DNA from: an uncultured Candidatus Saccharibacteria bacterium
Lineage (GTDB): Bacteria; Patescibacteriota; Saccharimonadia; Saccharimonadales; Saccharimonadaceae
Assembly: GCA_947304395.1 (NCBI GenBank)
Contig: CAMZBA010000002.1
Coordinates: 48,593 to 112,592 of the forward strand
DNA length: 64,000 nt
Direction: 5' to 3'
Part shown: positions 1 through 64,000 of the stretch, piece by piece
How the letters are laid out: every line of letters begins with the position of its first letter
How positions within the stretch are numbered: position 1 is the first letter of the stretch
Notes under the pieces: model-generated
The model's database searches: none
What the model saw: the letters and a program-made list of their open reading frames with translations, nothing else
What the model was told of the DNA's origin: nothing
Made by a program: the position numbers and the translations under genes

Positions 1-289
1 TAATAAATAAATTACTATGGTTTATTACATCTTGAACTAAATAAACTAATGGTTGACTAATTAAAAAGAAGATAAAACATTTTAACGCTGAATCTTTTGC
101 AGATTTGCTATTCGTAATAATAAATATTCCAAAAAAGATCCATACTTCAAAGGTAACAGTTAAATCACTAAATGAAGTATCTTTTGCTATAGGTAACATA
201 GCCATTATGGCAGTATAAATTCCTGCAATAATAGCAATAATAATTAACTTTGGCCAAGTTAAATTAATCCCACCAAATATCTTTTTCAT
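1..289 (-). CDS. membrane protein, N-terminal part only (gene runs off the left edge)
   Basis: A minus-strand ATG at 289-287 opens a frame that stays open to position 1 (MKKIFGGINLTWPKLIIIAIIAGIYTAIMAMLPIAK...). The product is hydrophobic. It is absent from the ORF track because the window truncates it. Confidence 0.45.
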   Translation of the reverse strand, partial: MKKIFGGINLTWPKLIIIAIIAGIYTAIMAMLPIAKDTSFSDLTVTFEVWIFFGIFIITNSKSAKDSALKCFIFFLISQPLVYLVQDVINHSNLFI

Positions 290-430
290 AATATCTCACT
301 CTTTCTTAAAAAAATCATACCATAAAAAAGGGAGTTAACAGCGAGCGTATTCATGAAAGTCTAGATGTCCTATCTCCGGACGAATTTGAGCAAAAGGCTG
401 TTCCGGCAAAAGTCCAGTTTAACAGGGGGC

Positions 431-464
431 ACACAAAAAACGAGGAGTCCGAAACTCTTCGTTT
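431..464 (-). terminator. rho-independent terminator downstream of tRNA-Ala
   Basis: 12-bp stem (aaaacgaggagt / actcttcgtttt, one G:T pair) with loop ccga. On the minus strand it is followed by a T-run. Confidence 0.6.
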
Positions 465-483
465 TAGAAAATCTCACATCACT

Positions 484-559
484 TGGTGGAGCACAGGAGA
501 TTCGAACTCCTCACCTCTTCCATGCCATGGAAGCGCTCTACCAAATGAGCTAGTGCCCC
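484..559 (-). tRNA. tRNA-Ala (anticodon GGC)
   Basis: The reverse complement folds as a 76-nt cloverleaf: GGGGCAC acceptor with the G3:U70 Ala identity pair, GCTC/GAGC D stem, anticodon loop ATGGCAT, GGAG-TTCGAAT-CTCC T arm, encoded CCA. Confidence 0.93.
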
Positions 560-621
560 AGATTTTTACAACATAATTATACACCATCAGCGCCAAAAAA
601 CCAATGTGTTAATATATACCT

Positions 622-2193
622 ATGAGGAGAGGTATATTCAAGAAGTCAAGAAATTGGCTCAAAGCATTTGTTCGCAGCGATAGCTTTAAGTATTTCTTAT
701 GTTTTCTAGCGCTGCTTACCGTTGCCTATATGGGTTTCCTTAATCAAACTATCATATCCGACAATATTACCGGCCGCATGGAGCGGTACGACTCCGAAAA
801 CATCATAGAGTTTATGAACGAAGGCGCCACCGCAATCAATGGCCGTTGGGGCAATATTACTTATTACTTGGTGCACAAACCATTATCACTACTCGGCTTT
901 AATTACACGCACAATCAGTGGATCTTTTTTGTCATCGATATTACCGTATTCGCCATTGCGCTCACGGTAACTTACGAAGTTTTTCAGAGGTTAGTCAACC
1001 GCAAAAAAGCAAACCTACCGCTATTTTTCGCGGTCGCCCTAATGGCCGTCAATGCCTTTATGGTTGACGGCGCCTCGTTCCTGATTCCTAGCCACCCGCA
1101 AGCCATGCTATGCACGGCATTAGTTCTATACTTCATCACTTCAAAACGGCGCTACCGTTACTTAATCGCTAGTATTTTCGCATTAGGAGCAATCGTGACC
1201 TACCAGAGTTATTATGCGCCTATTTTAATTCTAGGAACTCTAGCAATCTATATCCAAAATAAAGATAAGCTAAACAAACAATTCGCAGTTAATCTCGCAA
1301 AGCTCTTTGGCATAACTGGCGCCAGCGTCATTATTCAATTACTGTCCACGAAAATTTACTGCAAACTCGCAGGAATAGGCGAGGCGAAATCTACATCATT
1401 CACTTTATCAATTAGTAAAAACTTGCAAAAGCTCTACAAAGCATGGGGAAGCGCCAGCGGTTACCTCGCGCGCGGTTTTGGCATATATCATCTGCAAAAC
1501 ATTTTGATCATAGTACTTGTATTACTACTTGCATTCATAGCTATCGCCATAATTCATCAGCACAGCTACTCCAAGATTCCATTCAATATAATCTTTATTT
1601 GCGCTGCAATTATCATTCCAATCCTATACACAATAGCCGCAGACAATGTCTATTTTGCAGCCCGCATACTCGTGGGGTACTTCACGGTTATTGCCGCGAT
1701 AGCCATCCTTGCAATCTATCAGACTCCAAAAGATTGGAATTTCCCAATATTGACATATGGCCTTGCCATCTTCGTCGCCATAAACGTATTTCATATTGCC
1801 GGCCTAATCACCGATATTCAAATATCAAACCGCGTCGAAATGGCAGAGTTACGCCTAATCCAAAATAGAATCGAAAACTACGAATTGCAATCCGAACAAG
1901 AAATCACAAAAGTCTATGTCTATAATGCCGACTATGGCATACGCGACTTTTCCAAGCTAAACACCAACCACCCAAATAATACTTACTACAGCTCCCATCA
2001 GCTGCTGGCCGCACCTTGGAGCGACGTCAATTCACTAAATCGAGTCATGGGGCGAAACTTCGAACGTGTCCAAATGAGCGAAGCCACATTTAAAGAAAAA
2101 TTTCCAAATCATGAGCAGACAGACATGAAATACTTCGATCCCGACGAAAGGCTCGCCTTCGACAATGGCGTTCTCTACTGGATAGCATATTAA
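622..2193 (+). CDS. polytopic membrane protein, possibly a GtrII/PMT-like glycosyltransferase
   Basis: 523-aa ORF with about a dozen hydrophobic helices and an early loop containing NGRWGN. The resemblance to PF14264/ArnT-type membrane glycosyltransferases is judged by eye only. Confidence 0.5.
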   Translation: MRRGIFKKSRNWLKAFVRSDSFKYFLCFLALLTVAYMGFLNQTIISDNITGRMERYDSENIIEFMNEGATAINGRWGNITYYLVHKPLSLLGFNYTHNQWIFFVIDITVFAIALTVTYEVFQRLVNRKKANLPLFFAVALMAVNAFMVDGASFLIPSHPQAMLCTALVLYFITSKRRYRYLIASIFALGAIVTYQSYYAPILILGTLAIYIQNKDKLNKQFAVNLAKLFGITGASVIIQLLSTKIYCKLAGIGEAKSTSFTLSISKNLQKLYKAWGSASGYLARGFGIYHLQNILIIVLVLLLAFIAIAIIHQHSYSKIPFNIIFICAAIIIPILYTIAADNVYFAARILVGYFTVIAAIAILAIYQTPKDWNFPILTYGLAIFVAINVFHIAGLITDIQISNRVEMAELRLIQNRIENYELQSEQEITKVYVYNADYGIRDFSKLNTNHPNNTYYSSHQLLAAPWSDVNSLNRVMGRNFERVQMSEATFKEKFPNHEQTDMKYFDPDERLAFDNGVLYWIAY

Positions 2194-2198
2194 ACTCA

Positions 2199-2207
2199 TG
2201 TTATAAT
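2199..2207 (+). promoter_or_regulatory. extended -10 element (TGtTATAAT) upstream of trpS
   Basis: tgttataat lies in the 127-nt gap after the previous stop. The same TGtTATAAT string recurs at 9201-9209 and 23831-23839 ahead of other genes. Confidence 0.3.
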
Positions 2208-2320
2208 AAAGACATGTTTTACCTTTCAGCATTTATACCATATTGGCCTTGCGCCTACCGTACTGCTTTAGCTTGATTTTTAATGCATTTTATGATATAA
2301 TGAAAGGACAATATCGCTTT

Positions 2321-3346
2321 ATGGACACAATTCTTACCGGGGTACGAGTAAACGAAGAGCCGACTTTGGGAAATTTTCTTGGCGCCTACGTACCAATGGT
2401 TAACCTTTCGCACGAACATGCAAAAGATAGCCAGATTAATTTCTTCGTGCCAGATCTACATTCTTTCACAACTCCAGTCGAACATTCCAAACTATACGAT
2501 CTAACCATTAAGGGCGTCAAATATTACATTGCTGCGGGCCTAGACGTCGATAACCCAAACGTACACTTCTACCGCCAATCTCGCATTCCTGCCCATGCAC
2601 AACTCTGCTGGATTCTAGATTGCTTTACCCCATTCGGAGAAGCGTCGCGAATGACACAGTTCAAAGAAAAAAGCGCTGAACACCCAGATGCTATCACGGT
2701 GGGACTATTTAATTACCCAATCCTAATGGCCGCCGACATCCTCCTCTACGACGCCAAATATGTACCAGTCGGCGAGGATCAACTTCAGCATCTAGAACTT
2801 GCTCGCAATATCGCCATCCGCATGAATAATAAATTCAATCAGGAGTTATTCACGTTACCAGCGCCAGAGCAAGAACAAATAAAATTCATGCATCTAAAGA
2901 AAGCACTCCGAATTCGCTCTCTCACCGACCCAACTAAAAAAATGTCCAAATCGGCCGAAAATGAAAAGTCAAAGATTCTATTGAGCGACGACCCCAAACA
3001 AGCCGCAAAAAAGATTATGTCTGCCACTACCGATTCCGAAGGTGTAATTCGTTTTAATATGATTAATCAACCTGGTATTAGCAATCTTCTTACTATCGAA
3101 AGCCTCCTCACCAATCGCGATATCCAGGATGTAATATCCGACTGGGCAGGGCAAACCAGCTACGGCGATCTCAAGCGAAAAGTTGCCGATAGTGTTACGC
3201 ATTTTCTATCCGGTTTTCAGGAACGCGTTAACGCAATTACAGACGACGACGTCAAGACTATTCTCGAAAAAGGCGAGTTATACGCAAACGAAATTGCAAA
3301 CAACAAACTATTACAAGTAGAGAAGGCAGTGGGACTCTATAAATAA
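2321..3346 (+). CDS. trpS: tryptophan--tRNA ligase
   Basis: Class I aaRS signatures are present: HIGH-variant TLGNFLGA, GEDQLQHLELARNIA and KMSKS (KKMSKSAE). The track start at 2243 is TTG. ATG 2321 (MDTILTG...) fits the TrpRS N-terminus; ATG 2299 is also possible. Confidence 0.9.
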   Translation: MDTILTGVRVNEEPTLGNFLGAYVPMVNLSHEHAKDSQINFFVPDLHSFTTPVEHSKLYDLTIKGVKYYIAAGLDVDNPNVHFYRQSRIPAHAQLCWILDCFTPFGEASRMTQFKEKSAEHPDAITVGLFNYPILMAADILLYDAKYVPVGEDQLQHLELARNIAIRMNNKFNQELFTLPAPEQEQIKFMHLKKALRIRSLTDPTKKMSKSAENEKSKILLSDDPKQAAKKIMSATTDSEGVIRFNMINQPGISNLLTIESLLTNRDIQDVISDWAGQTSYGDLKRKVADSVTHFLSGFQERVNAITDDDVKTILEKGELYANEIANNKLLQVEKAVGLYK

Positions 3347-3347
3347 C

Positions 3348-3860
3348 ATGCGCAACAATCGCAAACGAATCTCCAGGAAGACAACAAATCAGCATGCCGT
3401 CGCACACTACGGTGCCGATATTTTGTGTTCCAAAGAACACAAGAGATGCGATAAGTTTATCCAACATGGGGACACTACGGTACGTAAGCACACTACCTCG
3501 GTTGCCTGCATGGCGGTCGCAATAGCACGCAAAACGCACCTGAAATTCGACTACCAAGCCATGATACGTGGCGCACTACTGCACGATTATTTTCTCTACG
3601 ACTGGCACGAGCCGCATCATGGCCTGCATGGATATACGCACGCCAGTCTTGCACTAAAGAATGCTGCGCAAGATTTTGCAATTTCACCAATTGAGGCTGA
3701 CGTTATTAAGAAACACATGTGGCCACTGAACATCAAACCACCACGCTACCGCGAGGCTATGATAGTCACAATTGCCGACAAAATCTGCTCCGCAAAAGAA
3801 GTATTCGGCAAGCCCATCTACAACAAAAAAGTAGAGGAAATTCTAAATGAATATAAATAA
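3348..3860 (+). CDS. HD-domain phosphohydrolase
   Basis: Shows the LLHDYFLYDWH motif, downstream His residues and IADKICS, which is the PF01966-type pattern. It starts 2 nt after the trpS stop. Confidence 0.7.
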   Translation: MRNNRKRISRKTTNQHAVAHYGADILCSKEHKRCDKFIQHGDTTVRKHTTSVACMAVAIARKTHLKFDYQAMIRGALLHDYFLYDWHEPHHGLHGYTHASLALKNAAQDFAISPIEADVIKKHMWPLNIKPPRYREAMIVTIADKICSAKEVFGKPIYNKKVEEILNEYK

Positions 3861-4701
3861 TATTCCAGAATATTTTATTTGGTTCATTATTTATTCATTC
3901 CTGGGCTGGGCCTGGGAGACGCTCATCACATCAATTCCGCAACGTCGCTTCGTGAACCGCGGTTTCCTGAACGGCCCATATTGCCCCATCTATGGGGCAG
4001 GGGCTTTGCTGTTCATCTTTTTTACTAACAACATAGAAAGCATAGCCGTCCGCTTCATCCTAGGTGCCGTCATCGCCTGCGCGCTCGAATATCTCACATC
4101 ATGGGTGCTAGAATTGATTTTTCATGCACGCTGGTGGGATTACGCACCCCGCCGTTTCAACCTAAACGGACGCATCTGTTTGGAAGGCTTTTTCGTTTTC
4201 GGCATAGGAGCGGTCGTCGCGCCATATTTCCATCAAATCATCGCAAATATCACAACACAGCTGCCACCTGCAATATTAAACTCTATATTTTCAATCATAC
4301 TCATTGCTTTTATTGTCGACGTCATTATTACCAATCGTGCACTTTCGAAATTCAACCGCATCTTGCGTGAGTATCAAAAAGCCATCGATAAGCGCAGGCT
4401 CGACTTCCTGGAATTCATACGCCATGGCCGCCGCGTATTTGAGATGAGAATCGGCAAAAATAATCGTATCCGCGATGTCCTAAGCTTCCAACAACGCCGC
4501 ATCCTCGACGCATTCCCGCACTTTGATTCAACGTTATACGAAGAAGCGCTCAGTCGCCTGCGTAAGCTCAATTCCGATTCGCGTCGCAACGTAATCATCG
4601 AAAGAAAATCCCAGATACCCGAAAAACAAAAATCTCGCTCCGCCCGCAAAAAAGCACGCCAAAAAGCCACGGAGCGCGCCAGAGCCAAGCGTCGCAATTA
4701 G
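3847..4701 (+). CDS. membrane protein, PF06541-like (putative ABC-transporter type IV family) with basic tail
   Basis: N-terminal IYSFLGWAWE motif and several TM helices. The C-terminal 100 aa is Arg/Lys-rich. It overlaps the upstream gene by 14 nt. Confidence 0.6.
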   Translation: MNINNIPEYFIWFIIYSFLGWAWETLITSIPQRRFVNRGFLNGPYCPIYGAGALLFIFFTNNIESIAVRFILGAVIACALEYLTSWVLELIFHARWWDYAPRRFNLNGRICLEGFFVFGIGAVVAPYFHQIIANITTQLPPAILNSIFSIILIAFIVDVIITNRALSKFNRILREYQKAIDKRRLDFLEFIRHGRRVFEMRIGKNNRIRDVLSFQQRRILDAFPHFDSTLYEEALSRLRKLNSDSRRNVIIERKSQIPEKQKSRSARKKARQKATERARAKRRN

Positions 4702-4734
4702 CCAACATCGCAAAAAGATGTTAAAATATAAGAT

Positions 4735-5628
4735 ATGGGTAAAAAATTCAGCAAGCCAGAATTGTCTCGCAAAATCAACGGCGATATTCCTTTTGACGAT
4801 AAAAATTCTACCTCACAAGATGAGAAATCATTACAAAGACTAGACGTCGCCACGCTAGAACAGTATCCTCGCTATAGCCGATCTACTATTCAAAAATTCA
4901 TCAAAGACGGACACGTAACAGTAAATGGCGACGTACAAGACAAGCCAAACTATCTAATAGACGAAGACGCCCAAATTGAGCTAACCGCTCCAGAGCCTAT
5001 AGAATCTCAAAAACCACCCGTTATCTACGAAGACGAGAATGTCATCGTTTTTAACAAACCGAACGGCATGCTCTCTATCAAAAAGGGCGATTATTCACCA
5101 GAATCAGCTATCGAGGATTGGGGCGAAATCGTTCATCGCCTTGATCGTGATACGTCTGGCGTAATTATAGTAGCCAAGAATTTCGCAACCAAAGCCAAGC
5201 TGCAAAAACAATTTCAAGAACGCAAGACTCACAAGACGTACTATGCAATCGTCGAAGGAATCCCAAAACAGCCACACGCCATCATTAATGTCCCGCTTGC
5301 GCGCAATCTAAAAAAACCAACTACCTTCATGCCAGACGCCAAGGGGCGCGAAGCAATTACGGAATACCGAGTTATTCAGCAAGGACAAAAGCGTGCCCTG
5401 GTAGAGCTAAAACCAAAAACCGGACGCACTCACCAGCTCCGTATTCATATGGCCCATATCGGCACGCCTATACTTGGCGACCCAGTTTATAATCCAAACG
5501 GCGCAAAAGCCGACCGGATGTATCTCCATGCACAATCTCTAGAGATAACTATCCCCGGCAAGGAGCACGGAGAGCGCAAAACCTTTACGGCAGAGCTACC
5601 AGAAGACTTTAAAAATGCAATTAAGTAG
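4735..5628 (+). CDS. rluD: RluA-family 23S rRNA pseudouridine synthase (RluD-like, S4 domain)
   Basis: Motifs HRLDRDTSGVIIVAKN (catalytic Asp), KTYYAIVEG, GRTHQLRIHMAHIG and GDPVY, plus an S4-like N-terminus. Confidence 0.85.
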   Translation: MGKKFSKPELSRKINGDIPFDDKNSTSQDEKSLQRLDVATLEQYPRYSRSTIQKFIKDGHVTVNGDVQDKPNYLIDEDAQIELTAPEPIESQKPPVIYEDENVIVFNKPNGMLSIKKGDYSPESAIEDWGEIVHRLDRDTSGVIIVAKNFATKAKLQKQFQERKTHKTYYAIVEGIPKQPHAIINVPLARNLKKPTTFMPDAKGREAITEYRVIQQGQKRALVELKPKTGRTHQLRIHMAHIGTPILGDPVYNPNGAKADRMYLHAQSLEITIPGKEHGERKTFTAELPEDFKNAIK

Positions 5629-6280
5629 CGATTCCGAAGCGGAAAAAATCAGCCAAAAAACGAACTTTGCGATAATCGAGTTGCCAGAAAGCAGCTTCGA
5701 CCTTATTCTGCCAAAAGCTAGCCACTTTAAGCCGAACGAGAAGGGGATATATTCAAAAGACGATATCGATAATATATCCAGCCTAGTACATAGTAAACAA
5801 ACTGACGAATTAACCTTAGTTCTAGAAAACGCCGAGAAAATGAATGAGTCGGCAGCAAATACATTTCTTAAGACTCTCGAAGAGCCAGGCGACCATGTGC
5901 ATTTTATTTTTCTAGTCAAAAACGCCAGCGAAATCCTGCCAACCATTAAATCACGCGCCCAAAACTACTACTTGCCAAAAATAGATAAGATTAACAATCC
6001 ACCCCAAGTTTCACCAGAAATTCTCGACTTGGCAAAAAAGTACATATCGTGCAAACCTAAAGACCTGCCAAAATTCTGCGATACTATCGCGAAGGACAAG
6101 AAAGACGCACGCGCCAAAGCCCTAGCAGTAGTCGATGCATCCATCCAACTAGTTTACAAATCATACTTCATTACAAGCAACCAACAATTTATCGATAAAC
6201 TAAACAACCTTCTCGAAACATACGATGCCATTCGCTCAAACGGCCATATTAAACTACAGCTGATAGCCGGAATGGTTTAA
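5615..6280 (+). CDS. holB: DNA polymerase III delta-prime-like clamp-loader subunit (short)
   Basis: Clamp-loader motifs FLKTLEEPGDHVHFIFL and LPTIKSRAQNYYL are present and there is no Walker A. It overlaps rluD by 14 nt. Confidence 0.65.
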   Translation: MQLSSDSEAEKISQKTNFAIIELPESSFDLILPKASHFKPNEKGIYSKDDIDNISSLVHSKQTDELTLVLENAEKMNESAANTFLKTLEEPGDHVHFIFLVKNASEILPTIKSRAQNYYLPKIDKINNPPQVSPEILDLAKKYISCKPKDLPKFCDTIAKDKKDARAKALAVVDASIQLVYKSYFITSNQQFIDKLNNLLETYDAIRSNGHIKLQLIAGMV

Positions 6281-6319
6281 AGCCTTTCTTAAATAGTGCT
6301 TGTGTTATAAACTATAAAT

Positions 6320-8077
6320 ATGGGAAAAATCAAAGCGATATTGTTCGCTGTCTTTTTAGCAACGGCTTCAATATTATTTGCCGTCACCAATACTTACGCT
6401 AATGAGGTCTGCGTCGCAGCCGGCGTCAGCGATCCAATCTTATGCGGAAATCACAACTCAAATGAAGAGAGAGAGCTAATAAACCGCACAAGCAACGTGC
6501 TTAGCGTCGTATATACATTCATCGGCATAGCGGCAGTAGTAGTAATTATTATCGGCTCTATAATCCTAATGACATCCAGCGGCTCGCCCGAAAAAGTCCA
6601 AACAGCAAAAAGGGCCATCTTGTACGCCATTCTTGGCCTCGTAGTTACACTTTCGGCATTTGCCGCGACGACATTAACCATAAACGCACTAGAGGGCAAC
6701 ACGCAAACCTCAGCTGCCGACGACGAAAAAATAAGGCAGCGAAACACCGAGCACGCTAAGGTTAGAGCTATTTCAGCCATTAATGAAACGACGATACTTA
6801 TCGACCAAAGCATAACACTTAAGCCAGTAGTAATTCCAGATTATGCAGAAAATAAGAGCCTATCATACAAGACCAGTGACGCCAGTATTGTAACCGTAGA
6901 CGAGAATGGAAAAGTTACCCCGAAAAAAGTTGGCGATGTGACTATAACAATCATATCCGCAGATGGCCCAACAAAAGACGTAAAAGTACACGTCGTTAAA
7001 CCAATTTCCGTCGAAAAAATCAATATCAATCCCACAGCCCTCACCTTGAGCATTGGCAAAACCGCCACAATAAGAGCCGAGGCATTGCCGCGAAACGCCC
7101 TAGATAGGACCATTACTTGGACTAGCAGTAACCCGCAATCCGTCACGGTAACTCAAACCGGAGAAATAAAAGCAGTTGGATCCGGAAAAGCCACAATCAT
7201 TGTCGCCTCAAAGGATAAATCTGTCACAGCTACCGCATTAGTAACCGTACAGGGCGGCGGGGACGGCTCTCTAGAAACCGAACCTGCACCAGTAGGCAAA
7301 AAGGCACCCAAAAACCTAGATTTTAGAGCCGCTACGCGTAAAATTATTAACCAACACAAGAAAGACTTTGACTGGTGTAACTACGAATCAAAAATCAAAG
7401 AACTTGGCGGATACACGGCCTATATCAAGAGTCTTGGCGGAATCTTTGCGGATAACGTAAATAAGAAATTTAAAGTGAAAACCGCCGCAGAGCTACAATA
7501 TGCAGCAGAGTACGTCTGGGGGCTCTGGACAATTTGGGGGCCAGATTATGATAATGGCAATACATATCACAAGTGGGGTCTTGGCGCGGCCGACGGCTTC
7601 CACAATTGCCATGGCGACCGTCATGCCGGCTCTGGCTACTCGCAGGCAGAAATTAATGATTTGTTATCTAAAAAGAAAAAAGTGCGCACAAACTGTAATG
7701 CATCCCAAACAACATTCAATAAAACAACTGACTTATTCCAAATCGACTCTACGAGGTTTAAAGCTCAAACAAAGATGAGTCCAGTCGGCAGAATTACTAA
7801 GACTAACCAACTTCAGGTTGGCGACTGGGTGCACTTCTTTAGGCAGCCAGGCTACGCGAAATGGGGGCACGTTGCTATGGTGGGTGAAGTATACGATGAT
7901 TATGTCATAATTTACGAAGGCGGAGGCCGCTTCGTAAAATCAACTTATTTTAAACACAAGCTCAAACGCTCGGGCGACGGCAAACTTAGCGATAGCTACT
8001 CCCACTATAAATCATGGTTCGGCGTTAGGCCGTTCAAGATTGATCAAAGCGTATATCTAAAAGGCATGAACCCATGA
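6320..8077 (+). CDS. surface protein: signal peptide, VirB2/TrbC-like double-TM hairpin, 2x Big_2, C-terminal NlpC/P60-like papain-fold hydrolase
   Basis: Signal peptide, a Cys pair (CVAAGVSDPILCGN), two TM helices separated by SSGSPEKVQTAKRA, and two Ig-like Big_2 repeats (VTPKKVGDVTITIIS; IKAVGSGKATIIVAS). The C-terminus has candidate Cys (RTNCNASQ) and His (GDWVHFF...WGHVAMVGEV). Confidence 0.65.
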   Translation: MGKIKAILFAVFLATASILFAVTNTYANEVCVAAGVSDPILCGNHNSNEERELINRTSNVLSVVYTFIGIAAVVVIIIGSIILMTSSGSPEKVQTAKRAILYAILGLVVTLSAFAATTLTINALEGNTQTSAADDEKIRQRNTEHAKVRAISAINETTILIDQSITLKPVVIPDYAENKSLSYKTSDASIVTVDENGKVTPKKVGDVTITIISADGPTKDVKVHVVKPISVEKININPTALTLSIGKTATIRAEALPRNALDRTITWTSSNPQSVTVTQTGEIKAVGSGKATIIVASKDKSVTATALVTVQGGGDGSLETEPAPVGKKAPKNLDFRAATRKIINQHKKDFDWCNYESKIKELGGYTAYIKSLGGIFADNVNKKFKVKTAAELQYAAEYVWGLWTIWGPDYDNGNTYHKWGLGAADGFHNCHGDRHAGSGYSQAEINDLLSKKKKVRTNCNASQTTFNKTTDLFQIDSTRFKAQTKMSPVGRITKTNQLQVGDWVHFFRQPGYAKWGHVAMVGEVYDDYVIIYEGGGRFVKSTYFKHKLKRSGDGKLSDSYSHYKSWFGVRPFKIDQSVYLKGMNP

Positions 8078-8598
8078 AAACGAATACAAATAATAAAATT
8101 AATCTAATAACACCAATCATTATCAGTGTCGTCGCGATCGCTGTCGTAATAGTTACTTGCATAATCCTAGTAAACATTAATTCAAAGAATATAGAAGCCG
8201 TGATTCGCGAAGCCATTGACTCGGGAATCCTTGAAAAAGACTATTCACCCCTAATGAAGCTCAGCAAAGAACTAATCGGGCAAAAAGTCTTCCTAGACGA
8301 CGCCGAAGAAAAATTTTCAAACGAAGAAGACTTATTCGACTTCTATGTCTCGGAAAACAACGGCTATATTGCAGATAAAAGTTCGAGCGAAAGAATTACA
8401 TTCGACATTATTATCGAAGAAGCAGACGCGCCACCTACCTTAATTGATTTCGTTTATCACGAAACTATCGGCGACAATGATTCTTTCGTCATGAAAACAA
8501 GCGAAAACACTTTCCAACATTTTAATGGTTACGTTACTAATGAGTTCAATAATCTTGACGAAGCCCTAAGGGATCATCTAATCGTAAGGGAGGATTAG
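8074..8598 (+). CDS. small single-pass membrane protein, family S (C-terminal FQHFNG..EF..LDEA..DH motif)
   Basis: ATGA overlap with the upstream gene. N-terminal TM helix. C-terminus reads IDFVYHE...NTFQHFNGYVTNEFNNLDEALRDHL. Confidence 0.75.
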   Translation: MKTNTNNKINLITPIIISVVAIAVVIVTCIILVNINSKNIEAVIREAIDSGILEKDYSPLMKLSKELIGQKVFLDDAEEKFSNEEDLFDFYVSENNGYIADKSSSERITFDIIIEEADAPPTLIDFVYHETIGDNDSFVMKTSENTFQHFNGYVTNEFNNLDEALRDHLIVRED

Positions 8599-8602
8599 CT
8601 AC

Positions 8603-9196
8603 GTGCAAAATCAAAATCAAATATTAAGCCCCATGCCATCAATCAATCAGATGCCACAAACTCCTAAGCCAGCTCCACAGCAATTCAGCAAAAAATCCAC
8701 CATTATCATCGCTTCAGCTATCATAGTAGCAGCAATCATAATTGCAGCCACAATCGTCATTCTGAATAGCCACAACCAAGAAACACCGCCGGATAGTCAA
8801 ACGCCAGGAGGTGCAGGCGGAACCGCCAAGGAAATAAACGAATTTAACGAGAAAGAAGACGGCACCAAAAATACACAGACACTTATACAATATTCGTCCC
8901 TCCCCAGCACGATCAGTCTTACCGAACTAAAGAGTACAATCGGGAATACTGGAAAAATAGAAATAGTCGATAATTCAGGCGACATCGATTTTGGCGATGA
9001 TGACGAATATATCTCATTCGACATCGATGGCGACCAGGTAAGTAATTTTATATACACTAAAGACCAAGGCGACTACGCACTTTTCATCCAGGAAACCGAT
9101 ACGGGAACATTCGAATATTATAGCGGCATAGGTACATATGCCGTAGAAACGAAGCAAGAGGCAATCTCCCTATATCTCAAGACAAAGCAAGAATAA
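8603..9196 (+). CDS. small single-pass membrane protein, family S (divergent member)
   Basis: GTG start preceded by AGGGAGGA. TM helix at aa 30-55. C-terminus reads EYISFDIDGDQVSNFIYTKD...GTFEYYSGIGTYAVETKQEAISLYL and aligns with the family motif. Confidence 0.7.
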   Translation: MQNQNQILSPMPSINQMPQTPKPAPQQFSKKSTIIIASAIIVAAIIIAATIVILNSHNQETPPDSQTPGGAGGTAKEINEFNEKEDGTKNTQTLIQYSSLPSTISLTELKSTIGNTGKIEIVDNSGDIDFGDDDEYISFDIDGDQVSNFIYTKDQGDYALFIQETDTGTFEYYSGIGTYAVETKQEAISLYLKTKQE

Positions 9197-9254
9197 AGCG
9201 TGTTATAATCATAACAGCATAACGCTTATGTAGAAACTAATACGGGGTCAATCA

Positions 9255-9992
9255 ATGCAAGAGCAAAACTATATACAACTTCAACCAGCCTCAACAGTTA
9301 ACGCCGCCAAACAGAGTAGGCTGAAATTGGTGTTTATTATAGTCTCAATCGTAATTATCATCTTAGCCATAATTGCCACCTGCATTGTGATTTTCAAAGA
9401 GAACAACACTATTTTCGTCACTAACCATGGCTGGACCATCACGAGGGACGAAAGAAGTAATGAAAACATCATCACTTTAGCTCTAGAAGTCGAAAACACT
9501 TCAAAAAACAAATACGCAAGCGACATAACGGTAGCTGCGGAAGTATACGATAACGGCAAGGAAGTCGCAAGCATCGTGGACGCATGTTATATCGAATATT
9601 TAGCCCCAAACGATAAGGCCTACTGCGCGAGCAACATAATTCAAGAGAGCGACTATAATATTACAGATATGGCGTTCACGATCAACGGCAAAACCTTAAA
9701 ATATAGCAATTACAATGCCAACGAGCAAACAAATAGCAACTCATTTGAGGTTACCGATATTGACGACGAGGATAAGGAGAACATATCCTGCACAATCAGA
9801 AATAATAGCAGTGTCACCGTAAACAATCCAATTGCGACTATAGTGTTTTATAAAGACGGGAAGATTATTGGTGGCGCTAGTGGTGAAATAGAGGAAGAAA
9901 CGCTTCCATCAAAAGGAGAAACATCAATCCAATTCTACGGAAACCGCATCCAGGAATACGACGAATACAAAATAGGCGTAACTGGTATATGA
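9255..9992 (+). CDS. single-pass membrane protein with beta-rich (DUF4352-like?) ectodomain
   Basis: N-terminal TM helix followed by two similar beta-strand-rich halves (ALEVENTSKNKYASDITVAAEVYDNGKEV ...). Its stop overlaps the start of the next gene. Confidence 0.6.
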   Translation: MQEQNYIQLQPASTVNAAKQSRLKLVFIIVSIVIIILAIIATCIVIFKENNTIFVTNHGWTITRDERSNENIITLALEVENTSKNKYASDITVAAEVYDNGKEVASIVDACYIEYLAPNDKAYCASNIIQESDYNITDMAFTINGKTLKYSNYNANEQTNSNSFEVTDIDDEDKENISCTIRNNSSVTVNNPIATIVFYKDGKIIGGASGEIEEETLPSKGETSIQFYGNRIQEYDEYKIGVTGI

Positions 9993-11908
9993 GAAACAAG
10001 CTCTCAACCATACTAGCCGTACTTGCGCTCATACTTACGCTAACGCTTGCTATCACGCCAAAAGCATATGTATTCGCAGGCGGCGACGCGTGCTCGATAG
10101 CCGGAAATTCAGACCCACTACTTTGCGGCAATCAGCATAGCGACGAAGAGCTAGCATTGATGAAGCGCGTCAAAGATGTCCTGCATGTTGTATTTACGGC
10201 AATCGGCATTATAGCTGTCATAGTTATCATTATCGCAGGCATACAACTGATGCTATCGAAAGGCGAAGCACAAAAAATATCCCAAGCAAAAATGGCAATA
10301 TTTTACTCCATTAGTGGCTTAGTAGTGACATTTTGTGCTTTCGCATTCACGGATCTAGTAATCGGCGCCATTTATGGACAGCTACCAGGCGAAACCGTAG
10401 CAACAACTCCAGACAAAGACCGCACCGAAGTTAAGGCAATCAGCTTAATGCGCAAAATCGCCATGACCGTTGGTCAAACTTTACAGATTAACCCAAGAGT
10501 TATTCCAGATTACGCCACAGACCAAAGTCTCACATACAAGTCAAATAATACATCTATCGCTAACGTAAACGACGCGGGTGAAGTTACGGCCGTCACAAAA
10601 GGCGAAACGGATATCGTCGTGTCGTCAAAAAACGGCGTCAAGAACCAGACCACAATCGTAGTCTACGATAGAATACTAGCTGAAAGGATAGTAGTCAGCC
10701 CTACCACCGTATCGTTACAAGTGGGTCGAACTACTCAGGCAACAGCAATAGTATATCCAACGAACACGACCGATAAAACCCTAAAATGGACAAGCGCCGA
10801 CGAAAATATAGCTAAAGTAAACATAGCTGGCCTCATTTCGGCAGTCAAGCCGGGCGATACAATAATCACGGTCGTGACAAAAAACGCTAATGCCTCACAG
10901 CCAGGAGTCCAGGGAGTTATCAAAGTGCACGTAGAGAGCCCCGATAGAGGCTACGTCGTCAATCCTTACAATCCGGATGACGGCGGCAATACCGGAGGCG
11001 GCAAAGAAACTACAGGCGCCACAACAAATGTAAAGTATTCCGGATGGCTAGATTTTCGCGAAGAGACCAGGCAGATCGTTAAGAAGAATATGGACGGCAT
11101 TAATTGGCAAAATCACGATTCTTTCCTAAAATCGCACGGTGGATACGCCAACTATATCAATAGTCTAGGAGGTGTCTTCTCAAAATTTGGCGGCAAAGAT
11201 GAAAAAATCCCGATCAAAACCGCAGCCGATCTACAAGAGGCAGCAGAGTATTTCTTCGGCATTTTCTCAATATACGGGCCAGACTATAGCGCCGGCGGCC
11301 GTTGGCCAGTCTGGGGAGAAAATCAAAATAATCACGGCGTCGCCAAAAAGGGAACACCCGACGGATTTTATTATGGCTACGACGACCGACCATACAAGAA
11401 ATCAAGTGCCGCAAAGCCATGCGGAAGGCATGTCCAGATGGCTATAGATTACGAGTTTGGCAAAGGCTACAAGGGCGAGAGTTGTATCAAGAAACGCGTC
11501 CGCGGCAACTGCAATTATAGCCAAGACAGTTTTATCCGCCAAACGAACCTCCAACTACCATCATCTAGTAATAGCTGGACATCTGAAAGCACACACCACA
11601 ATAAATCTAAGATTAAACACGCCAATGAGCTACAGGTTGGCGACTGGGTACATTATTATTCGGGCGGAGAATGGAAACATATCGCTATAGTCGGAGAAGT
11701 ATATCAAGACATAGTAGTACTTTATGATGGCGGAGGACGTTTTAATAGAAGTATGCACTACAAAAAAATCATGTATCGCAATACGGATTCGCTCAAAGGC
11801 ACCGAATATAGCGGCTATAGTAAATGGGACGCCGTACGTTTATGGGACATCGACCAAAACGTAACCCTCAAAGGAATTAACGATAAACCCAAAAACTGGA
11901 TTTGGTAA
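9989..11908 (+). CDS. surface protein, paralogue of 6320..8077 (VirB2-like hairpin, 2x Big_2, NlpC/P60-like C-terminus)
   Basis: Same order of elements: signal peptide, CSIAGNSDPLLCGN, two TMs with loop SKGEAQKISQAKMA, Big_2 repeats, then RGNCNYSQ ... GDWVHYY...WKHIAIVGEV. Confidence 0.65.
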   Translation: MRNKLSTILAVLALILTLTLAITPKAYVFAGGDACSIAGNSDPLLCGNQHSDEELALMKRVKDVLHVVFTAIGIIAVIVIIIAGIQLMLSKGEAQKISQAKMAIFYSISGLVVTFCAFAFTDLVIGAIYGQLPGETVATTPDKDRTEVKAISLMRKIAMTVGQTLQINPRVIPDYATDQSLTYKSNNTSIANVNDAGEVTAVTKGETDIVVSSKNGVKNQTTIVVYDRILAERIVVSPTTVSLQVGRTTQATAIVYPTNTTDKTLKWTSADENIAKVNIAGLISAVKPGDTIITVVTKNANASQPGVQGVIKVHVESPDRGYVVNPYNPDDGGNTGGGKETTGATTNVKYSGWLDFREETRQIVKKNMDGINWQNHDSFLKSHGGYANYINSLGGVFSKFGGKDEKIPIKTAADLQEAAEYFFGIFSIYGPDYSAGGRWPVWGENQNNHGVAKKGTPDGFYYGYDDRPYKKSSAAKPCGRHVQMAIDYEFGKGYKGESCIKKRVRGNCNYSQDSFIRQTNLQLPSSSNSWTSESTHHNKSKIKHANELQVGDWVHYYSGGEWKHIAIVGEVYQDIVVLYDGGGRFNRSMHYKKIMYRNTDSLKGTEYSGYSKWDAVRLWDIDQNVTLKGINDKPKNWIW

Positions 11909-11909
11909 T

Positions 11910-12404
11910 ATGAAGAAAAAGAGCGTCATTATAACATCGTCAGTAGTGCTACTATTTATAGCAATCACGATCGCTACGGCAGCAATCGTCTTTGTCAATA
12001 AGGCTCAAACCGGCCAACAAACAGAAGACGATCAACCCTTCGATATTGATTACACTGATATGCAAGAAGTATATTACAACTTCGAAACAGAAATGCAGCT
12101 TGACGAGATTAAGCAATTCGCAAAAGAAATCAACGAAAAGATTGAAGTGCAAACTGGAGAAGATTGGGGCAAAGTTCTACTCGAAGATTCTCGCGAATTT
12201 ATTGATTTCACGCCAGTTACATACGATGGAAATATATATGCGGAAGACATAATATACTACGATAGGAGCGAAGGCGTTACGACCTATATCCTCAAGAGTA
12301 ACTACTCCAAATATACCCATTTTAATGGCGTTTCAGCGACCGAATTTGACACCATAGAGGAAGCAATCAGCGACCACATCCAATACACGAAATATCGAGA
12401 GTAA
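11910..12404 (+). CDS. small single-pass membrane protein, family S
   Basis: Starts 2 nt after the upstream stop. TM helix present. C-terminus reads YTHFNGVSATEFDTIEEAISDHI. Confidence 0.75.
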   Translation: MKKKSVIITSSVVLLFIAITIATAAIVFVNKAQTGQQTEDDQPFDIDYTDMQEVYYNFETEMQLDEIKQFAKEINEKIEVQTGEDWGKVLLEDSREFIDFTPVTYDGNIYAEDIIYYDRSEGVTTYILKSNYSKYTHFNGVSATEFDTIEEAISDHIQYTKYRE

Positions 12405-12419
12405 AGACAAAGATAGATA

Positions 12420-12448
12420 AACCCGTCAGTTTAGTTGGCGGGTTTTTT
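12420..12448 (+). terminator. rho-independent terminator between convergent genes
   Basis: Stem aacccgtc / ggcgggtt with a 9-nt loop, then TTTTTT. Confidence 0.6.
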
Positions 12449-12484
12449 ATATGTTGCACAATAGCCGCAATATCACTCTAAGCC

Positions 12485-14941
12485 CTATATAAGCTCCTTG
12501 AATGGCTTTCTGCTTGAATAATAGTAGCCAAAGCCATTAAGATTGCAGTAACTCTTGATTGTCTTTTCTCTATCCTTGTTGTCGCCATACTCTAGAAGAT
12601 AAACAAAGAGGTTTGCCGCTTTTACCTTCTTGAGGTACTTCTTTAGATACTCGGTATCTTCAGAGTTCTGCTTATTGCCATCATTGTCCGAGAAAACCTC
12701 CTCCTGATTTACGCCGTCAAACAATTCCTTATATGAACCATCTTGGATTGATCTGGTCACAAAGTCATCCGCGCCATTTATCATAACTTCCATACCTCTG
12801 CTATGGATTTTTCTCAGAATATTTTGCAACCCTGCATATAAACCGCTCTTTTTATTCTTGTAATAATAATATACATCCAAGTTATCGATATAGTAGCCAT
12901 CGGCACCCTTAGCTCTCAATTTTGGCTCGAGCTCTTCCGTAATAAAATCTTGCCACACCTTACTAGACGCATCTACCCACCTTTCTGCATCCCAACCTTC
13001 ATATTTGCCTAAAATAAGGTTTTTAAAACGTTTATCGCCACTATAATACCGAGAGCCATCTGTCCACTCAATTGCACCAACATTAAGGTAGGAATATACT
13101 TTTATGCCTTTGGCATGGAGCTCATCAATGAACGCTTTTGGAAATCCTTCTTGGAAGTCTATTACTACATGATCATGATTATATAGTCTGCTTAATTTAC
13201 TTTTATCACTATAATCAAGCCCAAGATATACTCCGTATTTTTTACCGATCTTTGCCGAAGACTTACCGGTCACGGTTACTTTTACTTTTGCAGATTTACC
13301 GTTCGCCGTTCGAGCTGTAATAGTCGTTTCGCCAACTTTCACGCCTTTCACTTTGCCAGCTGACACGGTCGCAATTTTTTCATCGTCGGACGTCCACGTC
13401 ACACCAATATTAGTCGCATTTGCAGGGTATATCGTATAGCCTATCGTCTTAGAATCACCGACACCTACCTTTATGTCTGTCATGTTTAATTTAATGCAAG
13501 TCGGTTGCACACCGCTAGTTAAAGTCGTGCCGCCACCAGAAGAGCCACCATTGCCGCCGCCAGAAGCAGATTCAGAATTATCTCCAGTATTCACAACTGG
13601 CGAGAAATTCCCGATCGGCATAATCAGTAAGTCTAATACAATCGACATGCCACACCAAAGCACGAGCCCAATTACAATCGCATAGAAACGATTCTTAGCC
13701 GACACGAGTTTGCCAGAATCGCCCGCTGCCGTCATTACAATGTAGCCAGTAAAAAGAACACCCAATGTGCCGGCCATCCCCGCAGAAATAGTCAAAAAGT
13801 CAATTACTCCGTTAATAATGCCGCCAATTGATGCCGTAGAGTTTGTTGGCGAACATAAGCTACCTGGCAAAATCGAGGTACATTGGATTTGACGAGTAGG
13901 CGCAACCGTTACGGGCGGATTATCTTTGGGGTCTAGATGCTTGCGTGTCGATGCGATCCCGCATTCGCAATTTACATCCGACGGATCACAACCACCTTTT
14001 GGATCAGAAACAATTAGCGGATTATTAATATCAACATTCGTAGACTCGCTAATGCCCAAAGTTTTACCACTAACCGCGTAAATAGCAGCACTATGCCCCC
14101 AACTAGTGCGAGCATTATTCGTCGGGACCATCATGAATAAACCGCCATCGCTACCAAAGGCCAACCCCTCAATAAGCCCAGTTTTTACGACACTCTCGGA
14201 AATCTCAATATCCTTTACGTGCTTGTTTTCTTTATGGTTGTAAAAACGTAAAATTGCGCCATGACCATGGACCATATCGTTTACCACTAAGTAATTTCCC
14301 CAAGTAGCAGGGCCTTCCTCATACTCCGTGCCGCTATAATTATCCGTTTTAGTGTCTTTAATGGTTTTAAGATTGCCATCCTTAATTTTGTGGCCCTCAT
14401 TCCCAGTCCAATACCAATCGTATGTTTGATTATATGCAAGTTTAGCACTGCCAACACCGTCTATCTTTTTTTCATACTTCATCGTCACATCATCAAACAC
14501 AAACGTCCCCGCCTGAGTTGCTAATAGCAATTTGCCAGATGTGTAATTATATGCAAGAGAACTAGCATGGCCGTAGCAACCGGGGTCGCCGTATCTACTA
14601 CATGAAAAATGTCTCTTTTCCGGTATCATCTTGACGACCTTAAAAGTCTTACGATCTATAAAATAAATTCTGCTTCTCGTCGTTGGACTATAGCCACCTT
14701 CATCAATTAGGAACGAGATTACAATATGCGTTGGCGTTAGAGTAAAGCCTTGCACCTCACCATCACCATCATTATCGACAAAACAATCCGTGCCAACACC
14801 GCAATTATCTCCGGTTTTAAAGTGCTTCACAAGTTTTATGCCACTACTTATTTTAGTTAGGGCCGTGGCATTATTTGAAAAGGATAATGCCCCAATCATC
14901 ATAAACGCAAAAGCCAATAGCCAATAGAATTTATTCTTCAT
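12485..14941 (-). CDS. surface protein: N-terminal beta-rich domain, Cys-rich linker, VirB2-like double-TM hairpin, Gly linker, Big_2, C-terminal GH114-like (PF03537) glycosidase
   Basis: Signal peptide. Mid-protein hairpin reads IGGIINGVIDFLTISAGMAGTLGVLFTGYIVMTAAGDSGKLVSAKNRFYAIVIGLVLWCGMSIVL. Linker SGGGNGGSSGGG, then Big_2 (GKVKGVKVGETTITART). The C-terminus VVIDFQEGF...IKVYSYLNVGAIE...GYYIDNLDVY is typical of the endo-alpha-1,4-polygalactosaminidase (GH114) TIM-barrel family. Confidence 0.6.
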   Translation of the reverse strand: MKNKFYWLLAFAFMMIGALSFSNNATALTKISSGIKLVKHFKTGDNCGVGTDCFVDNDGDGEVQGFTLTPTHIVISFLIDEGGYSPTTRSRIYFIDRKTFKVVKMIPEKRHFSCSRYGDPGCYGHASSLAYNYTSGKLLLATQAGTFVFDDVTMKYEKKIDGVGSAKLAYNQTYDWYWTGNEGHKIKDGNLKTIKDTKTDNYSGTEYEEGPATWGNYLVVNDMVHGHGAILRFYNHKENKHVKDIEISESVVKTGLIEGLAFGSDGGLFMMVPTNNARTSWGHSAAIYAVSGKTLGISESTNVDINNPLIVSDPKGGCDPSDVNCECGIASTRKHLDPKDNPPVTVAPTRQIQCTSILPGSLCSPTNSTASIGGIINGVIDFLTISAGMAGTLGVLFTGYIVMTAAGDSGKLVSAKNRFYAIVIGLVLWCGMSIVLDLLIMPIGNFSPVVNTGDNSESASGGGNGGSSGGGTTLTSGVQPTCIKLNMTDIKVGVGDSKTIGYTIYPANATNIGVTWTSDDEKIATVSAGKVKGVKVGETTITARTANGKSAKVKVTVTGKSSAKIGKKYGVYLGLDYSDKSKLSRLYNHDHVVIDFQEGFPKAFIDELHAKGIKVYSYLNVGAIEWTDGSRYYSGDKRFKNLILGKYEGWDAERWVDASSKVWQDFITEELEPKLRAKGADGYYIDNLDVYYYYKNKKSGLYAGLQNILRKIHSRGMEVMINGADDFVTRSIQDGSYKELFDGVNQEEVFSDNDGNKQNSEDTEYLKKYLKKVKAANLFVYLLEYGDNKDREKTIKSYCNLNGFGYYYSSRKPFKELI

Positions 14942-15395
14942 AATTCTCCCTAATGTAGCAATTCAATATAGCATACGTAGTAGAATCAGTCATTCTTAAC
15001 AAGGCGCCATTCGTAGAAAGCATATATTCCAAATTAGGGCCAGTTCCGCCAGATACATTTAAGTACCCATCTACGCTATCGTAGAGATATTTTCGACTAT
15101 TATTCTCGGTTAAGTCAATGAAGTTGCCCGCTTCATCGATCCGTATCATTTTACTATCATCATTACATCCCCATACGCCAATAATACGAGCAAGAGAAGG
15201 CACTTCAAAATCATCCTCATCAACATATTCAACTATGCCAGTATTCTGATAGTCGTCATCGCCAGAGACCTTATTGCCGGCATAATTATTAATCGAAACG
15301 GTCTTTACAATCATCATCACAATCGACATAATTACAGCGCCAATCGCAACACATATAATAATCAAAAATTTACGCTTATCGACATCCGGATACAT
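14931..15395 (-). CDS. small single-pass membrane protein (not family S)
   Basis: GAGGTG Shine-Dalgarno (SD) sequence and an N-terminal TM helix. Its 3' end overlaps the start of 12485..14941 by 11 nt. Confidence 0.6.
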   Translation of the reverse strand: MYPDVDKRKFLIIICVAIGAVIMSIVMMIVKTVSINNYAGNKVSGDDDYQNTGIVEYVDEDDFEVPSLARIIGVWGCNDDSKMIRIDEAGNFIDLTENNSRKYLYDSVDGYLNVSGGTGPNLEYMLSTNGALLRMTDSTTYAILNCYIRENYEE

Positions 15396-15524
15396 AAAAA
15401 CACCTCAACCATCATTAAATTCAATTATAAACAATTTTTTTGTTTTTTGTATATTCTTATGCTAAAATTATTTCAAATGGGAGAAATATTGAGTGAGGTA
15501 ATAATCTTTATCGCACTTAGATAA

Positions 15525-16415
15525 ATGAAGGCAATGAACGAGAACAACAAAGATACTAACCAAGCCGAGAAGGAAAGAATAACCGTCTCGCCTAATATCA
15601 GCGTTAATTCAGACGATTTAAATGAGCTACAGAAAACCATTTCCGTTAGCTCGGAGAATCTCGAAACAACAAAACCGACGACCAAACAACAAACCGAGAT
15701 GAAATTCCGCTCTGCGGATATTAGTCATCTTGACGGCAAGAATCTGATGGTCAACATCGAAGGCTCCCAAAAGCGCAAAATAGAAGAGGCTAAGCAAAAA
15801 AAGAAAGACCAGCAAGAAGCCGAAAAACGCAAGAAAACCGAAGAGCACAAGCGCAAACATGACGCACGAGTGGTCAAGCGCAACAAACGCATTAATAGTT
15901 TAAAAACTATTGCTCAAAGGATTTGGAAACTGAAATTTGTTTTCCTCGGTATCATTGCAGTGATTGTCGTATTCCTATTAGTAACTAAGATCGGAATTCC
16001 TACCGTAGAAAAGATAAAAGATGAAACTAAAAAAGCCACCGAAGAAAAAATCGTTGCCGAAAACAAAACTACCATGATAGAAATCTACCAGGAATTGGCA
16101 GGCAAGATGGTTACAAAGGAGGGCATAGACAGAGTAATCACTTCTACGAATTCAGACATAATTGCAAAATACAACAAAAATGACGGGCTGATATATCACA
16201 CTGACGGCAGTACTGAGAGCATAAGTTTTTCAATTAGTGAAGACGGCACCATTATTAACTTTAATTACTTAGATTATATAGGCAATGAACGCGTATCGAT
16301 ATTCGGCGGCGAGCTCGGCTATTATTACTCAAGAGGCGAAGTATTACAGGAATACGATAATTGTTACGATGCTATAAAAGATTACGTTATAGAAAAACAA
16401 AGGGAGCAAGGGTAG
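15525..16415 (+). CDS. single-pass membrane protein, family S, with Lys/Glu-rich cytoplasmic N-terminus
   Basis: Lys-rich region (KKKDQQEAEKRKKTEEHKRKH), TM helix (FVFLGIIAVIVVFLLV), and C-terminus ESISFSISEDGTIINFNYLDY...YYYSRGEVLQEYDNCYDAIKDYV matching the family motif. Confidence 0.7.
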   Translation: MKAMNENNKDTNQAEKERITVSPNISVNSDDLNELQKTISVSSENLETTKPTTKQQTEMKFRSADISHLDGKNLMVNIEGSQKRKIEEAKQKKKDQQEAEKRKKTEEHKRKHDARVVKRNKRINSLKTIAQRIWKLKFVFLGIIAVIVVFLLVTKIGIPTVEKIKDETKKATEEKIVAENKTTMIEIYQELAGKMVTKEGIDRVITSTNSDIIAKYNKNDGLIYHTDGSTESISFSISEDGTIINFNYLDYIGNERVSIFGGELGYYYSRGEVLQEYDNCYDAIKDYVIEKQREQG

Positions 16416-16417
16416 AA

Positions 16418-19400
16418 GTGGAAAATAAGAAATGTGTAAATAACACTAAAAACAAATTTTACGGCATCACCATAATTGTTTTGGCTGTCTGCGCTACTAT
16501 ATTACTACAAAACCCCGTATCCGCCGCCTGCAGATCGTATGACGCAAAAAAAGATAAGTATGTCGGAAATTCAGAACTATGTTTAAAAACAATGCCAAAC
16601 AATGAGCAAATTAACGAATGGAATTTAGATAACGTAACTTCGACAGAAGTCATTCTAGATAGAAATGCCGTAGCGATCACTAAAGCCGCGATATCATACG
16701 ACGAAGAGGCTAAAGATGAATACGAAGTCGTGTCTTTCGATACTTACAATGTTCTATCCACAGTAAGTGGAAATAATAAAAAGTCCATCAGATATAAAAC
16801 TGCACTTAAAAAAAGCGACACTCTTTATGAACTTCCCGGAGAAATATACCTTAAATATAAAAACGCCGCAAGATCCACTTCGGGCGAAAGATATGATATG
16901 AAAATCACGATCAAAAACATTAAAGTAAAGGCGGGAGCAGATAGGAAAAAAGGCATCCCAATCGTCTGGGGTAGTGATGAAATACTTAAATTCGGAGCTT
17001 TTAGTTATAATGGCGACGGTAATGGCGGCTATCACGGGATAAAATACACTATTGTCGTGCAATTATACGTATCGGGAACAAATTTTAAAACACACATACC
17101 GAGCGGAAATAAAATGCTATGGGGATTCGACGATGTTGATGTGCCCGACAAATTTGCGGATGAAAAACAATACAGAGATTGGAGTGATGGTAAAATTACA
17201 AAAACTAGACACTGGGCCGAGCATGTAGAAATCCCAAGCGATGGTTACAATGGCGCTTTTTATATATCATCTGACAGTAATCTATCTATAGATAAGAACA
17301 AGGATGGTACAGTCCACATATATAATTCCGCTAAATACGGCGAGACTGGTAAAGAAGATGTTTTATATTTAGTCGATCCTAATGGTTTTCATTATATATG
17401 GCAAGGCACCGATTGCGCTACTGTAGCAGCCGCCATCGCAGGTACAATTTATTTTGGGCATAGTGAAATATACAGCGGGAATACTCTACTTAGTCAAAAC
17501 GGAACCGTAACCGTACATAGCAACTCAAAATCTATTAGATTTAGACACTATATCGAACGTAATAACGAAGGCCCACAAACCGACAATGAACGGTATTATG
17601 TAGCAAGTGGCACGTACGCTCCCCCAGCAAAAGGTTCAGCGACATCACCAAAAAGCTATACATCAGAACGAAGCAAGACGAAGGAAGTCTATACCACCGA
17701 TGACAAAGATAATCCTAAAGATATAGCCATCAGCCCAGGTCAATCGTTTAATGTTTGGCAAACATTATATTATGAAGCTTCAAACACAACAAACGTATTA
17801 GGAAGAAACGTCGATATAACATGCGACATTAATAAGACCGAGGTGCAAGGTACTGCCTGTATTAAACTCTATCGCCCACCAGCAACATTTACCGCAACAG
17901 TTACGGCAAACGCAAAACTTAACGGTAACAATTTCGTAGAACCAAGCAACAACAGCAACAAGGTTACTACCAGTGACGGAAGTTTCTCTATACAATTCGG
18001 CGGCAAAATCAAACGCATTCTAACCGAAAACGATTCCGAAAAAGACGCCGGCGGTACAGTAGCTACAGAATTCGCAACATTCCAATCAATTGGAAACGCT
18101 AGTTCAAACAATATGGTTGCCAATACACGAAATCCTGAAGGAAATGACACCATATCGACTAACGCACTTTCGGTTGACGGTACGCATAATATTTTCACGA
18201 GCAAGAACGTCTACAACGGCACCCTCAAATATGGCGAAGAGAGAACAGTATGTGGCGTCGTACATTACCGTAATGTCATCGATCAACGATTAAGCGGTGG
18301 ATATTCAAGTACTTCCGCTTACAAATGCGTCAAAGTCTACCGCGACCCGAAACCCTGCGACATCAATACGGGCATCGAGTTTGGTATCCATAATGGTGAG
18401 AACCTTGGCCGCATCGGTGCCGTCAACTACAGCGTAAGCGGAAACGACAACTTCTCTTATACACCTAACGACGCAGCATCCTACCTAAACGCCTCCGATC
18501 ACACTCAAAGGGTTACGGTCTGGGCACGCCCTGGCGATTCTATTAAATTCGAACACAGTGGATGTGCGGGTGCTCAATATGCCATTAATAACAATTCTAG
18601 CCTCTCGAACGTAACCAGCTACAACTCTACCGGTAGGCTCAGACACTACACGGCATCGTCATGGTCAGTGAACCCTGCAGACGTAAACGTCAACGACTAC
18701 TTGTTTGGCGAAAAGCTTTCGGCAAAAAGCCAAGACTCACCATTAAAATACAGTTCGTCTAAGACCTGGAGTAGCACCGACACTGGTTCTTCCTTCCTGG
18801 TTGGCGACAATGTTGAGTTAAGCGAACAATCCCCATCGGACACTACTAATTCTACCTATGCACGCGATACGTATAATAACAAGAGCTATTCCTGTCTTAA
18901 CCTAAACGAAAACGCACCGTTCCAAAGCAACCATTACCAAATCGCTGGCGTAAATAATACTAACGACACCTCCTGCCATGCCTACTCAAAGACTACCGTT
19001 GCTAGCGATGCTGGCCACATTATTACGCAACGTCTAAACTGGAATTACCTCAAGGTGGTCAACGACAGTCTTAGCTTAAGCGGAAGAAACACAAAACTTA
19101 CAGCCGAAGCTAACGTCATGATCCCATACAACTACAATGCTCAGCCATATATTAGTGGTCCAAATGCTAACGTTGTCTATCGCGGTTCTAGCATGGGCGT
19201 TAACTTAAAGGTCTTTGTTACTCCACGCAAGAATGGTGCTTTTGGCGCGGGAGACACCGAACAAGATAAGGCGCTTAATACTTATGCCACCATTACTAAA
19301 CCGACCACGGTTACCGCTCAATACTATTACCGCTCTAGAAACAACTTCAACTCCATTTTTGGCCGAACCACAATTAACGGCGCAGCTTATTCTGGCCGCC

Positions 19401-20893
19401 TCAACCAAAATGGCGCCTTTAATGGTAATGCCGACGATTCTAGCTCTTTGTCCAACGGCGGTAGTACTGTAGGAGAATTCTCTATTTCAGTACCAGACGA
19501 ACTAGAAATTGGCGACAAAGTCTGTGTTAGCCTCACCGTTACACCAGCAGATAGCCACAACAAATTCATGCAATATGTAGCTGGGTCAGGAGATAATTAC
19601 GTTGCCGTCACGGAAACCGGCACTAGCAGTAAGACTGCCGAATTCTGTCGCACTGTCGCTAAATTACCAACCATGAGCGTAGAGGGATCTAATGCCTTTA
19701 CCGGCGACACTGACCCTAATGGCTATGGTTTTAATACCTCTAGATTTAGCAAAACATTCGACAACAGCGGCGCTAGCTACATGTTTGGCTCATGGTCGGA
19801 ATACGGTGTTTACGGTAAAGTAACCGTGAATAACAACCATGGCTTTGCCTCTGGCGCAACCTTCGGCTACCAAACTGGCAATAATGGCAATATTGCCATC
19901 AACCAAACTCGCTCCAATAGCGGGGAAGTTGCCAAGAGCGGCGCCGCCCATAGCAGCACTTGCGTCTATTCCACCCAGACTTTCGTGAACGCAAACTGCA
20001 ACAGCAACGATGTTGGCAAAGCCGGCATTGGCGAAAATGCCGCAAGACAATTCCGCGAGCGTATTGAGGATCGCTTCACTTCTGGCTCATCTCCTTGGAT
20101 TAGGGAGTCCGAATATGGCAACGACTGCGTAACAAGCAATTACTACCATACTCACAAATGCATCAGCGCCAAAGGCGACTATGCGGACGGCGCTTACCAT
20201 AAATACGCAGATTACGATGTCTACATGAACAACAACAAGGACGAAAACGGCGAATATATCCGCGATGAAAACGGCATGATCCATGTCCGCATCGATGGCA
20301 ACGCCTACTTCGGCTCCGCTACATCGAGTAACTCCACCAAGCTCGACATGGTCATGAACCATAACTTCTGGAGCGATACTGAGACCTTCAACTGGACCTA
20401 TGTCTACGAGATTGGCGGCACCTTTGTTCTGGATGGCGACATCAAAGTTGGAGACATTCGCAACGGTCAGAATAACTACCGCGACGATCCAACCATGCAA
20501 AGATTAGGTAACGTTCGCGTGCCGATCATCTCCGTCAACAAGTTGCATCTTACCAACCGCGTTACTCGCATTGATGCCATCATCTTGGCTAACGAGATCG
20601 ATACCTGCGCCTACAACTCTTACGCAGACTTCGTCAGCGGCAACAGGATTAAGTCCGACCGCAGCAACCTGAGTGCAGACGTCTGCAACAACACTGTCGA
20701 ATTTAGGGCCCCAGTCTACACCAAGAAGCTTATCCTAAACCGCACAGCTGGTAGCGAAAGAGGCAACAGCACTATCCAACGCGCCGAGATATTTGACATG
20801 AATATGGCAGCCTATCTTTGGAGTTACAACCAGATGTCCCGCTACAGCCAAGCGGTGACGGTAGAGCAAAGGGAAAGCGCACCGAGGTATTAG
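16418..20893 (+). CDS. giant secreted/surface protein (1,491 aa), no recognisable domain
   Basis: One uninterrupted ORF. The preferred start is GTG 16418, after a GGGAG SD and 2 nt past the upstream stop; the TTG at 16361 in the track overlaps the previous gene. It has a signal-anchor (FYGITIIVLAVCATILLQNPVSAA) and an Asn/Ser/Thr/Gly/Tyr-rich composition. Confidence 0.7.
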   Translation: MENKKCVNNTKNKFYGITIIVLAVCATILLQNPVSAACRSYDAKKDKYVGNSELCLKTMPNNEQINEWNLDNVTSTEVILDRNAVAITKAAISYDEEAKDEYEVVSFDTYNVLSTVSGNNKKSIRYKTALKKSDTLYELPGEIYLKYKNAARSTSGERYDMKITIKNIKVKAGADRKKGIPIVWGSDEILKFGAFSYNGDGNGGYHGIKYTIVVQLYVSGTNFKTHIPSGNKMLWGFDDVDVPDKFADEKQYRDWSDGKITKTRHWAEHVEIPSDGYNGAFYISSDSNLSIDKNKDGTVHIYNSAKYGETGKEDVLYLVDPNGFHYIWQGTDCATVAAAIAGTIYFGHSEIYSGNTLLSQNGTVTVHSNSKSIRFRHYIERNNEGPQTDNERYYVASGTYAPPAKGSATSPKSYTSERSKTKEVYTTDDKDNPKDIAISPGQSFNVWQTLYYEASNTTNVLGRNVDITCDINKTEVQGTACIKLYRPPATFTATVTANAKLNGNNFVEPSNNSNKVTTSDGSFSIQFGGKIKRILTENDSEKDAGGTVATEFATFQSIGNASSNNMVANTRNPEGNDTISTNALSVDGTHNIFTSKNVYNGTLKYGEERTVCGVVHYRNVIDQRLSGGYSSTSAYKCVKVYRDPKPCDINTGIEFGIHNGENLGRIGAVNYSVSGNDNFSYTPNDAASYLNASDHTQRVTVWARPGDSIKFEHSGCAGAQYAINNNSSLSNVTSYNSTGRLRHYTASSWSVNPADVNVNDYLFGEKLSAKSQDSPLKYSSSKTWSSTDTGSSFLVGDNVELSEQSPSDTTNSTYARDTYNNKSYSCLNLNENAPFQSNHYQIAGVNNTNDTSCHAYSKTTVASDAGHIITQRLNWNYLKVVNDSLSLSGRNTKLTAEANVMIPYNYNAQPYISGPNANVVYRGSSMGVNLKVFVTPRKNGAFGAGDTEQDKALNTYATITKPTTVTAQYYYRSRNNFNSIFGRTTINGAAYSGRLNQNGAFNGNADDSSSLSNGGSTVGEFSISVPDELEIGDKVCVSLTVTPADSHNKFMQYVAGSGDNYVAVTETGTSSKTAEFCRTVAKLPTMSVEGSNAFTGDTDPNGYGFNTSRFSKTFDNSGASYMFGSWSEYGVYGKVTVNNNHGFASGATFGYQTGNNGNIAINQTRSNSGEVAKSGAAHSSTCVYSTQTFVNANCNSNDVGKAGIGENAARQFRERIEDRFTSGSSPWIRESEYGNDCVTSNYYHTHKCISAKGDYADGAYHKYADYDVYMNNNKDENGEYIRDENGMIHVRIDGNAYFGSATSSNSTKLDMVMNHNFWSDTETFNWTYVYEIGGTFVLDGDIKVGDIRNGQNNYRDDPTMQRLGNVRVPIISVNKLHLTNRVTRIDAIILANEIDTCAYNSYADFVSGNRIKSDRSNLSADVCNNTVEFRAPVYTKKLILNRTAGSERGNSTIQRAEIFDMNMAAYLWSYNQMSRYSQAVTVEQRESAPRY

Positions 20894-20908
20894 AAGGCAC
20901 GAGAAGTG

Positions 20909-20917
20909 TGATATAAT
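20909..20917 (+). promoter_or_regulatory. extended -10 (TGaTATAAT) ending 6 nt before ATG 20924
   Basis: The sequence tgatataat lies at 20909-20917 and ATG at 20924. There is no room for an SD sequence. Confidence 0.3.
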
Positions 20918-20923
20918 GCTAAC

Positions 20924-21676
20924 ATGCTAGCGGCAATTCTAATATTGGTTCTTATATTTTACACTGCATTCGTAATCTCTAATTACAGCACCGAACCAAG
21001 CGACGATGAAGTAGACATCAGCAGAACCCCTCAGATGAAAAAACTGTGGAGCCTTGCTCAGACTGCAATACGTGAGCGCAAGCCGCTAAAAGCCGAAAAG
21101 GCATTACTCACTATTCTAAAGTTCGACAAAAAGAATGCCGCGGCATACAACCGCCTCGGCATTCTTTATGCCAAAGAAAAGCATTACAAAGAAGCTATCG
21201 AGTGTTTCGAAATCGCCCAATCGCTAGACAATAATGCTTCAAGCCTTCACAACGTTGGCCTAATCTATCTTGAAACCGGCAAATTCGAAAAAGCAGCAAT
21301 GGCGTTCTCGCAGGCAATTGAACTAGAGGGCGATCAGCCGGGCCGTTACATTGCCTACGCAAAAGCACTAGAAAAAATCGGCGAGCGCCATAAAGCCACC
21401 GAGGCACTCGAAACGGCATATAGTCTGAACCCATCCACAGTAGTATTAAGGCATCTGCTAGAGCTATACGAGAATGCCGGCGACGTCGAAAATATCGAGT
21501 TGACTCGTAAACGCATCGACGAACTGCAGGCGGCAAAGGAACAAGCCGCCGCCAAGGCCGTCAAACCAAAACGCCGCATCATCAAGCGTGAGCCAAAGGC
21601 ACCAAAGCCACCAAAAGAGCGCAAAGCCAATAAGGCTGCTAATGATAAGCAAGCTAAAAAACGAAAAATAATTTGA
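20924..21676 (+). CDS. membrane-anchored TPR-repeat protein with Lys-rich tail
   Basis: N-terminal TM helix, about four 34-aa TPR-like repeats (AAAYNRLGILYAKEKHYKEAIECFEIAQSLD ...), and a KPKRRIIKREPKAPKPPKERK tail. Confidence 0.7.
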   Translation: MLAAILILVLIFYTAFVISNYSTEPSDDEVDISRTPQMKKLWSLAQTAIRERKPLKAEKALLTILKFDKKNAAAYNRLGILYAKEKHYKEAIECFEIAQSLDNNASSLHNVGLIYLETGKFEKAAMAFSQAIELEGDQPGRYIAYAKALEKIGERHKATEALETAYSLNPSTVVLRHLLELYENAGDVENIELTRKRIDELQAAKEQAAAKAVKPKRRIIKREPKAPKPPKERKANKAANDKQAKKRKII

Positions 21677-22107
21677 TTATGCATAAAAAGACCGCGTTGC
21701 CACCAAAACTAATAATATTCGGATACATCGTCTGTGCTATTATTGCTATTGCATTTATTATTACGGGCGGCGTTAAAAGTGGAACCGTCACGCAAACCGG
21801 CACCGACGAGTGTTGCGATCAAGGTATCACATATATCACAAACTCAACCGTAAATATAATTGTTTGCCACATTCTTTTGATCGTAAACGCGGTGCTATTC
21901 GTCGTTCCGATAAACAAATACAAACACAAATTGCTAATAGCTATATTACTATGTCTCCCAATATTGCTCATTCCCATCCAATTTACGACATTTACGGGCG
22001 GGATAGGAGTCTGGACAATTCAACGTACTATTAGCCCACTGCTAGTAATCGAAAAAATGAACGACGAAATTCGCATTTATCCACATATTATCCTATTGCT
22101 CAATTAA
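21673..22107 (+). CDS. small polytopic membrane protein
   Basis: 144-aa ORF with four hydrophobic helices. ATGA-type overlap with the upstream gene. Confidence 0.55.
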   Translation: MIMHKKTALPPKLIIFGYIVCAIIAIAFIITGGVKSGTVTQTGTDECCDQGITYITNSTVNIIVCHILLIVNAVLFVVPINKYKHKLLIAILLCLPILLIPIQFTTFTGGIGVWTIQRTISPLLVIEKMNDEIRIYPHIILLLN

Positions 22108-22162
22108 AATTCGCCACACCTTGCGCTAAACTAAAAAATCTATTAGAATAATCATATTGCAT

Positions 22163-22238
22163 GCCGCAATAGCTCAGTTGGTAGAGCAGCCGCCTTGTAA
22201 GCGGCAGGTCATCAGTTCAAGTCTGATTTGCGGCTCCA
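22163..22238 (+). tRNA. tRNA-Thr (anticodon TGT)
   Basis: 76-nt cloverleaf: GCCGCAA acceptor, GCTC/GAGC D stem, GCCGC-CTTGTAA-GCGGC anticodon arm, ATCAG-TTCAAGT-CTGAT T arm, encoded CCA. Confidence 0.93.
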
Positions 22239-22317
22239 AGACTAGGATATTTTCCTAAAAATATCTTAATCTTGGAAGGCATATCGCTTCACTAAAAAGC
22301 ATCTGGAGGGAATTGGC

Positions 22318-23745
22318 ATGATTGAACGAGAAAAGCTCGTCAATGACAAAGATACTAACAATGATTGGGACGCCGTCGCACACCCAGATGCCAGCGAGGA
22401 ACAAGAAGTTGAAGCTCCCAGAGCATTCGAGTTTTACAACAATATCGCAGATGAAGCCGATATTCCGATTTTAACCCACCTAAACAGCACAAACCCCGAA
22501 GCAAAGACGGAGTTTTTATCAAATCCCACACTTGAACGCCCAAATAATGAGTGGGCCAAACTCAAACCTTCGCTCTACGAGGAAAATATCGCCAAAATAG
22601 AAGCAACAGAATCGCAGTTAGAAAATGACGACCGCCTATCTCATCGCGAAAAACTTCTACTCAAAATCGAATTTAGCTATATCGAGAAGAAAAACAGACT
22701 AGCATTAGCAACTGCCGAGTATAACTCCGCCACAACGCCAGAAGAACAACAGACGGCTCGGATAGAACACCAAAAAGCAAACGCCGAACTATACGGCATA
22801 CCCGACGAAGGTGTTTTCTATGCTTTGCTTAAGCAAAAAATTGGCAAAATCAATGTAGACTCCCTGTCGCCAGAAGATCGCCAAGAGTACGACGAATTAA
22901 TGGGCATGCTCGGAGACTTACCGATAAGCACCGAACCATTATACGCCCCGCAGCAAAGCACCATTGACCGTTTTGGCGAAATGGTCAAAATCTTTTACGA
23001 ACCATTTCTACACCATATCCCAGAAGACAAAGAATCTTTCACAGCTCAGGATACTACCGATATTGTCAACGAAATAATCCACGATGAGATCGGCGAGGAG
23101 ACCGCATGGCACGCAAAGGTTAAACCGAAAGCAGGAATGGCCAGCGTAGGGTCAAAAAGCAAAGTTATCAATTTTCCTGGCGCACGCAGCAAAGGCGATT
23201 ATACTACGCAAGAGTTAGAAAAGATTATCGTACACGAACTTGGCACACACGCACTTCGAGGCATAGCCTACGAAGACTCCACTATTCAAATCTTCCGCAC
23301 CGAAAGCCTTCCCGGGCGCGAAACCTTTGAGGAGGGCATAGCCAAAGCAGTGGAACAATCTCTGGAAGGGAGATTCGAAGACCCAGACTCTCCGGCCCCA
23401 TCGAGATATATCATGATTGGGTTAGCAAACTTCCGCCAAACAAACTTCCGCCAAACTTTCGAAATCATGAAATGCCTAGAACATCTGACTGGCGGCTGGA
23501 GCGAGGAGCAACTCTACGATAATCTCCAACGCGTATATCGCGGCACTGGCGCGCTACCAAACAACAAAGACCTTGCCTACTACAACGGCAACATTGACGC
23601 CTGGAAATTCATCGAAAAAAATATCGACGACCCAAATCTATTTGACCGCATCTTTTTATCGGGCAAAATCAACTCTGAAGATCCAGAGCAGGAATATCTC
23701 TCCTACGAGATGAAAACCGGCGCAATGGAAACCGGCAATAACTAG
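22318..23745 (+). CDS. DUF1704/MATCAP-like metallopeptidase (HExxxH)
   Basis: IIVHELGTHALRG (an HExxxH motif) is followed by ETFEEGIAKAVEQ, which resembles the QEGLA motif of the DUF1704 tyrosine-carboxypeptidase family. The N-terminal half is acidic and helical. Confidence 0.55.
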   Translation: MIEREKLVNDKDTNNDWDAVAHPDASEEQEVEAPRAFEFYNNIADEADIPILTHLNSTNPEAKTEFLSNPTLERPNNEWAKLKPSLYEENIAKIEATESQLENDDRLSHREKLLLKIEFSYIEKKNRLALATAEYNSATTPEEQQTARIEHQKANAELYGIPDEGVFYALLKQKIGKINVDSLSPEDRQEYDELMGMLGDLPISTEPLYAPQQSTIDRFGEMVKIFYEPFLHHIPEDKESFTAQDTTDIVNEIIHDEIGEETAWHAKVKPKAGMASVGSKSKVINFPGARSKGDYTTQELEKIIVHELGTHALRGIAYEDSTIQIFRTESLPGRETFEEGIAKAVEQSLEGRFEDPDSPAPSRYIMIGLANFRQTNFRQTFEIMKCLEHLTGGWSEEQLYDNLQRVYRGTGALPNNKDLAYYNGNIDAWKFIEKNIDDPNLFDRIFLSGKINSEDPEQEYLSYEMKTGAMETGNN

Positions 23746-23884
23746 CACCCCCCTTTCCAAAATATACCCTAATTATAGCATACATAAGCATAATAGTCAA
23801 GTATCTCCTTTTGTACATCAAGGCAAATCATGTTATAATATGCATATCGTTCATAATCCGCAAAACCAGCTTAGGAGGTGAAGC

Positions 23885-24043
23885 ATGATATCTTTTACCG
23901 AGGAACAGTTAAGTAAAGATTGTCCGGACTGCGTAGAACAGTTTCGGCAAATCAGGGAAATTATCAACGAAGCAACTTTCAAAGACGTTGGCAAGCTGAG
24001 CTGCCACGTGCTCGCCAGATTACTGAAAACTCGCAAAGCTTGA
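23885..24043 (+). CDS. small hypothetical protein (52 aa)
   Basis: ATG 23885 lies 6 nt after AGGAGGTG, with a TGtTATAAT promoter-like element at 23831-23839. It is below the size cut-off of the ORF track. The antisense 78-aa track ORF is less plausible. Confidence 0.45.
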   Translation: MISFTEEQLSKDCPDCVEQFRQIREIINEATFKDVGKLSCHVLARLLKTRKA

Positions 24044-24107
24044 CGAAATGACATTGATGTTACATAATTAACCAGAGCGAAAATCACACGAAAGGGGGTG
24101 ATAGCTA

Positions 24108-24563
24108 GTGATAACTAAACGCTTGAACATCGGAAAAAAGGAGATACAGATTAAGTATCATCCATGCGACTGGACAGAATCACCATTCGTAAAGGAGCGC
24201 GACCTCACGAGCATTTCGAGGTGGATCGTAAACTACGACATGATGAACAAGTGTACGTACGTCAGCAAAGATGCTCCGAGCTGGTACGTAGACCTGGCCT
24301 GTCTGTATGAAGAGATCTGCATTGGCGGTCTATATGATGAAATCTTGAATCTTCCGCCCGGCGACTCCCGCTGTAGGCGCGTCGAGGAGTTCATTCTCTG
24401 TATCGCCGGCGAGCACCGCGAAGAGTACATCCGTGCGCGAATCGACATGTATGAGCAGCTGCTCGAAAAGAAAGGATACGCGCCCGGCATGGATATACGC
24501 ATGCGCTGCGCGCTTGCCATGCTTAAGGCGATGCAGGGATGGCAGCTACTGCTCGATGAGTAG
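24108..24563 (+). CDS. hypothetical protein (151 aa)
   Basis: GTG start after GAAAGGGGGTG. Locally GC-richer. Followed by a strong terminator. No recognisable motif. Confidence 0.55.
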   Translation: MITKRLNIGKKEIQIKYHPCDWTESPFVKERDLTSISRWIVNYDMMNKCTYVSKDAPSWYVDLACLYEEICIGGLYDEILNLPPGDSRCRRVEEFILCIAGEHREEYIRARIDMYEQLLEKKGYAPGMDIRMRCALAMLKAMQGWQLLLDE

Positions 24564-24594
24564 TCAACCTAAGCGCTTACGTCATCACAAAACC

Positions 24595-24620
24595 AAGCCC
24601 GCAAGTAATTGCGGGCTTTT
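24595..24620 (+). terminator. rho-independent terminator
   Basis: Perfect 10-bp stem aagcccgcaa / ttgcgggctt with loop gtaa and trailing Ts. Confidence 0.7.
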
Positions 24621-24661
24621 ACTTGCACATGTCTCCCAAAAATGCTAATATATATCTATTC

Positions 24662-24747
24662 GCTGGGATAGCGAAGTGGTCAAACGCATCAGACTGTAAA
24701 TCTGCCGGCTTCGGCCTTCGTAGGTTCGACTCCTACTCCCAGCACCA
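24662..24747 (+). tRNA. tRNA-Tyr (anticodon GTA), long variable arm
   Basis: GCTGGGA/TCCCAGC acceptor, anticodon loop CTGTAAA, variable-arm hairpin CCGGCTTCGGCC, GTAGG-TTCGACT-CCTAC T arm, encoded CCA. Confidence 0.9.
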
Positions 24748-24835
24748 AGGAAAAATCCTGAGCATTAGCTTGGGATTTTTTCTTTTTAGTAAGGGGGGTA
24801 GGAGGAGAACCGTAGGTTCGGACGAGGTAGGAGAC
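24731..24835 (+). repeat. repeat unit 1: tRNA-Tyr 3' end (19 bp), terminator hairpin and 38-bp taggaggagaaccgtaggttcgga.g.ggtaggagac box
   Basis: Direct comparison with 24910-25007. tcctactcccagcaccaag is identical in both copies. Both copies then have a hairpin ending in gggattttt, followed by the 38-bp box with two mismatches. Confidence 0.8.
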
Positions 24836-24909
24836 GAGTGAAGCAGAAATGCTTGCATTTCTATTTCCGAGTCGACGCCCCGAGTTGAGCAACTCAACGA
24901 GTTGCGTTC

Positions 24910-25007
24910 TCCTACTCCCAGCACCAAGCAAATAGCCCGAGTTTCAGCTCGGGATTTTTGCTTATTGGGATAGGAGGAGAACCGTAGGTTCGGATGCGGT
25001 AGGAGAC
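24910..25007 (+). repeat. repeat unit 2: partial tRNA-Tyr 3' end, terminator hairpin and 38-bp box, ending at the ATG of 25008
   Basis: Same three-part unit as at 24731-24835. No T-arm 5' half or anticodon arm lies upstream, so it is not a second tRNA. Confidence 0.8.
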
Positions 25008-25604
25008 ATGGCACAAATATTGTTGTATAATCATAAGCAAGAAAAGGCGAGGAAAATGCAACAAAACTATATAAATTTGGCCGGAACGACGAGCCAAAAA
25101 CCGAAAAATAGCTTTATTAAGCCAATCATTATATCCGCAATCATCATTGCAATCATGATAATCGCCGCCATCATCGCTGTTAATGTTGTACCTAAAATGC
25201 TCATCGACGACGCGCAGAATCAGAGCGACATCGTCAATCATGCCGACTACTACACGACCATGCAAAAGATTTTTACCAAGGTTTGTGGTCGAGAAATCGT
25301 CATCAGCACTCTCAGAGACGAGCTAAAGGATATCTCCAACGAAATCGACATCGAGGACTACAATAGCTATGGTCGAATCGTGCTAGCAGGAACCAAAGAA
25401 TACATTCAATATCTGTCCGTCAACGAAGAGTCCGATTCTCCCGACACGGCCGTAGATTTCGTCTACCATGAGCCAATCCAAAATACCGACACCTTCATTC
25501 TCCAATCAGGCGAAAAAACTTTTCAGCATTTTAACGGAAGTTTAACTAATGAGTTCGAAACCCTCGACGAAGCCGTCATGGACCACCAACTATTCCAAAA
25601 GTAA
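25008..25604 (+). CDS. small single-pass membrane protein, family S
   Basis: TM helix (IIISAIIIAIMIIAAIIAV). C-terminus reads VDFVYHEPIQNTDTFILQSGEKTFQHFNGSLTNEFETLDEAVMDHQ, very close to the product of 8074..8598. Confidence 0.75.
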   Translation: MAQILLYNHKQEKARKMQQNYINLAGTTSQKPKNSFIKPIIISAIIIAIMIIAAIIAVNVVPKMLIDDAQNQSDIVNHADYYTTMQKIFTKVCGREIVISTLRDELKDISNEIDIEDYNSYGRIVLAGTKEYIQYLSVNEESDSPDTAVDFVYHEPIQNTDTFILQSGEKTFQHFNGSLTNEFETLDEAVMDHQLFQK

Positions 25605-25605
25605 T

Positions 25606-28600
25606 ATGTCAGACCAAGAATCCTACCAACAACCAAAGAAATCCTCGCAAAACGAGTGGAATACACTAGAGTTGCAGAAAGATACTGCGGCAGAGCTAAA
25701 GCAAAAAATTGCCACCGCCGCCCAGATAGAGATACCAGAGGGCGTCGCCGACAAAGAAGCCTATCGTCGCTCTGAAGACTATTATGCAGACATGTGCCAA
25801 TCGATTTTTGCGGCCGCATTCGATAATCCGCCCGAAGGCCTATCCGAAGACGACATCAAAACAGCCACTATCGACGTGCTTATCGACGAATCGCAAAAGT
25901 TTATCGCAGATGGCGGCAAGATGTCCGGCGATTTGGACGAGATATTATTCCCAGACCAAGACCTTACGGAAGAAGGATCTGCCATGTTAGCTCACTACGA
26001 AGACAGTTTGAAGGTTTTACGCGAAGCTAGACTAAAACAATACGCCAACGAATCGATGCGAGCTTTCCAAAACTTGGCTCAAAGGTTTGACGAAGCAAGA
26101 AAAAACGGAACCCAAATGCCAACTTTCCGCTTTTCGGAACCCCTAAGACGACTAAAACAGCTCAAGCAATACGATACCGATAACACTTCAGGTCTCGACT
26201 CAGTCTTCAATTACGTCCAAAAAAATATCATACCAAATTTCTACCCAAACCGAGCTGTGCCGATAAATGGTCGGCGTTCTCGACTACGAAGACACTCTTC
26301 GTTGAGAGATAGTTCCTATAGCCATTTGCGGATAAATCGCAGGTTTTATATGAACAAATTGCTCGATTTCGCCGAAGGAATGCCAGAACTCCTCGACGAC
26401 GCCCCCGAAAACGTACAAAGTTGTATAAGATTTTTGAACAACGCTAAAAACGAATTAAGCAATCAGGATTATAATTCAATTGAAAGAATTGCCGCACTAG
26501 GTCTCTATGGCAAAGGCGGCGAGGCAACGTTGTTTGACGAAAACGGCAAACCAACCGAAGAGTTCCAGATCGCCATCATGCTAGATTTTGCAACAACTGG
26601 CACTATTTCCCGCCGTAGTAACAGGCCCGACGTCCAAGATTTTATAAATAGCCGCAAAGGGCTGTGCGAAAAATATCTCAACGAAAAACAGCTGAAAGTT
26701 ATACAGGATCTGGCCGAGCAAAACTTAGAAAAACCACTTTGTGACGAAATTTTAGCCTCCTTATATCTCGAGAATGATCCCGCCATTTATGCCGCAAAGC
26801 TTAAGGCTGCCAATAAAATTAACAACGCGGACTATTTCAGCACTGATGCAATAGAGATATTGGCACAAATTAATACGCCGGAAGACGCCGATTTGCCAAT
26901 TGAAGAACTGAAAAAACGCGCCGAAAGCAAACTTTTTCACATAGGCTACCAGCGCGAGCACTTTCCAGACACAAAGCCATACGACAGGATGCATATCTAC
27001 AAAGCTTACGAAGAACTAATAAAGAGATTTGACAAGCAGACTATCAAAGGCCCAGACGGTTATTTCAACTACGACACTATCGGGATAAACAGACGGATTT
27101 TTGAACAGTATCTCCTGACGGCCATCGATGGTGAAAGAAAATTCCACCAGGATGACCTAGATGCATTCATTGGCCAGCTAGGAGCAATCGAGCAAATCTA
27201 CAACGACGCCAACATCGACGTAGTCAGACGCACGCAAATTCTCAGGCAAATTACACAAAGCAACGAGCCAATCAATAATAATTCCGCGCATAATACTGAA
27301 TGCCTATATAAAAACGCCAAGAACTTCCTAACCGCCTACAATAGAGAATACGACCCATTTGGAGACGACAGTGTTTTTACGACCTTTTTGGGCTTAGAAG
27401 AAACTGGTAAATATGAAATATCAGAAGAGTCCATCAATGGCATTGAAGACCTAATCAATCAAATAACCTATTCAAATTCAAACAGCCTCCAGCGTTTAAT
27501 GGCGCCAATCATCTCAGAGTTTCTGCGCAGCGGCAACTATAACATTGGCGAAGACGGCAAATTATCCTTCGATTACACTAGTGCCAAAGAGAAGCTCGAA
27601 AAAATCGAGACAATTTTCCTACGCAACAATCTCCCACCAGTGGCAAAGAATTTCTTAGTCTTCAAAACCATCCACCCAATGGACCAATTCAAACGTGACT
27701 TCGTTGAAGGCGCCGAATATAAATTATCACCAACCCTTGCGCAGGCAGAGGTACAAGGTCCATTTGGAAGTTACGGCATAATTTTGCGCAACCTCATCAA
27801 AAGTTCACTCGAGTCCAACGATATCACCATGCGCAAGTATCTCGAAAACATGCGTGATGGTCAAAAAATCTTGGACAACATCAAAAGTAACGAAACAACC
27901 TATGACGAACTAGACGAGGCATCGCAACAAACAATCTCAAACTTAATCAAACATATCGCCGCCCTCTACAACCAGACCGAGAGCGGGCAAGAAAACCCCG
28001 TCGATGCCAGCCTCGCACCAACCAAAGAAAACATCCAAACACTCGAGCAAACGCTCCGCGTCAGGGAGCGCGATACTATCGCAGACCGCGCCGTACGCTA
28101 TTTTGGCTTCACGGCTGGCCTACATGGCGTAGAAGACGCCTTGCGCAGGATGGACCAAAACAGGGAAGCTGCCGACCGGCGCAATCGCGAAACCGCCAAA
28201 CATCCACTGACTATCCACAGGGGCGACCTAATCAAAAACGTCAACGGCAAATACCTCGACAATATTCTAATGTATGGCTCAAACTCCAAGGAGTTCCTCG
28301 GCGAAGATGCCGACACTGACCAAACAGCCCTCGATACCGATGTTACGATGCGCCTAGGCGAAGATGCAGCTATCCAAGATTGTACCGAAATTCAGGACAA
28401 CCCCAATGGCAACTACGGCTATGTATGGTTTGTAATAGAAAACACGCCAGACAGATTTAGAACAACACGTCAAGACGATGGGCACCCCGGCGAAGTAGAA
28501 GATGTAAAGTTGTCAGACAACCGCCTAGAGCTATTCCAAACGGGCGTATTGGGCGAAAGTCACTACGGCATCGGCGTCGGCTTCGGTTCAGAACATATTA

Positions 28601-37002: not shown

Positions 37003-38097
37003 ATGAAGAAACCTATTAGAATATTGCATGTATTACAAAGGATGGAAGCTGGCGGAACCCAAGCACTCTTAATGAACATATATAGAAACATAGATAAATC
37101 ACTAGTGCAATTCGATTTCTTGGTTGAATATCCTAATAGGCAGTTTTATGACGATGAAATAGAAACGCTCGGCGGGAAAATATATTATTCAAACGTAAGA
37201 AAAGATAAAAACATCTTCAAATTTCAAAAACAATTAAAAAACATACTAGCCCAACAGCATTATGACATTATACACGTCCACACTTATAGTATAGGCTATT
37301 TCGTGCTAAAAACAGCGAAAAGATGCCATGTTCCAATCAGAATTGCACACTCGCATAGCAATGGAGTTAAAAAAGATTTTAGAGTATTATCAAAAAAAAT
37401 CCTTCAAAAGCTCTACCCGATATACGCTACAGATTATATGGCCTGCTCAAAAGAAGCAGGTAACTACCTATTTAAAAATAGACAATTTACAGTTATAAAA
37501 AATGCAATTACGCTACGGGAGTATCGAAACTCTAGAAAATATCGAATAGATAAAAGAACGCAATTGGGCATCAATGGCGAATTTGTTGTTGGTAATGTGG
37601 GGAGACTCGAAAAAGAAAAAAACCAACTATTCGTTTTAGATATCTTTGCCGAAATAAAAAAAGTAAAGAAAAAAACAAAGCTACTTATCGTAGGAGATGG
37701 ATCTCTAAAAAAAGAGTTACTCGACAAAGCGGACAGGCTCAATATTGTCGACGACACGATTATTCTGTCAAATAGAAAAGACATACCGAAGCTATTGTCT
37801 ACTATGGACGTATTCATCTTGCCGTCATCTTATGAAGGACTAGGAATTGCCGCCATAGAAGCTCAAGCGGCCGGATTACCCGTTATTCTATCGGACAGAG
37901 TATCAAAAGATGCTATCCTAACAAATAACGTGACTAGCCTTAGCTTAAACGATAGCCCTAGAAAATGGGCCGAAATAGCTTTGAATAGTAAAAGCTCCGA
38001 TATCGACTATCTAAAAAAAATAAAAGAAGCCGGGTACGACGTGGAGTCAAATGCAAAAATTGTCCAAAACTTCTATTTAAATAGGGTAGGTAAATGA
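37003..38097 (+). CDS. glycosyltransferase family 4 (GT-B, GT1 clan)
   Basis: N-terminal ILHVLQRMEAGGTQ and C-terminal SSYEGLGIAAIEAQAAGLPVILSD (the E-x7-E region). Confidence 0.8.
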   Translation: MKKPIRILHVLQRMEAGGTQALLMNIYRNIDKSLVQFDFLVEYPNRQFYDDEIETLGGKIYYSNVRKDKNIFKFQKQLKNILAQQHYDIIHVHTYSIGYFVLKTAKRCHVPIRIAHSHSNGVKKDFRVLSKKILQKLYPIYATDYMACSKEAGNYLFKNRQFTVIKNAITLREYRNSRKYRIDKRTQLGINGEFVVGNVGRLEKEKNQLFVLDIFAEIKKVKKKTKLLIVGDGSLKKELLDKADRLNIVDDTIILSNRKDIPKLLSTMDVFILPSSYEGLGIAAIEAQAAGLPVILSDRVSKDAILTNNVTSLSLNDSPRKWAEIALNSKSSDIDYLKKIKEAGYDVESNAKIVQNFYLNRVGK

Positions 38098-39197
38098 GAG
38101 AAAACAAAAGCGTCGGAGCAGTATTCACTTATATATTCATAGCTTTGCTTACAATAGCTAAGGCTATAGGGCTCTCAGCCGGCAATAAAATATACGTATT
38201 GATATTTTTAATTGGAATGACACTTGGCGTTTTTAAAATATTTAATGAACGTTTTAACCATCGAGAAATTGCCCTAATATCACCAGTAATTATTATTGGC
38301 ATTCTATGCTTCATAATAGGAAAAGAATCAACGTTATTATTTACGGCCTTAGTTATGATTACTTTAAAGAATGCCGACATAAAAAAGTTAGTAAAAATGA
38401 TGCTATGGATAAAAATCATTATTTTCGTCTGCGCATTGCTATTAGTACATCTTGGTCTTATAGAGGATAATACTATAATAGTATGGCGCAACGGAGTTGA
38501 AATTATGCGTCATTCGTTTATATACGGACACCCCAATGCCGCCCACCTAAATCTAACGACAATACTCATTGCGTGGATATATGTCTACTACGAAAAAGTT
38601 AACATACTAAGTGTATCAATTCTAGGCATAATGAATTTTATATTTTATAATTACACTTTATCTAGAACAGGATTTCTAATAGGAATGCTCTGTCTAATAT
38701 TAGCAATACTATACAAAAAGAGCAACGCCATACGAAAAGTATTATTCAACAAGGTGAATTGGGTTTTTATAATTATGTCCGTAATCACTTTTACGACGGC
38801 TTTATTATACGGAAAATGGAACACTCTGTACTATATAGATAAGCTATTCACGGGCAGAATATATTATAATAATTATTTCTTGACCAATATACAAATACCA
38901 CTCATAGGAAAAAACAATTATGGCCATTTACTGATAGATAATGGATATATGTCTCTTGTTTATAACGGCGGGTTACTAGCGTATATATGGTTTATCTTTA
39001 TGAATATAAAGACAGGCGAACTTCTAAAAAAAGAAAAATGCGAAAAGGAGGCGCTATTAATGATAGTGTTTTGCATATATTCTTTAACTGAAAGTTTTTA
39101 TATGAATATTATAATAAATATTAGCCTGTTATTTTTCTCTTGGTTTATATTTAACCAAAGTCAAACAACGAAGAAGAAAAGAACAATATGCAAATAG
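38094..39197 (+). CDS. polytopic membrane protein, O-antigen/EPS polymerase (Wzy)-like
   Basis: About 10 TM helices, no soluble domain. Sits between GT genes and overlaps both neighbours. Confidence 0.55.
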   Translation: MRENKSVGAVFTYIFIALLTIAKAIGLSAGNKIYVLIFLIGMTLGVFKIFNERFNHREIALISPVIIIGILCFIIGKESTLLFTALVMITLKNADIKKLVKMMLWIKIIIFVCALLLVHLGLIEDNTIIVWRNGVEIMRHSFIYGHPNAAHLNLTTILIAWIYVYYEKVNILSVSILGIMNFIFYNYTLSRTGFLIGMLCLILAILYKKSNAIRKVLFNKVNWVFIIMSVITFTTALLYGKWNTLYYIDKLFTGRIYYNNYFLTNIQIPLIGKNNYGHLLIDNGYMSLVYNGGLLAYIWFIFMNIKTGELLKKEKCEKEALLMIVFCIYSLTESFYMNIIINISLLFFSWFIFNQSQTTKKKRTICK

Positions 39198-40060
39198 CCA
39201 TTTTAACACCCACTTTTAATAGAGCAGAGACGCTTTCAAGATTATATTCGTCGCTAGTATCTCAAACTTGTCATAACTACGTATGGTATGTAATCGACGA
39301 TGGATCTTCTGATAATACAGCCGAACTAATTGGTGACTTAATAAGAATAAATAAAATAAAAATAAAGTATTACCGTAAGAAAAATGGTGGCAAACATAGT
39401 GCGCTAAATTACGGCGCCAAAAAGGTATCTGAAGAACTAATATTTATAGTCGATAGCGACGACTGGCTCATGCCTAACGCCGTCGAAACGATTTTGAAGC
39501 TATATAATAAATATAAAGAAGACGAGAAAATAGCAGTACTTTGTTTCCATAGAGCATACCCGAACGGCAAGCTAAGCGGGCCGCATTATAAGAAAAAAGA
39601 ATTCACGGACAACCATATTAGATATCGTATAAACCACCACATCAAGGGCGAAAACGCCGAAGTAGTAAAAACGAAATACTTCAAGGAGTTCCCTTTTCCC
39701 GAAATAACTGGAGAAAAGTTCCTAGGAGAAGGATATCTATGGATAAACTTAGCAATGAAATACGACACAGTTTACGTAGATGAGCCGATTTGTATATTCG
39801 ACTATCTAGAGGATGGCCTCACAAATAACCTGGCTAAGCTTCGCTATAATAATCCAAAGGGCGTAGTTTTAAATCAAAAAATATGTTTTGACAAAAGGTT
39901 TGCCTTAATCCCAAGAATAAAAGCAATGATTAGATATATAGCATACGGGAAAATTGCCAAATATGGCACAAGATACCTGTTTCGAGAAGCCAAATGTAAG
40001 GTTCTATTTATAATATTATATCCGCTAGGAAGACTTTATTATTATATGGTAAAAGTATGA
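39188..40060 (+). CDS. glycosyltransferase family 2
   Basis: IAILTPTFNRAETL, VIDDGSSDNT and VDSDDW motifs. Confidence 0.8.
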   Translation: MQIAILTPTFNRAETLSRLYSSLVSQTCHNYVWYVIDDGSSDNTAELIGDLIRINKIKIKYYRKKNGGKHSALNYGAKKVSEELIFIVDSDDWLMPNAVETILKLYNKYKEDEKIAVLCFHRAYPNGKLSGPHYKKKEFTDNHIRYRINHHIKGENAEVVKTKYFKEFPFPEITGEKFLGEGYLWINLAMKYDTVYVDEPICIFDYLEDGLTNNLAKLRYNNPKGVVLNQKICFDKRFALIPRIKAMIRYIAYGKIAKYGTRYLFREAKCKVLFIILYPLGRLYYYMVKV

Positions 40061-41559
40061 AAATCAAAAAGAATACAACGATAATAAATATCATAGCTAG
40101 CATATTACTTCAATTAATAACAATCATATACGGTTTCTTGATACCTAAAATTATAATTTCTTATTTTGGCTCCGAAGTAAATGGCTTGGTTTCATCCATA
40201 TCGCAATTGCTAAGCTATATTGCACTTATCGAGGGGGGAATAACCGCCATTGTAATAGCGAGATTATATAATCCGCTCACAAATAATAATACAAAAGAAA
40301 TTAGCTCTATTATCGCCACTGGATCAAAGTTCTTTCATAGAATTGGCTTACTGTTTGCGGCGTACTCAATAATATTGGCCGCCATATCCCCGTTATTATA
40401 CTCAAATTACGGTTTCTCAAGCCAGTACACATTCACCTTAACACTAATACTCTCAATTGGTTCGCTGACACAGTATACAACATCACTATCGCTAAAATGC
40501 CTACTTCAAGCCGACAAGAAAATGTACTACATATCAATTACTCAAATATTAATCATAGTATTAAACATAGTCTTCGCTGTTCTTAGTATAAAGATTTACC
40601 CAAGTATTCATCTATTTAAGTTTTTAACGGGCATAACATACCTTGTTCAGCCAATAATGTACAAATCATACGCGGCAAAGAGATACAGGTTGGATAAAAA
40701 ATCAAAGACAGATTCAAAACTATTGAAAGAGCGCTGGAATGGCTTTGCAAATAATCTTGCTTATTTCATACATTCTAGCACTGATATAACAATTTTAACC
40801 TTCGCGTCCAACCTAGTAACCGTATCCGTATATGGAGTATACGCCCTAGTTACTTCAGGTCTAAAATCCATTATTGGCGCCATAAACACTGGCTCTTTTG
40901 CGTCAATCGGCCACTTGTATGCTCAAAAGAATATAAAGAGACTCCAAGAGAAATTTGATATTTATGAGTTTATATATCTATTGATTCTATTTATCAGTTT
41001 TACGGTTGCGGCATTACTAATTACGCCATTCGTGTTTTTATATATTGGCAACAATGATATTAATAGTCCGTATACTCAATACTTATTTGGCTATCTAATA
41101 GTTATCGCAGCCGTATTAGATCTCGCAAAAGTGCCACACGTAAATCTCGCATATGCAGCAAACAAGTTCAAAGAACTAACAATACCTTGCTTCATAGAGG
41201 CGATCATCAATATAACCGTTTCGATCATACTAGTTATTAAACTAGGGTTAGTCGGCGTTGCAATTGGCACCATATGCGCAATGACATATCGAATTATTTA
41301 TCAAATACACTTTACCTCAATATTAACAGGTCGAGCAGAAAAAAAGTTTTATAAAGTATTTATCGCATTCTCATGTATAGCTTCTGTTGCGGCTTATCTG
41401 TGTACCTTATTGTATCCAATTAACACCAATAATCTAACCGTCTACGGCTGGATAATGCATGCTATCGTGTATTGCATAATTGTGTCAACTACTTTAATTA
41501 CGGCTTCCTTGGCACTATTTAGAGAACAAGTATTAAAGATAATAAAAGGGAAAGAATAA
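40057..41559 (+). CDS. polysaccharide flippase (Wzx/MOP superfamily)
   Basis: 500 aa with about 12-14 TM helices, in a glycan-locus context. Confidence 0.65.
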
Positions 41560-41560
41560 C

Positions 41561-42226
41561 ATGAAAAATCTATTAAGAGCAATTAATAGCTGGATAATAT
41601 ACTTGCGCTTGAAAATAAGACTCATAAAAAAACAAGGAATTATTAAGTCCACAAAGGTAGCTAAGAATGTCGAGGTAGGCAAAAAAGTCAGAATTGGGAA
41701 ACATATAATAATTCAGCCAGATGTTTCCATTGGCGACTACAGCTACTTCAATACGCAATTCGGGCAAAGTTATATTGAATCCGGTGTTCAAATCGGCAAA
41801 TATTGCTCTATAGCCCCTAATGTCTGCATAGCCTTAGGTAACCATAATACAAGCTACGTCACCACATCTCCCATTCTTTATGATAAAAAAAGAGGATTTA
41901 TAAGAAAAAGAATCGAAAATGTTATAAATACTGAAAAAACTATTATTGGCAACGACGTTTGGATAGGCGCTAACGCCAACATCAAAAAAGGAGTAAAAGT
42001 GGGAAACGGCGCCGTTATCGCTATGAACTCAGTAGTCACTAAAAATGTCCCAGACTACGCAATTGTTGCAGGGAACCCTGCTAGGATTATACGATATCGC
42101 TTCAGTGCCGAAGTAATTAAAGACCTCCTTCTTACGGAATGGTGGAATTGGCCAGAGGAAAAGATTCGAAATAATATTAATTACTTTTACGACATAGATG
42201 CATTCCTTAAAAATAACCGAAAATAG
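41561..42226 (+). CDS. hexapeptide-repeat O-acetyltransferase (CatB/Vat-related)
   Basis: Left-handed beta-helix repeats ([31 protein letters not shown]), [10 protein letters not shown] and the C-terminal LTEWWNW motif. Confidence 0.8.
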
Positions 42227-42753
42227 TATTTATATAATACGCAAGCAATATTAAAAAGCACACTATCACTAATCAGCGCTAAATATTATTGGCGGCAATA
42301 CCGACTATCTTGCCAATACTTTTATTAAGACCGGTTTTGATAAGCTCCTGCCGCAAATTCTTCAACAAAAAGTCTGGGTCGGTAGCTCCGCTGGCTCTTG
42401 CGTTTTATGCCGCAAAGAGCCTGATTGGGCCCAAAAGACTATTTACCAAGAAGATCACCAAGCCGATCGCTTCATGAATATTGTGCCAATCGTTTTCCTT
42501 CCGCATCTACATGGCTTCTATAAATTCGATAGAGCAGAGGTAGCCAAAGCTTCTAAACTCACCGACCTGCCAGTCTACGCCATGTCGGACAAATCCGCCC
42601 TCAAAGTCGAAGACATTAATCATCCAGTGCTAATTGGCGAAGATTATCTAGTCACTCAAAACGGAACAATTTAACCACACAATAAACATCCACCGGCCTA
42701 GTCGGAGTGTTTTGATATAAACTCTTCATTCTTCTCATAAAACCGGGGGCAAA

Positions 42754-43291
42754 ATGCCTTTTTGTTCAATGCACCAGTTTTTAAAAAAATGGCGCATATT
42801 TGACAAGTCGTTTTATTTATTCCGTGGTCTCGATAGTAACGTTCACGGACACCTTAATGTTATTCGTCGCGCAAAAGAGCAATGCGATTTTCTGATTGTT
42901 GGCATCTCTACTGACGAGCTGGTCCAAAAAACGAAGAATAAAACTCCAGTAATTCCATTTGAGGATCGCTGCAAAAATATTACTGCATTAAAATATGTAG
43001 ATAAAGTTGTTCCGCAAGAAAATAAAGATAAGATTGCAGCTTTTTATAAATATAAATTTGACGCCATGTTTGTAGGGGACGGCTGGAAAGGCTCAGAATT
43101 ATTTAGCAAATGCGAAGCAGAGCTTAAAAAAATATGGCGCCGATGTTGCGTATTTTCCATACGCAAAAAAGGTTTCGTCAACAAAACTTCGTCAATATTT
43201 AAAATACGGTAAGCGTCCAGTAGATATCAACGACGTTTCAATAACTACTGCTGATATCCCAAAAGAATTCCGAGCAGACGAAATTAAATAA
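42754..43291 (+). pseudogene. glycerol-3-phosphate cytidylyltransferase (TagD-like) pseudogene
   Basis: Core similarity to the intact copy at 63322 (LIVGISTDELV...VIPFEDRC...KYVDKVVPQ...FVGDGWKG). The N-terminal GxFDxxHxGH motif is degraded. A +1 frameshift near 43125 (A-run) separates the rest from the expected KYGADVAYFPYAKKVSSTKLRQYL. Confidence 0.65.
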
Positions 43292-43341
43292 AACGAAAAG
43301 CTCAAATAAACTATCATCGCGATAATACCACAGCTACAATA

Positions 43342-43617
43342 AAAGCCGCCGAAAACGCTAAATCCGAAGAATCATTAGTAATTACCAGCACGGAAGGCTA
43401 CATCTATGTTCCAGCGCCATGGTGAAAGATGGACTACTTCGAGATTCGTTACGAAAATCAAGAAAATAACAAACGCTATTTCTATCAGCTTGACGGTGAA
43501 GGTATTCGCTATGAATTAGTAGCATTCGCCAGAGCCTCTCAGGACAGCAAAACTAATTATAGCTACGTCACCGAAGAAGAATCCATCGCCATCCGCAAAG
43601 TAATGGAAGACTTATAA
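43342..43617 (+). pseudogene. C-terminal fragment of an oxidoreductase-like gene with an in-frame TGA
   Basis: The frame reads ...TSTEGYIYVPAPW*KMDYFEIRYENQENNKRYFYQLDGEGIRYELVAF.... There is no N-terminal part, and the TGA lies at 43423-43425. The family assignment (Gfo/Idh/MocA-like) is tentative. Confidence 0.35.
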
Positions 43618-43712
43618 ATTGCTAAAATATAAACATTATTTCCGTTTACATATTATCTAGCTCAAACTTTTATCATCCTCCAAACATTTTAAGGCTAATA
43701 AAAAAACACTGT

Positions 43713-45371
43713 TTAAAAGTATTCACCAATGAAAGATGCAAATTTTCTATAAAAATCATCCATATCGTCAATTCCTGAATAAAACCCAACTCTCTCCGCA
43801 AAAGTATCCGCATCACTTCCATGAATATCGTCCCCTGACAAAATATATTTATATCTACCAGATGGAGCCCACACTCGTTCATTTATTTTATTATATCCCC
43901 TTGTAGCAAAGAAAATGGCAATCAACAGCTCGGCTGAAATAAATTTATCTTCATAAGAGTCTGCCAAAAACAGCACATCGTCCAATATTGGCTGTAGTTT
44001 TTTGAATACGTATTCATTTAATGGATATCTATAATTCTTATCTGGAAAAAATACACCGAATTCTCCGTAATGCTTAATTACTAGATTTACAACACTGTCA
44101 ATAATCGCATTTCTACCACCACTATACTTCTGCTTAAAGCTCAACTTAAATACTGATTCTATCAAATCATAATTCATCGATTCCATAGCGCATATAATAA
44201 TTGCTAAATACAACACATAAATTACAAAAGCATTTCCATACTTGTTTACCCCCTGAGATTCCAAGCATGGATGTATATTAGATATTATCTTTAAAATTAT
44301 TTTTTTATGATTATCGACGTAATAAAAAGACAAAAGAGAAGCTATGGTAATTAGCCCTTCTGCATATTTAAAATAGCTATCAATATATTCACGAAACCCG
44401 TCTTTCGTGCTGGGAAAGGCCAAATCTTTAGTATTGTTAATAAATAGAACTAGCTGTTCGTTGACGAACCTATCGAGCGCAATGAATTTGTTTCTATCTG
44501 AAATACAAGACGATACCTCTTGTATCAGGGAACATCTGTCAGACAATAATACCTTTGGCGCTTCAAACCTTTCAACCATTATGTCATTACTTACGTCACC
44601 ATCATCATCCCTAAGCGAATCTAAATTCATAATAAGATCCCCTTCGCCTTCCATAGTCCCACCATTAGGCGTTTGTCTTGATGCGGGATCGTTCCCCACA
44701 GCAGATACCATATAATTAATGACAGACGAAGCACTAATAACACCGTTGCCAGTAATGGCTTCTCCCTTCAGAGCTTTTATTAAATATTCTGTAAATATAG
44801 AATGATTAGTCCTTGGCGAACCATCAGAGACAGACTGTTCGCTTCGGCCAGCGGTTAAAACCTGAATAGCCCTTCTCGATATTAAGTCTCTAAGAAATCT
44901 GCTTGAAATGCCTCTATTACCGCGGAGTAGGGCTAAACCTCCATAGCAACAATCCATAATAAAGAAAATATGTTTAGCTGGGATTAACCTCGCCGTCTCA
45001 ACTAATTCGTTAAATCTTACTAAAGAATTAATATTAGATTCTGTACCATCATATGGGACAATAAAGCCGACATCCATTGAGTTAAAAGATCTTGTTACTC
45101 CATGCCCTGCAAAGAACACAACAAGCGAATCGTTCTTTCCAGTATTATCAATAAAACCACAGAGCGCATCCTTAATTTTCGCAGATGTAGCGAAGTTATT
45201 TGTTAGTAAACGAATATTCTCCTTCCTATATCCCAAATCTTTAATTAGAACATTCTTAAGCTCTTTTGCGTCGTTTACGGCATTAGATAATTCGTTTGGA
45301 TGATATTTATATTTATCTATGCCAATTATTAGAGCATGCCTCTCTTCATATTTGTCGCTATAGTAGTCCAT
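43713..45371 (-). CDS. caspase-like (peptidase C14) protease with about 300-aa uncharacterised C-terminal domain
   Basis: HALIIGIDKY, VVFFAGHGV (catalytic His) and FFIMDCCYGG (catalytic Cys) occur at the expected spacing. The C-terminal half has no recognisable motif. Confidence 0.75.
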   Translation of the reverse strand: MDYYSDKYEERHALIIGIDKYKYHPNELSNAVNDAKELKNVLIKDLGYRKENIRLLTNNFATSAKIKDALCGFIDNTGKNDSLVVFFAGHGVTRSFNSMDVGFIVPYDGTESNINSLVRFNELVETARLIPAKHIFFIMDCCYGGLALLRGNRGISSRFLRDLISRRAIQVLTAGRSEQSVSDGSPRTNHSIFTEYLIKALKGEAITGNGVISASSVINYMVSAVGNDPASRQTPNGGTMEGEGDLIMNLDSLRDDDGDVSNDIMVERFEAPKVLLSDRCSLIQEVSSCISDRNKFIALDRFVNEQLVLFINNTKDLAFPSTKDGFREYIDSYFKYAEGLITIASLLSFYYVDNHKKIILKIISNIHPCLESQGVNKYGNAFVIYVLYLAIIICAMESMNYDLIESVFKLSFKQKYSGGRNAIIDSVVNLVIKHYGEFGVFFPDKNYRYPLNEYVFKKLQPILDDVLFLADSYEDKFISAELLIAIFFATRGYNKINERVWAPSGRYKYILSGDDIHGSDADTFAERVGFYSGIDDMDDFYRKFASFIGEYF

Positions 45372-45439
45372 ACATTAATGATATCAGATAATAAACACCC
45401 CCCTTAAGCTGCCTAATTCTTCTATGCTAACTAAAAAGC

Positions 45440-45793
45440 TACAACCATCACACCGTCAGCATACATCAGGACGCGCCCCGCAAAAGTCAAAGAGGACTTT
45501 ATTTTTGTTCGAGAAATGCAAAGCCGTCATTGGCGCCATTAACTATGTAGACGAAGTTATCGAATCCGAGCGCGAAGACAGCGACGTCTGGGCTCATCAT
45601 AAGTACAACATGCTATTTTGTCAATTCCGATCATAAAGGCACCGAACACTTTAATCACTACGAAGAATACTTCGCCAATAAAGGCGTCGAAATAGTCTAC
45701 TTCCCATATACTCAGGGCACTAGTAGTACCAAACTTCGCAAAGCGCTAAGCGCTATCGCTGAAGCAGCAGAGAAGAACAAAAACTCAAATTAG
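45440..45793 (+). pseudogene. second TagD-like cytidylyltransferase remnant (5'-truncated, frameshifted)
   Basis: ...KAVIGAINYVDEVIES... is followed, after a frameshift near 45612, by YFVNSDHKGTEHFNHYEEYFANKGVEIVYFPYTQGTSSTKLRKALSAI. This matches the C-terminus of the 63322 copy. Confidence 0.6.
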
Positions 45794-46197
45794 TGTTTTT
45801 CACAAAATAGCTCTTTGCGACTATCAAAATTATACTTCTCACCCACAATATCCATTAAGCACTTTTCAATATCTCCGTTGCCACGATAAGGCTCTTCCAT
45901 CCCTTCTATAGGCATACATATACACGGAAAAGCAATCCATTCACCAGTTTTTTGATTAATAGCGCACAAGAATTGAATTCCATAAGGGTCACATCCGCAT
46001 TGTTCTGCAATATATTCATATTCTCGAGAACGTTCATCGTCGACATGGTCCGTATCTACGCGAACAGTCAGCGATAATTGCCTCCAGTCAGAAAATGCAT
46101 AGTCGCACTCTATATGTGCATGGCATTCATTTTTATAGGGCTTGTATAACGGTTCTATTTTTGCGATATCCTCAATGGTTTTAGGGCTCATGTCCAA
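45790..46197 (-). CDS. hypothetical Cys/His-rich protein (135 aa)
   Basis: Clean ORF. Its stop overlaps the tagD remnant stop. No recognisable domain. Confidence 0.5.
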   Translation of the reverse strand: MDMSPKTIEDIAKIEPLYKPYKNECHAHIECDYAFSDWRQLSLTVRVDTDHVDDERSREYEYIAEQCGCDPYGIQFLCAINQKTGEWIAFPCICMPIEGMEEPYRGNGDIEKCLMDIVGEKYNFDSRKELFCEKH

Positions 46198-46644
46198 AGT
46201 TCCTTTCTATCTTAAATATTATTCTCCCCCATACAGATTATTACCCCTTGGGGTCTAATAAAAGAAAAAATTGATGCGATTTTAGATAATAATTATAATA
46301 ACAATAGATTAATGATAAAGCCATAATAATAGTAGAGCTAGATAGTCCAGTTCATTTTCACAAAGAAACACTCGGACTCCAGCTTCCCATTACAGTAAAC
46401 GGAAAAGAGTGTTATAAATACCTTCGATGTGGAATGTTACACTGCGGCGGAACAAAAAAGATACTCTCTTAGTTGCGATAGTAAGAACGCCATCCATCTA
46501 GGTAATGCGATAACAATAAGAGTTATTTCGACTAATTGATTATGGAAAAACTAGCTGAATCAAAAAAATGAGGCCTCGGCTCCGCTATCCAGCAGTGATG
46601 TACCTCATAAAACTATGATATATCAATGCAATACTATAGTCAAT

Positions 46645-47028
46645 TTACTTTATTTCTTTTATCTTGTCGTCATTAACTATAACAAGCATTTTTCGCACCC
46701 TCTTTCCGAATAAATTAACCTGTCTCTCAACTTCTTTTAGACATTTACTCTCATTAACATGCATACGTCTTAAATCGATTATTATATTATCCGACTGACG
46801 CAAGGCATTTCTAATGTTATTTTCTATCGTACGACTACTATTGCCAGTCGGTGATTTAATTTCCCATTTCTCGCCTAAATAATAAATATCAGGAGTTCTA
46901 TAACTCGCCTCTTCAAGAAATCGTACGTCGCCTTTAGTGATTAGAACTATTGCCGCCATCATCTCATGATCATGAATAAGTCTCTTCCTTGGACATATTA
47001 TTCTATACTTTCTACTCATATAGTTCAT
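46645..47028 (-). CDS. PD-(D/E)xK nuclease-fold protein (toxin-domain-like)
   Basis: TPDIYYLGEKWEIKSP matches a D...ExK core, followed by QSDNIIIDL. Start re-called to ATG 47028 (MNYMSRKY...) because the longer track ORF overlaps the opposing gene. Confidence 0.45.
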   Translation of the reverse strand: MNYMSRKYRIICPRKRLIHDHEMMAAIVLITKGDVRFLEEASYRTPDIYYLGEKWEIKSPTGNSSRTIENNIRNALRQSDNIIIDLRRMHVNESKCLKEVERQVNLFGKRVRKMLVIVNDDKIKEIK

Positions 47029-47131
47029 ATTAACCGTGCAACGGGTGGCAACAAAAACGTAAGTTCGATTAATTAATAGATTACTTCGACTAGGAGCACT
47101 CCCAAATCTAGATAGTCCGTCATGTATATTT

Positions 47132-47506
47132 ATGACCGGTTTACCGGGAGCAGGAAAAACAGAATTCACAAAAACTATCATCGCCGAGTCTCAAATTAAA
47201 GTTGTTCGTATCGATATGGACGAAATTGCCGAGCAAATTGAATCATATACACCACAAGACGCTGACAAGTTTAGGCTCGGTGCATCAATACTACAAACAG
47301 AAATTTTTAAAAAATGCAGATCAAAGTATTATCCATTTATTATGGACGGGACTATGTCACACAACATAACCTTAAATTGCATATTATCTTGCATAAGAAA
47401 AGGCTATCACGTTAAAGTAACTTACATTAAACAACATCCCCAATTGGCTTGGCAATTCACTAAAGCACGAGAAAAATCGATAATAAATAGTAAAAACATG
47501 CGATAA
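47132..47506 (+). CDS. short P-loop kinase, zeta-toxin/AAA_33-like (possibly truncated)
   Basis: MTGLPGAGKT Walker A sits at the very N-terminus, with FIMDGT (Walker B-like). At 124 aa it is about half the usual length. The frame is open upstream to 47063 without a start codon. Confidence 0.45.
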   Translation: MTGLPGAGKTEFTKTIIAESQIKVVRIDMDEIAEQIESYTPQDADKFRLGASILQTEIFKKCRSKYYPFIMDGTMSHNITLNCILSCIRKGYHVKVTYIKQHPQLAWQFTKAREKSIINSKNMR

Positions 47507-47596
47507 TTCAAAAACATTATGCTCAAGCTTTTTGTTTCATATGAACTTTAATATCCTTAATTAGTATATAATTACAGTATGAGAAAGGAGAGAAAT

Positions 47597-47758
47597 ATGG
47601 ATAATACTGCCGTACTCGAACCTACTTTTATTAACCTTGACGATAAAAGGCAAAAGAAAGACAAAAAGACAATCGATCAAAAGAAACTCAATAAAATAAT
47701 CGACAGCATTAAAGATTCACTTCCGGACAGCGACCATGGCGAATCTCATCTACAATAA
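47597..47758 (+). CDS. small basic protein (53 aa), antitoxin-like position
   Basis: AAAGGAG SD 7 nt before ATG 47597. Overlaps the PIN-like gene by 23 nt. Below the track cut-off. Confidence 0.4.
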   Translation: MDNTAVLEPTFINLDDKRQKKDKKTIDQKKLNKIIDSIKDSLPDSDHGESHLQ

Positions 47759-48287
47759 AGACGAAATCGCCCAATATGCAAATGGGTTTATACTAGTAGA
47801 TAACACGGCACTAATTGACGCCTCAAGAGAAGAGGATAGCGCGATGGCGCAGTTTTTGACACGTCTGACAGAGGTGGATTGCGATCTAATATCAACACAG
47901 GCCGTCATGCAGGAATTTACCAGAGGAGCGAAAAATATCACTCAAAGCAATAAGTTCATAGAATTTTTGCAAGCATTAAATATTGAATCCGTTAATTGCA
48001 ATGAAAAACAATTCTTATCCAAGGAAAACGCGCTATTTCGAATCGGATATTGTCAAACCGCAAAGAAGGCAAGCTATGCTGATATGAATTTAGCGCTATT
48101 AGCCTATATTTATAGATCCACAAATATAGGAATATTAACTAGTAATTATTTAGATTTTCCAACCAATCTCTTCGAGAGAACTACATTCATATCATACATT
48201 TGCGCCGACACCATAAGAACCCACGCCATCTTTAAAGTACACTCAGATGCCATACTTGCCAAAATTCTAAAGGAATATAACCAATAG
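47736..48287 (+). CDS. PIN-like domain protein
   Basis: FILVDNTALID (first acidic residue), ...EFTRG..., and ADMNLALLAY...IGILTSNYLDF (distal acidic residues), in the order expected for a PIN fold. Confidence 0.45.
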   Translation: MANLIYNKDEIAQYANGFILVDNTALIDASREEDSAMAQFLTRLTEVDCDLISTQAVMQEFTRGAKNITQSNKFIEFLQALNIESVNCNEKQFLSKENALFRIGYCQTAKKASYADMNLALLAYIYRSTNIGILTSNYLDFPTNLFERTTFISYICADTIRTHAIFKVHSDAILAKILKEYNQ

Positions 48288-48468
48288 TTTAATCAACGAA
48301 ATCTCCCACCAATGCTACAATCGGCATATATCGAACTTTCTTCTTGCCGCATAATGTTCCAAGAATTTATGCTACAAAAGAACGTTTATTTGCGCCCACA
48401 TCAAGACATGTAATAATATTCATTAAACTTTAAGTTTAAAACAAACGCAAAGTAGCAGCACTACTTCT

Positions 48469-48876
48469 CTAGAATAGGCCACCTTTACACATAATCAGCC
48501 CAATCACTGCCGACAATGCGCCAAACAACACAAAGAATAGAGCAGGGGTTGCAATGGCCGTATCTGGTTTTTCAACACTTACCAGCGTACCTATCTTCTC
48601 CCAACTCGCCTCGATCGTTACATTATCAAATGGTATCGTGAATTTATTATTCCTAATCGAAATTGTGCCATCCTCATTCTTTATTACATCTTTTTCTTCA
48701 AAGACTACCTCTTCACCATTATCAGACGTGAGCTTCAACCTCTTCAGGGCGAACCCAGGACTCGCAACCACTTTAAGCGTCACTACTTCGTCGCCCTTGG
48801 CGCTACCTTGCGCCTCAATCGTGACATTACCGTCCGTTTTAGTCTTAATGGTAAAGCGGAAATTAATATCTGCAGT
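48469..48876 (-). pseudogene. 3' remnant of a cell-surface repeat protein with C-terminal TM anchor
   Basis: The frame is open from 48876 with no ATG or signal peptide. It reads ...GNVTIEAQGSAKGDEVVTLKVVASPGFALKRLKLTSDNGEEV...FTIPFDNVTIEASWEK (InlB-B/Listeria-Bacteroides-repeat-like), then a hydrophobic anchor. Confidence 0.4.
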
Positions 48877-48990
48877 TTAGGTAGCCTCGGCAGCGGCTCG
48901 GACGATATTCTTCGTCAGATAATCATAGGTATAACTTCCGGAGTTGTTGCCAATACCATTTCTGTCGACTTTAAAACTGCTTTAGACGCC

Positions 48991-49191
48991 ATGCAAAGAA
49001 AGATATATATTAAACGTCACCGCAACAAAATCTACGATGCATTATTTAAAGAAATAATTACAAGAAAAAACAAATGGGACTTAGATGAAATTAATAGGCT
49101 ATTCTATTTTACAGACAAAGAGTCGGAATTTTTACTACGCAAATTTAGATATCACAAAAACAATAAAGACGAATGGGTGCGCAATAAGTAG
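48991..49191 (+). CDS. possible small basic protein (66 aa)
   Basis: Internal ATG of the 127-aa track ORF. No clear SD sequence and no motif. Confidence 0.2.
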   Translation: MQRKIYIKRHRNKIYDALFKEIITRKNKWDLDEINRLFYFTDKESEFLLRKFRYHKNNKDEWVRNK

Positions 49192-49193
49192 CC

Positions 49194-49829
49194 TTAATAC
49201 GTCAACCACATACTAACACCACCATGATGTGAACATGCTCCGCGCCCAGTAGCATTGCTTCTGGTCCCGTCTCTACAAATAGCACCATATCTCGTGCCGT
49301 TGCCATAACTCGGCGCCCTATATGTTGGTGCTGGCTTAACGTAATAACTCCAATGCAAAGTCGTTCCTGGATATGCATCATACCAACAATTGAACTTTGA
49401 ATTGTCCGCACGACATTCTGCGAGCGCTTTATCTCTTTGTTTTGTCCATGATATTTTATGTTCACATTCGTCTCTCGCGCTTTCGGTTTCATATTCAACG
49501 CCATTGCTGCATTTAAAGAATTGTTTCGTACCGATAACGACTATTTTATTCGTCGGTTCTTTTTCGACCTTTTCAGATTTCTTTCTACGGTTGGTTTCGT
49601 CACCAAATCTACTCGTTACTTCATAGGTTACAGATTTTGATCCGTCTTTTCCGTCTTGTGTAACCTTAGTTATTCCTTCACGAAGAGTATTATCATATTT
49701 GGTTACGGTAGAGTAGGGAATAGCCTCTTGCTTAGTAAAATCCTCCGTAGAGTAACCGCTACCAAAAAGTGCCCATGTACCAAATGGTATACCTGCGAGT
49801 AATAACCAAGCTTTGACTTTCTCTTTCAT
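49194..49829 (-). CDS. secreted G5-domain protein with C-terminal DUF3761
   Basis: Signal peptide. G5-like segment (STVTKYDNTLREGITKVTQDGKDGSKSVTYEVT...KIVVIGTK). C-terminus reads GAICRDGTRSNATGRGACSHHGGVSMW. Confidence 0.7.
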   Translation of the reverse strand: MKEKVKAWLLLAGIPFGTWALFGSGYSTEDFTKQEAIPYSTVTKYDNTLREGITKVTQDGKDGSKSVTYEVTSRFGDETNRRKKSEKVEKEPTNKIVVIGTKQFFKCSNGVEYETESARDECEHKISWTKQRDKALAECRADNSKFNCWYDAYPGTTLHWSYYVKPAPTYRAPSYGNGTRYGAICRDGTRSNATGRGACSHHGGVSMWLTY

Positions 49830-49927
49830 TAATCTATATTATACCATATTTTTATTAATTTATCAATGAACAAACGGGACCATAACCATCACTTTATCTA
49901 TAACCTTTATGCTATAATAAAACCATC

Positions 49928-50917
49928 ATGGAGCAGGGAGGTAAAAGCAAAAATATCCTATTTTTAGCCGTCGCTATCCTTTTCCCGCCATTCTTCCCGC
50001 ATTATTACGCCAAATATCTCGCACCGACTCGACCAAAATATCAAAAACCTATATATGCAGTCGGCCATGCCTGGCTTATTATTTGGCTCTTTATCGCCAC
50101 TACAACCCTCCCAACTCTTCAGAAACCCCAATACGAACAAGCCAGTTACAACTCTACTCCTAGCTACGCCTTTGCTTCTGATGCTTACGCGGAACAAAGT
50201 TCCGCCTACGAGCAGAAATTCTACGCCGAACTCAAAAAAGCTCAGCCTATCAAAACCGAAACCAAGACTAAGACCGTCACCCAATCTCAAAGCACTACTA
50301 GTCAAACCCCAAGCTCCACACAGAAGCAAAACACTAAATCTCAAACCACAGCTAATACTACCTCCGCCATGTCCGGCATCAAGATTGCCGAGGCGGACAA
50401 TTCGCCATATCTTCGCGCCAACTACGGCAAAGGTTGGAATGTTGGCACAGGATGCAATATCCGCTCACGTCTCCTTACTGCCCAATCTACCGTACCGGTC
50501 AAAACCTCGAATGGCTGCCTTGTTACTTACGGATCCTGGATCGATCCATACTCTGGCGCCAAGCTAACTGGCAATCCTTATCAGGGCGATGGCGAAGATA
50601 ACGATCTTGATATCGACCATATCATCCCGCTTCGTTACGTTAACCAACATGGCGGCTACGCATGGTCTCACACTCAAAAACAAAATTACGGCAAAAGTTT
50701 GTCCGCCATGAACAATGGCGTATATATTGCTGTGTCCTCCAAAGAAAATCGCCGAAAAAGCGACCAAGGTCCTGCCGACTATTATCCAAGCAATCCGAAT
50801 TTTTACTGCGAATACGCCAAACGTTGGCGCGATATTGCTCGAACGTATTCAATTTCACTCTCTCAACGCGACTACAACAAAATTGAAGGAGCCCTATCTC
50901 AATGCGGCATCAAGTGA
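49928..50917 (+). CDS. membrane-anchored extracellular HNH/DUF1524-type nuclease
   Basis: Two N-terminal TM helices, a Thr/Ser/Gln-rich linker, then DLDIDHIIPL...SKENRRKSDQGPADYYP (the His-Me finger pattern of the GmrSD C-terminal/DUF1524 family). Confidence 0.65.
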   Translation: MEQGGKSKNILFLAVAILFPPFFPHYYAKYLAPTRPKYQKPIYAVGHAWLIIWLFIATTTLPTLQKPQYEQASYNSTPSYAFASDAYAEQSSAYEQKFYAELKKAQPIKTETKTKTVTQSQSTTSQTPSSTQKQNTKSQTTANTTSAMSGIKIAEADNSPYLRANYGKGWNVGTGCNIRSRLLTAQSTVPVKTSNGCLVTYGSWIDPYSGAKLTGNPYQGDGEDNDLDIDHIIPLRYVNQHGGYAWSHTQKQNYGKSLSAMNNGVYIAVSSKENRRKSDQGPADYYPSNPNFYCEYAKRWRDIARTYSISLSQRDYNKIEGALSQCGIK

Positions 50918-51123
50918 ATCAAAAAGCTCTTGAAGACTCCATCTCTAACGGCTACATTATTACATTGTTGATTATTATTCCGCCCGTCGGTTTCTACTTT
51001 GCTGCCAAATACCGTAAAAAATGGACGCATCGCCCATTATTTGTGGTCGCATACGTTATATATCTCGTCCTAATCATACTCGGGCTCTACTTTTTGGGAA
51101 CATACCCAGGAGCTGTCCGATGA
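50902..51123 (+). CDS. small two-TM membrane protein
   Basis: 73-aa ORF overlapping both neighbours. Its PPVGFYFAAKYRKKW segment resembles the N-terminus of the product of 49928..50917. Confidence 0.45.
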   Translation: MRHQVNQKALEDSISNGYIITLLIIIPPVGFYFAAKYRKKWTHRPLFVVAYVIYLVLIILGLYFLGTYPGAVR

Positions 51124-52634
51124 GCAAAGATGTCACCGATTACTCGCCGCAGGAATATGCACATATCTACCGGCAATTAAACGCAAAATATCGTTCTAGC
51201 TTTAATACTGAACGCCAAGAACTCTCCGCAATTAAACAATCTGCCCAATCCGAAATATCCGCATTAAAAATCGACCTTACCAACGTTCGACAACAATACA
51301 TTATTGGCTCCTATGGATCAGCCATAGTTTACATCGACCGTCTCGAATGTGGTAATAGTGTAATAAATTTCAACGAACCATACATCGTTGAGCCATATTC
51401 AACCAAAATTCGCGAAATCTATGGCTACTACAAAAACGGCAACCCGCGCACGCATCTCGTCAACTACTCGTTTGCGCGTTTCGTATCAAGCGAATATACA
51501 ATCGATATCGCTGCCGGCAACACTAAGACCGAAGCCAAGCAGCTGATTAATGATCTCAAACAAAAAATCGCTGCTAATGCCACGAAAAAACCAGAATTAG
51601 ACCAGCAAGTTGCCGAAATCGAACAAAAAATTCAAGCCGCTGAAGCAAAGCTAGCCGAGGACCTCGCTACTGCCAAAGAGCATCACCAAGATCAACGCCA
51701 AAAATATACAAACGCAATCGACCGTCTTTTTTCGTCAGGCACATCAACACAATATCGACATATTTTTAGGCCGTCTCGCCTAATATTATTAGCTTGTTCA
51801 TTATTACCCGGACTTGCAATTCTATTGTGCAGCTTTTCTGGCTATTCGACATTTTTTAAAACAATCGCCGAATCAAACTACGATTACGATATCGTCGTCA
51901 ACGATGAAATAACTCTCGACTGCAACCTCAACTACGACAACGCAAAACATTACTTCTATTGTGAGCAACAGGAATATACTAGTAAAGTCTCCAAAACCGA
52001 ATCAACCGATTTTACTAATAATAATGGCAAACTTAGCCCCACCGCTTCGGATACTTTTACAGCCGTTACACCACTGCAAATCATCCCTTCTAGCAAATGG
52101 GCGATCGAAGATATCAGCTTCAACAAAACCGCCGAAGCTTTTAGCAAATCTTCCGACAAACTTAGCCTATATAACACTTTTCTTGGATTGACCGTCGCAC
52201 AAAAAGAAGTCCGTATTAATTGGAATTTCTCGCAAGAAGACAAAGACCTCATGCGCAAAGTCTGGAGCGAATGGAAAACCGAACAAGAAAATAAAGCCCG
52301 CGAACAATTAGCCGCCGAAATTAAGGCTAAAGAAGAAGCCGCCAAGAAAGCCGCCGAGGAGGCAGCGAAAAAGGCTGCCGAAGAAGCTGCGAAAAAGGCC
52401 GCCGAGGAAGCAGCCAAGGAGGCAGCTCGCATAAAAGCCGCCGAGGAAGCTCGCAAATCTCAAAATAGCATCACGCCAAGCCCAAGCACGCCCAACACAA
52501 CCAGCCCCAATAACGGAGCGGGGCAGCAATCGGGTGTTCGGACTGGCGCCATCTGCAATGACGGGACCAGTAGTACGGCCACAGGACGCGGCGCCTGCTC
52601 TCGTCACGGCGGCGTCAAATATTGGACATATTAG
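51120..52634 (+). CDS. membrane protein: coiled-coil N-terminus, one TM, Ala/Lys/Glu repeat, C-terminal DUF3761
   Basis: Start re-called to ATG 51120 (ATGA overlap with the upstream gene). TM helix LILLACSLLPGLAILLCSF. (E)EAAKKAA repeat. C-terminus reads GAICNDGTSSTATGRGACSRHGGVKYW. Confidence 0.65.
   Translation: MSKDVTDYSPQEYAHIYRQLNAKYRSSFNTERQELSAIKQSAQSEISALKIDLTNVRQQYIIGSYGSAIVYIDRLECGNSVINFNEPYIVEPYSTKIREIYGYYKNGNPRTHLVNYSFARFVSSEYTIDIAAGNTKTEAKQLINDLKQKIAANATKKPELDQQVAEIEQKIQAAEAKLAEDLATAKEHHQDQRQKYTNAIDRLFSSGTSTQYRHIFRPSRLILLACSLLPGLAILLCSFSGYSTFFKTIAESNYDYDIVVNDEITLDCNLNYDNAKHYFYCEQQEYTSKVSKTESTDFTNNNGKLSPTASDTFTAVTPLQIIPSSKWAIEDISFNKTAEAFSKSSDKLSLYNTFLGLTVAQKEVRINWNFSQEDKDLMRKVWSEWKTEQENKAREQLAAEIKAKEEAAKKAAEEAAKKAAEEAAKKAAEEAAKEAARIKAAEEARKSQNSITPSPSTPNTTSPNNGAGQQSGVRTGAICNDGTSSTATGRGACSRHGGVKYWTY
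52332..52427 (+). repeat. in-frame 24-bp tandem repeat (4 units, EEAAKKAA)
   Basis: The units are gaagaagccgccaagaaagccgcc, gaggaggcagcgaaaaaggctgcc, gaagaagctgcgaaaaaggccgcc and gaggaagcagccaaggaggcagct. Confidence 0.8.
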
Positions 52635-52662
52635 TACAATTAACCTTCACCAAAAACCAATC

Positions 52663-52690
52663 ACCTCCGTCAAGATCGACGGAGGTTTTT
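52663..52690 (+). terminator. rho-independent terminator
   Basis: 9-bp stem acctccgtc / gacggaggt with a 6-nt loop, then TTTTT. Confidence 0.7.
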
Positions 52691-52738
52691 ATTGCTCCTT
52701 GCTAGCATATTATGCATTATCAGACTTTTTAACTCCAT

Positions 52739-52764
52739 GAAAAATCCCGCACATCCGTGCGGGA
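52739..52764 (-). terminator. rho-independent terminator of 52772..53383
   Basis: Stem tcccgcac / gtgcggga with loop atcc, and a T-run on the minus strand. A near-identical copy lies at 53938-53966. Confidence 0.65.
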
Positions 52765-52771
52765 ATAAATG

Positions 52772-53383
52772 TCACTCTCCGGGCTTTATTACAATCGCAT
52801 TGCGACGCCGCTTAACCTTCAAATCTACATCGTGCCAGTACCGATCGTTCAGACGCCCCTCCGCAAGGTATTCGTCGTACCGATCGCTGTCGATGGAAGC
52901 GGCCTCAAACGCCTCTTTATGTAACTCATCGCGAACAAACCACCGAAGCACATTCACGCCGTCTTTGGTGACCACATAGATAGAGTACTCTTTGTACGTA
53001 GTATATGTGCAAACCATATCGCCGTTGCGCACACCCAACATCACAATATCTAAAAAATCACTCCGTATGATACTACGAGTTTTCGCAGCCTGGCAATTCG
53101 GCTCCACAATCCGACAGTAGTCGAGGTCCTCGTCGTAATCCTTCATTAGCACGAGATGCGTTTCTCTCGAACGAGGACGTTTGGAAGTAATTATCGGAAG
53201 ACCAGCCAACTTGGACTCAGACGTGAATCTCTGTATTATAGTCAGATCTTCTCGCCATCCATACAGTCGCCCTCCGACACCTCCGTCCACTAACGCTACG
53301 ACGGTTTCGCCAATACCAAATACTGCAAACGCCTGGCCGTCAAGGGTCTTCACCTTTAGCTGTATGCCAAAATAAACTCCCAT
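52772..53383 (-). CDS. MG[VI]YF-family protein (member 1, MGVYFG type)
   Basis: Starts MGVYFG. Shares GW.(E/D)DL, (Y/H)LVL..(D)Y, AKTRS(I/V)(I/V)R and NGDMVC blocks with the other members. GGAGG SD present. Confidence 0.7.
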   Translation of the reverse strand: MGVYFGIQLKVKTLDGQAFAVFGIGETVVALVDGGVGGRLYGWREDLTIIQRFTSESKLAGLPIITSKRPRSRETHLVLMKDYDEDLDYCRIVEPNCQAAKTRSIIRSDFLDIVMLGVRNGDMVCTYTTYKEYSIYVVTKDGVNVLRWFVRDELHKEAFEAASIDSDRYDEYLAEGRLNDRYWHDVDLKVKRRRNAIVIKPGE

Positions 53384-53412
53384 TTTCTCACCTCCTCTTG
53401 GAACGGGAATTA

Positions 53413-53452
53413 TTAATGTGCATTAGAGTAACTTTATATTGTGATTATATCA
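53413..53452 (-). promoter_or_regulatory. extended -10 promoter plus TAATG-N2-CATTA inverted repeat upstream of 52772..53383
   Basis: The minus strand reads TGaTATAAT (53452-53444), then cacaatataaagttactctaatgcacattaa. The block is conserved with 56496-56528. Confidence 0.45.
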
Positions 53453-53488
53453 CAAATAGTCAAATAAGTCAATACTATCGTATTAACT

Positions 53489-53923
53489 CAGCACCTTTGC
53501 AACATTTACGACGGAGTCATAAACCTTAAGCCTAATAATCTGGCAGTTCATTCAGATGCGTGCGTGGAGTCGAAGAGATAGTTGGTATCCGCCAAGAACA
53601 GACAGACAGGCGGAAGCTAGATATGGGGTTATCTTTTTGTCTTACTTGGTTTTCTAATGCAATATGAGAGTTTAGAGCTAACCATTTACGTTTCCATCTC
53701 CAGATAGTTGTACGGCTCACACCAAATCTATCCGCAACTATTTGAACGGATAATTCATCTATGAAAAGCAATTTCATTGCTTTTCCTCTCGCTTTTTCTA
53801 GGCTAGGGTTGGTAGAATAACTCATAGGACGGGTCTCCTTTATTTAAGTGGTATTAAACAAAGTATATGACTCGTCCTTTTTTGTTGGCTATTGCCAGCT
53901 AGCTATGTTGCAAAGGTGCTGAA
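53489..53923 (-). mobile_element. degenerate IS/MITE-like element bounded by perfect 18-bp inverted repeats
   Basis: TCAGCACCTTTGCAACAT at 53489-53506 and its exact reverse complement at 53906-53923 flank a truncated transposase HTH ORF. Confidence 0.6.
53532..53825 (-). pseudogene. transposase N-terminal HTH fragment (no catalytic domain)
   Basis: LSVQIVADRFGVSRTTIWRWKRKW is typical of IS3/IS481/IS630-type HTH leaders. The ORF ends after 97 aa with no DDE region. Confidence 0.55.
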
Positions 53924-53937
53924 CGGTCTACGCCCAT

Positions 53938-53966
53938 TAAAAATTCCCGCACTTCCGTGCGGGAAT
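53938..53966 (-). terminator. rho-independent terminator of the four-gene MG[VI]YF operon
   Basis: Stem ttcccgcac / gtgcgggaa with loop ttcc, and a T-run on the minus strand. Confidence 0.65.
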
Positions 53967-53991
53967 AACCATCACTCTAAAACAAAAAGGT

Positions 53992-54615
53992 TCAATGCTT
54001 CCTCTTACGCCGCTTTCTCTTCGGTTCGAGACTCATATCGTCCCAGTGCTCATAAATGCAGCCGTTGTATCTGAAATCTAGATACTCCCCCAGGCCGCTT
54101 GCCTGAAAAGCCTGATTATCTTTTAATTTATCGAGCAAAGAATAATAACTACTTTGCACGAACCCGATGCGCCCCTCCAGCGCAAAGAACAGGCTGCACG
54201 CATGTTGAGGGTTAATCACGCAAACCATGTTCTTATTGCGAAGTTCTACGATGGCAATATCGCTAGCCACCGCCTCATTGTCCGCATAGAGGTCAACATT
54301 CTCCTCTCTGCGCACAACGCTTCGAGTTTTTGCATGTTGCCCTCTGAGCTCTATGACGGAATCTCGCTTCAGAAAACCATAAAAGTAGTCTTTCTTCAGA
54401 ACAACATACATTTCATTCTCATCCGACGGCTTCAGCAAGAGCAGAGAACTACGCGATACACCAAACGGCGTAAGTGGCAACTGCTCAAAGATCAAGCCGT
54501 CACACCATCCGTTAAGCTCACCTTCCAGAGAAGGGTCCGCCTTCGCAATGACCCGACCCCCAGAGTAAACAAGCCCATCCTTCACGTGGCACGGCGTACC
54601 GAAATAAACACCCAT
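53992..54615 (-). CDS. MG[VI]YF-family protein (member 2, MGVYFG type)
   Basis: Start re-called to MGVYFG (ATG 54615) after GAGGGGGGTG. Family blocks GWCDGL, YVVLKKDY, AKTRSVVR and KNMVCV are present, with a basic tail KRKRRKRKH. Confidence 0.7.
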   Translation of the reverse strand: MGVYFGTPCHVKDGLVYSGGRVIAKADPSLEGELNGWCDGLIFEQLPLTPFGVSRSSLLLLKPSDENEMYVVLKKDYFYGFLKRDSVIELRGQHAKTRSVVRREENVDLYADNEAVASDIAIVELRNKNMVCVINPQHACSLFFALEGRIGFVQSSYYSLLDKLKDNQAFQASGLGEYLDFRYNGCIYEHWDDMSLEPKRKRRKRKH

Positions 54616-54626
54616 TTTCACCCCCC

Positions 54627-55166
54627 TCATTCAGATAAAAGTGGCCAGAGGACACTATCGTCTCCCGTAGACAGTTTGTTCAGACATGGCGAATACCGCC
54701 ACTCTTTTAGACGATCAAGTCTACTCTCGACAAATACGGAGCCGTCATCCGCTACGACGTATACCACCCTTCGCCGACTATAATCGGTAACGCATAACAT
54801 ATCCCCCCTGCATACCTTCAGGACCGCAACGTCATATACACCCTCGCAGCCCCTAATTCCTGGCGCGTAATACAGGACTTTTATTGACTCGATACCCGTA
54901 CGCGTTGTTATTATTTCTTCATCGCACTCATTGCCTTTACCATGAAGAGTCGCAAGAACCAGGTAGGTGTCATCACTTTCCTGGCGGGAAATCAGCAGAC
55001 GTCCATCGGGGTTGACCTGCAGAGATAAGTCCGGCCGCCACCGAACCAATGGTTCTTTGGCGAAAGTCTTGTCCGCCAGCAGGATGGGGCGACCATGAAA
55101 ATAGAGCCCAATCCCACAACCAGACCTATCGCCTACGGTTAACGGAACATCGAAATAAATACCCAT
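54627..55166 (-). CDS. MG[VI]YF-family protein (member 3, MGIYFDVP type, 179 aa)
   Basis: Start re-called to ATG 55166 after AAGGAG. It is close to identical to member 5, including a 96-bp identical DNA tract at 54945-55040. Confidence 0.75.
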   Translation of the reverse strand: MGIYFDVPLTVGDRSGCGIGLYFHGRPILLADKTFAKEPLVRWRPDLSLQVNPDGRLLISRQESDDTYLVLATLHGKGNECDEEIITTRTGIESIKVLYYAPGIRGCEGVYDVAVLKVCRGDMLCVTDYSRRRVVYVVADDGSVFVESRLDRLKEWRYSPCLNKLSTGDDSVLWPLLSE

Positions 55167-55206
55167 CTTTTCATCTCCTTTTTTAGTGTAGAGTTGTCGA
55201 TAAACA

Positions 55207-55914
55207 TTACCATTCCTTTTTAGGATAAACAGGATACCAGTATCTAGGACCAAATGAATTCAAGGAATTCTTCACTTTCTCGCTCAGCGGCATGGTCCTG
55301 TCACTGAGTACGCGCTCACGCAAGCCGTCATATGTTTCAGAAGTAAAAGACTCCACGCCATTTTCCGAAACCAAATAGAGCGTCAAATTGTTTGTCTCAA
55401 TACAGCAAAACATATCGTCCTTTTGAGCTTCAAATACCAAAACGTCTCCAAAAACGTTTTTACATAAAGGAATGCGTCCATAAGATCGAATCATCTCGGA
55501 CTGCTGGTCTTTCGGCTTCGTGATCATGCTAGGCGCAAGCCCGTCTCGCAGGCGTCTCGCCAAGACTAAATAAGTATAGTCTTTTTGAGAATGCGTCAGC
55601 TTCGGTAACGGAATGCCAGATGGAAAATCAACAAGGTCAGGTGAGAATTCAAGAGAAAACTTAATAAGCCGCGAATCATCTGCTTCAATTAAGCCACGCT
55701 CATTGACGTGCCATCCACCACGAACCACGCACGGTACTGGTATAATAGGCCTGTACTTTTTAGGCGGCGAATAATCGATCGATAAGTCGCTGTGCCATCC
55801 CTCAAACTCACTACATTCCGAGAATTGGCCATCTAGCGCAAAGATGTCCCGCTCGCCCAATTTTACCGTATCATATTCAGTTTTCTGCAGCGCTACGCCA
55901 AAATAAACCCCCAT
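55207..55914 (-). CDS. MG[VI]YF-family protein (member 4, MGVYFG type, 235 aa)
   Basis: Starts MGVYFG. Family blocks GWHSDL, TYLVLARRL and KDDMFCC are present, with an extra insertion of about 50 aa. Confidence 0.7.
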   Translation of the reverse strand: MGVYFGVALQKTEYDTVKLGERDIFALDGQFSECSEFEGWHSDLSIDYSPPKKYRPIIPVPCVVRGGWHVNERGLIEADDSRLIKFSLEFSPDLVDFPSGIPLPKLTHSQKDYTYLVLARRLRDGLAPSMITKPKDQQSEMIRSYGRIPLCKNVFGDVLVFEAQKDDMFCCIETNNLTLYLVSENGVESFTSETYDGLRERVLSDRTMPLSEKVKNSLNSFGPRYWYPVYPKKEW

Positions 55915-55926
55915 CTTTTCTCCCCC

Positions 55927-56466
55927 TCATTCAGATAAAATTGGCCAAAGGACACTATCGTCTTCCGTGGACAGTTTGTTCAGATATGGCGAATGTCGCC
56001 ACTCACTCAGACGATCAGGTCTACTCTCGACAAATACGGAGCCGTCATCCGCTACGATGTATACCATCCTTCGCCAACCATAATCAGTAACACACAACAA
56101 ATCCCCCCTGCATACCTTCAGGACCGTAACGTCATATACGCCCTCGCAGGCCCTAATTCCTTTCGCGGAATACAGGGCTTTTATTGATTTACTATGCGCA
56201 TGCGTCGTGTATATTCTTTCATCGCGCTCATAACCTTTACCATAAAGAGTCGCAAGAACCAGGTAGGTGTCATCACTTTCCTGGCGGGAAATCAGCAGAC
56301 GTCCATCGGGGTTGACCTGCAGAGATAAGTCCGGCCGCCATCGAGCCAACGACTCTTCGGCGAAAGTCTTATCCGCCAGCAGAATAGGGGAACCATGAAA
56401 ATAGAACTCCACGCCACAACCAGGCCTGTCGCCTACAGTTAACGGAACATCGAAATAAATACCCAT
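55927..56466 (-). CDS. MG[VI]YF-family protein (member 5, MGIYFDVP type, 179 aa)
   Basis: First gene of the minus-strand operon. Same length as member 3 and offset from it by exactly 1,300 bp. Confidence 0.75.
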   Translation of the reverse strand: MGIYFDVPLTVGDRPGCGVEFYFHGSPILLADKTFAEESLARWRPDLSLQVNPDGRLLISRQESDDTYLVLATLYGKGYERDERIYTTHAHSKSIKALYSAKGIRACEGVYDVTVLKVCRGDLLCVTDYGWRRMVYIVADDGSVFVESRPDRLSEWRHSPYLNKLSTEDDSVLWPILSE

Positions 56467-56495
56467 CTTTTTATCTCCTTTTTAGTGTAGAGTTG

Positions 56496-56550
56496 TTAAT
56501 GTACATTAGAGTAACTTTATATATTATAGCATAATATATACGAAATTCAA
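56496..56550 (-). promoter_or_regulatory. sigma70-type promoter plus 12-bp palindrome TAATGTACATTA
   Basis: On the minus strand: TTGAAT (56550-56545), a 16-nt spacer ending in TGc, and TATAAT (56528-56523). The palindrome at 56508-56497 lies between the -10 element and the SD sequence. Confidence 0.5.
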
Positions 56551-56670
56551 GAAACACAGCCCATTGACATAAACGCATATATATCGCATAATATCCACAT
56601 GTCCGTACGGGACTGTTCTTTTTTGACACGATTACTGCACAAAGATTCTAGCCACGAAAGGGGGAACCAT

Positions 56671-57321
56671 ATGGCTAAAAAGGACTTATTAAACGTTGCT
56701 GTCGTCTGGACTGAAGATTTAGCGTGTCACGACGCACAGCTGGCCGCCGCTATCCATGAATGCGCCCGCACCATACCAGGCTGTAAATTCTATATTATCG
56801 GCACTGGCACCATTATCCGCAGCACCGAAGATGCGAACGTTGCCGTAGTTGGAAACGGCGACATTGACAGCAACGGCTTCGTAGTAGACCTGCCGTCCGT
56901 AGCTCGCAAGATTTACAACCTCAGAACCGGAGATTATCGATGCCGTTACGACGCCATCATTGTCATCACGCGGCAAAGATATGTGCGCTACTCCAGCCAT
57001 ACCAGTCCGGAGTACTACAGAAATGGCTCTGGCGTCATATCACTCGAAGGTTGGGCAGATGACGAAGTCGAAATGGTGGCATCCTTGATGTTAGAACACG
57101 TCATGGGGCACATGTTCTATCACGACGGCCTCCAAGTCCACTGCGAATGCCCGACCTGCACTATGGCCAATCTCGCAAACCACGACAGCGTCCTGAATCT
57201 GATCAAGCACAGAAGCGCCTCTGGCCTGGATCATTTCTGCCCCGAATGTCAGCGATGGATCCGCGACAGCCCCCTCTGGTCCGACCAGCCGTCAGAAGTT
57301 ATTCGCGGCGAACACTCCTAA
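56671..57321 (+). CDS. archaemetzincin (M54)-like protein, HVMGH instead of HExxH (member 1)
   Basis: Start re-called to ATG 56671 after GAAAGGGGGAA. LEHVMGHMFYHDGLQVHCECPTCTM ...(24 aa)... CPEC fits H.xxH...C-x4-C-x-M...CxxC, but the catalytic Glu position is Val. Confidence 0.55.
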   Translation: MAKKDLLNVAVVWTEDLACHDAQLAAAIHECARTIPGCKFYIIGTGTIIRSTEDANVAVVGNGDIDSNGFVVDLPSVARKIYNLRTGDYRCRYDAIIVITRQRYVRYSSHTSPEYYRNGSGVISLEGWADDEVEMVASLMLEHVMGHMFYHDGLQVHCECPTCTMANLANHDSVLNLIKHRSASGLDHFCPECQRWIRDSPLWSDQPSEVIRGEHS

Positions 57322-57333
57322 CTCCAGTAATCC

Positions 57334-57359
57334 ATACCTCGCCCACGCGAGGTATTTTT
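57334..57359 (+). terminator. rho-independent terminator
   Basis: Stem atacctcg / cgaggtat with a 6-nt loop, then TTTTT. Confidence 0.6.
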
Positions 57360-57363
57360 AAAG

Positions 57364-57391
57364 CAGAAAAATACCCCCTCGGTTGAGGGGG
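57364..57391 (-). terminator. rho-independent terminator of 57436..58017
   Basis: Stem ccccctc / gaggggg with loop ggtt, and a T-run on the minus strand. Confidence 0.6.
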
Positions 57392-57435
57392 GTGAGTGTT
57401 GGGAATTATTTCAAACTACTTAAATCATGTTCTTA

Positions 57436-58017
57436 TCAGAACGGGGAGAGAGACGAAAGATCATCGCTCAAAACTGTAAAAGCGGCATACCGCTCCGCCA
57501 GTCTTTCTTCAAGGGTTTTACGAAGACAAAGCGCCATATAGGCAAGCAGAACACTTCCGTCGATAACCCCGTCTTTGTAAATGCGCCGAACAATCGGCGG
57601 GAAAAGGGTCGCATTAATACTCTCGAGGTCGCCATCTTCCGCAATAAAACAGAGCAGAGACATAAAAATAGCCGGATCAAGATCGCCAATCGCCTGGACA
57701 AGACCATCATTTTCCCCTTTACTACCCAGGGCCACCCGGATTTCTTCGGGAATTGCATCGATATCTTTTGCCTCAATCCCCACACAAGCAACCACACATC
57801 TCAGCAACCGGACAATATCGACCTCCATAGCCAGGCGATCAATCAACTCGCTGGCCATAGCCTCGTCGAGGCTTCCACTTAAGGACACTGCCGAGGCGAA
57901 CATGAGTATAGTAGCCATCACGCCCTTGAAAGCATGACAGTCATCCATCATTGCCCGAATGGCCACAATGTCATTCTTCCGTATCGCATTCCACGCCTTT
58001 TCATCAATAGCGCTCAT
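57436..58017 (-). CDS. hypothetical all-helical protein (193 aa)
   Basis: CAGGAGGT SD 7 nt before ATG 58017. Ala/Leu/Asp-rich. No recognisable motif. Confidence 0.55.
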   Translation of the reverse strand: MSAIDEKAWNAIRKNDIVAIRAMMDDCHAFKGVMATILMFASAVSLSGSLDEAMASELIDRLAMEVDIVRLLRCVVACVGIEAKDIDAIPEEIRVALGSKGENDGLVQAIGDLDPAIFMSLLCFIAEDGDLESINATLFPPIVRRIYKDGVIDGSVLLAYMALCLRKTLEERLAERYAAFTVLSDDLSSLSPF

Positions 58018-58203
58018 TAGTAATACCTCCTGTTTAGATACTAGGTTCCCAACTGTTACCTCAAATATAACTCTACAACAATATAGTAATTTGTCAAGCG
58101 CATAAATTAGTGCGCCAGACTCAACTCAGTCGCGCTATTTGCTCAGATCGCACTCATCGTGCTCATGTTTTCCATCTGCAAGCATCCTATTTATAATTAA
58201 TGA

Positions 58204-59898
58204 ATGGCGCAAATCAACCATCGAAAGCGTGCTAATTATTGCACCAAGCCATACGAGACTAGGCGCAGAATGCCATTTTCTGGTGCCGTTATAATTGTTG
58301 CATTTTTCATTTGTAGCTTCGTGTTGCTTTCAGAAATATCCTACGGTCTTTTTAATGCCATCCGCAATATTTTCGTAGCCATCTGCCCGAAGCTCCTTAA
58401 CGCCCCAGCTATCACGAAAGGCAATTTCTATTTGGCCACTTGCGCCATCACTATTGCTGTATCCGCATATTTGTCGGCAAGGATTAAAAAGCGCATCTTT
58501 CCCGACATTATTATTCGGGATAAAAAATATATTTTGGCGCTATTCAAAGGGCGGGGGAGCAAATCGCCGCAGCCTACCCGCGCAAAGCTCATCAGCTTCA
58601 TCTATGGTAAAGGACCAATCAATCAGAAAACTCGCAACACGATATCTACCTTAATCAACGAAGGCATTACGCCCATATCGCAGTACATCGATCATAGCAG
58701 TGCGGATAACAATACCCTGTGTATCAACTCCAAGTGGGGCTCTGGCAAGACTACTGCGTTACTGATTGCCATCAACGAAAGTACCAAAGCTAGCAACCGC
58801 TACATCTACGAATCCGCATTCAAATATAGTGGCAACATTGGCGAGTTTATTAACGATATTCTCAAAACCATCAATGACGTTATGATCGAATCGTGCATCA
58901 AAAAGTCCGAGAATCTCAGCTCGCTCATAGAAAATTTTGACGGCGATCCAAAAGTCAACGTTCTAAATTACATCCTCAATTTATCGAACAACTCCAACGA
59001 TTTACTCTCTAGCGACATTATTCTCGAAATCAACCATCATTACGAACATTCCACTAGCGAAGCTGTCATTTTCGTTATTATTGACGACCTAGACAGATTA
59101 CAAGGCGAAGATGTCGTACGTGTATTATCGCTGCTTTCAATCATTAGAAACCTTTCGTTTGTCCGCCTTATTGTACCCGCGGATCTAGAAATCGTTGGCA
59201 AATCGCTTCACGCCTACGGCGTTGTAGATGCACATCGATTCATTGAAAAATATCTGCCAATCGGCCCAAGCATCGAGCTAAAAAGTGGCTACAAATATGC
59301 CGAAAAAATCATCCTCGACATGCTAGTTCGCGCCCAAAAAGGCTGGAAAAAGAATCCCGACGGCGCCTATCCTGCCTTTGCCGCCATTCTTATCGGCATG
59401 CTTGCAAAGAAAATGCGCGAGCTGACCATTAATCGCGACAATTTTCGATACAAATGGCTATGTTCCGACCCACATCAAAAAATAGCCAAACTAACTAGCC
59501 CCAGCGAAGAATTAACGCAACTATTACACTCGCCAATCGCATTATCCAGTTACGCAAATCGCACAAATAACATCTACAGCTGGAATGAAAAATTTGCCAA
59601 TTCCAAAAAATACCAACACATTATTTCCGCGCTCACTAAGAAAACCGAGTCCGATAAAGCCTCTATAAATGTTCAGGACGCATTCACGAATGACGATTAC
59701 GCCAACGTCGTAGAATCATGGGTTTTCGACTTCGTGGAAACCAACTGGGAACTACTTGGCTTTGCTATTCGCGACGTCCTAGACGAATTATCTAGTGTCA
59801 ATTACAACCAACTACCAAAAAATCCGGCCAAGCAATTTGTTTATGTATTTAACCAACTTTTCCCGGACGAAAAGCTCAAATACGTCAACACCATCTAG
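58204..59898 (+). CDS. KAP-family P-loop NTPase with N-terminal TM helices (Tmn-like)
   Basis: Two TM helices (aa ~25-50 and 75-95), Walker A SKWGSGKTTALL and Walker B VIFVIIDDLDRL, matching the PF07693 signature. Confidence 0.7.
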   Translation: MAQINHRKRANYCTKPYETRRRMPFSGAVIIVAFFICSFVLLSEISYGLFNAIRNIFVAICPKLLNAPAITKGNFYLATCAITIAVSAYLSARIKKRIFPDIIIRDKKYILALFKGRGSKSPQPTRAKLISFIYGKGPINQKTRNTISTLINEGITPISQYIDHSSADNNTLCINSKWGSGKTTALLIAINESTKASNRYIYESAFKYSGNIGEFINDILKTINDVMIESCIKKSENLSSLIENFDGDPKVNVLNYILNLSNNSNDLLSSDIILEINHHYEHSTSEAVIFVIIDDLDRLQGEDVVRVLSLLSIIRNLSFVRLIVPADLEIVGKSLHAYGVVDAHRFIEKYLPIGPSIELKSGYKYAEKIILDMLVRAQKGWKKNPDGAYPAFAAILIGMLAKKMRELTINRDNFRYKWLCSDPHQKIAKLTSPSEELTQLLHSPIALSSYANRTNNIYSWNEKFANSKKYQHIISALTKKTESDKASINVQDAFTNDDYANVVESWVFDFVETNWELLGFAIRDVLDELSSVNYNQLPKNPAKQFVYVFNQLFPDEKLKYVNTI

Positions 59899-59989
59899 CC
59901 AGAAACCGCAAATACGTTTTATAATAGGCCCAGCCTCTCTGGAGGCGGTTCGTTTCTATGTAGCTTTCGTAACTGAAAGGGGGAATAAT

Positions 59990-60625
59990 ATGCCATACGA
60001 AAGACAAAGACCCGTAACTATCGCCTGGTCCTCAGAACTCGAGCAATACAGACCCATCTTTGAGGTTGCAGTCGCCGAATGTATCGGAGTGCTTCCCGGT
60101 CTAAAGTTCTATCTCGCAGGCAACGAAGAACGTTTTTTCGACTACAAAGACGTCGATGCGAACTTACGCGATACGCTCTTCATCCGCGACACCTGGACAA
60201 TCGATGCGCGCAAAATCGCATCAGAGATCTCAAGCAACAATGAGAAATACGAGCTCGGAGAAATCGTCGTCATCTTCACGAAGCAGAAGATCTCTGGCAG
60301 CCAAGATAGCCCGTATGCCTGCTTCGATTCTCGCGCCGGAATCATTTCGCTTGAGCATTGCAACACGGAAAGAGAGCTCAAAGAAGCCGCCTCCGTCTCG
60401 CTGAGGTACATCCTGGGTTGTATTCAGGGCAAGGGAAAACTGCATTGCGACGATACTGGCTGCATCGTACAAGCTATGAGTGGCCACGAATCGATTCTGC
60501 AGTTTTACGAGGCAAACGCAGGGCGCAGCGGTTTTTGCGAAAAATGCAAACAAACTATTCGCAATGGTAGAATGTGGTGCAGCGACTCGCCATCACGCAT
60601 CATCCATGAGCGTCACTATTGTTAA
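59990..60625 (+). CDS. archaemetzincin-like protein, metal site degenerate (member 2)
   Basis: Start re-called to ATG 59990 after GAAAGGGGGAA. It is colinear with members 1 and 3, but the site reads YILGC. The motifs HCDDTGC ... CEKC are retained. Confidence 0.5.
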   Translation: MPYERQRPVTIAWSSELEQYRPIFEVAVAECIGVLPGLKFYLAGNEERFFDYKDVDANLRDTLFIRDTWTIDARKIASEISSNNEKYELGEIVVIFTKQKISGSQDSPYACFDSRAGIISLEHCNTERELKEAASVSLRYILGCIQGKGKLHCDDTGCIVQAMSGHESILQFYEANAGRSGFCEKCKQTIRNGRMWCSDSPSRIIHERHYC

Positions 60626-60631
60626 ATGTGC

Positions 60632-60661
60632 GCCTCCGCCGACACCGACGGAGGCTTTTTC
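60632..60661 (+). terminator. rho-independent terminator
   Basis: Stem gcctccg / cggaggc with a 10-nt loop, then TTTTT. Confidence 0.6.
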
Positions 60662-60683
60662 TTGCCATGATATAATAGCCTAT

Positions 60684-61685
60684 ATGAAAAAGATTCTTGT
60701 CACTGGCGGTACCGGCTTTATTGGCTCGCATACCGTCGTAGAACTATTGAATGCCGGATACGACGTCGACATTATCGATAACCTTTGCAATAGCAAAGCT
60801 TCTGTCATAGACAAAATTTCAGAAATTACCGGCAAGAAACCCACTTTCTACCAACAAGACTTATTAAATCAACCTGCACTAGACCAGCTTTTCCAAACAA
60901 ACGAGTATTATGCTGTCATGCATTTTGCCGGACTAAAATCCGTCAGCGAGTCGCAATCCAAGCCGTACGAATATCATCACAACAATATCGTTAGCACGCT
61001 CAATGTCATCAAATGTATGCTCGAGCATAAAGTAAATCGCTTGATTTTTAGCAGCTCCGCCACCGTCTATGGCACCCAGGAGTCCCCTGAATGTTTTGAA
61101 TCCATGACGACCGGACAGGGCATTACAAATCCTTACGGTCGCACTAAATACTTTATTGAAGAAATCCTCAAAGACGTCAGTGCTGGCCACCCAGAATTAT
61201 CCATCACACTTCTGCGCTACTTTAACCCCATCGGCAATCACCCCTCCGGCCTCATCGGCGAAGACCCCAACGGCATACCAAACAACATCATGCCAGTCAT
61301 CATTCGCGTCGCCCAAGGCAAAATCGCTAAACTCAAAGTCTTTGGCAACGATTATGACACTCCGGATGGCACCGGCCAACGTGATTTCATCCATGTCGTA
61401 GACCTAGCCAAGGGCCACATTGCCGCCCTCAAACATATGCAAAAAGGCGTTAATATTTACAACCTCGGCACTGGCACCGCCAACTCCGTCCTCGAACTAA
61501 TCTATAGCTTCGAGCGTATTTCTGGCCAAAAAATCCCTTACGAAATCGTCGACCGCCGCCCTGGCGACCTTGGCGCAGTTTGGGCTAATCCTGCCAAAGC
61601 GAATACCGAGCTTGGCTGGAAAACCCAGTTGACTATCGAAGACGCCATCGCAGACACTTTACAGTATCTAAAACTACATCAATAG
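60684..61685 (+). CDS. galE: UDP-glucose 4-epimerase
   Basis: MKKILVTGGTGFIGSH Rossmann motif, SSSATVYG, YGRTKYFIE (YxxxK), RYFNPIG, DGTGQRDFIHVVDLA. The track ORF start at 60480 is an upstream extension. Confidence 0.9.
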   Translation: MKKILVTGGTGFIGSHTVVELLNAGYDVDIIDNLCNSKASVIDKISEITGKKPTFYQQDLLNQPALDQLFQTNEYYAVMHFAGLKSVSESQSKPYEYHHNNIVSTLNVIKCMLEHKVNRLIFSSSATVYGTQESPECFESMTTGQGITNPYGRTKYFIEEILKDVSAGHPELSITLLRYFNPIGNHPSGLIGEDPNGIPNNIMPVIIRVAQGKIAKLKVFGNDYDTPDGTGQRDFIHVVDLAKGHIAALKHMQKGVNIYNLGTGTANSVLELIYSFERISGQKIPYEIVDRRPGDLGAVWANPAKANTELGWKTQLTIEDAIADTLQYLKLHQ

Positions 61686-61699
61686 ACATTGCGCCTTGA

Positions 61700-61728
61700 T
61701 TGACAATTCGCTCAAAAATATTCATAAT
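61700..61728 (+). promoter_or_regulatory. sigma70-type promoter
   Basis: TTGACA (61700-61705), a 17-nt spacer and CATAAT (61723-61728). Confidence 0.45.
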
Positions 61729-61803
61729 AACAAAGCTAACCATTTTTTGGCGCGCACTTTAGGAACCAAAAACTTCAGTTGTGCATTTTTCAGGAGGTGA
61801 AGA

Positions 61804-62406
61804 ATGTCAAGAAAAATCACCGTAGCCCTCATGTGGACACCCGACGTCGACGGCACTGTCGACTTCAAAGGCGCCTGCAAAGAGGTCGAAAAAGTATTCC
61901 CGGAAAAATTCGATTTTCGCTTCATTGGCACGAATGGCATCATTGATGATCGCCGCAATGCGCACGAGATCCTACGCAACGGAAACCTCTACATGAAAAG
62001 AGGTGAATGGACCATCGACAGCAGCGACGCCGTCTCGTCCTTTTCCGCTTTTTGCAATAATCGAATTTCCCGATCCGACTATTTTATCATTTTCACCAGG
62101 CAACTAATGGACTTTGAAAAAGGAGAGTCCTTCGAGTATCACTCCAGCAACATCGCCCTGATAACCCTTCGAGATGCCAGCATTACCTTTGAGCGCGACA
62201 ATCTGGCGGCTTTCAGCATCAAGCACGTCCTCGGCCATTTTCTTGGCGTAAAAGAGCACTGCGACAACGATATGTATACATGCGTCATGTCAAAGAAAGA
62301 CCGGAGCAACCCAATGAACGGCATCAACTACCCGTTATACGACGGCGCGTTATGTTACTGCGACGCCTGCTCGGCAAAGATCCGAAAGGCAATCGAGAAG
62401 TACTGA
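61804..62406 (+). CDS. archaemetzincin-like protein, HVLGH instead of HExxH (member 3)
   Basis: CAGGAGGTG SD. IKHVLGHFLGVKEHCDNDMYTCVMS ... CYCDAC is the best match of the three to the HEIGHxxGLxHC...CxM...CxxC pattern, with Glu replaced by Val. Confidence 0.55.
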   Translation: MSRKITVALMWTPDVDGTVDFKGACKEVEKVFPEKFDFRFIGTNGIIDDRRNAHEILRNGNLYMKRGEWTIDSSDAVSSFSAFCNNRISRSDYFIIFTRQLMDFEKGESFEYHSSNIALITLRDASITFERDNLAAFSIKHVLGHFLGVKEHCDNDMYTCVMSKKDRSNPMNGINYPLYDGALCYCDACSAKIRKAIEKY

Positions 62407-62432
62407 AGCCTCCACGGGCATCATAATGGTTC

Positions 62433-62459
62433 ACCCCGCACTCAGCTGCGGGGTTTTTC
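62433..62459 (+). terminator. rho-independent terminator
   Basis: Stem accccgca / tgcggggt with loop ctcagc, then TTTTT. Confidence 0.65.
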
Positions 62460-62647
62460 TTGCAAAAAAAACACACTAGACGAAACTCAACTTTTGTGCC
62501 ATAATAAACGATGTTTAACGCACCTTAACGTGAAAACTTTTCAGCTGCGAAGCAGAAGTGTCAGTATTCGACCTTTCTACTTCGCGGCTGAAAAATATCA
62601 GCCGACGACAGACACACATCAACGCCATATTCAAGAAAAAGGAGGAA

Positions 62648-63217
62648 ATGTCTATGGCAGTAATTACCTACGCTATCACAGGAACTACACACAGGAAAAA
62701 GTCAGTCAAGAAAGCCATCAAAAAAGCGCTCGCAAAGGGCGGCCCTGGCACAGTCTTCGCCAGCACGGATCCCATGCACAGCGCCATTGTCAGTACCGCG
62801 ATTACTGACGCCATGGAAGAAATGATGGCTCCTGAGTACGAATACTGCGACGAACCTGATTGTTGCGAGATGAGCGGCGAAGAAGCGCCGGATGCCAAAA
62901 CGCCCGATGCCAAAGATCAGGAAAACACACCCGCAGACAACCCGAATCCCGCCTGCGGTGAAGCGTGCGTCGATCAGGAACCCGAAGAGGACGATGGATA
63001 TGAATACACTCCTCTCGAGTATGTCATCACGCTGACAGCAGCCCAGCGCCAGTTCCTCATGGACAAGGGTGTCTATTTCGCGGAACAGGTTATCGTCATG
63101 ATGGACGACGAAGAGCTTCTTTATGAGCTTGGTCCGCAGCGGCTCGGAATTGTCACTTCGATCATGCTCTGGCAGGAAGAAGACGACGACGTAACTTATT
63201 CCGCAGAGATCAAGTAA
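62648..63217 (+). CDS. hypothetical acidic protein (189 aa)
   Basis: AAGGAGG SD before ATG 62648. Asp/Glu-rich central region. No recognisable motif. Confidence 0.5.
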   Translation: MSMAVITYAITGTTHRKKSVKKAIKKALAKGGPGTVFASTDPMHSAIVSTAITDAMEEMMAPEYEYCDEPDCCEMSGEEAPDAKTPDAKDQENTPADNPNPACGEACVDQEPEEDDGYEYTPLEYVITLTAAQRQFLMDKGVYFAEQVIVMMDDEELLYELGPQRLGIVTSIMLWQEEDDDVTYSAEIK

Positions 63218-63256
63218 AGCCACGTCCGGCTAGTACTTGGGCTTTCACGTACCCCC

Positions 63257-63283
63257 AAGGGGCTCGCTATGAGCCCCTTTTTT
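63257..63283 (+). terminator. rho-independent terminator
   Basis: Stem aaggggctc / gagcccctt with loop gctat, a T-run, then catgca. Confidence 0.65.
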
Positions 63284-63321
63284 CATGCAAAGAATTTAGT
63301 AGTCGATGTTAAAATAGTTTC

Positions 63322-63765
63322 ATGATAATCGGTTATACAGCGGGAGTCTTCGATCTATTCCATATCGGCCACCTCAACCTTCTCCGAAACGCTAAAAGCA
63401 TGGTAGATAAACTCGTTGTCGGCATAACCGTTGATGAGCTTGTCAAATACAAAGGCAAAAAGGCCATGATTCCATACGCAGATCGCGCCGAAATTGTTCG
63501 TAGCTGCAAATACGTCGACGCAGTCGTGCCACAACGCGACATGGACAAACTCAGCATGTGCCAAAAGCTTGGCGCTAGTTATATGTTTGTCGGCGACGAT
63601 TGGTACAATACCACAAAATGGAATAAATACGAAGAAGAGTTCGCTAAGGCCGGCATCAAAATCGTCTATTTCCCATACACTCAAGGAATCAGTAGTACGC
63701 AAATTCATAAAGCACTTAGCGCCGTTCGTAATAAAAAATCTCAAGACTTACGCGATTTAAGTTAG
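63322..63765 (+). CDS. tagD: glycerol-3-phosphate cytidylyltransferase
   Basis: GYTAGVFDLFHIGHLNLLRNAK (the HxGH motif), VVGITVDELV, FVGDDW and the C-terminal ISSTQI (RTxGISTT-like) motif. About 145 aa long. Confidence 0.8.
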   Translation: MIIGYTAGVFDLFHIGHLNLLRNAKSMVDKLVVGITVDELVKYKGKKAMIPYADRAEIVRSCKYVDAVVPQRDMDKLSMCQKLGASYMFVGDDWYNTTKWNKYEEEFAKAGIKIVYFPYTQGISSTQIHKALSAVRNKKSQDLRDLS

Positions 63766-63778
63766 AAAGGATTAAAAA

Positions 63779-64000
63779 ATGCAAGAAGACCGCATATATT
63801 GTTCTAGCAGTTACTTAATGTACCGAACTATTATCGACCCAAAGAAAACCTTCAGTAATAAATACCCGCGCAACACTCATATGCCGCCCAAACCTCGCTT
63901 TAAGGTGCATAATTCCGACGAGCTTCACGATGCTCTAAAGCAACAAGTCGAGGAAATTGTTGCAAGTGGCAAAAAGGTCGCACTCTGCCTATCTGGCGGC
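63779..64000 (+). CDS. asparagine-synthase-like PP-loop ATP pyrophosphatase, N-terminal part only
   Basis: The ORF from ATG 63779 runs off the right edge. It ends in KKVALCLSGG, the start of an SGGxDS PP-loop. Confidence 0.45.
   Translation, partial: MQEDRIYCSSSYLMYRTIIDPKKTFSNKYPRNTHMPPKPRFKVHNSDELHDALKQQVEEIVASGKKVALCLSGG

Follow-up and report, generated by a model that had tools for sequence, protein, structure and literature searches.

A rumen Candidatus Saccharibacteria bacterium encodes three predicted surface proteins (A, B and C) that join a T4SS pilin module to Big_2 Ig-like domains and an enzyme, and are most likely pilin-anchored surface hydrolases. Saccharibacteria are ultrasmall, and their cultivated members grow attached to other bacteria. 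A literature search found no description of a design that combines a pilin, an Ig-like spacer and a wall- or polysaccharide-degrading enzyme. All three genes lie in one 64 kb stretch of DNA, referred to here as the window; enzyme activity, substrate, localisation and target organism are all predictions.

Layout and pilin identity of the three fusions

The three ORFs reported in an earlier note on this DNA, of 585 (A), 639 (B) and 818 aa (C), were recovered at their coordinates and on their strands, with the following parts.

6320..8077, +, protein A, 585 aa: a complete PF18895 pilin after a signal peptide, then Big_2 twice and a head with papain fold and Cys-His-Glu triad
6320..6400, +, A signal peptide, aa 1-27 (...TYA↓NE), from sequence reading
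6401..6694, +, A pilin module, aa 28-125: Cys31/Cys42, amphipathic helix, TM1, SSGSPEKVQTAKRA, TM2, end ...INALE
6770..7255, +, A Big_2 Ig-like domains, two stretches, aa ~151-312 (PF02368, E=2.4e-23)
7325..8074, +, head of A, aa 336-585: putative cysteine amidase or peptidase with triad Cys459-His517-Glu533
9989..11908, +, protein B (639 aa): architecture as in A
10079..10378, +, B pilin module, aa 31-130
aa ~146-318 of B, +, two Big_2 domains (E=8e-24)
11045..11905, +, B head, aa 353-639 (head HMM E=8.5e-95; NLPC_P60 18.7 bits, below cutoff)
12485..14941, -, protein C (818 aa): signal peptide, beta-rich domain, Cys-rich linker, hairpin, G/S linker, Big_2, GH114
14042..14860, -, C N-terminal beta-rich extracellular domain, aa 28-300 (~270 aa), common to P0244
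13622..13885, -, C pilin-like hairpin, aa 353-440: Cys354/Cys363, TM1, loop AAGDSGKLVSAKNRF, TM2
13262..13501, -, C Big_2
12488..13261, -, C GH114 domain, aa ~561-818

As described earlier, A, B and C share a module of a Cys pair, a helix, TM1, a basic loop and TM2, and the loop peptides then quoted (SSGSPEKVQTAKRA in A, SKGEAQKISQAKMA in B and AAGDSGKLVSAKNRF in C) were found verbatim. The Cys pair precedes the first hydrophobic helix (C31/C42 in A, C35/C46 in B, C354/C363 in C), each hairpin holds two strongly hydrophobic 19-mers (Kyte-Doolittle 1.7-3.1), and the TM1-TM2 loop is net-basic throughout, with 2-3 K/R against 1 D/E. Every protein begins with a signal peptide carrying a small-x-small cleavage motif (TYA↓NE in A, VFA↓GG in B, ATA↓LT in C). 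Given a signal peptide followed by two helices, the basic loop would be cytoplasmic and both ends outside, so that the Big_2 domains, which Pfam placed twice in A, twice in B and once in C, and the enzymes would stand outside the cell on an Ig-like stalk, as had been proposed.

The hairpin had been read as a T4SS pilin module, and for A and B this proved genuine, although not in the family expected. PF04956 scored 12.6 bits for B and did not match A. The matching models were PF18895 (T4SS_pilin), on which A scored 39.5 and B 29.4 bits against a Pfam cutoff of 26.6, and the NCBIfam model NF045849 (pilin-like conjugal transfer protein), with 41.4 bits for A against a cutoff of 40. PF18895 is the monoderm/Patescibacterial family of VirB2-like pilins. 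An HMM of free pilins aligned end to end with aa 4-125 of A and aa 1-128 of B, and both proteins start as a complete VirB2-like PF18895 pilin precursor. Free pilins end where the fusions run on, the fusion point being exactly the free-pilin C-terminus. A search with the hairpin profile alone matched 903 proteins, and the best 120 of these were all PF18895 proteins of 76-179 aa, mostly free pilins, many of which also match PF04956. The module shares 35-59% of its residues with free pilins of 100-170 aa, Cys pair and loop motif among them. The AF2 model of the A hairpin consists of two long helices (pLDDT 81), and a Foldseek search with the hairpin returned generic helical hairpins only and no solved pilin.

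The hairpin of C lies mid-chain and is more distant. It scored 15.5 bits against PF18895 (E=0.018, below cutoff) and E=7e-4 against an HMM of the A/B family, and the profile of the C family aligned with that of free pilins at an hhalign probability of 96.3%; these comparisons identify it as a divergent pilin copy. It is conserved in P0242 and P0243 and missing in P0244, in which the N-terminal beta-rich domain of C is present. That domain gave no Pfam match and no PDB sequence match.

The generic Foldseek result, the sub-cutoff Pfam score of C and the capacity of hydrophobic helices to attract spurious profile matches would each fit a chance resemblance, with an ordinary TM helix pair annotated as a pilin through low complexity. 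We give this reading almost no credence: two independent curated models score above cutoff, identity to free pilins extends across the whole precursor, and the hairpin of one fusion is nearly that of a T4SS-locus pilin (L004, below). For A and B, the curated-model scores and the free-pilin identity effectively refute it.

Enzyme heads and neighbouring small genes

The description of the A and B heads as NlpC/P60-like stood at the level of fold and failed at the level of Pfam family, where scores fell below the NlpC/P60 and CHAP cutoffs. The AF2 model of the A head reached a pLDDT of 90.5; top Foldseek matches of the A/B head were uniformly CHAP, NlpC/P60, Gsp amidase, Tae2 and Tse1, a papain-like set, and those in BFVD were CHAP proteins (probability 1.0, E=2.5e-3). 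The head forms a separate small family of ~250 aa (208 clusters at 50% identity), and its Cys-His-Asp/Glu triad is near-invariant in 150 representatives (143/147, 148/148 and 145/148, respectively). Elsewhere the head is joined to choline-binding repeats and CW_7, and one 1,733-aa protein combines it with CHAP, NlpC/P60, phage lysozyme and M15 domains. Co-occurrence with choline-binding, CW_7, lysozyme and M15 domains implies a peptidoglycan substrate, which the A/B head is expected to cleave.

The GH114 assignment of C was confirmed by PF03537 (69.6 bits) and PelA (5tcb, E=1.6e-5), and the NCBI cluster name is 'endo alpha-1,4 polygalactosaminidase'. Domain associations suggest that it would cleave an alpha-1,4-GalN/GalNAc-type exopolysaccharide. 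The C-terminal domain of C resembles the PelA hydrolase domain and Ega3, both GH114 endo-alpha-1,4-polygalactosaminidases. PelA belongs to the Pel biosynthesis operon and is periplasmic, and the fungal Ega3 sits in a membrane, whereas C has a pilin hairpin as its tether and an additional N-terminal domain. The enzymes are of wall- or glycan-degrading types, GH114 by Pfam and the A/B heads by fold search.

Small partner genes, conserved and absent from the earlier note, are interleaved with the fusions.

8074..8598, +, sm, a small N-in/C-out single-pass membrane protein; start overlaps the stop of A by 4 nt
8603..9196, +, second sm paralogue
9255..9992, +, 245-aa membrane-anchored protein of the same operon, conserved in L001; stop overlaps the start of B by 4 nt
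11910..12404, +, further sm paralogue, separated from the end of B by a 1-nt gap
14931..15395, -, membrane-anchored protein of 154 aa; its gene lies upstream of C and overlaps it by 11 nt

In divergent genomes, a conserved gene for a small membrane protein that faces outward comes next after the CHAP-like fusions, with sm directly downstream, and often overlapping, at L011, L012, L013 (twice), L015 and L016, at head identities of 37-51%. No sm was found beside C, where membership of the 154-aa upstream protein in the sm family was not detectable, beside the tandem fusions of L002 or in the L007 array. Paralogues of sm also flank two giant non-enzymatic ORFs, which speaks against a strict one-to-one immunity role.

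Recurrence and T4SS context

Roughly 25 near-full-length homologues of A with PF18895 and Big_2 occur in Ca. Saccharibacteria, and the re-use of the hairpin with different enzymatic heads extends beyond the window. One Saccharibacterial fusion (P0085) has a C39_2 head and another (L004) a further head without a family match. A 28%-GC bacterial contig without phylum assignment (L007) holds a parallel array of at least four paralogues in tandem, which have a hairpin in common and carry GH114, unknown, CHAP-like and C39_2-like heads, the same range of enzymes as in the Saccharibacterial fusions. RGIG10081 carries at least four fusion paralogues in one genome. No T4SS gene lies within 8-10 kb of the hairpin-enzyme genes on low-GC contigs, which fits a plain anchor role.

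The window likewise contains no T4SS gene, as had been observed: a Pfam scan of ~60 ORFs found none, and tblastn queries with VirB4-, VirB6-, PrgI- and TraC-like proteins of Saccharibacteria returned nothing at E<=1. Given that the T4SS is chromosomal in two other rumen Saccharibacteria and reported as conserved in the class, this absence is uninformative. Two free pilins of other Saccharibacteria belong to six-gene arrays adjoining VirB4-like, TraC-like, PrgI and VirB6-like genes; tandem 'double pilins' occur in arrays, which indicates that end-to-end extension of a pilin is tolerated. Most fusion loci examined lie amid housekeeping genes. At L004, a fusion lies ~5 kb from a T4SS pilin array; one pilin of that array shares 88% identity with the hairpin of the fusion, the remaining ones 26-65%. 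The genetic model strain S. epibionticum carries seven PF18895 genes and neither Big_2 nor GH114, and this lack of fusions marks them as accessory rather than T4SS core.

The Patescibacterial VirB2-like arrays (S. epibionticum SEML1_0014-0019; Wang 2023, PMC10633639; Quinonero-Coronel 2025, PMC12102498) belong to the same PF18895 family and to organisms of the same class, and share with the fusions 35-59% identity, the signal peptide, the Cys pair, the two-helix layout and a GDPGK...AK loop motif. Those pilins are free, 100-220 aa long and arrayed beside VirB4 and VirB6, whereas A, B and C carry 450-690 extra residues (Big_2 and enzyme, and in C also the N-terminal domain) away from T4SS genes. 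PMC10633639 and PMC12102498 make no mention of such fusions.

Constraint on the hairpin and its possible roles

Identity between A and B is 56% in the hairpin, 42% in the head, 31% in Big_2 and 22% in the signal peptide, and the A signal peptide is conserved at only 22-45% across paralogues and orthologues. In conservation the hairpin equals or exceeds the catalytic head and far exceeds the signal peptide, and A keeps all invariant or near-invariant residues of a combined alignment of fused and free pilins. The 'fixed membrane stalk' of the earlier note therefore understates the module: conservation at or above that of the catalytic domain makes it probably more than an anchor. Of that interpretation as a whole, the pilin module, head re-use, outside topology and enzyme types were supported, PF04956 and a Pfam-level NlpC/P60 assignment were not, and a mere stalk probably falls short.

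We favour, at slightly better than even confidence, a model in which A, B and C, exported by Sec, are surface enzymes on a T4SS pilin that is more than an anchor, acting at the T4SS/pilin apparatus on the envelope or matrix of a neighbour. As its conservation suggests, the hairpin would still make contacts specific to pilins, either with free pilins or with the machinery of the T4SS, and the enzymes would probably be positioned at or recruited to this apparatus. Their most likely role would be to open the envelope or matrix of a host or neighbouring cell, which we infer to be the target, and the co-translated sm proteins may keep the amidase in check, or help it, at the surface of the producer itself. 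Type IV pilus and T2SS minor (tip) pilins place a C-terminal functional domain on the filament through the polymerisation module of the major pilin. The fusions follow the same logic with an unrelated fold and machinery: a type IV pilin consists of one N-terminal helix plus a globular domain, a VirB2-type pilin of a helical hairpin, and filament incorporation, a feature of the former, is conjectural here. Incorporation into a pilus is possible; a passenger of >450 aa per subunit misfits a closely packed T4SS pilus, so this would at best be sparse or terminal. Against the favoured model stand the T4SS-free window, the mostly housekeeping surroundings, the fusion-free S. epibionticum, the low-GC contigs with no T4SS gene nearby, the generic structural matches of the hairpin and the sub-cutoff Pfam score of the C hairpin.

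The hairpin could instead have been exapted as a plain two-pass anchor, with the enzymes serving as housekeeping autolysins on the producer's own peptidoglycan or exopolysaccharide; division, surface-organelle passage and EPS processing as in PelA would be possible tasks. The genes do lie amid housekeeping genes (tRNA synthetase, RluD-like, holB) with a polysaccharide biosynthesis island 17 kb away, low-GC arrays lack nearby T4SS genes, and the head also occurs in autolysin-like architectures. We nevertheless find this rather unlikely, given the constraint on the hairpin, the pilin residues kept in A, the L004 match and the fusion-free S. epibionticum; paralogues with different heads and fast-diverging partner genes also look more like an offensive toolkit. 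Such a toolkit could consist of pilus-displayed or T4SS-delivered polymorphic effectors, with the pilin as trafficking domain and sm as cognate immunity protein. The T4SS would pull the fusion out of the membrane and build it in among co-polymerising free pilins, either sparsely or at the tip; hydrolases would thereby reach the target cell wall while sm guards the producer surface. T6SS Tae/Tai and Tse1/Tsi1 pairs and polymorphic toxins offer parallels in papain-fold peptidoglycan amidase heads (Tae2 and Tse1 being among the Foldseek matches), a constant N-terminal module with swappable heads (here CHAP-like, GH114, C39_2 and one more), and a small, fast-evolving downstream gene, here conserved and overlapping, whose product faces the compartment of enzyme action. 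A fusion point at the extracellular pilin C-terminus, the double pilins and the L004 hairpin also agree with this, as does the view that the Saccharibacterial T4SS, its role regarded as unknown, possibly exports protein (PMC10633639, PMC11665869). Yet the secretion route differs from that of T6SS and polymorphic toxins, toxicity and immunity are putative, head-sm binding is conjectural, no Saccharibacterial T4SS pilus has been observed so far, the passenger is a steric problem, and sm is both missing for some heads (C, L002, L007) and present beside non-enzymatic giant ORFs; we consider such effectors unlikely.

Very improbable, in our view, is a role as VirB1 substitutes, in which the pilin domain, as the source of co-localisation, would recruit a hydrolase to the assembly site, so that the producer's own peptidoglycan is opened locally to accommodate the T4SS or pilus. 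In most Patescibacteria that have VirB2-like pilins no VirB1 is recognisable, and the monoderm VirB1-like proteins PrgK (pCF10), TraG (pIP501) and CwlT (ICEBs1) are membrane-anchored, extracytoplasmic, T4SS-associated CHAP or NlpC/P60 cysteine peptidases (PMC12102498). These differ from the fusions in having a non-pilin anchor, genes inside T4SS operons, no Ig stalk, domains of a family other than the A/B heads and, usually, a lytic transglycosylase or muramidase. The fusion genes here lie outside T4SS loci, occur in multiple paralogues per genome (as in RGIG10081) and are missing in S. epibionticum, whose functional T4SS adjoins its own peptidase and lysozyme genes; GH114, C39_2 and other heads would be unexpected, and a two-Big_2 stalk would keep the enzyme off the membrane-proximal wall. 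The fusions provide a testable clue to the function of the enigmatic Saccharibacterial secretion system.

The pilin hairpin of the fusion proteins

The three fusion proteins of this rumen Saccharibacterium, here called A, B and C, are encoded by ORFs that an earlier note had placed exactly from the sequence, including three loop peptides that we recovered verbatim:

6320-8077, plus strand: A, 585 aa
9989-11908, plus strand: B, 639 aa
12485-14941, minus strand: C, 818 aa

By hydropathy and charge counts, each protein carries a cleavable-looking signal peptide, a Cys pair, an amphipathic stretch, a very hydrophobic helix, a short net-basic loop and a second hydrophobic helix. This module is N-terminal in A and B; in C it occupies aa 353-440, preceded by a beta-rich domain of ~270 aa and a linker rich in Cys. 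Database entries for homologues and for members of the exact clusters carry the organism name Candidatus Saccharibacteria bacterium; A and C bear the titles 'Ig-like domain-containing protein' and 'endo alpha-1,4 polygalactosaminidase', respectively. Among GTDB species representatives, the rumen MAGs Tb.RUG.403 and RUI495 have copies at 93-95% identity, and yak and sheep rumen Saccharibacteria have relatives at 37-51% identity. The surroundings are chromosomal (class I tRNA synthetase, pseudouridine synthase, holB and tRNAs), and the three genes occur in the same order on a syntenic contig with ~70% protein identity.

The hairpin matched the Pfam family PF18895 (T4SS_pilin; gathering cutoff 26.6 bits) at 39.5 bits in A and 29.4 bits in B, with C below the cutoff at 15.5 bits. 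A also exceeded the cutoff of 40 bits for NCBIfam NF045849 ('Mbov_0395 family pilin-like conjugal transfer protein') with 41.4 bits. The earlier note had read the hairpin as a VirB2/TrbC module matching PF04956. The PF18895 scores of A and B uphold its pilin character, but PF04956 itself was rejected as the family, with 12.6 bits (E=0.16) for B and no match for A; many free relatives of the A module have a precomputed PF04956 match. A hairpin-only profile retrieved 903 proteins, and the best 120 of these were all PF18895 members of 76-179 aa, mostly free-standing pilins, with 35-59% identity to the A module. No long fusion protein was among these 120, even though the profile had been built from fusions.

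Free pilins share with A and B both the Cys pair and the loop motif TSQGDPGKV..AK, and they stop exactly where A and B go on ('...AFAITNFILSALK' in the free form versus '...AFAATTLTINALE' running on into 'GNTQ...'). An HMM built from 91 free pilins covers aa 4-125 of A and aa 1-128 of B over nearly its full length, and A and B therefore begin with a complete pilin precursor. For C, a profile of the protein and two hairpin-bearing relatives (only three such relatives were found) aligned to the free-pilin profile with an hhalign probability of 96.3%. On this profile evidence, we assign the hairpin to the T4SS pilins. Its AlphaFold2 model consists of two long helices (20-58 and 63-100; pLDDT 81). 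The hairpin profile had no match in the PDB at E<=10, and Foldseek returned only generic coiled coils and hairpins (best E=0.47). A fold of two helices does not discriminate, and comparison of structures therefore does not settle whether the hairpin belongs to the pilins.

The fusions differ from free PF18895 pilins in size (585, 639 and 818 aa against ~100-220 aa) and in setting. Known free PF18895 pilins sit in or beside a T4SS cluster (VirB4, VirB6, PrgI), whereas A, B and C do not in the window. Pfam analysis of ~60 ORFs and tblastn with Saccharibacterial VirB4-, TraC-, PrgI- and VirB6-like proteins both found no T4SS gene in the window, bearing out what had been noted from the sequence. 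The window also held no free small pilin gene; ORF 21673-22107 was considered and judged doubtful at E=0.02. Two free pilins on long contigs each belong to a six-gene pilin array adjoining a VirB4-like ATPase, a TraC-like protein, PrgI (VirB3) and a ~900-aa VirB6/TrbL-like protein. This is the Saccharibacterial T4SS locus of Wang et al. 2023 (PMC10633639), a locus type surveyed by Quinonero-Coronel et al. 2025 (PMC12102498).

T4SS arrays also contain 'double pilins', in which one polypeptide carries two PF18895 hairpins (9338-10000 of contig L004 and 7865-8527 of contig L005; also protein P0121), indicating that end-to-end extension of the hairpin is tolerated. A further fusion protein, P0015, has two tandem hairpins.

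The hairpin is conserved at least as well as the head. Between the paralogues A and B, identity is 56% in the hairpin, 42% in the head, 31% in Big_2 and 22% in the signal peptide; between orthologues, the corresponding values are 83%, 81%, 64% and 44%. In an alignment of 74 free and fused pilins, the invariant and near-invariant columns are all kept in A. Judged by these comparisons, the hairpin is not evolving as a simple anchor would. VirB2-type pilins are established to lie in the membrane with a cytoplasmic loop and with both termini on the outside. A signal peptide and two helices around a basic loop predict the same arrangement here, and therefore anything fused at either end would be extracellular.

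Another fusion lies ~5 kb from a T4SS pilin array and T4SS core on contig L004:

15055-16635, minus strand: 526 aa; pilin, poly-Gly linker, two Big_2 domains and a ~200-aa head

Its hairpin shares 88% identity with one array pilin, P0162; for the remaining six array pilins the identity is 26-65%. The signal peptide and Cys region of the fusion differ from those of P0162. Against PF04956, this fusion scored 20.2 bits (cutoff 27.9). Its C-terminal head gave no Pfam match; we take its motifs (VLWVGNS...YDYVILQEQTD) to recall SGNH/DUF4886 esterases, a resemblance that we do not claim. The fusion-type subfamily also has headless free members, such as P0129, which is 67% identical to the N-terminus of the fusion P0013, and a free pilin on contig L013 that ends '...INALEGKH'. 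Hairpin conservation and the 88% identity to an array pilin are an indirect basis for the possibility that the fusions polymerise into, or are handled by, the T4SS.

Enzymatic heads and their recurrence

Big_2 domains (PF02368; cutoff 22.8 bits) are unambiguous in all three proteins, as had been proposed, with 82.3 bits in A, 83.8 in B and 36.3 in C. A phage element was considered and discarded because the PHROGs 'major tail protein'-like matches all fall on Big_2. The C-terminus of C is a GH114 domain (PF03537; 69.6 bits, cutoff 27), which matches the PelA hydrolase domain (5tcb) with E=1.6e-5 over 230 residues; the suggestion of a GH114-like head in C was thus sound. phmmer searches of the PDB gave no match for the N-terminal domain of C. 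A 926-aa relative of C, P0244, has this N-terminal beta-rich domain and Big_2 without the hairpin, and a metallo-beta-lactamase-like end. From that architecture, the N-terminal domain of C is an independent mobile module.

The heads of A and B, ~250-aa domains with the triad Cys459-His517-Glu533 (A numbering), had been called NlpC/P60-like. That description holds for a papain-like fold by AlphaFold2 and Foldseek but not for the Pfam families: B scored 18.7 bits against NlpC/P60 (PF00877; cutoff 23), and A and B scored 15.7 and 16.6 bits against CHAP (PF05257; cutoff 26). phmmer with the A head found no match in the PDB. The AlphaFold2 model, based on a 23-sequence alignment, is confident (pLDDT 90.5, pTM 0.91), and the leading Foldseek matches are uniformly papain-fold amidases: phage CHAP proteins, the CHAP domains of LysGH15 and LysK, Gsp amidase, NlpC/P60 and the T6SS effectors Tae2 and Tse1. 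With E-values of 2.5e-3 to 1e-2, these matches are weak and none reaches E<=1e-3; probabilities go up to 1.0 over an aligned core of ~85-120 residues, and an additional helical subdomain of ~130 aa keeps the TM-scores low. In the model, helix 132-141 starts with Cys459, strand 188-197 contains His517 and strand 201-205 is followed by Glu533, so that the predicted structure has the catalytic layout of cysteine peptidoglycan hydrolases (Cys at a helix N-terminus, His on a strand and a third polar residue). Across 150 family representatives, the triad is conserved as Cys in 143/147, His in 148/148 and Asp/Glu in 145/148.

An exhaustive profile search of 1.84 billion representatives retrieved 208 clusters, making the head a small uncharacterised family. 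Elsewhere, it is joined to choline-binding repeats and to CW_7 repeats, and one Clostridia protein of 1,733 aa combines it with CHAP, NlpC/P60, M15 peptidase and phage-tail lysozyme domains. These architectures point to the substrate, and we therefore infer that the A/B head is a putative peptidoglycan amidase or endopeptidase.

The combination of pilin and enzyme is not confined to A, B and C. In Saccharibacteria, the pilin and Big_2 chassis carries a C39_2-like peptidase in P0085 and another, different head in the L004 fusion. A second pilin subtype is joined to the same head through a single Ig-like region in P0042, P0078, P0087 and P0091. Outside Saccharibacteria, low-GC contigs encode ~400-aa proteins in which a PF18895 hairpin (29.7-31.6 bits, above the cutoff) is joined directly to the head; a GerA spore-germination gene suggests that one such contig is from a Firmicute. 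On contig L007 (28% GC), positions 638-6060 hold at least four tandem ~435-aa paralogues with a near-identical Cys-TM1-loop-TM2-Cys hairpin and an E/K-rich coiled-coil linker. The hairpins match PF18895 weakly (E=0.002-0.03 across the four), and the heads are swapped between GH114 (82 bits), a CHAP-like head, a C39_2-like head and a fourth, different head, an enzyme set identical to that of the Saccharibacterial family. No small genes lie between these paralogues. In S. epibionticum, we found seven PF18895 proteins, no Big_2, no GH114 and no such fusion, which marks the fusions as accessory and would explain the silence of the oral-strain literature.

A small membrane protein family beside the fusions

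A family of small membrane proteins, here called sm, is encoded next to A and B. Its members begin with a K-rich stretch, followed by a single TM helix and a C-terminal domain of ~130 aa; the predicted topology is N-in/C-out. The window has six of them, related to one another at BLASTP E-values as low as 1e-34:

Copies of the sm family in the window
8074-8598: sm; the stop of A overlaps its start by 4 nt
8603-9196: sm
11910-12404: sm; 1 nt after B
15525-16415: sm; family likeness in the C-terminal half
25008-25604: sm
29800-30498: sm

The gene upstream of B also overlaps the start of B by 4 nt, and this spacing (4-nt overlaps and a 1-nt gap) indicates translational coupling. Using an HMM of the sm family, we found a member directly 3' of a pilin-Big_2-head gene on contigs L011, L012, L013 (twice), L015 and L016. 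The partner gene thus recurs in at least six divergent loci, with head identities of 37-51%, and often overlaps the fusion gene. It was not found next to C, next to the tandem fusions of contig L002 or in the low-GC loci, and searches of Pfam, NCBIfam, PADLOC and the PDB gave no match for the family. An attractive possibility is that sm proteins would act as immunity or inhibitor proteins.

In L012 (349-2401; Ca. Saccharibacteria UBA2834), the pilin-head fusion appears to be split into two overlapping frames, 349-1362 and 1181-2401, and is still followed by sm; a frameshift, a decayed gene or a fault in the assembly could each account for the split. Members of the sm family also flank two giant ORFs in the window, 16361-20893 (1510 aa) and 25549-29781 (1410 aa), which have no Pfam or NCBIfam match and no detectable similarity to each other. 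The former has a signal peptide and the latter none; faint PADLOC 'oligonucleotide cyclase' matches in the latter (E~2e-3) are probably due to chance.

Several other loci in the window were recorded. A polysaccharide biosynthesis island at 31580-43212 has a GC content of 33-38% against 42-50% in its flanks and encodes a sugar transferase, Alg14/Alg13-like proteins, a pyruvyl transferase, a TPP enzyme, an SDR, GT4 and GT2 glycosyltransferases, a hexapeptide acyltransferase and a cytidylyltransferase. It may have been horizontally acquired, and its product could be the GH114 substrate or a relative of that substrate. A 178-aa ORF at 46645-47181 (minus strand) contains a CdiA C-terminal toxin domain (PF18451, E=9e-16) without a large delivery domain; near it, 43713-45371 (minus strand) encodes a 552-aa caspase-like Peptidase_C14 protein, and the two may form an orphan toxin or conflict module. 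A MATCAP-like protein (PF08014; 22318-23745, 475 aa) and a KAP-family P-loop NTPase (58204-59898, 564 aa) are unusual in a reduced genome.

Interpretation and significance

The best-supported reading is that A, B and C are pilin-anchored extracellular hydrolases whose pilin module would still engage the pilin/T4SS system. The hydrolases would most likely act on the envelope or matrix of the cell to which the epibiont attaches. Of this reading, the pilin homology, the fusion point, the identities of the domains, the conserved triad, the constraint on the hairpin and the partner gene are shown; the substrates, the target cell, any contact with the T4SS and the part played by sm are inferred. Three observations speak most strongly against a link to the T4SS: no T4SS genes lie nearby, none is visible in the low-GC cases, and S. 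epibionticum has no fusion of this kind. The proteins could instead be plain anchored autolysins, which would ask of the hairpin only that it hold the enzyme in the membrane; the constraint on the hairpin, unlike that of a simple anchor, speaks against such a role. They could also serve as VirB1 substitutes. VirB1-like T4SS hydrolases are needed for T4SS assembly and have their place within a T4SS operon, a setting that A, B and C do not share, there being no T4SS locus around them and no such fusion in S. epibionticum.

Alternatively, the fusions could be true pilus-displayed polymorphic effectors with immunity. Polymorphic effector-immunity systems combine a constant N-terminal module with variable C-terminal heads, an arrangement seen here in the pilin module with its CHAP-like, GH114, C39_2 and other heads. 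Such systems have a cognate immunity gene downstream; here sm takes that position in the divergent loci, is missing for some fusions and has paralogues that flank non-enzyme ORFs. An extended form of this idea, which we regard as rather unlikely, is that the T4SS/pilin apparatus of Saccharibacteria, at least in rumen lineages, is an enzyme-display device. Fusions would be pulled out of the membrane and built into the assembly together with free pilins, and the filament or conduit would bring peptidoglycan amidases, GH114 glycosidases, C39-like peptidases and further enzymes to the host wall. The sm partners would act as immunity proteins, and low-GC bacteria would have a parallel version. If this were true, the fusions would make up a new class of contact-dependent polymorphic effectors, based on pilins.

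Patescibacteria were already known to have VirB2-like pilin arrays, and GH114, Big_2 and CHAP-type hydrolases are likewise known. What the T4SS and its VirB2-like pilin array do in Saccharibacteria is 'completely unknown' in the words of reviews, though the system is essential for epibiotic growth. In the literature that we searched, neither pilin-enzyme fusions nor the head family nor the partner gene had been described. Relative to the literature found, three things are new: a papain-fold domain family of 208 clusters that probably cleaves peptidoglycan; the conserved gene pair of fusion and small membrane protein; and the recurring design of a hairpin plus a swappable enzyme head in Patescibacteria and low-GC bacteria.

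The interest is mainly for specialists, in that an unexplained pilin system is tied to envelope-degrading enzymes in a directly testable way. The covalent union of pilin and hydrolase links the pilin family physically to degradation of the envelope, both cell wall and exopolysaccharide, and opens concrete tests of enzyme activity, surface or filament localisation and inhibition by the partner protein. If the enzymes are aimed at host cells, they would be candidates for how epibionts breach or feed on their hosts.

Follow-up and report, generated by a model that had tools for sequence, protein, structure and literature searches.

The locus studied here raises the question of what a string of small, similar-looking genes does for a bacterium whose relatives carry it in ever different versions. 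A rumen-type Saccharibacteria genome carries, within the 64-kb stretch of DNA that was analysed (the window), an array encoding soluble all-β proteins that start with MG[VI]YF. The five minus-strand open reading frames, A to E, were confirmed at the positions given in Table 1; A, B and D start with MGVYFG, and C and E with MGIYFDVP, as had been claimed. A and B are homologous by BLASTP (E 1e-10 to 1e-12), C and E are 81% identical as proteins and about 87% identical as DNA, and the remaining pairs are marginal when compared pairwise by BLASTP (20–27% identity, E 0.002–0.7). A family HMM recovered all five proteins (E 1e-54 to 1e-80) and produced no further match within the window. The sequence blocks previously noticed to be shared between the proteins correspond to conserved alignment columns W43, D46-L47, L69-V70-L71, D112, C125 and Y136/V138/G142 (numbering of E).

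Table 1 Positions of the array genes, their regulatory elements and neighbours in the window
Feature	Position	Strand	Description
Gene A	52772..53383	-	203 aa, MGVYFG type, subfamily cl5; forms a monocistronic cassette that carries a copy each of the family promoter and terminator
Gene B	53992..54615	-	207 aa, MGVYFG type, subfamily cl3
Gene C	54627..55166	-	179 aa, MGIYFDVP type, subfamily cl8
Gene D	55207..55914	-	235 aa, MGVYFG type, subfamily cl10
Gene E	55927..56466	-	179 aa, MGIYFDVP type, subfamily cl8; opens the operon; HMM E 7e-75
Recently duplicated segment	55914..56521	-	leader, cl8 gene and junction to next start; twin at 54615-55222
E-D-C-B promoter-like site	56523..56550	-	TTGAAT-16-TGnTATAAT
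Gene A promoter-like site	53444..53472	-	TTGACT-17-TGnTATAAT
Palindrome, copy 1	56497..56508	.	TAATGTACATTA, perfect, 12 bp; just 3' of the -10 box; putative operator
Palindrome, copy 2	53414..53425	.	TAATGCACATTA, within the leader of A
Intrinsic terminator after B	53943..53966	-	10-bp stem, T-run; kept after cl3 in all loci
Intrinsic terminator after A	52745..52764	-	duplicated array terminator, 87% over 39 nt
IS relic	53489..53921	-	433 bp; 97-aa IS630-like HTH ORF (53532-53825)
o216	56671..57321	+	divergent neighbour; 216 aa counted from Met25 of a 240-aa ORF
o193	57436..58017	-	193-aa helical neighbour; fast-evolving, 58-70% identical between genomes
KAP-family P-loop NTPase	58204..59898	+	marks the left boundary of the locus and is conserved (94-96% identity among genomes)

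The original prediction that the family is an unrecognised one is borne out by the lack of both profile and structural matches. A to E have no match in Pfam, NCBIfam or PADLOC and no significant one in PHROGs, and a database search for a clear match to a characterised family found none. About 26 clusters among 1.84 billion representative proteins make up the family, and all their named sources are Saccharibacteria (Nanosyncoccaceae). No relative that would indicate a phage or plasmid origin was found in IMG/VR, GenBank phages or PLSDB. Two proteins with the Listeria-Bacteroides repeat (Flg_new, PF09479) surfaced as multi-stretch profile matches; the overlap consists of the 'GW[RY]xD' hairpin alone, repeated 6–7 times, and this candidate relative was rejected, since no family member matches PF09479. 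The MG[VI]YF family is a true orphan and lineage-specific, and its homologues always occur in arrays or clusters.

AlphaFold (AF2) models of E (pLDDT 76.7, pTM 0.77) and B (pLDDT 81.2, pTM 0.82; C-terminal tail pLDDT <50) are both all-β and share one topology. Neither has a structural neighbour in the PDB or BFVD. A to E contain no transmembrane segment or signal peptide, and their pI values are 5.3–7.0. The family proteins are predicted to be soluble, about 180–240 residues long, and all-β apart from short helices at the C-terminus. Across 32 diverse members, M1 and F5 are the only invariant residues, and L41, D119, L161 and W191 are nearly invariant. The pattern M-[GASP]-[VI]-[YF]-F starts all 76 of the 76 distinct full-length members. 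Residue 2, where the first β-strand is predicted to begin, is always small (G, A, S or P), and removal of the initiator methionine is therefore expected. The codons for Gly2 and Phe5 vary from paralogue to paralogue; thus, the constraint on the gene start acts on the protein. The N-terminal half is strongly conserved, far above the variable C-terminal half with its hypervariable loops and indels. Disordered, Arg/Lys-rich C-terminal tails are found in the cl3, cl2 and cl5 types (PKRKRRKRKH in B), and such a tail is absent from most subtypes (cl8, cl9, cl10). The family members are probably not enzymes, as polar catalytic residues are not conserved among them.

The predicted four-gene operon E-D-C-B is supported by a single promoter-like site upstream of E and a single terminator after B. 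The TGA stop codons of E and C lead straight into the GGGGG(A/G) SD of D and B, respectively, which confirms the stop/SD overlap described before, and the genes within one transcription unit are probably translationally coupled. Gene A, located past the IS relic, is a separate unit with its own promoter-like site and terminator, and its leader (53407–53439) is 91% identical to that of the operon (56490–56522). Five related loci (L001, L004, L006, L008 and L015) have kept the promoter-like site ahead of their first array gene. The palindrome occurs twice in the window, each time at a family promoter, and its extended motif is exact in eight loci. One shared promoter type carrying the palindrome, a putative operator, appears to serve each transcription unit. 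The IS relic is real: an IS630-like HTH fragment is enclosed by perfect 15-bp inverted repeats (53489–53503 and 53907–53921). The fragment covers positions 3–40 of the 299 of NCBIfam IS630 and lacks the DDE domain that a full element would have. The relic is a dead or miniature element and is absent from related loci. Cassette A is bracketed by duplicated terminators.

The operon had been described as two tandem two-gene modules, each pairing a conserved first gene with a diverged second one. This design is not supported by the extent of the duplication, since the high-identity repeat (56510–55914 against 55213–54615) spans only the leader and the C-type gene and ends at the next start codon, nor by the ancestry of D (cl10) and B (cl3), which belong to separate ancient subfamilies. 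C and E are related, but 'nearly identical' overstated their similarity. In other genomes that have one cl8 copy, the orthologues of D, C and B are ordered cl10-cl8-cl3; therefore, E is a recent single-gene duplicate of C, and it takes a slot filled elsewhere by another subtype. In other genomes the cl8 gene precedes cl3, and the promoter, cl9 or cl10 lies before it; the 'modules' are therefore not inherited as units. Between the modules, the duplicate pair C/E is under relaxed selection (ω 0.56). Orthologues are under purifying selection (ω 0.16–0.43; 0.16–0.21 for the cl3 type of B), and the N-terminal half of cl8 has an ω of 0.05–0.2, against an apparent local peak of ω≈1.5 at residues 71–90, a hypervariable patch that is based on six sequences and 20 codons.

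Arrays of related genomes contain from 3 to at least 10 members, in six orders: cl9-cl8-cl3, cl9-cl10-cl8-cl3, cl6-cl10-cl8-cl3, cl6-cl10-cl9-cl3, cl10-cl9-cl8-cl3 and, in the window, cl8-cl10-cl8-cl3 plus cl5. The B-type gene (cl3) and the terminator are fixed at the 3' end of every intact locus seen. L002 and L015 lack the cl8 gene, L001 lacks cl10, cl9 is frameshifted in two samples (L018 and L019), and mosaic alleles of the C/E-type gene (cl8) were found. D has an indel-rich insertion between the strands around residues 50–105, and its orthologues are 188–244 residues long. Orthologues of C in L001, L004, L006 and L008 are 69–73% identical. The flanks are 91–97% identical between genomes, compared to 70–89% for array orthologues. 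The array occupies a strain-variable position and evolves faster than its flanks, which supports the accessory or diversifying character proposed for it. Closely related Saccharibacteria differ by duplication, reordering, loss or frameshifting of cassettes. A block of about 40 nt is common to every gene start, and the promoter-leader and terminator are also shared; these repeats may offer substrates for homologous recombination. The array had also been described as a GC-richer block. Its GC content of 0.466 does exceed that of the window (0.423) but equals that of the conserved right flank (0.466), and the contrast arises because the window includes a low-GC (0.361) glycosyltransferase cluster at 33–50 kb.

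The divergent neighbour o216 has a promoter back-to-back with that of the operon (56564–56592). It is syntenic with the array, equally lineage-restricted, and contains a Cys/His-rich metzincin-like motif without the catalytic Glu. It does not fit the archaemetzincin pattern: its motif H-V-M-G-H-M-F-Y-H-D…C-E-C-P-T-C-T-M has no Glu after the first His and a shorter spacing than HExxHxxGxxH. Comparison with Pfam, including Peptidase_M54, gave nothing at E≤1, and the sole resemblance is to snake-venom metzincins (E=0.035). The KAP and 'archaemetzincin-like' genes are recurrent partners of the array within the clade, but the link is gone in the distant locus L011, where the family members are scattered and not adjacent to each other. 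The family is restricted to a narrow clade, so the conservation of its context mostly represents shared ancestry and not independent evidence. Genes of the conflict type near the array encode a caspase-like protease and a CdiA_C toxin domain in addition to the KAP NTPase, and related loci carry Fic. The window also contains T4SS pilin genes, 40 kb from the array, and no T4SS ATPase.

Several known systems share parts of this organization. Acquired interbacterial defence (orphan immunity) islands of Bacteroidales mix many unrelated immunity families and are mobile and recombinase-associated. Like the array, they are strain-variable gene clusters of gut bacteria that lack adjacent toxins, and their genes are of the immunity type, as may be those of the array. 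The array, however, consists of one family, its chromosomal position is fixed and its sole mobile trace is the dead mini-IS. Multigene families with conserved promoters and 5' ends but variable bodies, such as the vsp/vsa surface-protein loci of mycoplasmas, encode lipoproteins with signal peptides and use phase-variable switches. The array resembles them in its conserved 5' leader and first codons, variable bodies and recombination-favouring tandem layout, but has no signal peptide, invertible element or simple-repeat switch. VirB2-like pilin arrays of Patescibacteria comprise 2–11 tandem paralogues of about 25% identity and are thought to fit the epibiont to different hosts (10.1101/2025.01.22.634366). 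They belong to the same phylum and are likewise tandem and highly diverged, and the window itself carries T4SS_pilin genes. Pilins are hydrophobic membrane proteins of small size that depend on Sec, whereas the MG[VI]YF proteins are predicted to be soluble and all-β, have no signal peptide or transmembrane segment and show no T4SS_pilin match. A precedent is provided by paralogous T7SS immunity genes arranged in tandem strings, esaG/DUF600 in Staphylococcus aureus and tipC in streptococci, whose non-identical members recombine through conserved 5' and 3' blocks (PMC9484751). The array shares with them the placement of non-identical paralogues at one chromosomal locus, the strain-variable copy number and composition, the conserved gene-end blocks, which in the array may likewise mediate recombination, expansion and loss, and, by prediction, small, cytoplasmic, non-enzymatic products. 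It differs in having no sequence or structural relation to them, no cognate toxin gene adjoining the array and no T7SS at the locus, and in its dedicated promoter with a putative operator, fixed terminal member and invariant extreme N-terminus. None of 32 members matches DUF600 or another Pfam immunity family; a SUKH_5 match of one of them (E 0.1) is noise.

The suggested likeness to toxin–immunity loci, with a 179-aa gene and the next 207–235-aa gene as a tandemly duplicated pair, is highly improbable because every partner is homologous to the others and 32 diverse members show no conserved catalytic residues. True systems are expected to have unrelated partners, whereas the members of each 'pair' have the same fold, and no toxin, trafficking or secretion domain was found with Pfam and NCBIfam in these single-domain proteins of 179–235 aa. 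The duplication also involves one gene, not a pair. In favour of such modules are the tight pairing of cl8 with the following gene and the nearby orphan CdiA_C toxin ORF, which indicates that the region hosts such genes. The paralogues could instead be subunits of one lineage-specific cytoplasmic hetero-oligomer, in which contacts would perhaps be made by the conserved N-terminal half and its invariant β-strand, and the basic-tailed B-type would be a constant anchor subunit binding nucleic acid or membrane. The single promoter, the stop codons abutting the next SD, the same fold of both modelled subtypes, the purifying selection on each subfamily, the much better conserved N-terminal half and the presence of the B-type in every locus, always last, are consistent with such a complex. 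We nevertheless consider it rather unlikely, since composition, order and copy number vary among genomes with flanks about 95% identical, including the losses of cl8 and cl10 and the frameshifts of cl9, and the members in L011 are non-adjacent.

[quoted passage not shown] The disordered Arg/Lys-rich tails of the cl3, cl2 and cl5 types may resemble C-terminal T4SS signals, the proteins lack a Sec signal, and the family has expanded in one lineage of reduced-genome obligate epibionts. The pilin genes of the window also fit, as does the view that CPR T4SSs, which lack relaxases, have been recruited to other roles (10.1101/2025.01.22.634366). Nevertheless, this function is unlikely, because the tail is restricted to a minority of subtypes, the pilin genes are distant from the array and not accompanied by the ATPase in the window, and the proteins contain neither an enzymatic nor a known effector domain. 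It is more doubtful still that the paralogues are accessory sensors or adaptors of a defence system whose core would be the Zn-motif protein together with the neighbouring, highly conserved membrane KAP NTPase; variable paralogues would then detect proteins of phages or other foreign sources and pass the signal on to an unchanging effector. Synteny of KAP, o216 and o193 with the array extends over seven loci (L001, L002, L004, L006, L008, L018 and L020), the KAP protein has a weak PifA-like PADLOC match, L002 combines more family members with two o216-like genes, and the region varies from strain to strain. However, this linkage is confined to one narrow clade and may be inherited synteny, L011 has family members without detectable KAP or o216, KAP is transcribed separately, and no PADLOC model matches any of the five proteins.

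Based on the sequences, the models and the analogy with immunity-gene strings, we tentatively propose that the proteins of the array bind or neutralise others without being enzymes and that their genes form a recombining repertoire, a possibility that falls short of being probable. A dedicated operator is unusual for immunity genes, and counts against the repertoire. The tight translational coupling and the fixed terminal member would also suit a multi-subunit complex, and a simple binder model leaves the strict conservation of the extreme N-terminus unexplained. Actinobacterial hosts use Esx effectors to attack Saccharibacteria, which can be expected to counter them (PMC13622651). Each paralogue of the repertoire may recognise a different incoming or endogenous protein, while the conserved half would serve all of them as a scaffold or as the interface to one common partner, and a shared repressor would keep expression in check. 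The proteins would then act like immunity proteins or inhibitors that are retained and diversified under conflict between organisms.

The original prediction of five minus-strand open reading frames with products beginning MGVYFG or MGIYFDVP holds in the window, and each of the genes, named A to E, is preceded by a strong Shine-Dalgarno sequence. The TGA stop codons of E and C continue directly into the GGGGG Shine-Dalgarno sequences of D and B, as had been described. In pairwise comparison, proteins C and E are 81% identical, A and B share 26–27% identity (E 1e-10 to 1e-12), and the other pairs reach 20–27% with marginal E-values. The internal blocks listed from the sequence recur in the family alignment, and a family HMM retrieved all five proteins (E 1e-54 to 1e-80) and no sixth member among the other open reading frames of the 64 kb. 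The MG[VI]YF family is real, and a chance pattern is excluded. Cut at roughly 45% identity, the family splits into at least 17 subfamilies, which are given cl numbers.

Coordinates of the array, its regulatory sites and other features (window positions unless a related locus, L, is named)
Feature	Position	Strand	Remarks
Gene A (cl5)	52772–53383	-	203 aa, N-terminus MGVYFG
Gene B (cl3)	53992–54615	-	207 aa, N-terminus MGVYFG; open reading frame reaches 54630
Gene C (cl8)	54627–55166	-	179 aa, N-terminus MGIYFDVP
Gene D (cl10)	55207–55914	-	235 aa, N-terminus MGVYFG
Gene E (cl8)	55927–56466	-	179 aa, N-terminus MGIYFDVP
σ70-like promoter, extended -10	56550–56523	-	upstream of E
Strong terminator	53966–53943	-	after B
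Promoter of A	53472–53444	-	own promoter
Terminator of A	52764–52745	-	own terminator
Palindrome copies	56497–56508; 53414–53425		only sites in the window, both at family promoters
Palindrome-bearing sites, other loci	L001 9205–9240; L002 9259–9294; L004 9204–9239		also in others
IS relic	53489–53921		433 bp; perfect 15-bp inverted repeats 53489–53503 and 53907–53921
o216	56599–57321	+	probable true start 56671; divergent from array
DUF3761 protein genes	49194–49829; 51021–52634	-; +	right boundary of variable locus
329-aa protein gene	49928–50917		right boundary of variable locus
Low-GC block	33000–50000
CdiA_C reading frame	46645–47181	-	178 aa
Reading frame downstream of CdiA_C	45790–46197		135 aa
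Peptidase_C14 protein gene	43713–45371	-	552 aa
Pilin–Big_2 fusion genes	6320–8077; 9989–11908	+; +
Giant reading frames	16361–20893; 25549–29781	+; +	1510 and 1410 aa
MATCAP-like protein gene	22318–23745	+	475 aa
Expanded array	L002 4102–15664
Split cl9 gene	L018 7326–7936; L019 1602–2109		two open reading frames

The family had been called unrecognised, and the five proteins have no match in Pfam, NCBIfam, PADLOC or PHROGs. Scanning 32 diverse members singly against the same libraries gave no weak recurrent match. A word-indexed search yielded 19 clusters of the family among 5.8 billion proteins, and HMMER, run exhaustively against 1.84 billion representatives, returned 26 matches, two of which (database proteins P0039 and P0041) are Listeria-Bacteroides (Flg_new) repeat proteins. 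These two were rejected as relatives, since their repeat-summed matches run through a GW[YR]xD hairpin only. They contain six to seven repeated GYTF.GW[YR].D hairpins similar to the GWRxDL hairpin of the family, and the resemblance is probably a convergent β-hairpin motif and not homology. All named sources are Candidatus Saccharibacteria or Nanosyncoccaceae MAGs, and record names and sample labels suggest that they derive from ruminant-gut metagenomes. Searches of plasmids, phages and viral contigs returned zero relatives, and a mobile or viral origin of the family was therefore rejected. Housekeeping genes elsewhere in the window place the array in a chromosomal setting.

AF2 models of both subtypes are confident, and Foldseek found no meaningful structural neighbour for them. 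The model of E (21-sequence alignment) has a mean pLDDT of 76.7 and pTM of 0.77, and that of B (31-sequence alignment) 81.2 and 0.82. Both contain thirteen β-strands in identical order followed by short C-terminal helices, and β1 begins at residue 2–3 with pLDDT >90. Comparison of both models with the PDB gave TM ≤0.25, and of one model with BFVD TM ≤0.37, with nothing at E<0.001 in either; the family profile matched PDB sequences at noise level only (syntaxin, E>0.1). Internal duplication was rejected, as hhalign gave no match between the N- and C-terminal halves. The libraries searched (sequence profiles, PDB, BFVD) contain no known relative of the family or of its predicted fold. Family proteins have a pI of 5.3–7.0 and lack transmembrane segments and signal peptides. 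Tails rich in Arg and Lys are present at the C-terminus of eleven members (types cl3 and cl2), and the tail of B is predicted to be disordered.

The N-terminus reads M-[G57/A8/S6/P5]-[V/I]-[Y/F]-F in all 76 distinct full-length members. By the specificity rules of methionine aminopeptidase, a small second residue leads to cleavage of the initiator methionine. As residue 2 is invariably small in the 76 members, the methionine is predicted to be cleaved off, and the mature protein would then begin at residue 2. The codons for Gly2 and Phe5 differ among paralogues, and the constraint thus acts on the protein. An N-myristoylation-like MGxxxG signal was dropped because many members have Ala, Ser or Pro at position 2 and Asp at position 6. 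Only M1 and F5 are invariant over 32 diverse members, and L41, D119, L161 and W191 are nearly so. These conserved residues form no catalytic constellation, which favours a scaffold or binding protein over an enzyme or toxin.

Genes E, D, C and B form one operon, and A is a separate unit. The promoter-leaders of A and E are 91% identical, and the terminators of A and B 87%. A common promoter cassette, consisting of a -35 box, TGnTATAAT, GTTACTCTAATG(Y)ACATTAACAA, AAGGAGGTG and ATG, precedes every transcription unit in all genomes (subtypes cl5, cl6, cl8, cl9, cl11 and cl2). Immediately downstream of the -10 box sits a 12-bp palindrome, TAATGTACATTA, of the form TAATG(T/C)ACATTA, the extended motif of which is exact in eight loci. 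We infer that the palindrome is a candidate repressor operator. The array and leaders match no Rfam family at threshold.

The IS relic reported between B and A is real. Its inverted repeats, CAGCACCTTTGCAAC, enclose an IS630-like HTH fragment of 97 aa. It separates the B terminator from the A promoter, is missing from related genomes, and is, judged from its sequence, a dead mini-IS. Relative to L001, a related locus from another genome, the window carries the relic, promoter, A and terminator as a set between two array-terminator copies, and lacks a 109-aa gene. The array had also been described as GC-rich; the contrast exists, but it is due to a block of low GC (0.36 versus 0.44–0.47 elsewhere), and the GC of the array equals that of its conserved flank, so that a GC island was rejected. 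The low-GC block carries glycosyltransferase and polysaccharide genes (GT4, TPP enzyme, sugar transferase).

The operon was originally seen as two tandem two-gene modules, which both the identity profile and subfamily synteny contradict. The high-identity repeat begins about 45 nt before the E and C starts and ends at the start codons of D and B, with background identity beyond. D and B belong to distinct old subfamilies, and their orthologues are found in the order cl10-cl8-cl3 in genomes with a single-copy cl8. The repeat limits and this synteny indicate that E arose recently by duplication of a single gene, C, together with its leader. E occupies the first slot, held elsewhere by cl9, cl6 or cl10. 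A 40-nt block is present at the start of every array gene; this block and the common promoter-leader and terminator are obvious substrates for rearrangement. The cl8 alleles are mosaic, combining C-like with E-like stretches.

Homologues do occur in arrays, with several members at every longer locus. The window reads cl8-cl10-cl8-cl3, IS relic, cl5; related loci read cl9-cl8-cl3 (L001), cl9-cl10-cl8-cl3 (L004, L006), cl6-cl10-cl8-cl3 (L008), cl6-cl10-cl9-cl3 (L015, L016) and cl10-cl9-cl8-cl3 (L020, and L018 and L019 with cl9 broken by a frameshift). L009 has three members within 1.7 kb, and L011 two members 4 kb apart. The B-type gene (cl3) is last in every array and is followed by the same terminator. 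The flanks, encoding a KAP NTPase, an epimerase, a 329-aa protein and DUF3761 proteins, are 91–97% identical between genomes, whereas array orthologues are 70–89% identical; o193, a helical neighbour, is 58–70% identical. Together with the variable composition, this contrast makes the array a fast-evolving hotspot at a fixed chromosomal site. The split of cl9 was found in two independent metagenome samples and suggests that single cassettes are dispensable, unless it is an assembly error. L002, a more distant relative, has at least ten members in several units, the largest expansion seen, and between them lie a PCC/DUF296 gene, one for a DUF308 membrane protein and two o216-like genes; neighbours in the distant loci L011 and L002 have no informative Pfam domain. 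The right boundary of the variable locus is 91–96% conserved, and its two DUF3761 proteins carry this Cys-rich domain at the C-terminal end, one combined with a G5 domain and the other with a long Ala/Glu/Lys-rich TolA-like coiled region.

The values of dN/dS (ω) calculated for orthologues and for the C/E pair are 0.16–0.21 for B, 0.28–0.35 for C, 0.24–0.66 for D, and 0.56 between C and E, with 0.81 within residues 73–134. In a sliding window over only six cl8 sequences, the raw estimates are 0.05–0.11 for residues 31–70, ≈1.5 for residues 71–90 and 0.2–0.5 further downstream. D-type proteins vary from 188 to 244 aa through large indels between two strands. As judged from substitution patterns, the array genes are functional and their hypervariability is localised.

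The promoter of the divergent neighbour o216 stands back-to-back with the array promoter. Its product is Cys/His-rich (H-x3-H…H-D…C-x-C-x2-C-x-M…C-x2-C), metzincin-like and degenerate; the suggestion of an archaemetzincin-like neighbour fails, as Val replaces the catalytic Glu and Peptidase_M54 is not matched. The lineage restriction of o216 equals that of the family (6 clusters in 5.8 billion proteins), and in L002 a duplication of o216 accompanies the expanded array.

Other genes of the window include a reading frame with a match to the CdiA C-terminal toxin domain over its last 80 residues (PF18451, E 9e-16); lacking a long delivery region, it represents a contact-dependent-inhibition toxin module that is orphan or truncated, and the 135-aa reading frame downstream could be its immunity gene. 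Another protein carries a caspase-like Peptidase_C14 domain at its N-terminus (E 7e-19) and is absent at syntenic loci of relatives. Two large proteins fuse a T4SS pilin N-terminus (VirB2-like, PF18895) to Big_2 Ig-like domains, an unusual pilin-adhesin architecture; CPR VirB2 arrays are already known. The two giant reading frames have zero Pfam matches at E≤0.001. A metallopeptidase match to MATCAP (microtubule-associated tyrosine carboxypeptidase, E 1.5e-11) is unexpected for a bacterium.

The best-supported reading, which we hold tentatively, is that the array may encode a repertoire, shuffled by recombination, of binding proteins or neutralisers that are not enzymes. The N-terminal half would be a conserved scaffold, and the other, variable half would set specificity. 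The array behaves most like the tandem strings of esaG/tipC immunity genes (PMC9484751). A hetero-oligomeric complex of paralogues would agree with the translational coupling and with the constancy of cl3, and is possible though not probable, given the presence/absence variation and pseudogenes. The basic tails, the lack of a Sec signal and the co-option of CPR T4SSs for other functions (10.1101/2025.01.22.634366) would suit translocated effectors, an unlikely role for the family. That the proteins are KAP-linked defence adaptors is quite unlikely; the synteny with the KAP NTPase that speaks for it is confined to one clade. What stands of the original interpretation is an unrecognised, array-forming, fast-evolving family; two-gene toxin–immunity modules are very unlikely, because all partners are homologous to one another, toxin and trafficking domains and conserved catalytic residues are absent, and the "modules" are not units of inheritance. 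The invariant N-terminus is accounted for by none of these explanations.

Saccharibacteria come under attack from actinobacterial hosts, which use Esx effectors, and epibiont counter-measures are expected by the authors of that work (PMC13622651); such attack would be a plausible selective agent on the array. We speculate, with low confidence, that the MG[VI]YF proteins are a new-fold counter-defence repertoire of cassette-shuffling, repressor-controlled cytoplasmic neutralisers of host (for example Esx/T7SS) or competitor effectors, with a common N-terminal scaffold and an essential processed N-terminus. The variable half of each protein would be tuned to one different effector. If true, this repertoire would be the first Patescibacteria-side reply to the host attack described (PMC13622651).

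The very narrow distribution of the family, about 26 clusters from uncultured rumen-type MAGs, tempers its interest, and its relevance is to specialists in Patescibacteria and inter-bacterial conflict. The invariant N-terminus from Met1, the fold predicted with confidence but lacking a PDB neighbour, and the arrangement of cassettes with a fixed last gene offer starting points for structural and evolutionary studies of microbial dark matter. The genomes of Saccharibacteria and other Patescibacteria are tiny, yet in this clade three to at least ten genes are given to one family without a known match in sequence or predicted structure, which suggests a function linked to the epibiotic, conflict-rich lifestyle. 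As an array that varies between strains, is regulated and encodes diversifying soluble proteins, the locus offers a concrete candidate for an epibiont counter-measure.

Follow-up and report, generated by a model that had tools for sequence, protein, structure and literature searches.

Three archaemetzincin-like paralogues lacking the catalytic glutamate in a Saccharibacteria genome as probable non-proteolytic binding proteins

The window, that is, the whole analysed stretch of 64,000 nucleotides, carries three related open reading frames on its forward strand, here called paralogue A (56671..57321, 216 aa), B (59990..60625, 211 aa) and C (61804..62406, 200 aa). An earlier note on this DNA had described them as colinear paralogues, which was borne out by the reading frames found at these coordinates and by significant pairwise BLASTP matches, with 25% identity between A and B (E 2e-21), 25% between A and C (E 5e-11) and 24% between B and C (E 1e-10). 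A family HMM search revealed exactly three copies in the 64 kb. A and C retain a His triad, a Met-turn and a Cys4 cluster, with sites reading HVMGH and HVLGHFLG…HC, respectively; B, the most degenerate of the three, reads YILGC and keeps the HC and the Cys4 cluster, the Met of its Met-turn being replaced by Val. All three genes have ribosome-binding sites graded strong, namely GAAAGGGGG for A, immediately 5' of the ATG, the same GAAAGGGGG for B, and AGGAGGTG for C, and orthologues of A with 74-89% identity start at the identical Met. The three products, each about 200 aa long, are cytoplasmic and come from a genome of Candidatus Nanosyncoccaceae (Saccharibacteria); no signal peptide was found in A, B or C, and the first β-strand begins at residue 7 in the models of A and C.

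The paralogues are interleaved with galE, a KAP NTPase and an MG[VI]YF array, as claimed before, and all three neighbours were located. The array consists of five MG[VI]YF paralogues (52772..56466) on the reverse strand, divergent from A. On the forward strand, B follows a KAP-family P-loop NTPase (58204..59898; PF07693, E 1.6e-15) with a partial PADLOC match to PifA (E 1.7e-7), and galE, encoding a UDP-glucose 4-epimerase (60675..61685; TIGR01179, E 3e-118; dN/dS 0.025), lies between B and C. This order, MGxYF array, A, and then KAP NTPase-B-galE-C, is fixed in nine loci, B standing directly 3' of the KAP NTPase in 9/9, and the divergent MGxYF/A arrangement also occurs in L001, L005, L006, L017, L018 and L020. 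B and C are found among sugar-nucleotide and LytR-CpsA-Psr genes, with tagD and LytR also linked, and a caspase/PDC-S65-like gene is situated near the locus. A promoter-like site precedes A (56564..56592, forward strand, TTGACA-17-CATAAT), both of its hexamers being invariant in four loci, the distant L006 included; the promoter-like site of the MGxYF array (56550-56523, reverse strand) is divergent and faces it. C has the same hexamers as A (61700..61728, forward strand, TTGACA-17-CATAAT), while the site upstream of B (59896..59925, forward strand, TAGCCA-18-TATAAT) is a consensus match only, with 10/12 matches. Since C is flanked by its promoter-like site and by a terminator-like hairpin with a T-run (62433..62454, forward strand), the sequence suggests that it forms its own transcription unit.

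The metal modules read HVMGHMFYHDGLQVHC-x4-C-x-M-x24-CPEC in A (57097..57249), YILGCIQGKGKLHC-x4-C-x-V-x22-CEKC in B (60407..60547) and HVLGHFLGVKEHC-x6-C-x-M-x23-CDAC in C (62224..62370), all on the forward strand. The former active-site pentapeptides, HVMGH at 57097-57111, YILGC at 60407-60421 and HVLGH at 62224-62238, as well as the four cysteines of each copy, are as the earlier note had given them, and it was also right that A and C keep the His ligands with Val at the base position and that B has lost them, Tyr and Cys standing there for two His ligands. Its further claim that the module equals the archaemetzincin (M54) signature stands in part: the HC and the Cys4 cluster are present in all three and the Met in A and C (CTM and CVM), but B has Val for Met (CIV) and the spacing is non-canonical. 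The histidine of HC follows the first His at +14 (A), +12 (B) and +11 (C), versus +10 in M54, the segment between the Gly and the third His thus being longer by 1-4 residues, and the cysteine spacing is x4/x24 in A, x4/x22 in B and x6/x23 in C, versus x4/x17 in M54. Val144 of A falls on the HExxH glutamate of AmzA and of relatives, and Val (A, C) or Ile (B) stands exactly in the column of the catalytic Glu. The Glu of LEHVMGH, which the earlier note had named as a shifted base that would refute its reading, survives in only some members of the A lineage; because B has Arg and C has Lys there, it was ruled out from the alignment as a family-wide substitute. An acidic side chain from elsewhere may reach the metal in individual paralogues.

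Across the family, the base position is free of Asp and Glu throughout the 21 core members (V, I, T, A, L or M are found instead), and at least one His ligand is missing in 8/21. The Cys4 cluster, by comparison, is invariant in 25/25 family clusters, and the third-ligand His of the HC is nearly invariant and present in all three proteins of the window. A-type orthologues of only 37% identity and C-type orthologues of about 45% still carry the His triad, which argues for a second metal site that still matters in A and C. Since B-position genes in other loci read HVLGH, HTLGH or HALGH, the loss of His ligands in copy B of the window is recent, as judged from these sequences. We determined dN/dS values of 0.37 for A, 0.18 for B and 0.17 for C, 2-15 times above those of neighbouring genes, all below 1. 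These values, together with the strong ribosome-binding sites, the conserved promoter of A and the synteny in nine loci, lead us to conclude that A, B and C are real, functional genes. That they are decaying remnants of a protease gene, functionless at present, is largely refuted and appears extremely improbable: degenerate catalytic residues, most of all in B, the raised dN/dS and a truncated or frameshifted C-type copy (P0014) would fit decay, but the reading frames are intact in 9/9 loci, dN/dS is clearly below 1, the Cys4 cluster is invariant, promoter and ribosome-binding sites are conserved, and the paralogues have been retained since an old split that left them at about 25% identity.

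Among 1.84 billion representatives the family is tiny, with 28 clusters, and it looks specific to Saccharibacteria. A, B and C are not detected by Pfam, NCBIfam, PHROG or PADLOC models, PF07998 giving no match in them up to E 10, and a profile of the window orthologues alone reaches M54 at E ~1, so that none of the three has a significant direct sequence match. AF2 models of A (pLDDT 71.5, pTM 0.77) and C (pLDDT 76.6, pTM 0.81), both of moderate confidence, find the archaemetzincin AmzA (2x7m) as their best PDB match by Foldseek (E 1e-5 and 5e-6; TM 0.66-0.68 on target), and the model of A also matches AfAmzA 3zvs with a TM of 0.75; adamalysins and ADAMs, including ADAM22 structures, come after the archaemetzincins. 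The fold similarity to M54 on which the earlier proposal depended was thus found. The whole-family profile matches 3lmc (E 4e-4) and 2x7m (E 6e-4), with the family pattern HvlGH…HCdn..CvM…FC..C aligned on HEIGH…HCDNPGCIM…FCGKC. The Glu-less core (A8) in turn matches a set of HExxH-bearing Saccharibacteria relatives (A9) over 184 columns (hhalign 99.5%, E 1.8e-22), HvxGH falling on HELGH, and these relatives match AmzA 2x7m (E 0.0015-0.0025) across T-x-x-D-L-Y, HELGHxFG, HC…C.M and FC..C; the best-scoring of them on PF07998, P0037, reaches 23.4 bits versus a cut-off of 24.4. The M54 relationship of A, B and C rests on this transitive profile chain together with the moderate-confidence predicted structures, which show a metzincin fold (an N-terminal β-sheet backed by a helix, an active-site helix and a C-terminal subdomain) at the level of the models and point to descent from archaemetzincin-like (MEROPS M54-related) metzincins.

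Archaemetzincins (AmzA; MEROPS M54; PF07998; 2x7m, 3zvs/4axq, 3lmc) are similar in size (160-210 aa) and share the domain order with A, B and C, running from an active-site helix over a Gly, the HC and the C-x-M of the Met-turn (C-x-V in B) to a CxxC that completes a Cys4 zinc finger, predicted in our proteins. The residues of HCDN..C.M and FC..C align, and T-S-E-D-L of AmzA aligns with a family T-x-(Q/E) motif in the strand before the helix. In contrast to M54, whose HEXXHXXGXXH motif combines three His zinc ligands with a Glu as catalytic base, A, B and C have Val or Ile in place of that Glu, place 22-24 rather than 17 residues before the CxxC, show C-x6-C in paralogue C and miss the NFxFG motif; moreover, they are bacterial (Saccharibacteria), multi-copy and fast evolving. 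The earlier statement that archaemetzincins are normally single-copy needs the caveat that T. kodakarensis and humans have two each.

The relatives with an intact HExxH (P0037/P0048, P0032, P0035) keep the Glu as HELGH or HEMGH, and further relatives read YELGH (P0033) or STIGA (P0036). They are clearly homologous to A, B and C, have an equal Cys4 module and belong to the same phylum (P0044 being annotated as Candidatus Saccharibacteria), but differ by an insert of 12-17 residues between the Gly and the HC and are single-copy in housekeeping contexts, where the neighbour is the type IV pilus ATPase or, alternatively, a SpoU methylase on one side and a KGG gene on the other. They are probably the ancestral, possibly active form. 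Together with P0034, which has canonical M54 spacing and Leu in place of Glu, they make up a series of degeneration leading from HExxH relatives over P0034 to H-V-x-G-H forms and on to QxLAR and YILGC, which is useful for studying how pseudo-enzymes originate.

Our favoured explanation, which we hold to be probable though far from certain, is that A, B and C are not proteases but binding proteins built on a zinc scaffold, from a lineage-specific, archaemetzincin-derived family. The Glu would have been lost once, before the split of the paralogues, and the proteins, no longer able to hydrolyse peptide bonds, would bind proteins or peptides as modules stabilised by zinc; a second zinc probably still sits in the former active site of A and C, and these two, by analogy with CarG of Myxococcus xanthus, could clamp a ligand there without cutting it. 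Without the Glu, activity should be lost, given that the archaemetzincin mutant AMZ-tk E183Q is almost inactive (PMC4681839) and given the case of CarG. The pseudo-enzyme or binding role that the earlier note had proposed gains strength from the missing His ligands of 8/21 core members alongside an invariant Cys4 cluster, by the near-inactive E183Q mutant (PMC4681839) and by the CarG precedent (PMC3427221, PMC8156234), and we infer it on these grounds. CarG, with the archaemetzincin-type motif HQx2Hx2Ex2HCx4CxMx16Cx2C, carries two zinc ions, is devoid of protease activity and serves as a transcription cofactor that works purely via protein-protein interaction, its only known interaction being with CarD; carG occurs as a single copy, in translational coupling with carD, and only in myxobacteria (PMC8156234, PMC3427221). 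Like A and C, it has the catalytic Glu substituted and the His and Cys4 ligands kept, as compared on the published motif; unlike them, it has Gln at the base and near-canonical spacing, where A and C have Val and longer spacing. The family would then be a second, independent non-catalytic recruitment of the archaemetzincin scaffold. Other metzincin pseudo-proteases, among them the dead ADAMs (ADAM22, ADAM23, ADAM11), resemble A, B and C in principle only, having a metzincin fold without catalytic residues but being eukaryotic, extracellular, disulfide-stabilised, multidomain membrane proteins. Their catalytically dead metzincin domain serves as a receptor or binding module.

A closer parallel to CarG, in which A, B and C would be zinc-bound transcription cofactors with no DNA binding of their own, brought in by an RNA-polymerase-associated partner, with A regulating the MGxYF array, seems distinctly unlikely to us. 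CarG, the one characterised Glu-less archaemetzincin homologue, acts in this way, and the divergent A/MGxYF pair with its conserved intergenic region of about 200 bp and back-to-back promoter-like sites in every locus (hexamers invariant in four loci) has the classic layout of a regulator and its target. However, carG lies next to carD, whose product combines a CarD_CdnL_TRCF N-terminal domain with an HMGA-like tail, whereas no CarD-like gene (PF02559, CarD/CdnL-type) was matched among the immediate neighbours scanned, namely a reverse-strand 193-aa protein, the KAP NTPase, a 189-aa acidic protein and the MGxYF proteins; B and C, besides, lack a comparable divergent target.

The three-His site and Met-turn under selection in A and C are also compatible with an active hydrolase that uses an unconventional proton acceptor. 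Under this alternative, which we consider very unlikely, a zinc-bound hydroxide would work with another proton acceptor or on a non-peptide substrate, and, in view of the linked galE, tagD and LytR, the substrate might be related to envelope glycopolymers or peptidoglycan. The conservation of that site in A- and C-type orthologues at 37-45% identity, the consistently small β-branched residue (V, I, T) rather than a random one at the former Glu position, and the place of B and C amid sugar-nucleotide and LytR-CpsA-Psr genes speak for it. Against it, no core member has a carboxylate at the base and a metal ligand is missing in 8/21, an E-to-Q change leaves AMZ-tk almost inactive and CarG without activity, bona fide AmzA proteins are themselves inactive in standard assays, and B is without two His and the Met.

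Saccharibacteria (TM7) are ultra-small epibionts with strongly reduced genomes. Because such genomes keep three to four apparently dead protease paralogues at fixed positions, each with its own putative promoter, a real and probably lineage-specific function is implied. Since Pfam, NCBIfam, PHROGs and PADLOC miss the family, an annotatable fold (metzincin/M54-like) is also gained for CPR "dark matter". The practical impact is moderate.

Concerning the evolution of the family, L006 shows 91% identity to the window for galE, 85% for MG4 and 77% for KAP, but only 37% for A and 35-37% for B. In close loci, KAP is 95-97% identical where B ranges from 43 to 91%, the lower value being that of L001 and L021, and about ten A-type clusters below 50% identity fall inside one narrow bacterial clade. 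By these identities, the A/B/C family is diverging much faster than the flanking genes. This divergence and the fixed positions by the KAP NTPase, the MGxYF array and envelope sugar-nucleotide genes suggest that, as binding proteins, A, B and C would have variable partners, with conflict-related, host-interface or envelope-regulation proteins as candidates. A related but rather unlikely explanation makes them subunits that provide specificity, sensing or regulation to a conflict system peculiar to Saccharibacteria, be it anti-phage or at the host interface, with the adjacent KAP NTPase and possibly the MGxYF array as partners and the dead site as a substrate trap for a foreign or host peptide. 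The invariable KAP NTPase-B adjacency, the partial match of KAP to the abortive-infection protein PifA, the nearby caspase/PDC-S65-like gene, the fast divergence relative to the flanks (L006, L001, L021) and the many A-type clusters in one clade are in line with it, and a functional link to the KAP NTPase or to MGxYF could reveal a new conflict/host-interaction module. Its stronger form, in which three or four fast-diverging paralogues are "substrate-trap" subunits of a new system of this kind with a membrane KAP NTPase and the MGxYF array as its core, is to be regarded as unlikely; if true, a dead protease site would have turned into a rapidly evolving peptide sensor. On the other hand, neither PADLOC nor PHROG matches A, B or C, viral contigs yielded no relative of C, dN/dS stays below 1 throughout with no site-level positive selection seen, the three genes each carry a promoter-like site of their own, and the locus is otherwise one of envelope-glycan genes. 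Finally, part of the "hypervariability" of B is, from the sequence comparison, differential retention of two old paralogues, which occur together in L006.

Three ORFs, A (56671-57321, 216 aa), B (59990-60625, 211 aa) and C (61804-62406, 200 aa), encode archaemetzincin-like proteins without the catalytic Glu and were located exactly where the earlier note had placed them. That they are colinear paralogues was confirmed by BLASTP at about 25% identity (E 2e-21 for A-B, 5e-11 for A-C and 1e-10 for B-C), and a family HMM revealed no copies in the window beyond these three. A strong Shine-Dalgarno sequence adjoins the proposed ATG of each gene (GAAAGGGGG for A and B, AGGAGGTG for C), and each has a σ70-like promoter match at its 5' side, with a TTGACA-17-CATAAT promoter-like site common to A and C. 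The promoter-like hexamers 5' of A are unchanged across four loci, one of them distant, and a terminator-like hairpin lies 3' of C. The nearest orthologue of A, with 89% identity, was found in a Candidatus Nanosyncoccaceae MAG (phylum Saccharimonadota).

The site motifs read as the earlier note had quoted them, HVMGH in A, YILGC in B and HVLGH in C, showing Val or Ile at the general-base position, while 'HC' and four Cys are kept in all three. The proposed match to the signature of the M54 archaemetzincin peptidases stands for the Cys4 cluster, but not for the canonical spacing, which is looser here: the distance from the first to the third His is 11-14 residues versus 10 in canonical M54, 22-24 residues versus 17 precede the CxxC, and paralogue C displays C-x6-C. 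One copy had been described as lacking the His ligands; this is true for B, where the Met of the Met-turn is gone too (now Val). The His loss in B is recent, and the B-position genes of other loci encode HVLGH, HTLGH or HALGH. A shifted Glu, the E of LEHVMGH, was rejected as a feature of the family, being restricted to part of the A lineage, with R in B and K in C.

None of the family libraries against which A, B and C were scanned directly (Pfam, NCBIfam, PHROGs and PADLOC) gave a useful match. The AF2 models of A (pLDDT 71.5, pTM 0.77) and C (pLDDT 76.6, pTM 0.81) both had the archaemetzincin AmzA of M. kandleri (PDB 2x7m) as top PDB match, with E-values of 1.2e-5 and 5.2e-6, respectively, and a target TM of 0.66-0.68; the model of A also matched A. 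fulgidus AmzA (PDB 3zvs, TM 0.75), and adamalysins, ADAMs, TACE and fragilysin followed at lower ranks. At the profile level, the connection is transitive and runs via Saccharibacteria homologues still carrying the Glu (HExxH group). In hhalign, 19 Glu-less sequences aligned with this group and its close relatives over 184 columns (99.5% probability, E 1.8e-22), HvxGH sitting on HELGH. The HExxH group in turn aligned with 2x7m at E 0.0015-0.0025, spanning T-S-x-D-L-Y, HELGHxFG, HC…C.M and FC..C, and its cluster P0037 scored 23.4 bits on PF07998, for which the cut-off is 24.4. Against PDB sequences, the whole-family profile found 3lmc, another archaemetzincin (E 3.7e-4), and 2x7m (E 6.2e-4), placing 'HvlGH…HCdn.aCvM…FCeeC' on 'HEIGH…HCDNPGCIM…FCGKC'; a profile of the window orthologues only gave sub-threshold metzincin matches (E 0.03-1.3), and the C-terminal module of C alone, used as query, gave no relevant match. 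On this structure and profile evidence, the M54 relationship put forward in the earlier note holds: A, B and C have a metzincin fold and M54 homology, and are therefore divergent M54-like metzincins with Val or Ile at the general-base position.

When 1.84 billion representatives were searched exhaustively by profile, only 28 family clusters emerged, and all named members carry Candidatus Saccharibacteria annotations; a word-indexed protein search found near-orthologues only, and its repetition with a broad alignment added almost nothing. Patterns were counted over 25 clusters, including a core of 21 Glu-less members. The most distant members (P0032, P0035 and P0037) retain HELGH or HEMGH and P0033 reads YELGH, keeping the Glu with Tyr at the first His, while in all members closer than these the Glu is replaced by V, I, T, A, L or M. 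In P0034 the spacing is even exactly that of canonical M54, H-L-Y-G-H-x2-G-x2-H-C-x4-C-x-M, and Leu takes the place of Glu. The Cys4 cluster is present in 25/25 clusters and the Met-turn Met in 19/25. Neither Asp nor Glu occupies the base position in any of the 21 core members; all three His are kept in 13 of them and at least one is lost in the other eight, in forms including YILGC, HLIGC, HVVGR, QTLAR, NAIAR, QMLAL and QVLAR. The general base is absent and the structural Cys4 site invariant, the old catalytic metal site being kept in some family members and gone in others. A rough NJ tree, which carries no bootstrap support, places the HExxH proteins basally and the Glu-less proteins in a nested clade with B-, C- and A-type groups; it fits a single ancestral loss of the Glu followed by paralogue expansion, and is only suggestive in this respect. 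The HExxH relatives are single-copy genes in housekeeping contexts, some following a type IV pilus ATPase and others flanked by a SpoU methylase and a KGG gene. Two syntenic orthologues of this lineage in the latter context, P0033 (locus L011, 2400-3062) and P0036 (locus L007, 6001-6615; STIGA), decayed independently, the former losing its first His and keeping the Glu, the latter losing the whole site; among the M54-like proteins of Saccharibacteria, the active site has therefore been lost repeatedly.

The Glu of HExxH zincins serves to polarise the zinc-bound water (PMC3427221), and the E183Q mutant of the archaemetzincin AMZ-tk is nearly inactive (PMC4681839); that A, B and C retain an unconventional hydrolase activity, tied to the envelope-glycan genes, appears very improbable. 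The pseudo-enzyme or binding role suggested in the earlier note is supported, and the function we infer is that of non-proteolytic, zinc-stabilised binding proteins. A and C, in which the His triad stays conserved down to 37-45% identity, would probably still hold two zinc ions and could accommodate a peptide or other ligand in the crippled cleft; B would probably hold the Cys4 zinc only. All three are presumably cytoplasmic, because they show no signal peptide and strand β1 starts from residue 7. The Myxococcus xanthus homologue CarG, with HQxxH, is a two-zinc protein devoid of protease activity that acts only via protein-protein contact with CarD (PMC3427221, PMC8156234). Its base Glu is likewise substituted, by Gln rather than Val or Ile. 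CarG being a Glu-less archaemetzincin in non-catalytic use, the principle is not new; a CarG-like role of our proteins in transcription, for which the regulator-like placement of A, divergent to the MGxYF gene array described below, could speak, seems quite unlikely. What is new is an apparently Saccharibacteria-restricted family missed by every domain library tried here, which has grown to three or four paralogues with fixed places in an envelope locus, diverges fast relative to flanking genes, and shows step-by-step decay of the active site while HExxH relatives still exist in the same phylum. Literature searches turned up no paper that connects metzincins with Saccharibacteria.

Nine loci (the window, L001, L005, L006 and L017-L021) share a common order, namely an array of genes with an MG[VI]YF start (MGxYF) on the minus strand, A, variable genes, KAP NTPase - B - galE - C, and then a small acidic protein, glycerol-3-phosphate cytidylyltransferase, Asn synthase and LytR. 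Mean dN/dS was 0.37 for A, 0.18 for B and 0.17 for C, compared with 0.08 for the KAP NTPase, 0.025 for galE and 0.04 for the cytidylyltransferase, so that selection on A, B and C is 2-15 times more relaxed than on conserved neighbours. It is nonetheless purifying, and the genes are therefore not pseudogenes, a reading ruled out by dN/dS and conservation; all three are intact genes that can be transcribed and are subject to selection. Between L006 and the window, galE is 91%, KAP 77% and one MGxYF gene 85% identical, A only 37% and B 35-37%; in L001 and L021, B is 43% and KAP 95-97% identical. Depending on the strain, the KAP-galE slot is occupied by either of two strongly differing B-type genes, which share 85-91% or 43% identity with B of the window, the latter type at L001 4076-4714 and L021 1284-1904; L006 has both (15777-16391 and 19023-19661), with a 451-aa gene between them. 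This looks like differential retention of old paralogues and not simple divergence, and the uneven divergence partly results from the retention of these two B types. Among close A orthologues, no hypervariable patch was obvious, the variation being spread along the whole protein.

Across the A/B/C locus, small fast-evolving genes are interleaved with slow housekeeping genes. The highly conserved KAP-family P-loop NTPase (58204-59898, plus strand; PF07693, E 1.6e-15; 95-97%), always immediately followed at its 3' side by the variable B, gave in PADLOC a partial match to PifA, an abortive-infection protein (E 1.7e-7). Such a match could speak for a conflict or host-interface system in which A, B and C act together with the NTPase and the MGxYF array, a reading that we consider rather doubtful. 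The array (52772-56466, minus strand) comprises five paralogues of about 180-235 aa, all with the MG[VI]YF start, and recurs at L005 7882-9797 and L006 4210-9819, conserved and always divergent from A. Its proteins share invariant G, Y, F, W, L, VL and W positions, have no Pfam, PHROG or PADLOC match, and give a family profile without a sequence relative in the PDB. At 81% identity, two of the genes (55927-56466 and 54627-55166) look like products of a recent duplication. An acidic 189-aa protein (62648-63217, plus strand; dN/dS 0.40) contains an internal 'KGVYF' recalling the MGxYF N-termini; neither it nor a 193-aa protein (57436-58017, minus strand; dN/dS 0.39) matched any family.

A phage origin of the window was rejected: no megablast match was obtained in the phage collection, and the genes are of the bacterial envelope type. 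No relatives of C were found on viral contigs, and BFVD fold matches comprised giant-virus and poxvirus metzincins only. The gene content is bacterial, with Big_2/T4SS-pilin surface proteins, a GH114 enzyme, a glycan cluster and a caspase-domain protein. The latter (43713-45371, minus strand; 552 aa) carries an N-terminal caspase domain (PF00656, E 7e-19) and was matched in PADLOC both by the 'caspase' model and by PDC-S65, a candidate defence system, suggesting a defence-like island upstream of A, B and C. Four plus-strand genes (6320-8077, 9989-11908, 16361-20893 and 25549-29781) probably encode cell-surface proteins of the epibiont: two of the products combine a T4SS-pilin-like N-terminus with Big_2 domains, and the other two are giant (1510 and 1410 aa) and lack a Pfam match.
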